The notes under the pieces are model-generated. The model did not search any database, was not told where the DNA came from, and saw nothing but the letters and a program-made list of their open reading frames with translations. From Laetmonice hystrix (Eukaryota), in the NCBI GenBank assembly GCA_965235115.1, contig OZ249436.1, forward strand, positions 1,118,001 through 1,182,000: a stretch of 64,000 bases of DNA, read 5' to 3'. Positions 1-64,000 of the stretch are shown here, in pieces (position 1 is the first letter of the stretch; the number at the start of each line of letters is the position of its first letter). The position numbers were made by a program, and so were the translations under genes.

Positions 1-29
1 CTGACACGGAAAGTATCCCGGCCCACAGT
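1..29 (-). CDS. Exon 26 (partial): start of second LDLa repeat DCGPGYFPCQ
   Basis: tgtag acceptor at 30-31; this copy differs from the upstream array copies; it may still be an array copy with the true exon outside the window. Confidence 0.55.
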
Positions 30-3000
30 CTACAACAATACAGAGATATTGGTATACATCTGGCCTTGTCCTCACACGGAAAGTATCCCGGCCCGCACTC
101 TACAACAATACAGAGATATTGGTATACATCTGGCCTTGTCCTCACACGGAAAGTATCCCGGCCCGCACTCTACAACAATACAGAGATATTAACAGTTACC
201 CCATGTTTGCTTACGTAGTACGGATTATAACCTAGCCTTGGTTGGCCATACCACATGAGGGCAAAACCCGAATGTGGTATGGCCAACCAAGGCTAGGTTA
301 TAATCCGTACTACGTAAAAGCAAACATGGGGCAACGATTTTATCACAGTTCCAGTCCTCACATTAGATTAGATGTAGTCATTAAATTCGGCAAAACGCCT
401 TTTGAAGTTTTGCAGTCATTTACACTGTGGCCACAGGCACAGGCATGTCTGCTATAATTGTGACGTCACAGTATCGGAGCTGCAGCCAAAACGGTAGGAT
501 AGAAAATTATCACAGTTCCAGCAACAATGCCGCTTTCTGATTGGTCCAGGCCCACGCGATATGAAGCCGTACTCGGTGACATCGCACCAAACGGGTAGGA
601 TGGGCCATCCTATAGTAGTAGTCGTCGCGCCATCTGCCGGTCAAACAGGTCATTTTTCTATCCTACCGTTTTGGCTGCAGCGCCCTGTGCCTCGTTTTCA
701 TGGTGGCGTAGATCTATGCAAACACAGCGCGATGGCAGCGAATGACTGCAAAACTTCCAAAAGTCGTTTTGCCGAATTCAATGACCACGTCTATAATGTG
801 AGGATTGGAACTGTGATAAAATCGTTGCCCCATGTTTGCTTTTACGAAGTACGGAGTATAACCTAGCCTTGGTTGGCCATACCACATTCGGGCTTCGCCC
901 TCATGTGGTATGGCCAACCAAGGCTAGGTTATATTCCGTACTACGTAAGCAAACATGGGGTAACTGTTAATGACCTGTTTGACCGGCAGATGGCGCGACG
1001 ACTACTACTATAGGATGGCCCATCCTACCCGTTTGGTGCGATGTTACCGAGTACGGCTTCATATCGCGTGGGCCTGGACCAATCAGAAAGCGGCATTGTT
1101 ACTGGAACTGTGATAATGGTATACATCTGGCCTTGTCCCCGCACGGAAAGTATCCCGGCCCGCACTCTACAACAATACAGAGATATTGGTATACATCTGG
1201 CCTTGTCCCCAAACGGAAAGTATCCCGGCCCGCACTCTACAACAACACAGAGATATTGGTATACATCTGGCCTTGTCCTCACACGGAAAGTATTCCGGCC
1301 CGCACTCTACAACAATACAGAGATATTGGTATACATCTGGCCTTGTCCTCACACGGAAAGTATCCCGGCCCGTACTCTTTAGCTGACGGATATATAATTA
1401 TATATAACGCTAACACCCGAATGTCACAGAATGAAGGGTGACAAGTCGGTGGTGACAGCTAGTGACACCTGGTGACAGGTAGTGACACCTACCGCAGGAT
1501 TTCTCGTCACTGCCGTCAAAACAATCGTTGGTGCCGTCACAGACGTGGTCGATCGACACGCACACTTTGTTCACACACTGGAATTCGTCCGAGCTACACG
1601 TTTCACGAACTCCTGTAAACAAAATGTCATCTTTTATCTCTCACTCAGGAAACCTAATTTAAAAGCACCTGGATTGTAATTTACACGAATAATTTAGGAA
1701 TTGAACCAGATTCCCCAGAGATCCCCAATTTCATGTAGAGAAGCTAAACAAACGGTACGCACTGGATTGGATAGTCTCACACATTACACTGTAGATATGG
1801 TTCCTATTGACGAGATGGCAGGGCTGGGAAATCACGCTGTAGTTTGCCACTTCATCCAGACGATGTTGTTTAGAGATCTGGAAGAAAGGTGTCTGGGATA
1901 AGTACAAACCGACTCCCGCCAATTAATACTTCATTCTGAACATTCAATAAGGAGTCTTTGAATGCGCTCCTCGTCACCTTTACAACTTTACTACAAAGCT
2001 GAATATTTAAATGACACATATTTAATCTTCGACGTCCTTTGCCCTCCCACTCTTTCATTCTAATTTACACAGACCCCCAGTAGATTATACTAACCCAGTA
2101 GATTATACTAACATGTATAATAGAGCAGCGGTCTGCCTCTCTGTCCAGCCAGATGTCTCCGTGTTCAAGGCGATGGTTCCAGATGTAGAGGAACTGTTTA
2201 ATCTTACTGAACGTTTCATTATCTAGCCGAGCTGGACGACCTTGGAGTCGGTGACATACTGACTTAGCGTCAGTCCACACCATGTTTTGTGCCGGGTTAT
2301 GGGTAGTGTTTGTTACACGGGTGTAATCGGTATAAAGTTGAAAACACCGTGTGCCAACCGTCAGCCAGCCACTGGGACAGGCTGTGTACAGAGAACACAT
2401 CCAAGTCGTCACGGGACACAAATATAACACGTGTAAAGTACAGCCACTGGGACAGGCTGTGTACAGAGAACACATCCAAGTCCTCACGGGACACAAATAT
2501 AACACGTGTAAAGTACAGCCACTGGGACAGGCTGTGTACAGAGAACACATCCAAGTCGTCACGGGACACAAATATAACACGTGTAAAGTACAGCCACTGG
2601 GACAGGCTGTGTACAGAGAACACATCCAAGTCGTCACGGGACACAAATATAACACGTGTAAAGTACAGCCACTGGGACAGGCTGTGTACAGAGAACACAT
2701 CCAAGTCGTCACGGGACACAAATATAACACGTGTAAAGTACAGCCACTGGGACAGGCTGTGTACAGAGAACACATCCAAGTCGTCACGGGACACAAATAT
2801 AACACGTGTAAAGTACAGCCACTGGGACAGGCTGTGTACAGAGAACACATCCAAGTCGTCACGGGACACAAATATAACACGTGTAAAGTACAGCCACTGG
2901 GACAGGCTGTGTACAGAGAACACATCCAAGTCGTCACGGGACACAAATATAACACGTGTAAAGTACAAGAGGACATTAATTTATTGATGACATGACATGA

Positions 3001-6000
3001 ATATTATACCGCTGTAATTATATCATCCCCTTAAAGGTGCTATTCGTCTCGCACAGAATGACATTTCTCCTATCATACATTGTGCACATAGTACTAGAAA
3101 AAATTCCTACCGATACCATTGGCCTGATAAACTTTCGATTAGTTTGTGTGCAGCATTTGGAACCTATCTCGGTGCGCACCGACATAGAGCCATTTCCTAT
3201 GGTGGGGCGTGTCAGGGTCTCCACAGGCCTTCTGAGAGAGCCCCATTTGTGCCGTTATCCATGAAAATTTTTGATTTCCTTTGGTTTGAATCTATTTCCA
3301 TGATAGGTGGGATCACATAAACGTCAACAAAATTAAAAATAAAAAAATTGAATTTTTTTCACGAATAGCACCTTTAAAGATTCATCCCAATCATCGCTGA
3401 CAACATACACATATTCATATCTTGTAATATCGTTAAGAATATCAAAGGAAGATTGAATCCGTTTCGGAGACGTACCTGAGTAGCCTTCCGATTCCATAAT
3501 TAGCAGAGATTCTGTCAGAGATTGTGTATCCATTGCTGTACTGTCTACAACAATCAAATGGTTGAGATAGGAGAGTTGTAATTTAATCACCACTCCAGTG
3601 CGCTTCTCTGTTTCATGTTTGATTGTCTTAATATAATAAAAATTGATATTGCAGTATGATGCGAGTTACAATGAATTTCATTTAGAAATTCAATTTAACT
3701 GGCCTTTATATATAAGTATAATGTAATAAATGAAGGGAAATAATAAGTACACTCGACACCAGAATGATATGAGTTGATAGGATATTATAATTGTTTATAA
3801 ATTAAAGCTCGTTTCCTTATCCCAGCCGATATGCCATCCTCAACTGACTCCAGTTCAACACCCTAGGCCTGATCCACTAAGGCGATTTTCCTTGCGACGG
3901 CCATGCGATTTTGACATCGCCCTTTTTTTACTGTAATTTTGAGATTAAATGATGGAACCCATTTCCTGAAACGGAGAAGGCCAGCCAGGGAACTCGCATG
4001 GCCGTCGCAAGGGGAATCGCCTTGGTGGATGAGGTCACATGTCCAGGGGTGTGTTTCAAGCGTGTCGGACCGTCCGACCGGCTACGGACAGTCCGTCGCT
4101 TGGTTGTAGGGCCTGCAATTTTTAGTCCGTCGCCGGTCGGACGGTCCGACGCGCTTATTGAAACCGCCCCCTACTCCAGTCCTTCAACTTTTCTCAGAAC
4201 CTGTGGCTTGAGTCCTTCTCTCTGACCAAATACTAGGGATCCATGGTCAACATTTTCTTTTTAAAAACATTTACTTTTCAAATATGTGTTTTATGGACAA
4301 GGTCATAACGGGATAACGTACTGCTAAGAGTTTTGGTGATGGCAGGTCGTTTACAGATTGCCGCTGAGCGCTGGAAGGGGTAGTCGCATGGGATCTTGGC
4401 CCAGTTGAGTGAGTTGTGTGGGGAGTTGGGCAGGGCCACTGTACACAGTGACCCTGAGTCGGCGGTGGGTTGGGCCGTCTTCACATGGAGCAAGTCGACA
4501 GTTCGGGGGTCTGTGTCCTCCACCACCGGCCCTGTCTCCATGGCCGGCCGCGGCCAATACCAGTCCGTGTAACTTTAACACAACACATCGCAAATTATTC
4601 CACATAATGAAAAGGGGGAAAAGGGAAAGAAAGACTTGAAGGATTAGTTTGGAGTTTGTGTCATTGGCATTAACCATCTTTATGTACCAAAGAGTTATGA
4701 GGATTCGATGCTTTTCCTTAATTCTGACAGAAATTTCTGTACTTCATGCATATGGGCCCCAAGGGGTGGTCCCTAGTGGCATAGTGATAATGCGAGATGA
4801 TTGGGCTGAAAATCTTCATGCATACACGATCAATGTATACAATAACTCCAACTTTAGTATTCATGCATCAGGAGCCTTTGAATAAAAAAAAAATTCGATT
4901 TGAATGAATCGAATCGATCGAGACATTTGGATCCGTGTCAGATGAATTATTCACTGCCCCAGTGGTGACTGCCACTGGTGAACACATCCTGAAGTTGTTT
5001 AACAATATTAAGGTCAACTTCAGCAATAACAGATTTTGCAGCAGCAACTCACGCCACACTTGTTCCATCGAGCCAAGAGTAGACCTCGCCACGGTTGTGA
5101 AGGCCAATAAACGTCAGCCGATGGTTGCTATGGTGTGTCCCAGACTTGTCCCAGAACCAGCCATTACCGAGCATGTACTGTGGTACAGGAACTGTTAGTT
5201 AGTATACAGTCTAAAGGGACTTACTGTGGTACAGGAACTGTTAGTTAGTATACAGTCTAAAGGGACTTACTGTGGTACAGGAACTGTTAGTTAGTATACA
5301 GTCTAAAGGGACTTACTGTGGTACAGGAACTCTTAGTTAGTATACAGTCTAAAGGGACTTACTGTGGTACAGGAACTGTTGGTTAGTATACCGTCTAAAG
5401 GGACTTACTGTGGTACAGGAACTGTTGGTTAGTATACAGTCTAAAGGGACTTACTGTGGTACAGGAACTGTTGGTTAGTATACAGTCTAAAGGGGCTTAC
5501 TGTGGTACAGGAACTGTTGGTTAGTGTACAGTCTAAAGGGGCTTGCGCCAGGATGGGGGGGGGGGGGTTGCCGGGGGGTGTTAGTGTTGGGGTTGAACCT
5601 TCCAAGCAGAAAAAAGAAAAAAATGCTTCATAAGGGAGAGGAGGTTGCAACTCCAGTAACCTCCTCTGGATGCGCCAATGGTCTATACAGGGCACGTATG
5701 GTAATGGCCCTAAAACCCTTAAGGGAATGTGCATCCAGATAAGAACTACTACATAATCCTACATAGGATACTTAGAATATACCTTGATGAAATAGGCTTC
5801 ATCTTCGTCTTTGATGGTCAACAAAGTACCGTTTTCCTTGGCACATTGGTCTGCCGACTGCTGCCAAGTCTCGGTGTAGTCATACTTGCCAAGGTTAGTT
5901 TTATAATGTCGGAGGGACCATGGAATATGCCTGTAGCAATGGCCCCGGTAATACTGATAGACCGGCTCAGCCACTGGGCACTGATCCATGTCACCTGCAT

Positions 6001-9000
6001 TGTTGAGGAACCCAGAGAACATCAGGAGAAAAACTATTAGATTACTGAGAAACGTGCAATGTTCTGACGGGATTCGCTCTGGGGTTTTAAGGAAAACATC
6101 AAGGGCACGGTGACAATTACGGTAGCAACAGATGGTGTACTAAATACTGCGTGGTAACAGATGGTGTACTAAATACTGCGTGGTTAGCACCATTATGATT
6201 CTTCTTTCAGGAAAGTCTGTATTGGGGTTCGTTCGTCGGTACCTGCCATAGTAGATAATGGAGCACACAAATTGCAGATTTCAGGTTGCGAACGATGCAC
6301 AAATGGTAAGAAAAGCCGTGGGATATGTTAGGAGTATAAGCACGGACGCAAACACAGGGTAAGAAAGTTCTATAAAGCGGTTAAAAACATGACCGTGTTT
6401 CCGAACTGCTTATTTTATATACATTGTGCCCCGCCGAGCTAGACTAGTCTCGATCACATACTCTTCATATATTGAGGAACCTCCATCTTCTGTGACGTGT
6501 AGGCAAGTTTGAACTCCCACCGCTGGCTGAACGTACTCTCTAGGGTGTTAAGTTCGATCCCTAGCTTCTGGTAGGGCGGTAGCTGGAAGACAGATCCCAA
6601 TGCTATCAGTGTGCAATCACACGCCCCAGAGACCTCCTTACCGCGTACAACTCCCTCCATGATCGATACTACGGGCGTTATTACCTATGTTTGTACGGTT
6701 ATTGTATTATGGTATTCTTTATGATGTATGTCTGATACACTTCTAATCCATTTACGACGCATTACTACATTTTAAATTTCCAAGCACAATGGAACGTGTT
6801 CTACCTTGATGGCTAGTGTTGGCAGGAAGAGATCCGTGTCAGCGCACAGGGTCAGTACATCAGTCTCGTAATGTTTCAAAGTCCCCGAATCCTTGGGAAC
6901 TTCTTTTACTGTAGAAAGACTCACGTATATGACATCGTGACCCAGGAATCAATAACAAAGCAGTAATTTGAGTCATTTGTTCGCTGAGAAGGCAAGGTCA
7001 AGCAATAGAGTTACTAAAATGTGACCAATCTTTAAATCTGACACTTCACAGGTCTCCCCCTTGCTGACCACGCAGTAAAGTAATATGACGAATCAGCAAC
7101 CTTTGCAGAACAAATGCTCATCTTTCTTAAGATTACAGAAAGGCCAACTTAGACAAAATTACATTATTGACATTGCATGAACTCTTATTTAGACAAACAA
7201 ACACAACAAAACTATTTATGAAAACACAATTCTGACGTCAAAGGCAACTCTTGATAGATAATATGAAAATTTGTGTATCACCAAGCCCTGAGCCAACTTA
7301 TAAATAATCAAAACCATTGCCTAATTATACATTTAGCATTATTTCAAAAGTAACTTACTTCGACTTTTGCTCTATCAGAGGCAGGAATCTGTTACTGACA
7401 ACTTATTATTATAGATCACACTTTCAACTTTACTTTAAGTAATTTCTAGCACTCATTCCCGAGAAGGAGAAACAACCAAACAAAAAACAAATTAGAAATA
7501 GATCAATACCTGACACTTATCACCGTTTTCATACACCTCTTACAGTAACCCTGACTAAACCAATATTTACCAACCCACGCCACCTTCGTAATTATAGTGA
7601 CAACTGTGTGTGACGTACTTTTGAAGTATTCAGAGCACCCCGTGTGTGCCGGGCCCCTGACATAGTACAGATTGACGGTGAAGAAGGACCCTTGGTTGGC
7701 GTCTGGACCTTCGATAACCCACGTCCACAGACCGACGCCCACCTCAGCCGGGAAGAATGGCGACAGGATGACACCACACGAGGACAACAGTGTCTTCGTC
7801 TTCACCTCTCCCAGCTGGTCAAAACGGCAACTGTCATTCTCTGAAACAGGTACACCACACACTCAACTCGGGCCTTCACCTCTCCCAGCTGGTCAAAACG
7901 ACAACTGTCATTCTCTGAAACAGGTACACCACACGCTCAACTCAGGCCTTCACCTCTCCCAGCTGGTCAAAACGGCAACTGTCATTCTCTGAAACAGGTC
8001 CACCACACGCTCAACTAGGACCTGCACCTCTCCCAGCTGGTCAAAACGGCAACTGTCATTCTCTGAAACAGGTACACCACACGCTCAACTCAGGCCTTCA
8101 CCTCTCCCAGCTGGTCAAAATGGCAACTGTCATTCTCTGAAACAGGTACACCACACGCTCAACTCAGGCCTTCACCTCTCCCAGCTGGTCAAAACGGCAA
8201 CTGCCATTCTCTGAAACAGGTACACCACACGCTCAACTCAGGCCTTCACCTCTCCCAGCTGGTCAAAACGACAACTGTCATTCTCTGAAACAGGTACACC
8301 ACACGCTCAACTCAGGCCTTCACCTCTCTCAGCTGGTCAAAACGGCAACTGTCATTCTCTGAAACAGGTCCACCACACGCTCAACTAGGACCTGCACCTC
8401 TCCCAGCTGGTCAAAACGGCAACTGCCATTCTCTGTCGCTCAACTCGGACCTTCACCTCCGTTACTGACGTCTACTTTGTAACCAAGTTTTGTAGAGGTG
8501 GGAGTTTTGTCCCCTCCAGGGGTTCAGTCTGGTATACAAGTGTCACTTGGATGGGGGGGGGGGGTGTACATGCAGAAAGCTTACCGTTGACGGTGACGAT
8601 GGCCCGTACGATCCCCCCGACCCGGGTATGTTGTGTGGTGTCCGAGTAGAAAACTACAAGGAATTCTCCCGAGTCTGACGTCACCGTCTGCTGCCGAACC
8701 GACGGCGAGGATCCGCAGAACGGTCCTAACAAAACAAAGGAAGTCAACATAACTAAACAAGGTTTCTGATTAAAAAATATAACTTAACTCGTTAACATTT
8801 CTAGCACGTTTAACCCTTGATGTGTTTCTGAACAGGAAACTATGAACTAAACCCGGCAGAAACATGTCACACCAATTATTTCTTAGTGCAAAGTAAAACG
8901 TAAGTCATTAAATCAAAACCTACATCATTACATACCAAACATGGGGTCGTCGGTCGAATTACCAGCATGGATGACAAGACCGTCGGAGCTGCAGGTTGGG

Positions 9001-12000
9001 TCTTGAGGGTAAACAACGAAGTCGAGGAAGTTCATCACTAACTGGCTTCCCACCTCCCCACGTATCAACCACTTACAGTACAGTCCTGCAGCAAGAAACG
9101 TGATTCAACTGAAGGGCCTATAAAATACCTCAATGGATTCAAACAGACATGTATATTGCTGGAAAGACCCCTACACGTGCCCTGAACATGCACAGAAGTA
9201 TCTCGGTCAAACCAAGTGTAGCCACTGCTGTTACCTGCGTCATACATAGGTTGATCCTGATTGGTCCGTTGGCCGGACACCATGACGACGACTGGCTCGA
9301 GCCGCGTCACAACGTTGTTTTCTGTACCGTCATATGACGTCATGTCGTAAAAGGCCGGGCGGTAGCAGCCTGAACGTTCTGGGGTCCATTCTGATAATGG
9401 AAACATGAACAATCGAGATAAGAATTAAGTTAAAGGGAATAGAAAAGTTCAAACTATCAATATAAGGGTGTTCAGCATGAACAAGCTTGTTCTTACCTAC
9501 AATTCTGTGATTATCTAAACTTTAATAAAGGAAAAATCAACCGAAATGTAGAGACATTCTCCGGCTGGCTTCGTCGGTTTGTTTACCCTATTTGGCCCTT
9601 ATCTCAATCTATTAATAGATATAGCTCCCGCTGTCTCGCATGGGAAATAGCGAATGACCCGGGCGGTATTTTTAAAAAATCGCCGTAGACAGTGTTCCAC
9701 TTGTCGGTGTGACCTTAGACACTTTATATGGTGTTACTGGTGTTCACAGGTACGTTAGTGAGGAACATTTACTGTAGGTTTATTGTTAAGCAGTTCTATA
9801 AAATAACTATGTCAAATGAAATTTTCTATTACCTTCATTAAGTCTTTATGATGACACTCTTCTAATATTTCTTCCATGCTAAATAACAAACGCCGTTACT
9901 ATTTGAACGGTTTGAACATGGACAACTTTGCTGCCGTCAATGGAGTGTTAAATTGATCGCAAAGTTGACAGCCAACAAAGTCGATTCTCGCTGCAATGCC
10001 AAGTCACGGAGAACGTGCTCACCTGACGCAGTGAACGCGGTGCTGAAGTTATATTTCCCACCATCCTTTGATCGTGTGGCGACAATGAACACTTGAAACC
10101 CGGTAGACAGGATATGTCCTGTCAGATTTAACTTCCGCCCAAGTGTGTGCACTCCCTCACTGACAATAATATCTGATGTTGGCGACGAACCATCGTATAT
10201 CTGCATGTCAATTGTAGTGTTAGTAGTGTTTTTATGGTTACACAGTGCTTTCCGTTATCAAATATAAACTATCTTGAAATCAACCCATTTAATAACGCCC
10301 TCTGTGGTTACCTTTAATCCGCCACTTACCTGTTCTATTCCCGAAGTGGCCGAAAATTGTCTAAGTTCGAAAAGGTACTACATTGATTGGTCGGGAGTAG
10401 CAATCGATAACAGAACAACCCTATCAAAACCAGGTCGTGTATCTGTCACATTTTGAATAGGACATGCTGAGCTGTTGCGTCAGTATTTCAGTCGGTCCTA
10501 TGGCTGTTCCATCCATTGCTTGCGGATAGGAGGACTGGTGGTCGAGTCTATTGCTCTCCGGTTCATTCAGTATACTAGAGATTTCTGGACTTTGAAATTT
10601 TATGAGCTAGGGAATAGGATAGGTAAGTGGGTGGGGGTGGGGGGGGGGGGGAATATATAACGACTTTTTAAAAAATCTATCATTGGCCTGCTCGAGTACC
10701 TGGACGGCGGCGTTGTTAGTGGCACTGAAACTCCACTGCAGGGAGACTCTGTGTCCAACCGGAACTCTAACAATCCACTGCTGGGAGACTGCCTCACGTG
10801 TCTCCACAACATCCGGGGACTCAGCAGACGATATAAAACCACTGGCGCCCTCTACTTCCTGTACGGGGGCGCGCTTTATCCAATCGGCTGATGCTGTAAT
10901 AAGTACAATCTGACTGCATATCACAGGCATACGTAACATTAGGTCACATATTTCAACACTGTGTTGTCCATTAAATAAAAGAGGGAACTTCCTTTTCGCG
11001 TGAAAATACAAAATGCAGATCACAGATCACCTACCGACTGACTTATATAAGAGCGATATTGAATGGTTCCCGGTCTGCCACGTGACGTTTTCCAGTCCGA
11101 TCAGAATGGTGTTAGTTTCCAGTTGTATTGACCACGGGAACTGCAGCCCGCAGTATTTCCTGATCGATGTTGGAGGAGAATATCGCCCGTCATACACCAC
11201 CAGGCCGCCATTCTCACACCCCATACCTGAAAGGATACACTCTGTTTCTTAACCAAATTTATTCTATGGATTATTTTATACCTTTCGCATAGATCTTAGA
11301 GACTTCAATAAACTAATGCCACGTTGTGGTTATCCGCTCAGCGTACACTTTCCTTGCGCATAGAAACTGTGCCGACTAGAATAAAAGAAAAAGTCACTCG
11401 TAGGTATGCTAACCTGTATCTTCAATTTGGAAATCGGCAAAGGTCAGGTTGATGGAGTGACCTTGCTGGACTGTGATTGACCAGGAACAATCTGTCAATC
11501 TCGGAGTGTCCTGGATTGATATTCGTCCACAGTTCGAGGTGAACGTCTTGGCTGTCCCGCACCCAGAGTCTCCACTTCCTGTCCCACATTCTGTCCAAAT
11601 ATAACCTCTCTAAATTTTAAACGGTTATTCCAAATGAGATATCCACAATAACCTTCATCCAAACAGATAAATATAATTATAAATCGGATCGAGTATGACG
11701 TCATTGCTACTGAACAGACAGCTGAACTGAACAGGAACAAAGGCAGTCAACATAACTAAATATAGGTTTCCGATTAAAACAGAACTCCTTTTTAACTTTT
11801 TAATGGGGCGTTAAATTTATTTCCAGTTTCCTTTACTCAACTTTTACACCTGGCAATACTTCAACGTGAAGCAATGCTATGTCTATATATGTCATGGGGT
11901 CATTTATACCATCTTCCTTGAAGGCGATCATGAAGCCGTCTCCTGTGACCGAGCTGTCGGATGACATCTCCAGTGTGACCTCATTAGTACGGGTGTAGAT

Positions 12001-15000
12001 AATCTGTCTGTAATCAGCCAGAGATCAAGATAAGGAATGATCATATAATAGCATATCAATATCAGCGAAAATAATGTAGACTCCAATCCGGTAGAGGTGT
12101 AACAGTCCTCTTACAAACAACTCAGAGCCATATCTATTGGACCCAGCTATGCACCACAAAGTGTCGTTTCTTGTCCCAGCTCGCGGCAGCGGAAGTTTTT
12201 AAAAAGAACCCAACTGGTTCATATTAGACTGGGTGAGACCTTTTCACGTTCTTTAAAGACCGACATGGTGTGCCACCCGGCAAATGGTAATGTGGTACCA
12301 GGCGCCCGCGCCCAGCCAATCTGAAGGCGGTGGGCGTGCTAACGGCGTGATCTTTTACCAGGCCAGGTCCAATCAATGGGCCAGAAAAAGCCAGTCACGG
12401 ATGATTGACAGGCGAATACAATAGAGCAGGGGTCATCGCACCGCGATTTTCAAATCCAAGCGCCAGGCAAGAGTAGAAATTGGTATTGATTTTCGATGAT
12501 TTCTAATGTTCATCGACACTGACACTGTAGGTATATTAGGATGCCCTCTGACGATTATGCAGTTTGGGCACGTGAATGCGATGGATATCGCCCGTTATTG
12601 CCAACCATGGGAGCTCTTCACTCGGCGATGTCTGGGAGTCAAATGAGCTGGTGGGCGTCACCCTTCCCTTTTATAGTGCATGTCGGTCTTTAATAGAAAC
12701 ATTAAACATCATATCCTTATTTTTTTCATCCAGATTTCTTAGACTTTTTCTTTTTTGCAAGGAAGGACATGAAACGAAACACTTGTTTCGGCCTTAGATT
12801 GACTTATCATGTACCCTATGACACACATAGGTTCTTTCGAAATAGTGTCAACAGCGGCGTTGACGGATTGGTTGTAAGATGTAGAGTAGGTCCTACTCAC
12901 TCACAGAACCTAACATATCTAATGAATAATTCATCTGAAATACCGTTATCATGCATCATTGGCTCTCTGCATCCAATAATGCATCTTAATCTATTGAAAG
13001 TTAACCCCCAGTTCCATGGTTAGTAAGTGTATGTAATAAATACTAGAATTCACTGTTACTTTATAGTAAGAGGAATGAACATATTTTGTTACAGTAAGAG
13101 TGAACATATTTTGTTACAGTAGGAGTAAACAGAATTTGTTACAGTAAGAGGAGTGAACAGATTTCGTTACGCTAACAGGAGTGAACAGAATTTGTTACAG
13201 TAAGAGGAGTGAACAGATTTCGTTACGCTAACAGGAGTGAACAGATTTCTTTACAGTAAGAGGAGTGAACAGATTTCGTTACAATAACAGGAGTGAACAG
13301 AATTTGTTACAGTAAGAGGAGTGAACAGATTTCGTTACAATAACAGGAGTGAACAGAATTTGTTACAGAAGAAGGAGTGAACAGATTTGGTTACAGTAAC
13401 AGAAGTGAACAGAATTTGTTTACGGTAAGAGGAAAGATCAAATTTTGATAATGCTGTCTCACGTGATTTCAGTTGATGTCTGGTTGGCAGTTCCACACAT
13501 CGGCCCCAGCAGTATTGGCGATGTCACATTGGGGCCCTCATATATCACAAGCGAATCGTAGATACAACCCTTCCCTCCTTCAAGATCTAACGCCTTCAAG
13601 CTGGAGTCAAAACAGGCATTTGTCAGCTAAGATAAGAAAACCATTGGCACGGTTCACACACCCCCGGGGGTGGGTAGGCACCATAGCCACAGCCAGGTAT
13701 GGCCATAATGGGACATGCTTGGAATTTGTACATGATGCAACAAAGATATATCCTCCAGAGGAGAGCTCGAGATGTACATGACTATGAACTCACTCTAGAG
13801 ATATGGTTCTGCCTTCCCTGACTTTGACCTTCCACTGACATCTGACATTGGGAGGGTAAGGCAGGGGCCAGAGTGGTGACGTCACAATCCCTCTGGTACC
13901 GCTTAGTGACGTCACCCCACACTCTGTCCACGTTTGACCTGGCAGAACTAAAAATAGCAACAGACAATAAGGCACCTCTACTCCAACTTAAAGGGAATAG
14001 AAAAAATCCTCACTAACGTACCTTTGAACACCAGTAACACTAAGGTCTAAGGTCACACCGATAAGTGGAACACTGTCAACGGCGACTTTTTAAAAATACC
14101 GCCGGGTCATTCGCTATTTCCCACGCGAGACAGCGGGAGCTATATCTATTAATAGATTGAGATAAGGGCCAAATAGGGTAAACAACCGGACGAAGCCAGC
14201 GGGAGAATGTCTCTACATTTCGGTTGATTATTCCTTTATTAAAGATCAGATAATCACAGAATTGTAGGTAAGAACAAGCTTGTTCATGCTGAACACCCTT
14301 ATATTGATAGTTTGAACTTTTCTATTCCCTTTAACCATGACGATTACGGCATCATAATGCCATTCCGCATATAATGCCAAGTTATAAACACAACAAGATT
14401 ACCTATATTGCATGTTAGTGTAATATATGCCTATACTTGTGGAATTTGATTGTTTTAAATGGAATCATCATTTCATACCAGGTGTATTGTAGGGGAGCAG
14501 TTTACTGTTAGATATACGTACGTTTAGTTTCACACTTTGAGCCATAAAAGTTTGGTTTACACTGGCAGACAAATTCTTTGTCCCCTGACACGTATTGGCA
14601 AGTAGCGTTGTTTTCACACGGATTTGGGAAACACGCTACCGTTCCTGGAAAAGTAGGATGCAATCTAAGCACAGACAACAGAAATAGATACGAAATAGAT
14701 ACGAAATGCAAACCTTTTCGTAAATGACAGTAGCGTACTCAATGCCGGTATGATATGAAGCAGTGGTAACAAAGGCTAATAGAAATGGCCAAATTGGCCA
14801 ACTCGATGAGACAATGCCAGAGCTAATAAACTGACACGAGCTGCACTGTAACTTGATAATGGCGATATGTTACGAGATTTCTACGGGGGAGTTCTCCGGA
14901 AGCCTGGTCGGGCCATTGCTAGGAGTGAAATACGGGGGTTGATGTCAACGCAGCAATATTTTATGTGGAGGCTGATAGAAATTATCTGGTGGTCGCCAAA

Positions 15001-18000
15001 TACAACATAGTTTCACTCCGACATGAGATATTCCCATTCAATTAATGACACAAACGGGCTTCGGTAGGTTTCCGTTACGCCGTCGTTAATAACGATCATC
15101 GTTAAACAAACTTAAACCACCTGGTTATCATCATTAATATTCATCCTTGAATGGCCTTGAATGCGGTGCTCAAATAGGCCCTGTTGTTATAGAAAGGGTG
15201 TATAATACTCATAGACGTTTCTGTCATAATACTCTTGTCGTTAAAGTACTATAGTGTTGGATTACCCCCGCTAGCCCCCCGCCCGCTAGCCCCCCGTTTA
15301 GACAAGGCCGAAGGTGTGAGAAATCTGTGCCGGTAGCCCCCCGCCCGGCTGTTCCACTCCCTGACACTACCCCCACCACTGAGGCGTGGACGGAGTTGGG
15401 GGGGGGGGGGGGGTCAACGGCAGACTTGGCGATTCATATACTGCCGATGCAGGCAGGTCAGCCAGCCCCCAAAAGAAAGAAAAAGTATTGACTCCCGATA
15501 TGTATTGACTCCCGATTGCACCAGTTAGGCTTAGACTATGATATGCCACAGAATGCTGGAGTCCTATATGAAGGCGGTTGGCCATATGATGGACAATACT
15601 ACTGGTACTAAGTAAGGCAGTGGCTGAGTGTATAACTGTGATTCTAACTAACACCATAATACAGATTCAGTCCCGTAACACCCGTAATCAGTCATTGATA
15701 TATCTAGTAACACCCCCTTATTATTTGTCGCTTGCCTTTTAGTTATCCCTTAACAAAGAACTATACATTACAATGCAAGTTCTTTGCCCTTACCATCCCT
15801 CACCGCTGACCACCCCAAATCTCATCAGGGGGTAGTGTCTGATAGTGGAACAGCCGAGCAGGGGGCTAGCGGCACAGATTTCTCACACCTTCGGCCCTGT
15901 CTAAACGGGGGGCTAGCGGGCGGGGGGCTAGCGGGATGATACCCTATAGATACGTCCCAATATACGCTCCATGTGGGAGGGCAGATTCAGTCCGAACAAG
16001 CCAGTCACATACAACTCATACAACGACGGAATTGATAACGGCCTGAATTCATTGATTACTGCCAGGGTCTATATAAAACTACAGCTTACCACAGCAGCAC
16101 TACAACATTTACCTTGATTACGGCTTGTTATTTATATTATTTCTTAGCAATCAGATTGCAAGAATGATGATGTATAGCCTTTTCCGTCAATGCCCATGGT
16201 TAATGTATGGTATCGAACGACATTCAAGCTAAAGTCCCCTTTGAAATCCTGTATTTCAATTGTAATTGACTACTTCAGCTTAACTCAATGATGCCAACTC
16301 TTCATATTCAATACATGACTTTTTTTGCAATTGTAATTGTAAAGTCATTGTAATGAAAGAGTCCATTGCTGCTGACAAAGAGTGGCGCTAGACTCTATAC
16401 TACGATAGCTTTCAGGGACAAATGGCAAGGACGTTTGATGTATGAAAGGGGAATAAAAAATATATAATAAATAATAAATAATAATAAAAAATAAGTAAAT
16501 TCGATCGAATGAAACAGGGAGTTATCTGCATTCCTCTCCTTTCCGCGGCACTCTGATGTCTCGTAATAACCACTATCAAAATGTCTTTAAAAGAAACTCA
16601 TAAACCATTGAGTGTCTTTTTGAGACAAACCATCATGCCTGTCTGTGATGTCCGACATGAGGCAATTGAATGGGAATACCAACACATACAGTTTTCAGTA
16701 TTAGAACAAGCACCCAATAGAAACCTCCCTTTTACAGAAAGCGAGTGTGAAAGCGAACATGTAAATCCTATGCACAGTTAATTTGTTCTCTGATGTTGAT
16801 AAAAAGAGAATGGTTACTTGCGTTCACATATAAAACCTTGGATGTCTTTAGCATTCGTATCACAACTATGATCAGCCCAATAAAAGGACGATAGTGAGAG
16901 TTTGGGCAATGCCCAGAACTTGTAGTTGGTGAGAATAGTACAGTCCTGGCCGTTGGTGGCGCTGCCGTCGGGTTGGCCCTCGTACCAAGACGAGGCCGGG
17001 TCGTTGGGCAGTGGCATGCGCGTTCCATCGGCCCACATCCAGCGTCCCTCTAATGTAAGAGTAAAGACCATAAAGTGAATAAATTGTTAGAAAATAGCAT
17101 GGTTTTCAAAACTAATAAGCTTATGATATTTTAAGCAGTTTGCACAGCGGGCTGTTTATTCCCATAGGACTACATGCAATTTGATTTCAACCCTTTTATT
17201 TATTAGGTGGAATATAAAGACATTTCTAATGGCAGCTCAGGTTAGGACGCACAGATTTTTTTTAGCCAATAATATGCAAGGAACAATAACTTGACCTTGA
17301 GCAGCGTCTGAGCCTCCAATGAACGCGCTCATGACGCGCATGCGCAGAATGCTCCGTGCCAGGAACGCGCCCTCCTCCTCAGTGTTGACGCTTACAAGCA
17401 TTGCGCCTTCCGTCCGGCAGGCGGCCATGGCCCTCGAGGCCGTCATTGTATTATCCTCAAAGAATTTATAAGAATGGTTTCCAAAATCCTGCCACTCATC
17501 CGGGATTAGTGCTTCAGCTGGACAAGAAAAGTATAGTTAAATAGCTAGCTGCAGGTCACAAATGGCAGTCCTATTTGATCCTTGGGTCGTTCATATCCTA
17601 GAGTTCTTTCTATTAAATCATGTTTTGACATTATATCGGATATATTTAACTTTCTAATATTGCTCCCTCACGTCGCCTTACATAAACATGATTATTCGAG
17701 TATCGCGACTGTGCAGATACAGATACAGGACTGCAATGTCTACCCATGGTTCTGTACTTACGATTGCAAACTTTGTAATAGTCAAAACAGCAATTTTCAA
17801 ATTGGATGCAAGCTTCGTTGCAGTAGCAAGGTTTTCCTGGAAAATAGGCCTCATCGCATCGGTTGGCACACGAGGCTTCGTTCTCTTCCCGCAAAACTGT
17901 TTGAAGTCAATAAAAAGACCGTGAAATCATTTTACTAAATGATAAGTTACCATGCTGTGTTATAGGGCACGAGTGGGATCTTCAGCACTGAGTGGATATA

Positions 18001-20803
18001 AATGACACCACAACGTCTTTGATCATAACAATCCCGGGCATCTTTCATCTTTCATAGCTGAGGCACAGAACCAGCCTCCACGAAAATTCTTTCATAGCTG
18101 AGGCACAGAACCAGCCTCCAGGAAAAGTCTTTCATAGCTGAGGCACAGAACCAGCCTCCAGGAAAAGTCTTTCATAGCTGAGGCACAGAACCAACCTCCA
18201 GGAAAAGTCTTTCATAGCTGAGGCACAGAACCAGCCTCCACGAAAAGTCTTTCATAGCTGAGGCACAGAACCAGCCTCCACTAAAAGTCTTTCATAGCTG
18301 AGGCACAGAACCAGCCTCCACGAAAAGTCTTTCATAGCTGAGGCACAGAACCAGCCTCCAGGAAAAGTCTTTCATAGCTGAGGCACAGAACCAGCCTCCA
18401 CGAAAAGTCTACTAACACGTCGAGAAAGGAGGGCGAAGTTCAAGGCGTTTTTAATGCGTTCTCTCATACATTTGCCACCGACTGAACCTATGTTGGATCC
18501 AGGGCCCGGTTTGTTTTGTTTACTTTTCCACCGTGAGCAAGGGTGAGCAGAGCTGAGCAAGGGTGAGCATGAGCTCATGCTCACCGTTTTGCTCACCGTT
18601 TTGGGGGTTTCCCCGTGACCTTGGGGTTTCCCCGTGACCTTGCTCACCATGAGCACGCCTCACGGATAAAAAACAAAACAAAACCACGAAAACGGTGACC
18701 AAAAAACGGAGTAGTTGCACTAGAACATACGTTCCATATAGACTAATGCGCTATCAACGAAGGTAGCCGTTTTTTATTCAGGTTTAAAAGCCTCAGAGTG
18801 AAAGCCTCGCGATCGTGAAGTAGTGAGTATACATTTGTAGTTTGTGATCACAAAGCAGAGATGGCACACTCGAAGGCCATGCGGCTGAAGCCTTGCTCAA
18901 ATATCAGAAACGCATATGGATTTACAATCTAATGTCTGACGCGACTCTTTGTGCCGAGTTTTCGCCAGTAAACTGAGTAATTCATTGGGCACACCGGTCG
19001 AACCTGGGGCAGGACTGATTCTATTCAACTGAGTATGGGATGAATGCCGAATCAAGGGTTTGCGTCCATAATGTCATACGGTAGTTCTATATACATTTCG
19101 AGGATCGTATATTTGTCTTCCCATCTCCGGGAAAATGTTGTTGTTGCTTGATCTATAAACCCAGCGATGTATTGTCAGCCTCGCCTGAATCGTTCTGAAT
19201 CAGTTGTCAGTGCGATATGTGTGTTCCATCAGAAGCGAGTGTCACATATTTTGGTGCCTAGATTATATTCTTGATGTAAATAACAGAGGAGACTGAACTT
19301 CTCGGAGAACCCCCAAATTTATGTGTAATCTAATATCCAATGAGATGTCTATATTTTCGAGTGTCCGAGCCACTTCCGGGCTGCGGACTTGTGTTGGTCA
19401 CGTGACTATCTTGGGAGCCTTTACCATCAAGTCGCCGACATGGTAATATAGTGTGCAGGTGTCAAATATATAGTGAGGCAGAATGATCCCATATATACAT
19501 GCTCTAGATAACGTTGATATCTTCAGCTATTATTCAGAACACAAGCTCCCCAGTATATTATAAAGGGCGTCTCAGAAAAAAAAACGAAATCCTAAAATAT
19601 CACCATTTTGTGAGAAAATGATACTAACTAGATATACGTTACCAAATGTTTCTGATAGGTCAAAACCTCCTCCTTCCAATGATGTGTCAATTTCCTCAAT
19701 CGATTCAGAGATGACCGAATTATTATTGTTTTCCTCCCACAATCCGAATGCAGCCTGGGACAAAGTTAATACGTCCGAAAATCCGTGCATCTGACAGCAT
19801 GAGATGCAATTGAAACAAACGGTGAAGAGGAAATCCGAACTCAATTTTATTCCTCGTTAATTTGTCTCCATCATCCATGTCAAACTTGTCAAATGAAGTA
19901 TAAAATTGATTATCTAACATTGATTTCGTCATCCCCGTTTGTTCCAATTGCATCTCATGCACTGATTTTCGTAGGCCTACCTCTGCAGCCTGCAGAGGTA
20001 GACCTACCTCTGCAGCCTGGGAAGGCAGCATAGGTAGACCTACCTCTGCAGCCTGGGAAGGCAGCAGAGGTAGGTCTACCTCTGCAGCCTGTGGAGGCAG
20101 CAGAGGTAGACCTACCTCTGCAGCCTGGAATGGCAGCAAAGGTAGACCTACCTCTGCAGCCTGTGGAGGCAGCAGAGGTAGACCTACCTCTGCAGCCTGG
20201 AATGGCAGCAAAGGTAGACCTACCTCTGCAGCCTGGGAAGGCAGCAGGTGTAGACCTACCTCTGCAGCCTGGGAAGGCAGCATAGGTAGACCTACCTCTG
20301 CAGCCTGGGAAGGCAGCAGAGGTAGACCTACCTCTGCAGCCTGGGGAGGCAGCAGAGGTAGACCTACCTCTGCAGCCTGGGAAGGCAGCATTCGGGTTGT
20401 GAAAGCTCGATATGAAGATTGGTATGGAGAGCGCATTTTGTTGTGGAACCATTCTGTGAAATTTGACCATAACATTTCTTTGATATACTTCTTGCAATCA
20501 GTCCATGTGCAGGTCATTCTATGACATTTCCTGATGTTACCATCTTTTGGTCGTTGAGAAAGGATCTATGGGAGCTCACGCTGGGAATGAGGGGTGGAGG
20601 GTATTACCAGCACCCTCGGCCACGTGATCAGATTTACAAGGAATCATTCTTGCTATAATTAATGCATTCACACACCCATAATATATACATGAACTCATAT
20701 TTGAGAAATGTTATATTGATCCCAACGTAAGGCGGAACTTACCTTCTTCTTGAGAATAGACTGCAGGGAGAAGTAACAGGAGAACGAAGCGACGGCACCA
20801 CAT
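1..20803 (-). CDS. Multi-exon gene (3'-truncated by window) for a large mosaic secreted/membrane protein: SP-SMB-CTLD-EGF-CUBx~5-CTLD-CTLD-like-LDLa-LDLa...; possibly GRL101/LGR-like receptor ectodomain
   Basis: 26 exons joined with matching intron phases into one ~1330-aa open frame; Cys patterns of SMB, CTLD, EGF, CUB and LDLa recognisable. Receptor class is inference because the C-terminus is outside the window. Confidence 0.9.
190..1116. mobile_element. Non-autonomous fold-back element with interleaved inverted repeats (possibly Crypton/tyrosine-recombinase-type)
   Basis: Interrupts one 70-bp unit with 0-1 bp duplication; two ~135-bp hairpins; three inverted-repeat pairs; family call is inference. 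Confidence 0.8.
1493..1612 (-). CDS. Exon 25: LDL-receptor class A repeat
   Basis: [35 protein letters not shown] (canonical LDLa); phase 1-1. Confidence 0.95.
1763..1877 (-). CDS. Exon 24: CTLD3-like part b
   Basis: ...QPCHL...YSVMCE; ttcttccag acceptor, GTGCGT donor, phase 0-1. Confidence 0.8.
2113..2381 (-). CDS. Exon 23: CTLD3-like part a
   Basis: CPSGWLTVGTRCFQL...WTDAKSVC...; acacag acceptor (amplified in the 75-bp array), GTTAGT donor. Confidence 0.88.
2366..2967. repeat. 75-bp x 8 tandem array spanning exon-23 acceptor
   Basis: Near-identical units starting 2366, 2441, ... 2891. Confidence 0.97.
3035..3373. mobile_element. MITE with TTAA TSD (Kolobok-like)
   Basis: ttaa|aggtgctattcgt ... 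acgaatagcacct|ttaa. Confidence 0.8.
3476..3544 (-). CDS. Exon 22: short linker
   Basis: 69-nt open phase 1-1 exon between ttgtag and CAG|GTACGT; no domain signature. Confidence 0.6.
3865..4036. mobile_element. MITE (PIF/Harbinger-like), same family as 56059-56269
   Basis: TIR ccactaaggcgattttccttgcgacggccatgcga / tcgcatggccgtcgcaaggggaatcgccttggtgg; interior shared with the 56-kb copy. Confidence 0.8.
4045..4172. mobile_element. Small palindromic MITE
   Basis: aggggtgtgtttcaagcgtgtcggaccgtccgaccgg ... ccggtcggacggtccgacgcgcttattgaaaccgccccct. Confidence 0.65.
4322..4572 (-). CDS. Exon 21: CTLD2 part c
   Basis: YTDW...QP...LCTV...NWAKIPCDYP...AICK; phase 2-1, GTACGT donor. Confidence 0.88.
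5053..5177 (-). CDS. Exon 20: CTLD2 part b
   Basis: YMLGNGWFW...TFIGLHNRGEVYSWLDGTSV; ccacag acceptor (amplified in the 46-bp array), GTGAGT donor (phase 2). Confidence 0.87.
5176..5543. repeat. 46-bp x 8 tandem array containing branch point plus acceptor of exon 20
   Basis: Minus-strand unit agtccctttagactgtaTACTAAC(t/c)aacagttcctgtaccacAG|ta. Confidence 0.97.
5783..5994 (-). CDS. Exon 19: C-type lectin-like domain 2 part a
   Basis: CP...YRGHCY...TWQQSADQCAKENGTLLTIKDEDEAYFIK; phase 1-0. Confidence 0.9.
6462..6582 (-). CDS. Exon 18: CUB5-like part c
   Basis: LPPYQKLGIELNTLESTFSQRWEFKLAYTS; tcttccag acceptor, GTATGT donor; an upstream in-frame acceptor at ~6684 is also possible. Confidence 0.72.
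6805..6908 (-). CDS. Exon 17: CUB5-like part b
   Basis: IKEVPKDSG...LTLCADTDLFLPTLAIK; ctttctacag acceptor, GTAGAA donor, phase 1-0. Confidence 0.75.
7619..7840 (-). CDS. Exon 16: CUB5-like part a
   Basis: SSCGVILSPFFP...WTWVIEGP...FTVNLYYVRGP...CSEYF; tttcag acceptor (amplified in the 74-bp array), GTACGT donor. Confidence 0.85.
7800..8459. repeat. 74-bp x ~9 tandem array spanning exon-16 acceptor
   Basis: Units at 7800, 7874, 7948, ... 8392 (last unit internally deleted). Confidence 0.97.
8585..8725 (-). CDS. Exon 15: CUB4 end
   Basis: GPFCGS...VTSDSGEFLVVFYSD; ttgttag acceptor, GTAAGC donor. Confidence 0.88.
8936..9085 (-). CDS. Exon 14: CUB4 middle
   Basis: LYCKWLIRGEVGSQLVMNFLDFVVYPQDPTCSSDGLVIHAG; ctgcag acceptor, GTATGT donor. 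Confidence 0.88.
9235..9390 (-). CDS. Exon 13: linker / CUB4 start
   Basis: Open frame EWTPERSGCYRP...QPMYDA between tatcag acceptor and GTAACA donor, phase 1-1. Confidence 0.75.
9434..9834 (+). mobile_element. Kolobok-like MITE, copy 1
   Basis: ttaa|agggaatagaaaa... with degenerate right end ttttctattacct; inverted paralog at 13992-14330. Confidence 0.8.
10023..10200 (-). CDS. Exon 12: divergent CUB3 part b
   Basis: IYDGSSPTS...ILSTGFQVFIV...NFSTAFT; phase 0-1, GTGAGC donor. Confidence 0.85.
10700..10893 (-). CDS. Exon 11: divergent CUB3 part a
   Basis: VEGASGFISS...QQWIVRVPVGHRVSLQW; phase 1-0. Confidence 0.85.
11035..11226 (-). CDS. Exon 10: CUB2 part b
   Basis: GCENGGLVVYDG...KYCG...; tttcag acceptor, GTAGGT donor. 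Confidence 0.88.
11414..11605 (-). CDS. Exon 9: CUB2 part a
   Basis: YIWTECG...CGTAKTFTSNCGRISI...DCSWSITVQQGHSINLTFADFQIE; acceptor ambiguous within tttagagag. Confidence 0.8.
11910..12007 (-). CDS. Exon 8: CUB1 part c
   Basis: IIYTRTNEVTLEMSSDSSVTGDGFMIAF (CUB C-terminal motif); donor position somewhat uncertain. Confidence 0.8.
13068..13432. repeat. Intronic minisatellite (alternating ~27-30-bp ttgttacagtaagaggagtgaacaga-type units)
   Basis: Visible degenerate tandem units. Confidence 0.85.
13463..13600 (-). CDS. Exon 7: CUB1 part b
   Basis: LKALDLEGGKGCIYDSLVIYEGPNVTSPILLGPMCG; phase 2-2; not in the ORF track, read manually. Confidence 0.9.
13794..13947 (-). CDS. Exon 6: CUB1 part a
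   Basis: CGVTSLSGTRGIVTSPLWPLPYPPNVRCQWKVKV; tttttag acceptor, GTGAGT donor (phase 2). Confidence 0.9.
13992..14330 (-). mobile_element. Kolobok-like MITE, copy 2
   Basis: TTAA TSD on both sides, 13-bp TIR agggaatagaaaa/ttttctattccct. Confidence 0.88.
14522..14644 (-). CDS. Exon 5: EGF-like domain
   Basis: CFPNPCENNATCQYVSGDKEFVCQCKPNFYGSKCE; ttttccag acceptor, GTACGT donor, phase 1-1. Confidence 0.92.
15250..15949. mobile_element. MITE/fold-back with ~120-bp TIRs
   Basis: 15250-15374 is inverted-complementary to 15828-15949 (ccgctagccccccgcccgctagc.../...gctagcgggcggggggctagcgg). Confidence 0.75.
16822..17049 (-). CDS. Exon 4: C-type lectin domain 1, C-half (QPD motif)
   Basis: EGRWMWADG...WYEGQPD...QDC...WADHSC...FICE; probable GC donor (C|GCAAGT). 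Confidence 0.88.
17296..17517 (-). CDS. Exon 3: C-type lectin domain 1, N-half
   Basis: PDEWQDFGNHSYKFF...AMAACRTEGAMLVSVNTEEEGAFL...AFIGGSD; ttgtccag acceptor, GTCAAG donor. Confidence 0.9.
17762..17896 (-). CDS. Exon 2: somatomedin B domain
   Basis: SCANRCDEAYFPGKPCYCNEACIQFENCCFDYYKVC (8-Cys SMB pattern); acag acceptor, GTAAGT donor, phase 1-1. Confidence 0.92.
18048..18410. repeat. 40-bp x 9 minisatellite
   Basis: tctttcatagctgaggcacagaaccagcctcca(c/g)gaaaag. Confidence 0.95.
19975..20390. repeat. 36-bp x ~11 minisatellite in intron 1
   Basis: aggtagacctacctctgcagcctgggaaggcagcag. Confidence 0.95.
20743..20803 (-). CDS. Exon 1: start codon and signal peptide MWCRRFVLLLLLPAVYSQEE
   Basis: ATG at 20803, basic n-region, hydrophobic core, VYS-Q cleavage-like site, G|GTAAGT donor (phase 1). 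Confidence 0.85.
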
Positions 20804-23800
20804 TTTGGCCCAAAGTATTTCTTTGCCACACCCGAACCCTGCCACCTTCGTGTAAATGTGTTGATCCAAGATCGATGATAGCCAAACAGGCTGGGTACGT
20901 CCCCCTCTGTGCGTCACCTAGACGTCGATCGTCTACCTGGGGTTGTGGTGTCACACCAACCAGCGCCTGCTAACGGACCGAACTATAATCTCCCCTGTAC
21001 GGGATGGTATCTCACCTGCCCTGGGATGGCCGTGGTTACACCTTATATACTCATGCAGCAGCAAGTGCCAGAGTTTTGATGGGCGTTCCTAGGCATCCAC
21101 TCATTAGTGAACAAAACAGCCTGATTATGATATGATGGGTAATTCCATCCTTCAATAGAGGTGTTAAGAGTTGGGATGAGAAGGGGTATGAGACAGACCC
21201 TGTATTAGTAAACATCGGCTAATACCATAATAAACACCCTTCAATATCCAACATCCGCCAATACCAATACATACAATATGTATAGTGTAGGCCTACATGT
21301 ATAATATATTTGTTATATTTATATTAAAGTTCTGTTCAACTTCCTGAAGATGTCACTTAACAGAGTAGTTTCTGTCACGTCACGTCTCAAGCGTTGGAGG
21401 AGAGCCCTCCGCTTGAGACGAGCGGCCTAATGGAGCCCGCCCCATAAAATTATTAATGACGCGTGCAACGAAAAGGTCTTACCATATAGATCTACCACCG
21501 ACAATTATAGTTCCAGCGCTGTTCTCTCAAGACCTGGGATATTCTTGTTAACAAAATATTTTATTGAAGGTACACGGTCCTTCACTTTAAAGCAAATTAC
21601 TGTATTATTATACAAGTAGTCCACTATACAGTTTACGGGACGAAGAAACGCTAACCGAGTGATCGGAGACGCTGACGTCGACGCGTCACTCTCACATGGA
21701 TGACGTCACGCACGTCATGACGCACGAGCACGTCACATGGATGGTGGAGTATAAACCACACCATTTTTCACGCCGCCGTCGACGCACAACGCGTAGGGCT
21801 ACATGGATGCCTAGCTTTAGTGTCTGATATTTTGTTGAATGCTAGCTGGAGTGGCTATTCTAGGTCGCAGGCTCCAAACCTGACCCCCCCCCCCCCATTC
21901 CTGCGGCTAGGATCGGCATGGTTAATTTGATGCCAGAACTGATAAGGAAACTATAGTCAAGTCAGTAAATAGGGTGCTGCCACCTACTTCCCGTTTCTGG
22001 ATGTGGTTTCTGAATGTCGTTTCGCAAGGTGTTTTGCCTTTGTGGTATCTGGATGTCGTTTCTGAATGTCGTTTGGCAATGTGGTTTGCCGTTGTGGTTT
22101 CTGTATTTGTTCTCTGAAGGTCCCACCCAAAATCTTGCAAGGTCCAAAAGGGCCAACTTTTGTCTTGGACAATATTTATGCAGTTGTTCATGCAGTTTTA
22201 GTTTTTATTTTTATTTTAGGCCGCTAATCCTTTGTTGAAAAAGGTCCAGAATTCGAAAATGTGCCTCATCCAACATTATGGGCTGGCTACGGGCCTGGGC
22301 ACAGTAATACTTGAACATGCCCTGGGGGCCGTTGCATTAAAACCCCGCTAGTTATGCCATAACGAAGGTTAGCGAACCGCGTTCAGTTAGTGCTAACTGA
22401 TTTCGCACAGTTCTCTACAGTAAACTGACCTCTCAATCTGCTGGGCGCTATTTAATAATACATGTAGCTGGCCGGTGTGGTTTTATTAACGACATACAAA
22501 GGCCAGACTGTATACCGTTCGATCTCATATTGTGAACCCGTTACAGCTGGCTGGTGGGCAGACTACGTTAATTACAGGGGTCTGGTGTGTGTGTCGACAC
22601 CCATATTATCCCCTCAGGCTTATTGTGGTCGGGAGAAAGGCTTCACAGATTACATTATTGTGGAATGGACGAATTATAACTTACATAACTCGATCGGGCG
22701 TGGCGGTATATAAGCCTATAGTAAGGGTATATTAGGGAGCACGGTCAGGATTAAATCCGTCCCCGTCAGGATTAATTCTCAGACCTTTTGAAAACCGCGG
22801 ACTCATCTTACTGTTCATACATGCAGATTAAAGATGCATGGTTACATGAAGTTAGTCAATTAAACGTCAATAGATCAGAGTAGGCCTATAGTCCCTCTAT
22901 AGTGTTAGTATTTAGCGAATAGAGTGTAGGGGATATTATGGCTATAGGTCAAATGTAGGTTTGGTTCTTAGTAGCCCTTTTATTGACGCACGACGTCATG
23001 ACGCACCTCATGACGCACGAGCACATCATTATCGGTAGGCGACACAATATCACGTGACACAAGTCAGCGAATTGTAGACTGGTGTAAACGTCATGAACCC
23101 AGTGGTGGTTGACAGCAACGTGAGAACGCTAGATGGCACCACTGTCTTATTTCAGATCTGGACGGCCTATCTTAACTTATAATTTTATTAAACCGTGTCG
23201 TCGCGCCTAGTTGAATAGGCCCATGCAGATGCCCAGAGGGCCATCACCCTATATGCACGCTGGAGGGAAGCGGTCAATGTAAATCATGGCTTAACTACTG
23301 ATATTTCTCGTTAAACGAACGCAACTCTTAACACACCTTTTCTATTCGGGTTAACAAAAATCCTCTAGCGCATTTAAATAATGTAGAAATTCGTAATGTC
23401 ACGACCGCGGCCGACAGCATGGATGAAGGCACAGTTGACTTAAGCTTGCCGATAGGTGGCACCACCATACCTAGGCGTCTAACTGAGGCGAATCACTACG
23501 TGTTCACCGTATCACCGGTTTCTGCAAGGGTTTGTAAATAATTGAACCCGGTGGTGGTTAAAGCGACCATTTCACTGTTTCAAGAACTGTGTGGTTGCTA
23601 GGTTCATTCACGAGAACGATGAATGAACCTAACAACCAGTCAGCACGGAATAAGTCTCTTGCCAAACGAAAGTAGGAAGAAACCCAATCAGCAGTTCGGA
23701 GCTTCCCTGTTCACCGATAGCAGTAGAGACCAGCAATAAACAGCGATTGTTGAATAACGTAAACTTTCTGTGACATAAAAAAGATCGTTACTGACGAAGG

Positions 23801-25623
23801 GAGAAATAACGACACAACACATTCGGGACGGCGCAAGTGCGTGTCACAAATACTCATTATTATTTGATGACGAGAATTTCTGTCGTTATTGTGCTGAAGA
23901 GGATCGTTATGTACGATCACCTAAAACCTGGTCGTTAACGGAACACCCGTTCCATTCCAGTGGGATTTTGTTGTTTTGGTCCGGTGGAATCAAGATGGTG
24001 CAACCATGGAAGGGTCGGACCTTCTTTCCAAGGACCAATCCTTTGCTACGGTTCGTTATTGTGCTGAAAAGTGTCCTACATGTATTTCAATAGATGATTA
24101 TAATTAATTTGCATTGAATCTCCGAATAACGACAAAAATAGCAACGAAATTTTAATAACGATACGTGAACGAAGAGCTTTCTGAAACGTAACCTACGAGG
24201 TGTCGTTAACCTCCCCGTTAAGTTATCGTTATCTTCGTTGTTATTTAATCGCTGTTTAAGACACAGGCCCTTGCAGGGCCCGTATCAATCGTTTGCTACA
24301 TACCAAGAAAAATCGCAACACATGGCAATGTAAATTCAATCTGTTGGTACGCACCACAGTTTTTGTTACAAGTCCCCAGAACATTATAAATAGGCCTACA
24401 CTCGCGCCCCTGGTGGAGCATGGCGGTACCAGAATTATTTGCGCCACCTATTGGCGAAGAATTGTTAACTCACTCATGCATGCGGAATGCACTGGTTCCC
24501 ATCGTCACCGATGTACCTTACCTTTGAACCCACGTTTCTATACGGTTCCGACCGTCTTTTCTTGTAGTTCTGAATGTGAGCGCCCCCTGGCGTTGAGGCA
24601 TTGACCGAGTACTATATATTGTAGCATACAATTCTTACAAAACCCTCAATCAAACGTTGTCTCAACCTCTGAATCCACGGCCCATCCCAGCACCAGGAAG
24701 GTCAGCTCCCATGTGATGGGGGTAAAAAGTATATAGGCATTGGACTGAAACGATACACTTGGAACACGAGGCGATACGTTCCACTATACGATAAGTATAG
24801 TGGCACACCAATTATTCTATTCGTCAGGTGGCGCCCCAGTTGGCCATGTCGATCGAAGCTATTCTACAAACTCAGGGCCAGGGCAAATTGTGAGTTAGGC
24901 CTATCCTTCAAGCCGATGGCGCCAGAAATGACTACAGAGGAAGGGGAGAGGTGTGGGCCAAGAGGGTGATTGTGGGGGTTTGTATGTTTGGTTTGGACCT
25001 TTTAAACAGAACAAAAGAAGGAATACTTGGTAAGGGGTGGGCCTGAAACCTCCCTAACCCCCACCCCCGGATCTGCCACTGCTGGTCTTAGTGGTGACGG
25101 TTCCAAGTCCTACCTTTCAAAGATCTGGCGTCTGGAGAACACTCTATAACCCATTGAATGCCAATTCCAAGTTAAATGCAATACACGCAGCAACCTCATT
25201 TGTAACGGCACTTCCAGCCGAGAGGGTAACCCTGGTAAAATATGTTAAATAATAACAAAAAAACATTACGAGATCAGCGTCCTCTCCTCATTGCCATCAC
25301 GTGTGCATGTCTTGTCAGCCATTTGATATGCAATTTATTTTTGTTCTGATCCCCACCGACGTACAAAGAAATCCAAGCAGGCATTGTTCATTATGCAGGT
25401 CTTTGTGTTTATTTTGCAGGTCCTTGTGGAACTATTATTCGCCATCAGGGGCGGAGCTAGCATTTTGCAAACTATGGACCACATGGGGATTTAAATTGCG
25501 ACTCTTTCTTTAGACGTTCCAAGCACCAATGTCCTTTTCAAAGAGAACTACAACATTCCTCTCGGAAGACTAGTTGACCTATGGCAGAACTCGTTTATTT
25601 TATTATATACAACATACTGTTAA

Positions 25624-25970
25624 TCTCAATGGGGGGATGATAGCCGCCTGGGGGACCATCTCAGTGGGAGGATGATAGCCCCCTGGGGGACCATCTCAGT
25701 GGGAGGATGATAGCCCCCTGGGGGACCATCTCAGTGGGAGGATGATAGCCCCCTGGGGGACCATCTCAGTGGGAGGATGATGGCCCCCTGGGGGACCATC
25801 TCAGTGGGGGGATGATAGCCGCCTGGGGGACCATCTCAGTGGGAGGATGATAGCCCCCTGGGGGACCATCTCAATGGGAGGATGATAGCCCCCTGGGGGA
25901 CCATCTCAATGGGAGGATGATAGCCCCCTGGGGGACCATCTCAATGGGAGGATGATAGCCCCCTGGGAGA
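25624..25970. repeat. 35-bp x ~10 minisatellite
   Basis: atctcagtgggaggatgatagccccctgggggacc. Confidence 0.95.
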
Positions 25971-26812
25971 CCAACGAAATGACAGGGACATAATAAACGC
26001 TGACAGAGACGCATGCGGAATGCGCCATGGCAAGGGTTTCTCCTTCTGTGGGACCTCCTGATCATCAAAGACAATAAATATAAGTAGGAATGCCAATCAT
26101 ATACAAATATAATATATCAGACAGGAAACCCTGCATGATTTCATCTAGGTCTATAGCTGCAGACTAATATGATACTGTACTGAGGCGAATTTTACCCGTA
26201 CATGTTGGATATGGATAGAAAAAAATGGCTCATTAAAATCTAATGTAAAATAAAAACGTAAAAAACTAGCATTAATCCCGATATAATATATTATTAAAGA
26301 CCTATCCTCTAACGCTAATGTATTTCCGGTGCTTAGTATTGTATAACGAAGTGAAGAAAATTCACATAATCCATCTCAAAATAAGATTAGGGCCTTGATC
26401 TGAGCCTAGGTATTTTTTGATGGAAATGTCTTGGGAAATAACGCGGAACCGTTGATACGGCAAAAAAATTAATCGCTCATTGAACGCCAGTGTCATAATC
26501 ATTACTACCTCATTGACGGCGGGGTTGTATGTTGTGTGTGAACCTTTCAAGCAGGGAAAAAAGAAAAATTACTTCGTGAATTCGCCACCCATTTTAATAG
26601 TGTCCCACTGAGACGTATCTCAGGTGTTGATTCATCCTTTTTACTAAGGAACATAACTCTGTTTTTGTGGGATTGTGCTCTACTCCAAATTCTGCACATC
26701 TCTTGATCATATTTCTTAAAACCTTTTCCATTTGAACGCAACACTTTTATGCCATCTGCATATCTATGAGGGAAGATCAACGTTGCAGTTTTTTTTAACG
26801 GAGAAGCTGTAA

Positions 26813-27540
26813 TAGTGGATGCGTGTACGCTGGCGTAAACACAGCCCCCCACTATATTCCTAACGACCAGTCAGTTAGTCGAGAACTGCCACTATAGTTG
26901 ATGCGTGTACGCCGGGCGTAAACACAGCTCCCGACTACTCCCAACGACCAGTCAGTTAGTCCGGAACTGCCACTCGGCATAGGCCTACTTAAATAGTTGA
27001 CGCGTGTACGCCGGGCGTGAACACAGCTCCCGACTACTCCTAACGACCAGTCAGTTAGTCCGGAACTGCCACTATAGTTGACGCGTGTACGCCGGGCGTA
27101 AACACAGCTCTCGACTACTCCCAACGACAAGTCAGTTAGTCGGGAACTGCCACTCGGCATAGGCCTATTTAAATAGTTGATACGTGTACGCCGGGCGTAA
27201 ACACAGCTCCCGACTACTCCCAACGACCAGTCAGTTAGTCGGGAACTGCCACTCGGCATAGGCCTACTTAAATAGTTGATACGTGTACGCCGGGCATAAA
27301 CACAGCCCCCGACAAATCCCAACGACCAGCCAGTTAGTCCGGAACTGCCACTCGGCATAGGCCTACTTAAATAGTTGACGCGTGTACGCCGGGCGTAAAC
27401 ACAGCTCCCGACTACTCCCAACGACCGGTCAGTTAGCCGGGAACTGCCACTATGGTTGATGCGTGTACGCCGGGCGTAAACACAGCTCCCGGCTACTCCC
27501 AACGACCAGTCAGTTAGTCGGGAACTGCCACTTGGCATAC
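26813..27540. repeat. 81/99-bp tandem array (~8 units)
   Basis: tagttgacgcgtgtacgccgggcgtaaacacagctcccg... with an optional 18-bp block. Confidence 0.93.
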
Positions 27541-28333
27541 TTAAATCTCCCCAAAAGAAATCAAATAATATTACTGTGGCCGACATCTGCGAGCCGAGGA
27601 TCTATATCGACGAACCGAGTAGCAACATCTGACCCGAGTAGCGAAATCTGTGACCCGAGGATCGAAATCCTCCAGCTGAGAATGTTTGTACTTTTCGTAC
27701 ACAGTATGATATAGATACCGTTGCTCAGGCATACGTCCACAGCGAAACATAACCCGGTCAAAAGGGATAAGTCTGGCAGAATGCCCGTCAGACCTAGGCA
27801 TGCAAGTATGCAGGCCCATTGGATGCAGGTCCTCTTTATGGAAAACTACATTTTGATTAAGGAGAAACAAAAAATATTGATTAGGGTTAGCGCTGTGAAG
27901 ATATGCCTAATATCGAACATAGGCCTACTATGATATCAAGGACTATCCAACCCAAGGGATTCAAGTCAATGGGACCTTCATTGGGGGCTTCTATTCCAGT
28001 GAGAATTGGTAATCTGTTAGGCTACACCGGTCTTACATGAATGGAAGATTCCTGTTTTAACAAACTCAGCCCGTTGAGATGTCTTCTGTTTCATTACCGT
28101 GATTTGTACCAGCTTGTTACCCGGAACAAGAGCTGGTGGTATACTAATTACACCTTATCTCATTCCCTCTTCTGCATGCGCATTTAATCTTAATTCCCTC
28201 TTTCAATTAGTGTTGGGTTTTAGAACGCGGAAACAACTCGAGTTAGTTACAGCAACTGCTGCGATTCCATTCTTGACAGCGGATGAAACTGGCTCGCGAG
28301 TCGAGTCACGAAGAATACTGGAATACTGGTATT

Positions 28334-30339
28334 CAGGGCCGTAGCCTGAAGGGGGTCAAGGGGGGGCAACTGCCCCCCTAGGATTTCCAGTTAAAAAAAA
28401 TTGGGCCTCATATTGACACCTGGGGTGCGTTTGACTATGCCCGAAAGACGTCTTTGAACTGGTCGCTGAGCCAAAGAGGTCTTTGCGGCGGCGGCTGTTT
28501 CAGTTAAGTCAGGATGGACAGGACAAACATCTTTTAGACAAATTCACCGTCATATCTTTGTCAGGTATCTCACCTGACCTGTTTGAACTTTCACTTCTCT
28601 CCGTGTCAGGATCTACTGACCATAACCCCCACCACGCCGCCACCCAAAATGCAGCATACTTTAAAGGAACTCCTTTTATTTTCAACCGTTTGGCTAATTC
28701 TATTGGGCAATAAATGGGCACGAGTGGTTGTGTTCTATTGACCTTCCGTGTGAAGTCCAGTTTTACCGTGGCCAGCGCGAGTCTGAGGTGTTCAGCTGGG
28801 GCAAGCTTCTAAAGGCATTGTCGTCTGCCGTTCTGCAAGAGATTGATTAAAAAATATGGCATTTCGTAAAACAAGTTAGGTGATCCTTTCTTTCATGGGA
28901 TTTAGAAACGATACACTTGTGCCACGATACGATACGTATCACGATACAACAAACGATACGACATATCTCACGATAGTTTCCCAGTTGTATAGTATACTTG
29001 AGTTATGCTTAGACTGCCACAGAGAATCGGGACTCAGAAGCTTGGGTCAAAATACTGTGTAATGTATTGTGAGTTATTCCAGCGACCGATTGCACCTGGG
29101 ATGATCACGGAGGAATCAAGTTCTGGGACTAGAGTGTCTCAGGACACTTTTTATTATCATTTGTATCGAGCTGAAAGTAACTAAAAATTCAGAGTACTAA
29201 AAAAAGGGGAACTGATCCTAGAGACTTGGTCCAAATCCTATACCGTTCGAAGATCTGGCGTCTGGAGAACACACGATAGCCCATTGAGAGTCAACTGATT
29301 TGGAACCTTGCCGCAGATTGAGCCCACTGACGGGGTACGGGTTGTATTGCTACATCCCTTTAGAAGAGTTGTGTCACACTTATCGCCGAGTTACACCCTC
29401 ACCTCTCCAAGTGGACACACACCAACCGAGCCGAACTCTTCGTACTGTCAGGTTTTCAACAGCGTCTGTTTCCAGACTACGACCGAACGTGGAGACCGGC
29501 GCCTCGCTGTTCCCTACATTACTACAGTGGTGGTAATTGCTTTATATATCCCCCTCCAGGTCGAGGACCACAGAAAGGGTGTGCACATACACTCAACGTT
29601 ATGTTAGGATAAAAACAGAGTTCCGGCAAAATTAGAAGTATTCAACTACTACAGGTCTTAGGTAAAGATTAAAAGCAAATATTGATAGATATTTTACGTC
29701 TGTAAAATTTGTTTTAGTGAACATAAACAGATACATTTGTGTATTTTGAAAACTACCCAGCAAAATTGCGACGTGAGCGCCCTCTCTAATCACGTGAGCA
29801 TGTCTTGATGCCTATTTGATATGCAAATTGCCAGTCGCAGGGACAGACTATTATTAGACGCTCTATTGTTTGGGTCTGTTGTTTTGCGACTCACTGACGT
29901 GTGAAGAAATGTCAGTAGCCTTTGCCTGCATGAAACATCGAGCAGGCCTATGTGGATCTGTACGTATATTTAGCCCTCAGGTGTGAAGCTTGCTTTTAGG
30001 AAAGTATGGGCGCAGTGAAATACCTGCAACCACCAGAGCTGCAACGCCATGCTACAGGGTCGGGTACATACTCTCCCATCCAAAAGAAATTGAAAGAAAA
30101 GTTCATTTCCCTACATTCTAATGTACAATGTACAATTACCTGGTGTCGAAATATCACATGTGGCCGTAGCCTGCGGGGGGGGGGGGCAAGGGGGGCAACT
30201 GCCCCCTGGGATTTCCATTTTTTGTAACCCAGACTCCCAGCTCGACCGGCGCCAATGTCGCGCTGTCACGCGTTAGGCTATCTGGTTAATGTTCATAGGA
30301 CACTGCCCCCCTGGGATTTTTGGGCAGGCTACGGCCCTG
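28334..30339. mobile_element. ~2-kb non-autonomous TIR element
   Basis: gtatt|cagggccgtagcctg ... caggctacggccctg|gtatt: 15-bp TIR with flanking direct repeat. Confidence 0.7.
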
Positions 30340-33300
30340 GTATTCTAACTCTGTTTTTACCGTGAATATTTTCTGAGATGCCGACATGGCGTAAAACCAC
30401 CATTCCTCACTCACTCTCACTTTCAGCAGTCTGTGGTGGTAGGCCTATTTCAGTTGTCCGCAGAGCTAGAATAAAACGTTTTAATATGTCCAGTCATGGA
30501 ACCTATTTTACCCCTGTTTCCCAGGGGAATGATGAGAAGGATGAAGGCAATCCCCCACTTTTTTCGAAAAATGTAGGATATGAAAGTAGTCCATTTTTGT
30601 GACGTCATACCGCAACGCCTCCTATGAAGGACTGAGGTGGAGATGTCAACAAAGCGACGCGGCAGCAAGAGTTCAGTGGCGAGACACGAGCTTTGATGCA
30701 CAGCTGTTGACACGAACGTAATTACCGAAATAATTTCGAATTTGGTATTAAAGAAACAAGAAAATGCGACAAAACTCATGCCCGGGCAGATTCGGTCGCA
30801 ATTCCCACAATTTATTGCCGCACAGAAACCACCGAGCCACCCTGCAGTTGTCAACGCGGCCGTCTCAGCGTCACAAAGAGGGCGCTGCGGTATTCTGCTT
30901 CACCGTTATAAAAGCCTATAGGATGCATAAACACTGAATCAGGACTGAATACTGAACATAAGGTACCAGCGGTCGATTACAGGACTGAATACTGAACATC
31001 AGCAGTGCCAGCGGTCGATTACAGGACTGAATACTGAACATCAGCAGTGCTAGCGGTCGATTACACGACTGAATACTGAACATCAGCAGTGCTAGCGGTC
31101 GATTACAGGACTGAATACTGAACCTCAGCAGTAAGCGGTCGATTACAGGACTGAATACTGAACCTCAGCAGTGCTAGCGGTCGATTACAGGACTGAATAC
31201 TGAACATCAGCAGTGCCAGCGGTCGATTACAGGACTGAATACTGAACATAAGGTACCAGCGGTCGATTACAGGACTGAATACTGAACATAAGGTACCAGC
31301 GGTCGATTACAGGACTGAATACTAAACATCAGCAGTGCCAGCGGTCGATTACAGGACTGAATACTGAACATAAGGTACCAGCGGTCGATTACAGGACTGA
31401 ATACTGAACATCAGCAGTGCCAGCGGTCGATTACATGACTGAATACTGAACATCAGCAGTGCTAGCGGTCGATTACAGGACTGAATACTGAACATCAGCA
31501 GTGCCAGCGGTCGATTACAGGACTGAATACTGAACATCAGCAGTGCTAGCGGTCGATTACAGGACTGAATACTGAACATCAGCAGTGCTAGCGGTCGATT
31601 ACAGGACTGAATACTGAACATCAGCAGTGCCAGCGGTCGATTACATGACTGAATACTGAACATCAGCAGTGCCAGCGGTCGATTACAGGACTGAATACTG
31701 AACATCAGCAGTGCCAGCGGTCGATTACAGGACTACTGAACATCAGCAGTGCCAGCGGTCGATTACAGGATTGAATACTGAACATCAGCAGTGCCAGCGG
31801 TCGATTACAGGACTGAATACTGAACCTCAGCAGTGCTAGCGGTCGATTACAGGACTGAATACTAAACATCAGCAGTGCCAGCGGTCGATTACAGGACTGA
31901 ATACTGAACATCAGCAGTGCTAGCGGTCGATTACAGGACTGAATACTGAACATCAGCAGTGCCAGCGGTCGATTACAGGACTGAATACTGGGCAAGGGGG
32001 GCAACTGCCCCCTGGGATTTCCATTTTTTGTAACCCAGACTCCCAGCTCGACCGGCGCCAATGTCGCGCTGTCACGCGTTAGGCCTATCTGGTTAATGTT
32101 CATAGGACACTGCCCCCCTGGGATTTTTGGGCAGGCTACGGCCCTGGTATTCTAACTCTGTTTTTACCGTGAATATTTTCTGAGATGCCGACATGGCGTA
32201 AAACCACCATTCCTCACTCACTCTCACTTTCAGCAGTCTGTGGTGGTAGGCCTATTTCAGTTGTCCGCAGAGCTAGAATAAAACGTTTTAATATGTCCAG
32301 TCATGGAACCTATTTTACCCCTGTTTCCCAGGGGAATGATGAGAAGGATGAAGGCAATCCCCCACTTTTTTCGAAAAATGTAGGATATGAAAGTAGTCCA
32401 TTTTTGTGACGTCATACCGCAACGCCTCCTATGAAGGACTGAGGTGGAGATGTCAACAAAGCGACGCGGCAGCAAGAGTTCAGTGGCGAGACACGAGCTT
32501 TGATGCACAGCTGTTGACACGAACGTAATTACCGAAATAATTTCGAATTTGGTATTAAAGAAACAAGAAAATGCGACAAAACTCATGCCCGGGCAGATTC
32601 GGTCGCAATTCCCACAATTTATTGCCGCACAGAAACCACCGAGCCACCCTGCAGTTGTCAACGCGGCCGTCTCAGCGTCACAAAGAGGGCGCTGCGGTAT
32701 TCTGCTTCACCGTTATAAAAGCCTATAGGATGCATAAACACTGAATCAGGACTGAATACTGAACATAAGGTACCAGCGGTCGATTACAGGACTGAATACT
32801 GAACATCAGCAGTGCCAGCGGTCGATTACAGGACTGAATACTGAACATCAGCAGTGGTACTAGCGGTCGATTACAGGACTGAATACTGAACATCAGCAGT
32901 GCTAGCGGTCGATTACACGACTGAATACTGAACATCAGCAGTGCTAGCGGTCGATTACAGGACTGAATACTGAACCTCAGCAGTGCCAGCGGTCGATTAC
33001 AGGACTGAATACTGAACATCAGCAGTGCTAGCGGTCGATTACAGGACTGAATACTGAACATCAGCAGTGCCAGCGGTCGATTACAGGACTGAATACTGAA
33101 CATAAGGTACCAGCGGTCGATTACAGGACTGAATACTGAACATAAGGTACCAGCGGTCGATTACAGGACTGAATACTAAACATCAGCAGTGCCAGCGGTC
33201 GATTACAGGACTGAATACTGAACATAAGGTACCAGCGGTCGATTACAGGACTGAATACTGAACATCAGCAGTGCCAGCGGTCGATTACATGACTGAATAC

Positions 33301-33990
33301 TGAACATCAGCAGTGCTAGCGGTCGATTACAGGACTGAATACTGAACATCAGCAGTGCCAGCGGTCGATTACAGGACTGAATACTGAACATCAGCAGTGC
33401 CAGCGGTCGATTACATGACTGAATACTGAACATCAGCAGTGCCAGCGGTCGATTACAGGACTGAATACTGAACATCAGCAGTGCCAGCGGTCGATTACAG
33501 GACTGAATACTGAACATCAGCAGTGCCAGCGGTCGATTACAGGACTACTGAACATCAGCAGTGCCAGCGGTCGATTACAGGACTACTGAACATCAGCAGT
33601 GCCAGCGGTCGATTACAGGATTGAATACTGAACATCAGCAGTGCCAGCGGTCGATTACAGGACTGAATACTGAACCTCAGCAGTGCTAGCGGTCGATTAC
33701 AGGACTGAATACTGAACATCAGGAGTGCCAGCGGTCGATTACAGGACTACTGAACATCAGCAGTGCCAGCGGTCGATTACAGGATTGAATACTGAACATC
33801 AGCAGTGCCAGCGGTCGATTACAGGACTGAATACTGAACCTCAGCAGTGCTAGCGGTCGATTACAGGACTGAATACTAAACATCAGCAGTGCCAGCGGTC
33901 GATTACAGGACTGAATACTGAACATCAGCAGTGCTAGCGGTCGATTACAGGACTGAATACTGAACATCAGCAGTGCCAGCGGTCGATTAC
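30184..33990. repeat. ~1.8-kb tandem segmental duplication (30184-31989 vs 31990-~33990)
   Basis: ~760 bp of unique sequence nearly identical at offset 1806/1807; identical ORFs at 30378/32185 and 30450/32257. Confidence 0.92.
30940..31989. repeat. 42-bp satellite, block 1
   Basis: cagcggtcgattacaggactgaatactgaacatcagcagtgc with 38-bp variants. Confidence 0.97.
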
Positions 33991-34601
33991 AGGACTGAAT
34001 ACTGAACATCAGCAGTACCAGCGGTCGATTACAGGACTACTGAACATCAGCAGTGCTAGCGGTCGATTACAGGACTGAATACTGAACATCAGCAGTGCCA
34101 GCGGTCGATTACAGGACTGAATACTGAACATCAGCAGTGCCAGCGGTCGATTACAGGACTACTGAACATCAGCAGTGCTAGCGGTCGATTACAGGACTGA
34201 ATACTAAACATCAGCAGCAGTGCTAGCGGTCGATTACAGGACTACTGAACATCAGCAGTGCTAGCGGTCGATTACAGGACTGAATACTAAACATCAGCAG
34301 TGCCAGCGGTCGATTACAGGACTGAATACTGAACATCAGCAGTGCCAGCGGTCGATTACATGACTGAATACTAAACATCAGCAGTGCCAGCGGTCGATTA
34401 CAGGACTGAATACTGAACATCAGCAGTGCTAGCGGTCGATTACAGGACTGAATACTAAACACCAGCAGTGCCAGCGGTCGATTACAGGACTACTAAACAT
34501 CAGCAGTGCCAGCGGTCGATTACAGGACTACTAAACATCAGCAGTGCCAGCGGTCGATTACAGGACTGAATACTAAACATCAGCAGTGCTAGCGGTCGAT
34601 T
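32747..34601. repeat. 42-bp satellite, block 2
   Basis: Same unit as block 1, longer array. Confidence 0.97.
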
Positions 34602-34629
34602 AATAAAAGGAAGTAATCAAGTTGCAATA

Positions 34630-35300
34630 TGTAAGAACAGTTTCTCTAAACCTCGTGCAGGAACAACGACATTGAGCACCGCCAATTTATAAAAACGAGC
34701 TTCAATCTCTCGGCAATCCTGTACGCTCTTATAGATGTCTGAAATAAATAAATAAATGCCATCAGTTGGAAGCGGCTCACGTTATGTTTGTAGACACCAC
34801 AGTGTGTTTGGTTGGGCATGATTCCTTGCAACTTTTATATATGTGCATCTAATGAAGGTATGGGAAAGCGTACATTAATAGACCAGCACGACCATTGGAA
34901 CCCAACAGTCTCGAGAGGAAAATAACGTCATTCTTGACAATGGAATCTTTAAGTTGAGCATGATATTATTTTTCTTGGTTGAAGCAGCAGACTGCATGTA
35001 GAGGAGAGGTCTATGATATCTTTAGTTGTGGGAAAAGCAAAGATCTGTGGAGATAAAATTTCTTTTCCTATTTCTTTACGTCAATAAAAATACACGACTT
35101 CAGGATGAACAAACAGTTAAGTTCATTTCGGGAGAACATGACAAAACCGATTCGGCATTCATCAGTCTATCTCTATTCAGGCAGTAATTTACTTTAGTTC
35201 TTTGCTTTCATTCCAAAGCACTTTATTAACAACACCTCAGGCGAGGATGTGTTGCACGAAAATGCGCTTTATTTTGAAGTGTCTGCCTGCAACGTTTCCT
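34630..35300 (-). pseudogene. Probable degraded 3' end of an L1/Tx1-like LINE ORF2
   Basis: Broken minus-strand peptides TLSHTFIRCTYIK and VYKHNVSRFQLMAFIYLFQTSIRAYRIAERLKLVFINW resemble the Zn-knuckle/C-terminus of L1/Tx1 ORF2 (by-eye similarity only). Confidence 0.4.
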
Positions 35301-35946
35301 CCCTCGGTGGCCTGTGGCGGGACTAGAATACAAGTATATATGTTTATAATTGAATAACTATCGGCTGAAGAGAGTGTGGACGACAGGAAAGTGGAGCGAC
35401 TGTTTTCCTAGATTGCACCATGCAGATTGAAGCATTTCAAGTATAAAATTCTAAACTGATTCACACAGCGTGATATATTAAGAACACGCATGTTATCACC
35501 CTTGCATAAAGATTGCGATGATGAAAGTAATGATGTACAGTACAAACAACGATTACTTCAATCCAGCTGCTCGGTGATCTATTCACACGAAATAAATCCT
35601 GCCAGATAGAGCGAGGATAACTAGGGATAACTACCACATTGTGCAAGTCGGCTCAGCGCTTAAATCGCTTTTTACCCGACTTCAGTTCCCAGACACAACT
35701 GTAGATGTTTTAAAGATTAAATTAAATGACATACACCCCCTACTACCTTTTCATTCTTTCGATTCTTTCTAGTAAACTTGGAATCCCCTTTGTCACGAGA
35801 CATCCTCCTCCGGAGAACACGTTGCATGCTAAGAAGATTTACAAAAACGTAGAGCTGTCGATGTGCCGTTCGAGGACTATACACTCTACCTATAGATGCC
35901 AGTCTGTGAGGCCAGAGAGAGACAGAACAGGGGCCAGTCGTATTAA

Positions 35947-36803
35947 AGGACTCCGTCAATTAAAAGTCACAATAAATCTCGTAATAAATTGGAAGCAAAA
36001 CTACGAAGCTGTATTAGGGCCATGGCAAAAAAAAATCACAAAAAAGTCTAACCCGTACGTACGACTTAGTAACCCGTACGTACGACTTAGTAACCCGTAC
36101 GTACGACTTAGTAACCCGTACGTACGACTTAGTAACCCGTAGGTACGACTTAGTAACCCGTACGTACGACTTACTAACTCGTACGTACGGGTTACTAAAA
36201 GTTTTCACAGTGAACACAAAGAGTCGTACGTACGACCTTTAGCAACCCGTACGTACGGGTTAGTAAGTCGTACGTACGGGTTAGTAAGTCGTACGTACGG
36301 GTTAGTAAGTCGTACGTACGGGTTACTAAGTCGTACGTACGGGTTAGTAAGTCGTACGTACGGGTTACTACGTCGTACGTACGGGCTACTAAGTCGTACG
36401 TACGGGTTACTAAGTCGTACGTACGGGTTACTAAGTCGTACGTACGGGTTACTAAGTCGTACGTACGGGTTACTAAGTCGTACGTACGGGTTACTAAGTC
36501 GTACGTACGGGTTACTAAGTCGTACGTACGGGTTAGACTTTTTTGTGATTCTTTTTTTGCCATGGCCCTAATACAGCTTCGTACAAAACAACTGCGCATG
36601 TAGTTGTAATACTGAGTAGAGTTCCACGCAGCCACGCAGGTTTGCCATGGCGGTGGTTTGTAACTACAAGACGGACTGTGCTCGGGCGACTGAACTTGTA
36701 ATTTTCTTACATTTGTTGCTATTATTTGATCGCCATATTTAAATATAATGTTGCTAAGGATGAAAGGTACGTTTCACATTTGGGGGGAATTGACGGAGTC
36801 CCT
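35947..36803. mobile_element. Kolobok-like MITE (TTAA TSD) hosting a nested fold-back
   Basis: ttaa|aggactccgtcaatt ... aattgacggagtccct|ttaa. Confidence 0.75.
36004..36581. mobile_element. TA-TSD fold-back MITE with opposed 21-bp tandem arrays
   Basis: ta|cgaagctgtattagggccatggcaaaa ... ttttgccatggccctaatacagcttcg|ta; (acccgtacgtacgacttagta)n followed by its reverse complement. Confidence 0.88.
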
Positions 36804-37353
36804 TTAACTTCCTCGTTACTACCGATTCTCGTTAATAACGATTTCATCTGTCGTCATTTAAGAACGTAATCATACTATTGGTATTAGTACGTTCATGTAA
36901 TGATGTATTCAATCAGACGTGCATGTAGTTGTACAAGAAGCGCGGGAAATTACATTTGTTCCTCTCGTGATTTCATTTCATAGCGTCCTCGATCGTGCCT
37001 GAGCTCCATTTCAAGTACCTTTCACTGTAGTGTCGCCCGAATGGCATGCAAAAAAACAGTCCGGCGCATCGACATGGAAACGAAACATATTAAAAGGTTA
37101 TTGTAGGCAAGCTAAGGTCTAGCTCTGACATTATAGTCAGACAAATTATAACTCTTTGATCTCGGCCTTTCATCAACTCGGTTTGATTTCCATCCAATAT
37201 CGTAGGCCAGCCATAAAGCCAACTCACCGATAACGCCGGCCCAGAGGTACAATCGTTTTCAGGGTCTATTTTTATCTGTGTCTGTATGTAGCTGGCATGG
37301 AGTAGATTGTTATCAACTAGAGAATATAGGTAACTCTTTCAGTTTATTCAGCA

Positions 37354-39068
37354 TTTAGAGGTGATAAGGTATCAGGGACCAGGGCATAGCCTTGGTTACA
37401 ACTTTAGAGGTGATAAGGTATCAGGGACCAGGGCATAGTCTTGGTTACAACTTTAGAGGTGATAAGTTAGGGACCAGGGCATAGCCTTGGTTACAACTTT
37501 AGAGGTGATAAGGTATCAGGGACCAGGGCATAGCCTTGGTTACAACTTTAGAGGTGATAAGGTATCAGGGACCAGGGCATAGCCTTGGTTACAACTTTAG
37601 AGGTGATAAGGTATCAGGGACCAGGGCATAGCCTTGGTTACAACTTTAGAGGTGATAAGGTATCAGGGACCAGGGCATAGCCTTGGTTACAACTTTAGAG
37701 GTGATAAGGTATCAGGGACCAGGGCATAGCCTTGGTTACAACTTTAGAGGTGATAAGGTATCAGGGACCAGGGCATAGCCTTGGTTACAACTTTAGAGGT
37801 GATAAGGTATCAGGGACCAGGGCATAGTCTTGGTTACAACTTTAGAGGTGATAAGGTATCAGGGACTAGGGCATAGCCTTGGTTACAACTTTAGAGGTGA
37901 TAAGGTATCAAGGACCAGGGCATAGCCTTGGTTACAACTTTAGAGGTGATAAGGTATCAGGGACCAGGGCATAGCCTTGGTTACAACTTTAGAGGTGATA
38001 AGGTATCAGGGACCAGGGCATAGCCTTGGTTACAACTTTAGAGGTGATAAGGTATCAGGGACCAGGGCATAGCCTTGGTTACAACTTTAGAGGTGATAAG
38101 GTATCAGGGACTAGGGCATAGCCTTGGTTACAACTTTAGAGGTGATAAGGTATCAGTCACCAGGACATAGCCTTGGTTACAACTTTAGAGGTGATAAGGT
38201 ATCAGGGACCAGGGCATAGCCTTGGTTACAACTTTAGAGGTGATAAGGTATCAGGGACCAGGGCATAGCCTTGGTTACAACTTTAGAGGTGATAAGGTAT
38301 CAGGGACCAGGGCATAGCCTTGGTTACAACTTTAGAGGTGATAAGGTATCAAGGACCAGGGCATAACCTTGGTTACAACTTTAGAGGTGATAAGGTATCA
38401 GGGACCAGGGCATAGCCTTGGTTACAACTTTAGAGGTGATAAGGTATCAGTCACCAGGGCATAGCCTTGGTTACAACTTTAGAGGTGATAAGGTATCAGG
38501 GACCAGGGCATAGCCTTGGTTACAACTTTAGAGGTGATAAGGTATCAGGGACCAGGGCATAGCCTTGGTTACAACTTTAGAGGTGATAAGGTATCAGGGA
38601 CCAGGGCATAGCCTTGGTTACAACTTTAGAGGTGATAAGGTATCAAGGACCAGGGCATAGCCTTGGTTACAACTTTAGAGGTGATAAGGTATCAGGGACC
38701 AGGGCATAATCTTGGTTACAACTTTAGAGGTGATAAGGTATCAAGGACCAGGACATAGCCTTGGTTACAACTTTAGAGGTGATAGGGTATCAGGGACCAG
38801 GGCATAGTCTTGGTTACAACTTTAGAGGTGATAAGGTATCAGGGACCAGGGCATAGCCTTGGTTACAACTTTAGAGGTGATAAGGTATCAGGGACCAGGG
38901 CATAGCCTTGGTTACAACTTTAGAGGTGATAAGGTATCAGGGACCAGGGCATAATCTTGGTTACAACTTTAGAGGTGATAAGGTATCAGGGACCAGGGCA
39001 TAATCTTGGTTACAACTTTAGAGGTGATAAGGTATCAGGGACCAGGGCATAATCTTGGTTACAACTTT
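37354..39068. repeat. 49-bp x ~35 satellite
   Basis: tttagaggtgataaggtatcagggaccagggcatagccttggttacaac. Confidence 0.97.
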
Positions 39069-39353
39069 GCAATCATGACTAATTGACTTTACCAGCACAT
39101 TACTACTTTCTCTATTACACAACGTTTTCCTGTTGGATATACCATTTTTTCGTGTAGAAACTCACCCATTTGACTTACTGAAGGCCGTCAAAAAAACTGG
39201 TAAATGTAAGCAAGGAAGGCCAACAACACAGAACTGTTTACATATCGGGTATCTTGGATTGATTGCCTAATATTTACCAGAAACGAGGCTGTCGTCCATG
39301 GGAACATGCTCTGAGCCACCTAGTGGCGATTTGATAACTAAGCCCTATTATAA

Positions 39354-39554
39354 TAGTTTGGTTCCCTTGCCCGCCGCTGCGCTCCTTGGCGCTAAAAGTC
39401 TCTTCGCTTGTCCGCTTCGCTTGGCCGATTCTCACACTCGAGTCCTTTCGCCAATTTCATTTCAGCAAATGGACGCGATCGTGAGCGTGCGCTTGGCCAA
39501 GCGAAGCGACCATCAGCGCCAAAGAGCGCAGCGGCGGGCAAGGGAACCAGGCTA
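39354..39554. mobile_element. Palindromic MITE
   Basis: tagtttggttcccttgcccgccgctgcgctccttggcgct ... agcgccaaagagcgcagcggcgggcaagggaaccaggcta. Confidence 0.8.
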
Positions 39555-39768
39555 TATGCCGTCCACAAAATGGCACAGGTGGCGTTTGCCGGAAGTGTCG
39601 AGAGGAAGCAAGTCGAGCTGGCTTTTGTCCGCGGCTAATTCCAACAAAGCATTAAGACAAACCCCGATATAAGCACAGCTTTTATTGAGCAATTTGGAAA
39701 GGTTCGCAAACTTTACATACATAATACTGTATAGTGTAAGAAACCAATTAGGCCCTAAAGCTAGCACC

Positions 39769-39800
<32 letters not shown>

Positions 39801-39841
39801 GGGGGGGGGGGGGGTCCCCCACGGTTTATTTTTTTATGTCT

Positions 39842-40344
39842 GGAGAGGTATTCTATACCAATGTATAATTTTACTTCCATTTAGCCCTACTTACAGTGTT
39901 GCATGGCGACGATGATGGTGTCACAATACGGTTGTTTCCCTAAAATAGTTCCACGCAACGTCCACTGGGAGTCGCTGTGGCCGCCAGCGCATGCACCCAG
40001 GATAGTCTTTCGGCGCTGCTTCCGGCCCTTGAGCTTTGGTTGTCAACAAGTCCTAATTGACTTCGGGCTTTTCCTGATAGAGCATGGAATTTGCGCTGTG
40101 ATTTGACTTAAAGAGGTTTCACTTTGTCCTGCTGCAAAAAGTCAAAATCGATTTTTTTTCCGTCCCTGAGGCAGAGCATCTGTAAAAAATGTAGCCAGTA
40201 CAATAGATCCCGCCACTCATGTAGAATAGGGACGATAACGAAGGTGTCTTGTGGCGACGACGGCGACAAACATAAGGAAAGTTTTAAAAAGCGTTATAAG
40301 GTAACACCTTCCTCGGATGATTCAGGTCGACGAAAGACGTCCAG
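39842..40344 (+). repeat. ~500-bp dispersed repeat; inverted paralog at 49578-50075
   Basis: Shared blocks such as cttccggcccttgagctttggttgtcaacaagtcctaattgacttcgg vs ccgaagtcaattaggacttgttgacaaccaaagctcaagggccggaag. Confidence 0.85.
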
Positions 40345-40466
40345 TAATTCGCAGACATTTAACATTTTATACATTTAAGAACGGTATTTGTAATAATAGT
40401 GTAATTTTCATATTAAACTAGGCCCTATATAGGCCGAGTGAATGCGGATAATATACATCAAATCAG

Positions 40467-41880
40467 ATAGGAGGAAAGTGAAATGGGGCAGGGTAAAGGT
40501 TAGGGACAGGGCTAGGAATATAGGAGGAGAGTGAAATTGGGCAAGGTAAAGGTTCGGGACAGGGCTAGGAATATAGGAGGAAAGTGAAATGGGGCAGGGT
40601 AAAGGTTAGGGACATGGCTAGGAATATAGGAGGAAAGTGAAATGGGGCAGGGTAAAGGTTAGGGACAGGGCTAGGAATATAGGAGGAAAGTGAAATGGGG
40701 CAGGGTAAAGGTTAGGGACATGGCTAGGAATATAGGAGGAAAGTGAAATGGGGCAGGGTAAAGGTTAGGGACAGGGCTAGGAATATAGGAGGAAAGTGAA
40801 ATGGGGCAGGGTAAAGGTTAGGGACAGGGCTAGGAATATAGGAGGAAAGTGAAATGGGGCAGGGTAAAGGTTAGGGACAGGGCTAGGAATATAGGAGGAA
40901 AGTGAAATGGGGCAGGGTAAAGGTTAGGGACAGGGCTAGGAATATAGGAGGAAAGTGAAATGGGGCAGGGTAAAGGTTAGGGACAGGGCTAGGAATATAG
41001 GAGGAAAGTGAAATGGGACAGGGTAAAGGTTAGGGACAGGGCTAGGAATATAGGAGGAAAGTGAAATGGGACAAGGTAAAGGTTATAGGGACAGGGCTAG
41101 GAATATAGGAGGAAAGTGAAATGGGGCAGGGTAAAGGTTATAGGGACAGGGCTAGGAATATAGGAGGAAAGTGAAATGGGACAGGGTAAAGGTTAGGGAC
41201 AGGGCTAGGAATATAGGAGGAAAGTGAAATGGGACAGGGTAAAGGTTAGGGACAGGGCTAGGAATATAGGAGGAGAGTGAAATGGGACAAGGTAAAGGTT
41301 ATAGGGACAGGGCTAGGAATATAGGAGGAAAGTGAAATGGGGCAGGGTAAAGGTTATAGGGACAGGGCTAGGAATATAGGAGGAAAGTGAAATGGGGCAG
41401 GGTAAAGGTTATAGGGACAGGGCTAGGAATATAGGAGGAAAGTGAAATGGGGCAAGGTAAAGGTTATAGGGACAGGGCTAGGAATATAGGAGGAAAGTGA
41501 AATGGGGCAGGGTAAAGGTTATAGGACAGGGCTAGGAATATAGGAGGAAAGTGAAATGGGGCAAGGTAAAGGTTATAGGGACAGGGCTAGGAATATAGGA
41601 GGAAAGTGAAATGGGGCAAGGTAAAGGTTATAGGGACAGGGCTAGGAATATAGGAGGAAAGTGAAATGGGGCAGGGTAAAGGTTATAGGACAGGGCTAGG
41701 AATATAGGAGGAAAGTGAAATGGGGCAAGGTAAAGGTTATAGGGACAGGGCTAGGAATATAGGAGGAAAGTGAAATGGGGCAGGGTAAAGGTTATAGGAC
41801 AGGGCTAGGAATATAGGAGGAAAGTGAAATGGGGCAGGGTAAAGGTTATAGGGACAGGGCTAGCAATATAGGAGGAAAGT
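40467..41880. repeat. 53/55-bp G-rich satellite
   Basis: ataggaggaaagtgaaatggggcagggtaaaggtta(ta)gggacagggctaggaat. Confidence 0.97.
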
Positions 41881-41885
41881 ATCCG

Positions 41886-43112
41886 GATCTACATCAATAA
41901 ACTGGGCACATGGACTGCAGCTCAAACATGGCTATACAATACGGTTGATGTGATCTACATCAATAAACTGGGCACATGGACTGCAGCTCGGACTTGGCTA
42001 TACAATACGGTTGATGTGATCTACATCAATAAACTGGGCACATGGACTGCAACTCGGACATGGCTATACAATACGGTGGATGTGATCTACATCAATAAAC
42101 TGGGCACATGGACTGCAGCTCGGACTTGGCTATACAATACGGTTGATGTGATCTACATCAATAAACTGGGCACATGGACTGTAACTCGGACATGGCTATA
42201 CAATACGGTTGATGTGATCTACATCAATAAACTGGGCACATGGACTGCAGCTCAAACATGGCTATACAATACGGTTGATGTGATCTACATCAATAAACTG
42301 GGCACATGGACTGCAGCTCGGACATGGCTATACAATACGGTTGATGTGATCTACATCAATAAACTGGGCACATGGACTGCAGCTCAAACATGGCTATACA
42401 ATACGGTTGATGTGATCTACATCAATAAGGGCACATGGACTGCAGCTCGGACATGGCTATACAATACGGTTGATGTGATCTACATCAATAAACTGGGCAC
42501 ATGGACTGCAGCTCAAACATGGCTATACAATACGGTTGATGTGATCTACATCAATAAACTGGGCACATGGACTGCAACTCGGACATGGCTATACAATACG
42601 GTTGATGTGATCTACATCAATAAACTGGGCACATGGACTGCAACTCGGACATGGCTATACAATACGGTTGATGTGATCTACATCAATAAACTGGGCACAT
42701 GGACTGCAACTCGGACATGGCTATACAATACGGTTGATGTGATCTGTATCAATACTGGGCACATGGACTGCAGCTCGGACATGGCTATACAATACGGTTG
42801 ATGTGATCTACATCAATAAACTGGGCACATGGACTGTAACTCGGACATGGCTATACAATACGGTTGATGTGATCTACATCAATACTGGGCACATGGACTG
42901 CAACTCGGACATGGCTATACAATACGGTTGATGTGATCTACATCAATACTGGGCACATGGACTGCAGCTCGGACATGGCTATACAATACGGTTGATGTGC
43001 TGAACGAATCAAACATGGCTATACAATACGGTTGATGTGTTCTACATCAATACTGGGCACATGGACTGCAGCTCAAACATGGCTATACAATACGGTTGAT
43101 GTGCTGAACGAA
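41886..43112. repeat. 66-bp satellite
   Basis: gatctacatcaataaactgggcacatggactgcagctcggacatggctatacaatacggttgatgt. Confidence 0.97.
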
Positions 43113-43599
43113 TCTCGCTTAATCTATTAATCTCGGGTTACTTATAATCTGTCATCATAAATAATCCCAATGATTGATATCTTTGTGAGAAGGCAGTGCT
43201 GGGACGCAAGTCAACAGAGGGGGAGAAATCCTGTTTACCGAAATGATCTTAACGGCACAAACACTTGATAATCAGGAGATTTTCCTGAATATTGATATCC
43301 ATGTCGATGAGCATTTCAGCCGTTAATAATGTGACAAATCTGTTGACATTTCAGTCAATCAAGATATCCGTCTCAAACAAGCAGATGCCTTTGTGTACTG
43401 AAATCGGAAACTTCTTAATGGTAAAAACGGCTACAATAAGTACAATAAGTGTCTCAGCCCACCTAGTCCCCATGACAGAACCTCAACTAAAGGCCAAGGA
43501 TACTATAATTAACTTTAATAAGAACCTCAGGGAACCGATCCACAAAAATGAAATATGTTTGGGTTTCACAAAGAAAATGGAAGATGAGAAGGGCATCGG

Positions 43600-44145
43600 T
43601 AAAAACATTGAGTAACTTTATATCTGATAAAAACATTGAGAAACTCTATATCTGATAAAAACATTGAGAAACTCTATATCTGATAAAAACATTGAGAAAC
43701 GCTATATCTGATAAAAACATTGAGAAACTCTATATCTGATAAAAACATTGAGAAACTCTGTATCTGATAAAAACATTGAGAAACTCTATATCTGATAAAA
43801 ACATTGAGAAACTCTATATCTGATAAAAACATTGAGAAACTCTATATCTGATAAAAACATTGAGAAACTCTATATATCTGATAAAAACATTGAGAAACTC
43901 TATATCTGATAAAAACATTGAGAAACTCTATATCTGATAAAAACATTGAGAAACTCTATATATCTGATAAAAACATTGAGAAACTCTATATCTGATAAAA
44001 ACATTGAGAAACTCTATATCTGATAAAAACATTGAGAAACTCTATATCTGATAAAAACATTGAAACACTCTAGATCTGATAAAAACATTGAGAAACTCTA
44101 TATCTGATAAAAACATTGAGAAACTCTATATCTGATAAAAACATT
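43600..44145. repeat. 28-bp satellite
   Basis: aaaaacattgagaaactctatatctgat. Confidence 0.97.
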
Positions 44146-45355
44146 AAATCAGGACTCTAGGATCAGTAGCTTTATATACCCTTTATTTAAAGCAATAAGG
44201 GTTTGTAAGCCAGCAAAGATTACGATTGAAGGTACAGTTTCCTGTAGTGTGCTTTAATGTCTGTCCATAGCCAGACAACCATGCCAAATGTTTCACTGTT
44301 GGACACTAATTAATCCGTCAATTTGTTGTATCTGTCGTTGTTTTTACGTATCCAGCTGACAGATAGATAATTCAGCTGTCATTAATTTTCAATTCGAGGG
44401 CATTCACCCGAAAAAGACGAGCAAATTAACCTTGCTCCAGCGCTTTTAACCTCTGTGCATGGACAAGTCCCTGGGGAGTTTCTGTTTTTTCAATCTTCAG
44501 TGGAGCTCAAAATGTTATAACCGCACGACAGCAGGTCAATGGTTTTTAAAACCTTTCCCGATTCCCAGAAGGTGCAGAGAAATTGGCATGTCACAGGCGG
44601 TGTGCGTGTTCGAGGGAGATATATGGCATCGCGGACGCTGAGTCATGTCATTTTGAGACACAATTTTAATTTTGGTCCCCTGGAAGGACTATTTAAGATA
44701 TCAACTTGATTTCTTCTCCAGATATTAAGAACATTTTATGCCACCCGATATATGTATTACCTTTTATGGCCGTTACCTATAGATGGGAAACAATATTACA
44801 TTGGACAACAAAGGCTGAAGGTTTATGGCACTGAAACTGCGACAAGCAATGCGTAGGTCCTGATCTGAATATATTAGGGAGCTTCAATGAGATTCACGTT
44901 CGTGCAATATTGGCAATATTTACACCGTCCAATAAACGGATCACACGCTAGAAGATAAAACAGACGGTTCATCGCATCTCGAAAATTCGATAAATGAGAA
45001 ACCAGGAGAATATGAAGCCACAGTAAACGGGACGACAGAACGGGCGACTCTTTGATAAATGACCTCAGTGACATTCACTGTCGTGTACAAGATGTCAGGT
45101 GCATCAATACGGCACGACACCATATAAAAATATTATATTGTTGTAATATAAAAATATAGTTTAAAAATTGTTTTTCAACAACAGTTACTGAAAAAAAACA
45201 CACACACTTCAACTCCAGTAGAGGACTGTACAACTTTTCCCTTTCCGGACATTCTCGAAGTAACTGGGTTACGCCTGGTGCCCGTGCATCTAAAGAAAAA
45301 CTCGCGCACACACCCTACACACCTGAGCACCCAAGTGAAGAACAATACAGCTGAT

Positions 45356-46935
45356 GACATTGTGAACAAAAAGATTTCCTCAAACACTGACTTGAGTTTT
45401 CTTCACATTGTTCACATTGTTCACATTGTTCACAAAAAGATTTCCTCAAGCACGGACTCGAGTTTTCTTCACATTGTTCACATTTTTCACACTGTTCACA
45501 TTGTTCACATTGTTCACATTGTGAACAAAAAGATTTCCTCAAACACGGACTTGAGTTTTCTTCACATTGTGAACAAAAAGATTTCCTCAAGCACGAATCG
45601 AATTTTCTTCACATTGTTCACATTTTTCACACTGTTCACATTGTTCACATTGTTCACATTGTGAACAAAAAGATTTCCTCAAACACGGACTTGAGTTTTC
45701 TTCACATTGTGAACAAAAAGATTTCCTCAAGCACGGACTCGAGTTTTCTTCACATTTTTCACATTTTTCACACTGTTCACATTGTTCACATTGTGAACAA
45801 AAAGATTTCCTCAAACACGGACTTGAGTTTTCTTCACATTGTGAACAAAAAGATTTCCTCAAGCACGGACTCGAGTTTTCTTCACATTGTTCACATTGTA
45901 CACATTGTTCACATTGTTCACAAAAAGATTTCCTCAAGCACGGACTCGAGTTTTCTTCACATTGTTCACATTGTTCACATTGTGAACAAAAAGATTTCCT
46001 CAAGCACGGACTCGAGTTTTCTTCACATTGTTCCCATTTTTTCACACTGTTCACATTGTTCACATTGTTCACATTGTGTACAAAAAGATTTCCTCAAACA
46101 CGGACTCGAGTTTTCTTCACATTGTTCACATTGTTCACATTGTGAACAAAAAGATTTCCTCAAACACGGACTTGAGTTTTCTTCACATTGTGAACAAAAA
46201 GATTTCCTCAAGCACGAATCGAATTTTCTTCACATTGTTCACATTTTTCACACTGTTCACATTGTTCACATTGTTCACATTGTGAACAAAAAGATTTCCT
46301 CAAACACGGACTTGAGTTTTCTTCACATTGTGAACAAAAAGATTTCCTCAAGCACGGACTCGAGTTTTCTTCACATTTTTCACATTTTTCACACTGTTCA
46401 CATTGTTCACATTGTGAACAAAAAGATTTCCTCAAACACGGACTTGAGTTTTCTTCACATTGTGAACAAAAAGATTTCCTCAAGCACGGACTCGAGTTTT
46501 CTTCACATTGTTCACATTGTACACATTGTTCACATTGTTCACAAAAAGATTTCCTCAAGCACGGACTCGAGTTTTCTTCACATTGTTCACATTGTTCACA
46601 TTGTGAACAAAAAGATTTCCTCAAGCACGGACTCGAGTTTTCTTCACATTGTTCCCATTTTTTCACACTGTTCACATTGTTCACATTGTTCACATTGTGT
46701 ACAAAAAGATTTCCTCAAACACGGACTCGAGTTTTCTTCACATTGTTCACATTGTTCACATTGTGAACAAAAAGATTTCCTCAAACACGGACTTGAGTTT
46801 TCTTTATATTGTTCACATTGTTCACATTGTGAACAAAAAGATTTCCTCAAACACGGACTTGAGTTTTCTTCACATTGTTCACATTGTTCACATTGTTCAC
46901 AACAAGATTTCCTCAAACACGGACTTGAGTTTTCT
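45356..46935. repeat. Compound satellite (9-bp ttcacattg plus ~48-bp core) with 621-bp higher-order repeat
   Basis: Identical ORFs at 45587 and 46208 (offset 621). Confidence 0.95.
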
Positions 46936-47724
46936 TGTAAATATGCCTGACTAATCTGGTTAGTGTATTTTTCCATACCTTGCCTGAACATGCTAAATTA
47001 CATAATTTTACATCGACAGACATTCATGGTCACTACAGAAACTTGAGTGGCCGAATATACACAGCACAGGTAAACGACCGCCTGGTTGAACATGTTCCCT
47101 ACAAACGGTTGCCATTAGAGGGAACCTAATAGTACCTACCCTCGTCAATATATGGAGGCTGTTTACGGAGATCAGGATGGGTATAACATACATATTAACA
47201 TACCTATAGATCCTAGGATGTTGAGTCCCCTACACCATCTCCACACGACAGGGGGTTATCCCAATATACATGTGGGTGTGGGTGGGGCGGGGTGAGGTGT
47301 GGTGTGGGTGGGGTGGGGTGGGGTGGGGTGTGGTGAGGTGGGGTGCATGGTGTTGGGTGGGGTGGGGGAGAGGTGAGTATGGAGGTATGTGGGGATACAT
47401 AGGTGGATGATGAGCTGCTGATGTTCATGTATTATAAGATCTTATAATACATTAACCCCCCTTTCAGGCTCATTTTTTGGAGTTTCTTACTTGAAATCGA
47501 CGTAGGAGAACACCATATAACATGACAAACTCAACTCATTACATGCGAAGATCATACGCAATATGTTTTCGAAGACGAAATATAAAAGAAGAATGACTTT
47601 AATATATATATCCTGCAGTTCCTATGTGTAATTTATTATAAATCTATATGAGTTTTGAGGCATTGTCGGATTAGAGCTGTCAAATATTCGGTTCATGTCT
47701 TTTACTGGCACAGTACCGAACTAA

Positions 47725-48485
47725 TTTCACTGGACAAACTGCACACTGACCGTCCTAAATAAGCTTTCACTGGACAAACTGCACACTGACCGTCCTAAAT
47801 AAGCTTTCACTGGATAAACTGCACACTGACCGTCCTAAATAAGCTTTCACTGGACAAACTGCACACTGACCGTCCTAAATAAGCTTTCACTGGACAAACT
47901 GTACACTGACCGTCCTAAATAAGCTTTCACTGGACAAACTGTACACTGACCGTCCTAAATAAGCTTTCACTGGGCAAACTGCACACTGACCGTCCTAAAT
48001 AAGCTTTCACTGGACAAACTGCACACTGACCGTCCTAAATAAGCTTTCACTGGACAAACTGCACACTGACAGTCCTAAATAAGCTTTCACTGGACAAACT
48101 GCACACTGACCGTCCTAAATAAGCTTTCACTGGACAAACTGTACACTGGCCGTCCTAAATAAGCTTTCACTGGACAAACTGTACACTGGCCGTCCTAAAT
48201 AAGCTTTCACTGGACAAACTGCACACTGACCGTCCTAAATAAGCTTTCACTGGACAAACTGCACACTGACCGTCCTAAATAAGCTTTCACTGGACAAACT
48301 GTACACTGGCCGTCCTAAATAAGCTTTCACTGGACAAACTGTACACTGGCCGTCCTAAATAAGCTTTCACTGGACAAACTGCACACTGACCGTCCTAAAT
48401 AAGCTTTCACTGGACAAACTGTACACTGACCGTCCTAAATAAGCTTTCACTGGACAAACTGTACACTGGCCGTCCTAAATAAGCT
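47725..48485. repeat. 40-bp x 19 satellite
   Basis: tttcactggacaaactgcacactgaccgtcctaaataagc. Confidence 0.97.
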
Positions 48486-48916
48486 TGTTTGGTGGAGCAC
48501 CAACTGAACACCTGCCGGAATGACCTGTACGCACGGTGGCGCCCTCTGTTACCCGTCTTATTCAGCGTTCTGATTTATCACCATGACAACAATCGTTCAG
48601 TGCGCCGTTCACTTAATTAAAATAAACGACATCTATAACAGAAGCTCTGTCGGCTAGGTGGTTATACCCCATGGTATCCCACAAAATTAGGGATAGGGGT
48701 TGGGGTTGGGGGCGGGTAGGGATGGGGGCGTTTTCTTAAAGGGGCCAGAGACCGAGAACAGTGGCTAGGGTTAGGGTTGCGGCATGGAATGGTCATCTTT
48801 TTTATTGTTTTTCCAATTTCGTGGATATCACCATGGTGATCTACTTTGTGTAATGCCAGGAAGGCCATTTACACGATATCATGAAACCTTAATGATATCA
48901 CCACGGGGACCTAGTG

Positions 48917-49580
48917 GTAGTTTAACACCTGGTTGTGTAATGACAGGCTGGTTAGTTTAACACCTGGTTGTGTAATGCCAGGCTGGTTAGTTTAACACCT
49001 GTTTGTGTAATGTCAGGCTGGTTAGTTTAACACCTGTTTATGTAATGCCAGGCTGGTTAGTTTAACACCTGTTTATGTAATGCCAGGCTGGTTAGTTTAA
49101 CACCTGTTTGTGTAATGCCAGGCTGGTGAGTTTAACACCTGGTTGTGTAATGTCAGGCTGGTTAGTTTAACACCTGTTTATGTAATGCCAGGCTGGTTAG
49201 TTTAACACCTGTTTGTGTAATGCCAGGCTGGTTAGTTTAACACCTGGTTGTGTAATGTCAGGCTGGTTAGTTTAACACCTGTTTATGTAATGCCAGGCTG
49301 GTTAGTTTAACACCTGTTTGTGTAATGCCAGGCTGGTTAGTTTAACACCTGTTTGTGTAATGACAGGCTGGTTAGTTTAACACCTGTTTGTGTAATGCCA
49401 GGCTGGTTAGTTTAACACCTGGTTGTGTAATGCCAGGAAGGTTAGTTTAACACCTGGTTGTGTAATGCCAGGCTGGTTAGTTTAACACCTGTTTGTGTAA
49501 TGCCAGGCTGGTTAGTTTAACACCTGTTTGTGTAATGCCAGGCTGGTTAGTTTAACACCTGTTTGTGTAATGCCAGGCTG
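48917..49580. repeat. 35-bp x ~19 satellite
   Basis: tttaacacctg(g/t)ttgtgtaatgccaggctggttag. Confidence 0.97.
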
Positions 49581-50075
49581 GACGTCTGTAAGAGATAAAT
49601 TAGAGTCTATGTTCAAGATAAGATTGAATGATCCGAGGAAGGGATTACCTTATAACGCTTTTTAAAAACTTTCCTTATGTTGGTCGCCTGCATTACCACA
49701 AGACGCCATCGTTTCCGGCCCTTTTCGACGTGCTCGATTGGCGGTCTCACATGTTTTACAGAATGCTCTGCCTAAAGGAGTGGAAAAAAATCGATCGTGA
49801 CTTTTTGCAGCAGGACAAGTCAAATCATAGCGCAAATTCCCTGTATCCAGAATCATCCGAAGTCAATTAGGACTTGTTGACAACCAAAGCTCAAGGGCCG
49901 GAAGCAGGTCAGATAGACTATAATCCTGGGTGCATGCGCTGTGGCGGCCACAGCTGGCCCCCAGCGGGTGTTGCGTGAACTATTTTAGGGAAACACCCGT
50001 ATAGTGACGTTATCATCGTCGCCATGCAATATTGTAAGTAAATGGAAGTAAAATCATTATAGAGAATGTCTCTCC
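49578..50075 (-). repeat. ~500-bp dispersed repeat; inverted paralog of 39842-40344
   Basis: Same shared blocks as 39842-40344, opposite orientation. Confidence 0.85.
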
Positions 50076-50139
50076 TTCTGTATAGTCAGACATAACAGCA
50101 CAGATCGAGATCTTTGAATCAGGCAAGTTACAGCTTAGT

Positions 50140-51822
50140 CTTATCACATACTGCAGCAGGATCTTTATCACATCCTGCAGCAGGACCTTTATCACATCCT
50201 GCAGCAGGACCTTTATCTTATACTGCAGCAGGACCTTTATCACATACTGCAGCAGGACCTTTATCACATACTGCAGCAGGACCTTTATCACATCCTGCAG
50301 CAGGACCTTTGTCACATACAGCAGCAGGACCTTTGTCACATACAGCAGCAGGACCTTTATCACATCCTGCAGCAGGACCTTTATCACATACTGCAGCAGG
50401 ACCTTTATCACATCCTGCAGCAGGACCTTTATCACATCCTGCAGCAGGACCTTTATCACATACAGCAGCAGGACCTTTATCACATACTGCAGCAGGACCT
50501 TTATCACATACTGCAGCAGGACCTTTATCACATACTGCAGCAGGACCTTTATCACATACTGCAGCAGGACCTTTATCACATACTGCAGCAGGACCTTTAT
50601 CACATACTGCAGCAGGACCTTTATCACATCCTGCAGCAGGACCTTTGTCACATACAGCAGCAGGACCTTTATCTCATACTGCAGCAGGACCTTTATCACA
50701 TACTGCAGCAGGACCTTTATCACATACTGCAGCAGGACCTTTATCACATACTGCAGCAGGACCTTTATCACATCCTGCAGCAGGACCTTTGTCACATACA
50801 GCAGCAGGACCTTTATCACATACTGCAGCAGGACCTTTATCACATACTGCAGCAGGACCTTTATCACATACTGCAGCAGGACCTTTATCACATCCTGCAG
50901 CAGGACCTTTATCACATCCTGCAGCAGGACCTTTATCACATACTGCAGCAGGACCTTTATCACATACTGCAGCAGGACCTTTATCACATACAGCAGCAGG
51001 ACCTTTATCACATACTGCAGCAGGACCTTTATCACATCCTGCAGCAGGACCTTTATCATAAACTGCAGCAGGACCTTTATCACATACTGCAGCAGGACCT
51101 TTATCACATACTGCAGCAGGACCTTTATCACATCCTGCAGCAGGACCTTTGTCACATACAGCAGCAGGACCTTTATCTCATACTGCAGCAGGACCTTTAT
51201 CACATACTGCAGCAGGACCTTTATCACATACTGCAGCAGGACCTTTATCACATACTGCAGCAGGACCTTTATCACATCCTGCAGCAGGACCTTTGTCACA
51301 TACAGCAGCAGGACCTTTATCACATACTGCAGCAGGACCTTTATCACATACTGCAGCAGGACCTTTATCACATACTGCAGCAGGACCTTTATCACATCCT
51401 GCAGCAGGACCTTTATCACATCCTGCAGCAGGACCTTTATCACATACTGCAGCAGGACCTTTATCACATACTGCAGCAGGACCTTTATCACATACAGCAG
51501 CAGGACCTTTATCACATACTGCAGCAGGACCTTTATCACATCCTGCAGCAGGACCTTTATCATAAACTGCAGCAGGACCTTTATCACATACTGCAGCAGG
51601 ACCTTTATCACATACTGCAGGAGGACCTTCATCTCATACTGCAGCAGGACCTTTATTACATCCTGCAGCAGGACCTTTATTACATCCTGCAGCAGGACCT
51701 TTATCACATCCTGCAGCAGGACCTTTATCACATACTGCAGCAGGACCTTTATCACATCCTGCAGCAGGACCTTTATCACATCCTGCAGCAGGACCTTTAT
51801 CACATACTGCAGCAGGACCTTT
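50140..51822. repeat. 24-bp x ~70 satellite with ~504-bp higher-order period
   Basis: ttatcacatactgcagcaggacct; rare variant cataaactgc recurs at 51057 and 51561. Confidence 0.97.
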
Positions 51823-52143
51823 TCCTCACTTCAGAACGTTTGCACAAGACCCGTATCCCATGTTGTCCTGCTCGTGAATTCCAACACCCTTCAATGGGGT
51901 TAGATTTTGACCCGAACCTCTTCAATCCCAAATTTCCGATGTCCAGATTTGTCACAGGTTTTAACTTTTAGGCTTATATGATATCTCTAAATCGGTATGA
52001 ATAAATACGTAGAGGGCAGTGACTGATGATTACCCGTCAAAAACGTTCTTTGTAGCTTAAGTTTAACTTTAAGTCACTTCATGTTACTCGGTATATTAAT
52101 ACGTAAACAGATGGTCTTTCTGGCTGCACTGGCTTCACTTCCA

Positions 52144-52182
<39 letters not shown>

Positions 52183-52269
52183 GGATGTCGGTACCAGAGC
52201 AAAAAGAAAAACGATAGCTCGAACAGGATTCGAACCCGGTACCTCCTCCTATCTCACAATGATGAAGAA

Positions 52270-52414
52270 ATTGCGCGATGAATCCACGAAAACATACGAA
52301 TCTTCCCCAAAATCTAATCGATTGTTCCCTGGCACGAGACAGACAGACAGTCAGACAGACAGACATACAGGGCTGAAAACGGAACCTCCTTTCAACTTCG
52401 TTGGCGGCGGTAAT
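52270..52414 (+). mobile_element. Probable non-autonomous Helentron/HINE-like 3' fragment
   Basis: cccaaaatctaatcgattgttccct core, (acag)n microsatellite, terminal imperfect hairpin acctcc...ggcggtaat. Confidence 0.45.
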
Positions 52415-52888
52415 TTGGCCCCGAACAGCTCCAGGTATCTTGTTCGCACCGACACATTTCCAGTTATATTATAACAGCCCGACTTTGCGACTTGTGTAAA
52501 ACAGAATTCCGAACACCCATCAAAAGTCAAAGAAAAGGGCATGAGAGCTATGGATGACATTTGAGAAGCGCCATGCAGACATTTCTTCTGAAAGTTCATG
52601 TACTATCTTTTTGAAATTCGCGAGACAGTGTGAGACAACTATAGAGAAACGAGTACCTGAACAGTATATCGACGGACTTCTCTATACAGTCGAGCGTGTT
52701 CAAGGTCCATGTAAAGGTGTAGATCTTATCTCGTGGTAACGGGGCTCGCCGGAGATGTCCGGCGAGTTTACAGATCCTGTCACGAGAGAATATTGTTTAG
52801 AAGTTTTGAAGCCGTGAGCTTGCTGAATGAGGCGTGAAGAGGGCAATTTACTTGCAGCATAGTACCTTTCACTGTCACGTGATTCCAC

Positions 52889-54690
52889 CGATTGTCGGTG
52901 TCCTCACGTCCCCCATATGACTGACAGTGAGCAGACACCGACTGCCGGTGACGTCCCCCATATGACTGACAGTGAGCAGACACCGACTGCCGGTGACGTC
53001 CCCCATATGACTGACAGTGAGCAGACACCGACTGCCGGTGTCCTCACGTCCCCCATATGACTGACAGTGAGCAGACACCGACTGCCGGTGACGTCCCCCA
53101 TATGACTGACAGTGAGCAGACACCGACTGCCGGTGTCGTCCCCCATATGACTGACAGTGAGCAGACACCGACTGCCGGTGACGTCCCCCATATGACTGAC
53201 AGTGAGCAGACACCGACTGCCGGTGACGTCCCCCATATGACTGACAGTGAGCAGACACCGACTGCCGGTGTCGTCCCCCATATGACTGACAGTGAGCAGA
53301 CACCGACTGCCGGTGTCGTCCCCCATATGACTGACAGTGAGCAGACACCGACTGCCGGTGTCCTCACGTCCCCCATATGACTGACAGTGAGCAGACACCG
53401 ACTGCCGGTGTCGTCCCCCATATGACTGACAGTGAGCAGACACCGACTGCCGGTGTCCTCACGTCCCCCATATGACTGACAGTGAGCAGACACCGACTGC
53501 CGGTGACGTCCCCCATATGACTGACAGTGAGCAGACACCGACTGCCGGTGTCCTCACGTCCCCATATGACTGACAGTGAGCAGACGCCGACTGCCGGTGA
53601 CGTCCCCCATATGACTGACAGTGAGCAGACACCGACTGCCGGTGTCGTCCCCCATATGACTGACAGTGAGCAGACACCGACTGCCGGTGACGTCCCCCAT
53701 ATGACTGACAGTGAGCAGACACCGACTGCCGGTGACGTCCCCCATATGACTGACAGTGAGCAGACACCGACTGCCGGTGTCGTCCCCCATATGACTGACA
53801 GTGAGCAGACACCGACTGCCGGTGTCCTCACGTCCCCATATGACTGACAGTGAGCAGACACCGACTGCCGGTGTCCTCACGTCCCCCATATGGCTGACAG
53901 TGAGCAGACACCGACTGCCGGTGACGTCCCCCATATGACTGACAGTGAGCAGACACCGACTGCCGGTGACGTCCCCCATATGACTGACAGTGAGCAGACA
54001 CCGACTGCCGGTGTCGTCCCCCATATGACTGACAGTGAGCAGACACCGACTGCCGGTGACGTCCCCCATATGACTGACAGTGAGCAGACACCGACTGCCG
54101 GTGTCCTCACGTCCCCCATATGACTGACAGTGAGCAGACACCGACTGCCGGTGACGTCCCCCATATGACTGACAGTGAGCAGACACCGACTGCCGGTGTC
54201 CTCACGTCCCCCATATGACTGACAGTGAGCAGACACCGACTCCCGGTGACGTCCCCCATATGACTGACAGTGAGCAGACACCGACTGCCGGTGACGTCCC
54301 CCATATGACTGACAGTGAGCAGACACCGACTGCCGGTGACGTCCCCCATATGACTGACAGTGAGCAGACACCGACTGCCGGTGACGTCCCCCATATGACT
54401 GACAGTGAGCAGACACCGACTGCCGGTGTCGTCCCCCATATGACTGACAGTGAGCAGACACCGACTGCCGGTGTCCTCACGTCCCCATATGACTGACAGT
54501 GAGCAGACACCGACTGCCGGTGACGTCCCCCATATGACTGACAGTGAGCAGACACCGACTGCCGGTGTCCTCACGTCCCCCATATGACTGACAGTGAGCA
54601 GACACCGACTGCCGGTGTCGTCCCCCATATGACTGACAGTAAGCAGACACCGACTGCCGGTGTCGTCCCCCATATGAATGACAGTGAGCA
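52889..54690. repeat. 45/50-bp satellite
   Basis: cgtcccccatatgactgacagtgagcagacaccgactgccggtg(a|t|tcctca). Confidence 0.97.
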
Positions 54691-54827
54691 CACATGTACA
54701 TTGAATTCCATTATTTGCCTTGAGGATTAGTGAGACAGGAAAACGGTGTATGGAAAATACTATGTAAAATTGACGGTGTTCTTGTGCCAGGGATTCAAAT
54801 AACATAAGCGTGCATGGGTTTAAAATA

Positions 54828-55052
54828 CAGTATGACCCCCAAAAAATGATAGTTTAACTTTAGGTGTGCAATACACTTAGATATTTTAGAGGAATTGTCA
54901 AATTTTGAATTTTGAAGTTGAAGTTGAACATAAAGTTTGATCCACCTAGATAACTCTCAGCAAGTTTGGTGTTGACAGGGTCACGCATTACTGATCACAA
55001 CCAGTATCTCTTTTTGACAATGGAACACAGACTATCATTTGTGGGGGTACTG
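54828..55052. mobile_element. Tc1/mariner-like MITE
   Basis: ta|cagtatgacccccaaaaaatgatagt ... actatcatttgtgggggtactg|ta. Confidence 0.7.
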
Positions 55053-55723
55053 TATGTAATTCTTGTATAGGAAAGTCTGAGTATAATTTCCAAAGGATCA
55101 AAGACGAAGTTTCCCTGGAGGGACGTAATATCGTATAAGCCAGCAGTGATATGGTGAGAGATTCGTGTGGGTTGGATGAAAGTACTGGGCTGTAAGGATG
55201 CCTCCGACCATGAGCCCTAATTGATTAAAGGCAGTAGGATGAGGTTCTATAGTAGCCCCACAATCCTCGCGGGTCACACATCCAATCAGGTACACCTTGC
55301 TCTCCTAATCTTCTCGAGATCTTCAAAGAGGACGATACTCATACGTATGGACGACCTACAGGATTGGGTCAGGACTTGGTGGCGTTAAAGGCTTTTCTCC
55401 GCGGTCGCCTTTCATAGGGTATCTGAGGTTTAGAAATACAGATAGGCTTTATCTTGCTGGACATATGATGAAGCGAAGCGTCGGCCTTACTTAAAAGTTG
55501 GCCTAGGCCTATATGACGGCCCAGAAACACGGACTGATTTACGGCCGGTCTTGAGATACGGCCCATTTATCCGCATAGTTTACCTATGGAGAAAAACCGG
55601 CCGTCTCTCAAAATCGACCGTAACTCGGTCTGTGTTTCTGGGATTCACATGTCGGCCGACACCGATACCGACAACGACGCACGGATTGGGAACTGTTCTC
55701 GGCCGTCAGCGGGACCTCTTCCC

Positions 55724-56010
55724 GTCGGTATCGGTCTATGTCTGCATGGTCACATAGTGTGCTGTAGAAAAGGTCGGTGTCGGTATCGGTCTATGTCTGC
55801 ATGGTCACATAGTGTGCTGTAGAAAAGGTCGGTGTCGGTATCGGTCTATGTCTGCATGGTCACATAGTGTGCTGTAGAAAAGGTCGGTGTCGGTATCGGT
55901 CTATGTCTGCATGGTCACATAGTGTGCTGTAGAAAAGGTCGGTGTCGGTATCGGTCTATGTCTGCATGGTCACATAGTGTGCTGTAGAAAAGGTCGGTGT
56001 CGGTATCGGT
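55724..56010. repeat. 55-bp x 5 tandem array
   Basis: gtcggtatcggtctatgtctgcatggtcacatagtgtgctgtagaaaaggtcggt. Confidence 0.95.
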
Positions 56011-56058
56011 ATAATAATTGGCGGCTGTGTGGATGCGGTCTGACACTTCATACGCTTA

Positions 56059-56269
56059 AGTGCTGAACCCACCAAGGCGATTCCCCTTGCGGCGCCCATG
56101 CGATTTTGACATCACCCTTTTATTTTACTGTAATTTTGAGATTAAAGGATGGAACCCATTTCCTGAAACAGAGAAGGCCAGCCAAGAAAAATTTCAGAGT
56201 AAAATTCAACCAGTAAATCAAAAATCGCATGGCCGTCGCAAGGGGAATCGCCTTGGTGGGTTCAGCACT
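56059..56269. mobile_element. PIF/Harbinger-like MITE
   Basis: tta|agtgctgaacccaccaaggcgattccccttgcg ... cgcaaggggaatcgccttggtgggttcagcact|tta (TTA TSD). Confidence 0.88.
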
Positions 56270-56797
56270 TTATTAAAAAAACGCCACGGACAATATCTAT
56301 TTTTAATCTTTTCATAACAGTAGGGCGCCCAGCAGATAACCTGGCGATTCCGTGTCAGCTCAGCAACTATATCAGCAGACATCGGTAGATCAAGAGCGAG
56401 GATTCCTGCTTGCGGTAATTAGATTATGGAAAGAACTAATACGACGCTGGCCGTGACCATCATAGATCTTTGTCCGACAGGAAGGAACGCTCCCAGCCAC
56501 ACCCTGTTTATACAGAGTCACCGTGCCCGGATACCGGAAGGAGGTCCCTAGCTGGTCTCCTCAACTAGACGGACCTGCTGACCATGCATGTCATATTGAA
56601 AGCCTTCCGCTGTAAGCTGACAGTACATGTAAGATAATAAGTAAATGATAGGTCATCAGCAGCGTTATGTACTCAACAGGACCTTTCCGTATAGGCCTAA
56701 TACGTGTAGCAGGTACTAGCAGGTGACGCTAATCATATACGACACGCAACATATTTTTTTACCAGCATTTTGCAAAAGTTCAGTCCATTCATTATTG

Positions 56798-57452
56798 GAT
56801 ATACATTGTACATTATACATTATACATTATACAATATACATTATACAATATACATTATACATTATACATTATACAATACCCGCTCTCCAAGAGAAATCAA
56901 CAGAGAAGGGGACGGAATAGAAGACGAAGAAGAAACAGAAGAGGAAGAAGAGACAGAAGAACCTACGGAAGGATCGAGGGGGAGGAGGAGGAGGAGGAGG
57001 AGAAGGGGAGGGAGAGGAGGAGGAGGAGGAGGAGAAGGAGGAGAAGGAGGAGGAGGAATCAGATACGTGTCTAAAAAGATCATTGAGCTGAAAAGGTCAA
57101 TTGTTTCTGGGTTGTCCATCACATTTCTGGGTTGTCTATCACATTTCTGGGTTGTCTATCACATTTCTGGGTTGTCTATCACATTTCTGGGTTGTCTATC
57201 ACATTTCTGGGTTGTCTATCACATTTCTGGGTTGTCTATCACAATGTGAACGGCAGAGTTGGCATCCAATTGACATCTTTAATTGCCGGCATTTGAAACC
57301 GGTCTTTCCTTATCATGACGTCAGCGTATTCAGACGTCAAAGTCAGTGTAATCAGACGTCAAGGTCAGTGTATTCAGACGTCAAGGTCAGCGTATTCAGA
57401 CGTCAAAGTCAGTGTAATCAGACGTCAAAGTCAGTGTAATCAGACGTCAAAA
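56798..57452. repeat. Cluster of simple repeats: (tatacat)n, (gga/gaa)n, 20-bp x 7, ~21-bp x 6
   Basis: Directly visible. Confidence 0.9.
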
Positions 57453-59139
57453 GCTACTTCACCAGCCTTTAATTAGTGTCACATACACGATTCGTGTTGG
57501 CGCAATGTGCGAGGTATTTAAGGAAACGAGGTTAGTGCTGCTCTTTACAAAGTGTGCCATGCCTTACAGCTCGCAAGTGTCCGTGTTGACCTAGAAATAT
57601 ATCCAATTCCATTGTAATGATGCTAATATCCTGGTGCAACGCCCGCTGATTCGGGATCAGCCCCATATCGGTTTGGGCAGATTTCAATATTTACTTTCAC
57701 CCTTGGTCCGATTCACGCAGGTTTGGGTATTCTTTACGTCAATCAGTCATATTATACCTCTCCGAAGTAAAGTGAGTCAAATTTGGACCTTTCCCCCCAA
57801 TCTACAGTCTGCATGCCCACCTGAGAGGTCACGTGACATTTTGGTTACAGGTCGCCGCCTCGGCACAAGTCAGCAGGCTGTCAAATAGTCCGGGGGAAGG
57901 ACTTCCGTTTTCGTAACGCTATGGTGTGGGAGTGATACGGCAGTGGGGAGTTCATCTATATTCTTACCTGTGACGTCACGGGCAGTTCCCCAACTTGAGC
58001 CGCAACTTCCATTCGGCCAAAATCTGCTGACGTCCAGTATAATTAGCAAACACCTAAAAGTAGAGTTAGCCCACTATCTGTATAGAACATTTGTGTATTC
58101 TTTGGAAATATGAGTTCAGCAACAACCTGGAAACATTTATGAAGACTAAACTAGGATGGCTGTAGTAGGGAAAGTCAGTATACTTACCTCATTTCGCTAT
58201 CAAAATATTCGTTACTGAATCCAAGTAAGGGGTTCAATGTTTACACCACTAACGCTATGACCACCATATTAGTTCCTATCCATAAGATCATGCGCAGTTG
58301 GCACAGGAAGTGGAGGAAAGGAAATGACGAGGCGCGGCGAGTCCTCAACATCTGTCGACACGAAGTGAACGAACGTCCCACCTCCACCCGACTCCTCCGT
58401 CTTAGTCTTTTGTGGAGAATATTCATGTACGATTATTTAGCCGTATTTGCTGGGGCTTATGTGCTGGGTAGGGTATGGTTACTCGGGGTCAGCGTGGCTG
58501 CCCGGGTTTTGGGGGTTAGTTGGGTTCTCTGGGAGGGGTTTCTGGGTTGCTTACTTTCTGCCCATGTTGTCTCCACCCAATAGTAATAGGACAGTAATTT
58601 CTACCCTACGTATATGGAATAAAGTGTTGTTTGTTATCGTGCGATATCTTTAATTATTCAACTTCATAGTCTAGTCTCCTCAACGGTAGGTATACGTATA
58701 CGAGACAGGCCTAATTAGGCTAGCCAGCCCATCCCTACCATACGGCCTCCTCACGTTGGGATGGGGATGAACTAATAAAACAACCAGCATGAGTAACAGG
58801 ACTACTCGCGTGAACTAATAAAACAACCAGCATGAGTAACAGGACTACTCGCGTGAACTAATAAAACAACCAGTATTAGGAGTAGCAGGTCCGGGAAACG
58901 GAACCTGCGCTAACCGGAAAATCAAGAGAACATAATCCTGTACCACTTAGCGAACCGAGCCGGATTTTACTAGAAGCACAGTCCGAGGCACTTGCCATTA
59001 ACCCATTGCCAGGCGTATCCCGTATCGCTGCTACACCAGTCCGTGTGGCCAGTGTCCTCATGTCTCCCACATGTTTTGGTGAAAAAATACGTCAAGAAAT
59101 CGGCTTGCTATAAGTTGTCGTCTTCGGACAGTGGAAAGG

Positions 59140-60560
59140 TACATGGGGACAGTGTAGGCTACACTAGGGTGCAGTGTACATGGGGACAGTGTACACTGGG
59201 GTGCAGTGTACAGGGGGACAGTGTACACTAAGGTGCAGTGTCCAGAGGTACAGTGTACACTGGGGTGCAGTGTCCAGGGGTACAGTGTACACTGGGGTGC
59301 AGTGGACAGGGGGATAGTGTACACTGGGGTGCAGTGGACAGGGGGACAGTGTACACTGGGGTGCAGTGTCCAGGGGACAGTGTACACTGGGGTGCAGTGT
59401 CCAGGGGTACAGTGTACACTGGGGTGCAGTGTCCAGGGGTACAGTGTACACTGGGGTGCAGTGGACAGGGGGACAGTGTACACTGGGGTGCAGTGTCGAG
59501 GGGGACAGTGTACATTGGGGTGCAGTGTCCAGGGGGACAGTGTACACTGGGGTGCAGTGTCCAGGGGGACAGTGTACACTGGGGTGCAGTGTCCAGGGGA
59601 CAGTGTACACTGGGGTGCAGTGTCCAGGGGGACAGTGTACACTGGGGTGCAGTGGACAGGGGGACAGTGTACACTGGGGTGCAGTGTCCAGGGGGACAGT
59701 GTACACTGGGGTGCAGTGTCCAGGGGTACAGTGTACACTGGGGTGCAGTGTCGAGGGGGACAGTGTACACTGGGGTGCAGTGTCCAGGGGTACAGTGTAC
59801 ACTGGGGTGCAGTGTCCAGGGGTACAGTGTACACTGGGGTGCAGTGGACAGGGGGACAGTGTACACTGGGGTGCAGTGTCCAGGGGGACAGTGTACATTG
59901 GGGTGCAGTGTCCAGGGGGACAGTGTACACTGGGGTGCAGTGTCCAGGGGGACAGTGTACACTGGGGTGCAGTGTCCAGGGGACAGTGTACACTGGGGTG
60001 CAGTGTCCAGGGGGACAGTGTACACTGGGGTGCAGTGGACAGGGGGACAGTGTACACTGGGGTGCAGTGTCCAGGGGGACAGTGTACACTGGGGTGCAGT
60101 GTCCAGGGGTACAGTGTACACTGGGGTGCAGTGTCGAGGGGGACAGTGTACACTGGGGTGCAGTGTCCAGGGGTACAGTGTACACTGGGGTGCAGTGTCC
60201 AGGGGTACAGTGTACACTGGGGTGCAGTGTCCAGGGGTACAGTGTACACTGGGGTGCAGTGTCCAGGGGTACAGTGTACACTGGGGTGCAGTGTCCAGGG
60301 GGACAGTGTACACTGGGGTGCAGTGTCCAGGGGGACAGTGTACACTGGGGTGCAGTGTCCAGGGGGACAGTGTACACTGGGGTGCAGTGTCCAGGGGGAC
60401 AGTGTACACTGGGGTGCAGTGTCCAGGGGGACAGTGTACACTGGGGTGCAGTGGACAGGGGGACAGTGTACACTGGGGTGCAGTGGACAGGGGGACAGTG
60501 TACACTGGGGTGCAGTGTACACTGGGGTGCAGTGTCCAGGGGGACACTGGGGTGCAGTGC
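59140..60560. repeat. 32-bp x ~44 satellite with internal palindrome cagtgtacactg
   Basis: gggggacagtgtacactggggtgcagtgtcca. Confidence 0.97.
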
Positions 60561-61080
60561 TCGGCGGATGCTGTACACTATGGGACTCGGCACTGTTACA
60601 CCGGCTTACCAAAAAGGTACTTACCCCAGAATTACTTAGGAAAGGACGTAGGATTGCATGGCTGTGTTAATGGCTGTGATCGAATTTACAACACCGTTTT
60701 ATAAGATACCAGAGAATCAAGGCTGGAAAGTGTGGATCATTAGAACGGACGGATTCTCTCGTTAGACTCAACACAAACAACTATTAGGAATTCGAGAAAA
60801 CGAGGAGATGGAACAGCAGGACTTTAACGAGTTTATCTGGAGGGGAAGAGGACGGCTGAATGTCTTGGTATATTATACGCATGACTGGAGACTATAGTTC
60901 CCGGATCACTATTAGAGAGGGTCTAGTGTTGATTCCCGGCAAACACCAGGCTTTTATTGGTGTGCTGAGCACGTGGTAAGTGTTCCCCGGGTATAAAACA
61001 GATGGAACGAAGGTCTACTCTACTCGGGTCATTCCGAAACAATCGGTGGTCGTTGGGGGACCTTGGACATAACGACAAAC

Positions 61081-64000: not shown

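Follow-up and report, generated by a model that had tools for sequence, protein, structure and literature searches.

Minisatellites that duplicate 3′ splice sites in a GRL101-like gene of Laetmonice hystrix, and an acceptor excess of arrays in dynein introns

Tandem arrays that copy a 3′ splice site with its flanking bases exceeded placement nulls in an independent sample of dynein introns from Laetmonice hystrix, where 15 of 38 arrays copied an acceptor against 4.9 expected per intron end from a pooled null and 6.3 from a host-intron null. This excess is what is new here; the arrays themselves are "mirage" minisatellites, a kind known from amphioxus. Four of them, all in one gene, had been noticed by a sequence-only reading of a 64,000-nucleotide stretch (the window; contig OZ249436.1, positions 1,118,001 to 1,182,000), which proposed that local amplification is biased toward 3′ splice sites or preferentially retained there, with a genome-wide, merely tolerated minisatellite process as the neutral alternative. 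The two proposals are compatible rather than exclusive.

The host gene and its arrays

Homology comparison assigned the host gene as a GRL101-like GPCR whose nearest named relatives are annelid, and it is probably an annelid receptor gene. It shares its architecture with annelid GRL101-like LDLa-LRR-7TM receptors of Lamellibrachia (P0270) and Paralvinella (P0271), with 55–57% identity in the LRR-7TM exon and 32–45% in the N-terminal part, a likeness that serves only to name the gene. The predicted domains are a signal peptide, SMB, C-type lectin, EGF-like, CUB repeats and LDLa; the LRR and 7TM parts are encoded by exons to the left, beyond the window. Exon boundaries were placed by homology, using an exon model, a paralog and an annelid spliced alignment. 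The model comprises 28 exons on the minus strand with 1466 stop-free codons and 27 introns (26 GT-AG and one GC-AG), and it reproduced the exon numbers 16, 20, 23 and 26 given earlier to the array-bearing exons. The spliced alignment, driven only by the Lamellibrachia relative P0270, arrived at the same terminal acceptors (7840, 5177, 2381 and -737). The start of exon 20 agrees with the annelid relatives residue for residue, and exon 23 as a query found no homolog in the search. The features are as follows.

1..20803, minus strand: exons 1–25 and intron 25 of the GRL101-like GPCR gene
1..190 (array row 4–190), minus strand: start of the 3′ block of the 70-bp array, decoys at 169, 99 and 29
191..1117, strand not assigned: interspersed-repeat insertion of 927 bp that splits the 70-bp array
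1112..1378, minus strand: 5′ block of the 70-bp array, 3.8 copies, decoys at 1306, 1236 and 1166
1493..1612, minus strand: exon 25, LDLa domain (PF00057, E 3e-13)
2076..2112, minus strand: 18-bp duplication, two copies, beginning exactly at the exon 23 donor
2113..2381, minus strand: exon 23, 269 nt, phase 1, C-type-lectin-like
2366..2967, minus strand: 75-bp array, 8.0 copies, unit of 59 intron and 16 exon bases, exon 23 acceptor
5053..5177, minus strand: exon 20, 125 nt, phase 0, second half of the C-type lectin domain
5176..5544, minus strand: 46-bp array, 8.0 copies, unit of 44 intron and 2 exon bases, exon 20 acceptor
7619..7840, minus strand: exon 16, 222 nt, phase 1
7800..8435, minus strand: 74-bp array, 8.6 copies, unit of 33 intron and 41 exon bases, exon 16 acceptor
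13061..13447, minus strand: 28-bp array, 14 copies, in intron 7, starting 15 bases past the donor and covering no splice site
18048..18410, minus strand: 40-bp array, 9 copies, within intron 1, off any modelled splice site
19992..20390, minus strand: 36-bp array, 11 copies, within intron 1, unit resembling an acceptor, 9 nt and a donor
-737..-847, outside the window, minus strand: exon 26 (LDLa), starting at contig position 1117263

The four units (74, 46, 75 and 70 bp) are repeated head to tail in 8–18 copies with 94–99% matches, and each duplicates a true 3′ splice site on which model, paralog and annelid alignment agree. All four consist of the acceptor and its flanks, as had been described, although the 46-bp unit takes in only 2 exon bases and the 70-bp unit joins 65 bases of exon 26 to just 5 of the intron. 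The acceptors at 7840, 5177 and 2381 do lie at array ends, whereas the 70-bp array ends outside the window: its 3′ block of 14.2 copies extends to position -801, and the true acceptor lies 737 bp beyond the window edge. Position 29 was rejected as the true exon 26 acceptor, because its AG is a decoy and exon 26 starts at -737. The expected 6–8 decoys per array were found in three cases but not in the 70-bp array, which carries 16. Seven full decoys (8358 to 7914) and a truncated first copy precede the real acceptor in the 74-bp array; the seven of the 46-bp array are each followed directly by an in-frame TAA, and the unit junction there also reads as the donor consensus GTAAGT; the seven of the 75-bp array are all in frame and stop-free, adding 25 residues per unit. 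Both the 74-bp and the 70-bp array begin with a degenerate copy, and some decoy copies carry frame-breaking deletions of 1–2 bases (68-bp units and one 73-bp unit). In genome searches the 46-bp unit was found at its own locus only and the 74-bp unit only at the host gene and its paralog, to which the 75- and 70-bp units are likewise confined, the search giving lower bounds. A 465-bp part of the 927-bp insertion has dozens of copies genome-wide at 97–100% identity. Innexin-family matches, 44 in number, were also seen at many loci of the genome; a search for GFP gave no match, nor did its control.

That every multi-copy array sits on an acceptor holds for the first 8.5 kb and falls to 4/7 for the gene in the window. 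In this discovery set, five of the host gene's 14 TRF rows are acceptor arrays, where 1.1 would be expected. A micro-exon mirage was considered for the 36-bp array and rejected, as neither the paralog nor the relatives support such an exon; the 40-bp array is unsupported as an acceptor mirage, the paralog splicing exon 1 directly to the SMB exon. The 18-bp donor-side duplication, missing from the earlier list, is present in the paralog too.

The paralog lies inverted, and by our reading intron positions and phases are equal in 25 of 27 introns, with introns 17 and 24 poorly placed. Copy numbers of 8.6, 8.0, 18.0 and 15.8 in the host correspond to 7.6, 12.9, 19.0 and 11.8 in the paralog, the first pair belonging to the 74-bp and the second to the 75-bp array, so that array length is unstable, as established between paralogs only. 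Both the 46-bp array and the 927-bp insertion are absent from the paralog.

Acceptor excess in dynein introns

The independent sample comprised 185 introns (about 140 kb analysed) of dynein genes that are single-copy, unrelated to the host gene and located on three further contigs. Fourteen edge or doubtful introns in small loci and all introns on which two profiles disagreed were dropped beforehand, which removed one clear acceptor array (67 bp, locus L035) and several unresolved arrays on contig C18, among which two may copy a donor and one an acceptor. The 38 arrays fell into 15 that copy an acceptor, 6 that copy a donor and 17 internal to introns, one detached piece of a donor array being counted as internal. 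The acceptor class is in excess under both nulls (P 3e-5 pooled, 3e-4 host-intron), and under strict overlap it retains 11 of 38 arrays (P 0.03 on the host-intron null). When the six arrays seen before the choice of region are set aside, 13 of 32 remain (P 2e-4), and the blind-chosen region alone gives 4 of 8 (P 0.007). A single gene supplies 19 of the 38 arrays; without it, 6 of 19 compares with 2.5–2.9 expected (P 0.03–0.04).

The bias or retention at 3′ splice sites proposed by the sequence-only reading is thus supported outside the host gene, but donors are amplified too, and acceptor arrays do not significantly outnumber donor arrays (P = 0.078 by the lenient rule, 0.33 by the strict one). 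A tolerated process acting genome-wide is borne out by the internal arrays, by the same array structure in unrelated dynein genes, and by an array cover of 39% in the window, mostly away from any modelled gene. Array cover is highest near contig ends, with 49% at the C18 end and 14–17% in two internal regions. Dynein arrays place up to 35 decoys ahead of a conserved exon. Median copy number is 13.4 for acceptor, 11.1 for donor and 3.5 for internal arrays (P = 0.11 for the excess of boundary over internal arrays). In the dynein tree, which has no amphioxus row, the query lies outside the vertebrate clade, which is as far as the tree places it.

Decoy sites and known parallels

Across 20 acceptor arrays with 202 decoys, decoys and the terminal acceptor score equally in 12 arrays, with the terminal site higher in 6 and lower in 2. 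A weakened first or stronger last copy is therefore not supported as a general means of silencing decoys. Use of a decoy would cause a frameshift or stop in 180 of 202 cases, including 30 of 30 in three of the four host arrays, and would leave the frame open in 22; 16 of the 20 arrays have no open decoy. Because most decoys would disrupt the reading frame although they score like the real site, the terminal copy is probably the acceptor in use and the arrays are probably skipped during splicing, as judged from genomic sequence. A search of sequencing runs listed three, all from one sample, that share 72–78% of sequence words, with no RNA run among those listed. Unit lengths are divisible by 3 in 5 of 20 arrays, about the chance level, and there is no frame preference; by frame preservation, the arrays do not qualify as regulated alternative 3′ splice sites.

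Amphioxus mirage minisatellites have been described in Adh3, troponin C, the globins BflGb6 and BflGb9, and PGBD5 (PMC3087553, PMC3902484, in the portions available). There as here, units span the exon–intron boundary, the splice site is duplicated, copy number varies, either exon end can be copied, and unit sizes overlap (10–160 bp in amphioxus, 19–165 bp here). The present host is, by its nearest named relatives, probably an annelid and not a cephalochordate, and the gene carries five acceptor arrays within one gene, unlike the amphioxus cases. Normal splicing was reported by RT-PCR in amphioxus (PMC3087553, available portion), whereas the present arrays are known from the genome. Those portions of the two accounts hold no count of acceptor arrays against a placement null. 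The first of them already proposes intron gain from mirage arrays, which the sequence-only reading suggested too, and cites the Rogers model of intron gain by tandem duplication, under which repeat units would make up a new intron and one array copy would be recruited as an exon. No new intron position was found here between the two paralogs. A further parallel is the 37-bp VNTR in intron 7 of human F7, whose first unit spans the splice junction while identical pseudo-sites stay silent (PMC1557585, available portion). In both systems the site would be chosen by position and not by sequence. F7 differs in being a donor-side case in which the first transcribed site wins, whereas here it is the last of 8–17 equal acceptors that has to prevail, opposite to what first-come scanning would select.

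Origin of the arrays and rival explanations

We consider it probable that these mirage minisatellites are by-products of genome-wide local tandem amplification and need no regulatory role. A stretch of 20–165 bp is duplicated in place; where it spans the boundary from intron to exon, the sequence shows that the added copies lie in the intron and leave the coding sequence unaffected while the last acceptor is used. Unequal exchange or slippage may then drive the drift in copy number that is seen between paralogs, and homogenise the copies. In exon definition, the downstream donor is matched to whichever acceptor lies closest to it, by which the last copy would win despite equally strong decoys, and stray decoy use would mostly produce frameshifts or stops and be removed. 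The roughly 2.5- to 3-fold over-representation at acceptors, seen in a small sample, may reflect retention, the reason we favour: selection might pin the terminal copy with its exon and branch/pyrimidine tract, so that an array could not be deleted whole and would keep being re-seeded. Several observations count against this by-product account: half of the dynein arrays come from one gene, strict overlap lowers the acceptor count, the copy-number excess of boundary arrays reaches only P = 0.11, none of the paralog's own five arrays of at least 3 copies (21, 22, 33, 94 and 71 bp) lies on a modelled acceptor, and all seven decoys of the 75-bp array keep the reading frame open.

The acceptor excess could instead arise at birth, if tolerated arrays formed preferentially at 3′ splice sites by a DNA process linked to exon edges, such as conversion or recombination tracts ending with homology, or breaks ahead of exons where polymerase pauses or nucleosomes are absent. 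Donors at the expected level beside an acceptor excess, and array cover greatest near contig ends, are consistent with this, as is the patchy host–paralog identity (72–100% per exon), which often stops no more than about 15 bases from an exon edge; at exon 23 the tract begins within the 75-bp array and extends to the 18-bp duplication at the donor. Such endings are, however, expected anyway after intron divergence. Short flanking direct repeats are the usual seed of slippage, and 6-mer seeds are rarer at acceptors (2.6 per 10,000 spans) than at donors (3.5) or intron interiors (5.8), so we rejected microhomology-seeded slippage as the source of the excess. We regard a bias at birth as unlikely. 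Uniform placement in short introns, with acceptor overlap set by unit length relative to intron length, is improbable. In its favour, the median collapsed dynein intron measures just 190 bp, which leads to an expected overlap of 13–17% per end, and the count in the window falls from 4/4 to 4/7. Against it, the dynein set exceeds both nulls, also without its richest gene and in the blind region, and chance junction matches under the lenient rule amount to only 0.2%.

A copy-number-dependent splicing switch, in which decoys would add protein modules or tune output through decay of stop-bearing transcripts, would draw on the 75-bp array (25 stop-free residues per unit before a lectin-like domain), on the paralog difference in copy number and on the strength of the decoys. 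We hold it to be very improbable, given the scarcity of open decoys and the chance level of units divisible by 3; moreover, annelid relatives lack such an insert at these junctions, and the same arrays occur in dynein motor exons, where inserts would presumably do harm. That the arrays are single copies mis-expanded in assembly is hardly credible, as substitutions and indels distinguish the copies, variant patterns of higher order recur, a mobile insertion sits within one array, and the arrays shared with the paralog differ there in variants and copy number.

Taken alone, the four arrays are a curiosity because their structure was already known; a measurable acceptor excess would turn a lancelet anecdote into a rule on the origin and survival of repeats in genes. 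We tentatively raise, with more doubt than conviction, the wider possibility that, throughout this annelid-like genome, minisatellites arise or persist at 3′ splice sites at several times the rate seen in the rest of introns, and more than at donors. The cause would be some connection of splice-site architecture with the duplication or loss of DNA, which the available portions of the mirage and VNTR literature we found do not describe. If so, hundreds to thousands of genes would be natural tests of how the last acceptor is chosen from as many as 35 identical ones, and the 75-bp array, with a few others that keep the frame, could give copy-number-dependent receptor isoforms. Arrays of identical acceptors in conserved genes separate position from sequence in 3′ splice-site choice and, if only the last copy is used, would offer a clean case of exon definition in a short-intron invertebrate. 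In practice, gene prediction and short-read assembly will also be led astray by such arrays in these genomes.

The host gene and its acceptor arrays

The window begins 1.1 Mb into a 73.8-Mb contig (genome size 627 Mb), and tandem arrays make up 39% of the window. A gene model assembled by hand on the minus strand comprises 28 exons (20803 to -2636, negative positions lying left of the window) with 1466 codons free of stops, 26 GT-AG introns and one GC-AG intron, and the exon numbers of the sequence-only reading agree with it. The GC donor, that of exon 4 (16822), is kept in both paralogs and required for the reading frame. Single exons match the SMB, C-type lectin, CUB and LDLa families (7 of 11 exons tested), and LRR and 7TM exons continue left of the window. 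Among named proteins, those closest to the LRR-7TM exon come from the annelids Lamellibrachia (57%) and Paralvinella (55%), followed by matches at 45% or less; because these two share the architecture of the host gene, we assigned it as a GRL101-like GPCR. Together with 44 innexin matches, these hits indicate that the source organism is probably an annelid, a placement to which a dynein tree added nothing. A custom-made spliced aligner guided by the Lamellibrachia protein (P0270) alone recovered 18 model acceptors, among them 7840, 5177, 2381, -737 and -2520, and an alignment guided by the Paralvinella protein (P0271) recovered four of these five. Within intron 1, the stretch 19642-19755 resembles an exon in being open and having good splice signals; its phase does not fit exon 1, and the paralog lacks it.

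Tandem Repeats Finder recovered all four arrays where they had been described:

7800-8435: 74-bp array, 8.6 copies, exon 16 acceptor (33 intron and 41 exon bases per unit)
5176-5544: 46-bp array, 8.0 copies, exon 20 acceptor (44 and 2)
2366-2967: 75-bp array, 8.0 copies, exon 23 acceptor (59 and 16)
1112-1378 and 4-190: 70-bp array, exon 26 acceptor (5 and 65)

The anticipated six to eight decoys per array hold for the 74-, 46- and 75-bp arrays (seven each) and not for the 70-bp array, which has 16 and is interrupted by a 927-bp interspersed repeat. The acceptor of the 70-bp array had been placed inside the window; the real one lies at -737, where exon-derived bases of the preceding copy supply its pyrimidine tract, position 29 being one more decoy copy. 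Ahead of exon 28, beyond the window, the gene carries a fifth acceptor array (73-74 bp, 15.8 copies, 14 decoys). The claim that all multi-copy arrays in 1-8.5 kb sit on an acceptor covers four, and three more arrays of the gene lie off modelled splice sites, giving 4 of 7 in the window rather than 4 of 4. Each array unit tested is confined to this locus. The arrays are real, the earlier account was partly overstated, and the structure is of an already known kind, the "mirage" minisatellite described in amphioxus (PMC3087553), of which PMC3902484 gives further cases in PGBD5 and troponin C.

Several other repeats were observed nearby. The 927-bp insertion (191-1117) is built from roughly two 465-bp units with internal inverted repeats. 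Dozens of copies of this unit, at 97-100% identity, are spread through the genome, some as tandem pairs. A degenerate 10/20-bp repeat with donor-like units directly follows the exon 25 donor (1450-1491). Another host-gene acceptor and exon start carries a two-copy, degenerate duplication of about 59 bp (L011, ~4440-4550), missed by the array count, in which the copy is followed by its own GT. A 29-bp array of 43 copies (G000:C1:1107102-1108400, L011/L012) starts at a putative donor of what may be the final host-gene exon. Outside modelled genes, more than 20 unrelated minisatellites (units of 20-180 bp, up to 88 copies) lie in 25600-64000, where a 42-bp array belongs to a larger duplicated block (~30200-32750). 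At G000:C1:1040000-1063000 (L016-L018), a recurring set of small arrays points to a block of ~8.5-9 kb in three tandem copies.

Acceptor excess in dynein heavy-chain genes

An independent sample was taken from dynein heavy-chain genes (~140 kb in three large regions and twelve fragments), in which 185 introns predicted by the spliced aligner were kept and 38 arrays with units of at least 15 bp and at least two copies were counted. Eleven of the 38 overlap an acceptor directly (strict), and the count rises to 15 once arrays are included whose unit agrees at 14 of 18 bases with the acceptor of the host intron (lenient; chance rate 0.2%); six overlap a donor and 17 are internal. A null model that drops one unit anywhere in a collapsed intron yields an expectation of 4.9 (pooled) or 6.3 (own intron) arrays per intron end; against it, the acceptor excess gives P values of 0.006 and 0.03 (strict) or 3e-5 and 3e-4 (lenient), respectively. 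Two regions had been picked after arrays were seen in them; without the six pre-seen arrays the acceptor count is 13 of 32 against 4.8 expected (P 2e-4), in a region chosen blind it is 4 of 8 against 1.0 (P 0.007), and without the richest gene it is 6 of 19 against 2.5-2.9 (P 0.03-0.04). The acceptor excess in this small sample lends support to the proposed bias toward 3' splice sites; donors are at the expected level, and the direct comparison of acceptors with donors gives P values of 0.33 (strict) and 0.078 (lenient). Because the sample is small, arrays within a gene are non-independent and the introns are predicted, we regard the ~2.5-3-fold excess as evidence of enrichment in the dynein sample and not as a genome-wide measurement.

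One acceptor array, 36 copies of 72 bp with 35 decoys (L040-L041, C10, 19076-21667 of a 40-kb stretch), sits in a dynein heavy-chain intron that collapses to only ~158 bp. In the dynein gene within the last 260 kb of C18 (L043-L045), 49% of the DNA is in arrays, with nine acceptor and four donor arrays among 24 confident introns.

Choice among acceptor copies

Scored with a weight matrix built from 192 array-free acceptors, decoys and terminal site are alike in 12 of 20 arrays, with decoys lower in six and higher in two; therefore, the sequence of the site cannot pick the acceptor. Most decoys, 180 of 202, would shift the frame or bring in a stop; 16 of the 20 arrays lack any open decoy, dynein exons included. 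If the genes work, position probably decides, and the terminal copy, being closest to the downstream donor, would win over equal decoys. Exon definition predicts this choice of the last acceptor, and use of the first copy in donor arrays. The human F7 donor array, as described in PMC1557585, likewise uses its first copy. The exception is the 75-bp array, whose seven decoys are all in frame and open and would each add 25 residues. Unit lengths divisible by three occur at chance level (5 of 20 arrays), and the splicing switch suggested in the sequence-only reading gains no support.

An inverted paralog and possible origins of the preference

An inverted copy of the host gene lies ~12 kb from its 3' end (C1:1070672-1098000, L013-L015), with the same exon layout and 1439 codons without a stop. 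Copy numbers in paralog versus host gene are 7.6 versus 8.6 (74 bp), 12.9 versus 8.0 (75 bp), 19.0 versus 18.0 (70 bp) and 11.8 versus 15.8 (73 bp); because these counts differ beside exons that are 98-100% identical, array copy number changes fast. The 46-bp array and the 927-bp insertion are missing from the paralog, whose exon 20 acceptor is single and unchanged in position. None of the paralog's own five arrays of at least three copies lies on a modelled acceptor. Exon identity is patchy (72-100%), often stopping near exon edges, a pattern that resembles what gene conversion may leave.

Microhomology fails to explain the preference for acceptors. Acceptor arrays may be retained through a terminal copy pinned by selection, in line with boundary arrays having more copies (medians of 13.4 at acceptors and 11.1 at donors against 3.5 for internal arrays, P 0.11). 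Alternatively, arrays may arise preferentially at exon edges, which agrees with the identity tracts of the paralog. In the literature, as far as covered, we found neither a genome-wide count of acceptor versus donor arrays nor an annelid mirage minisatellite; the accessible part of PMC12783039 reports earthworm genes with intronic repeats, among which units spanning a splice site do not figure. One paralog intron contains a 94-bp array of three copies (G000:C1:1086519-1086798, L014), whose unit resembles the final bases of a foreign lectin-type exon followed by a GTAAGT donor.
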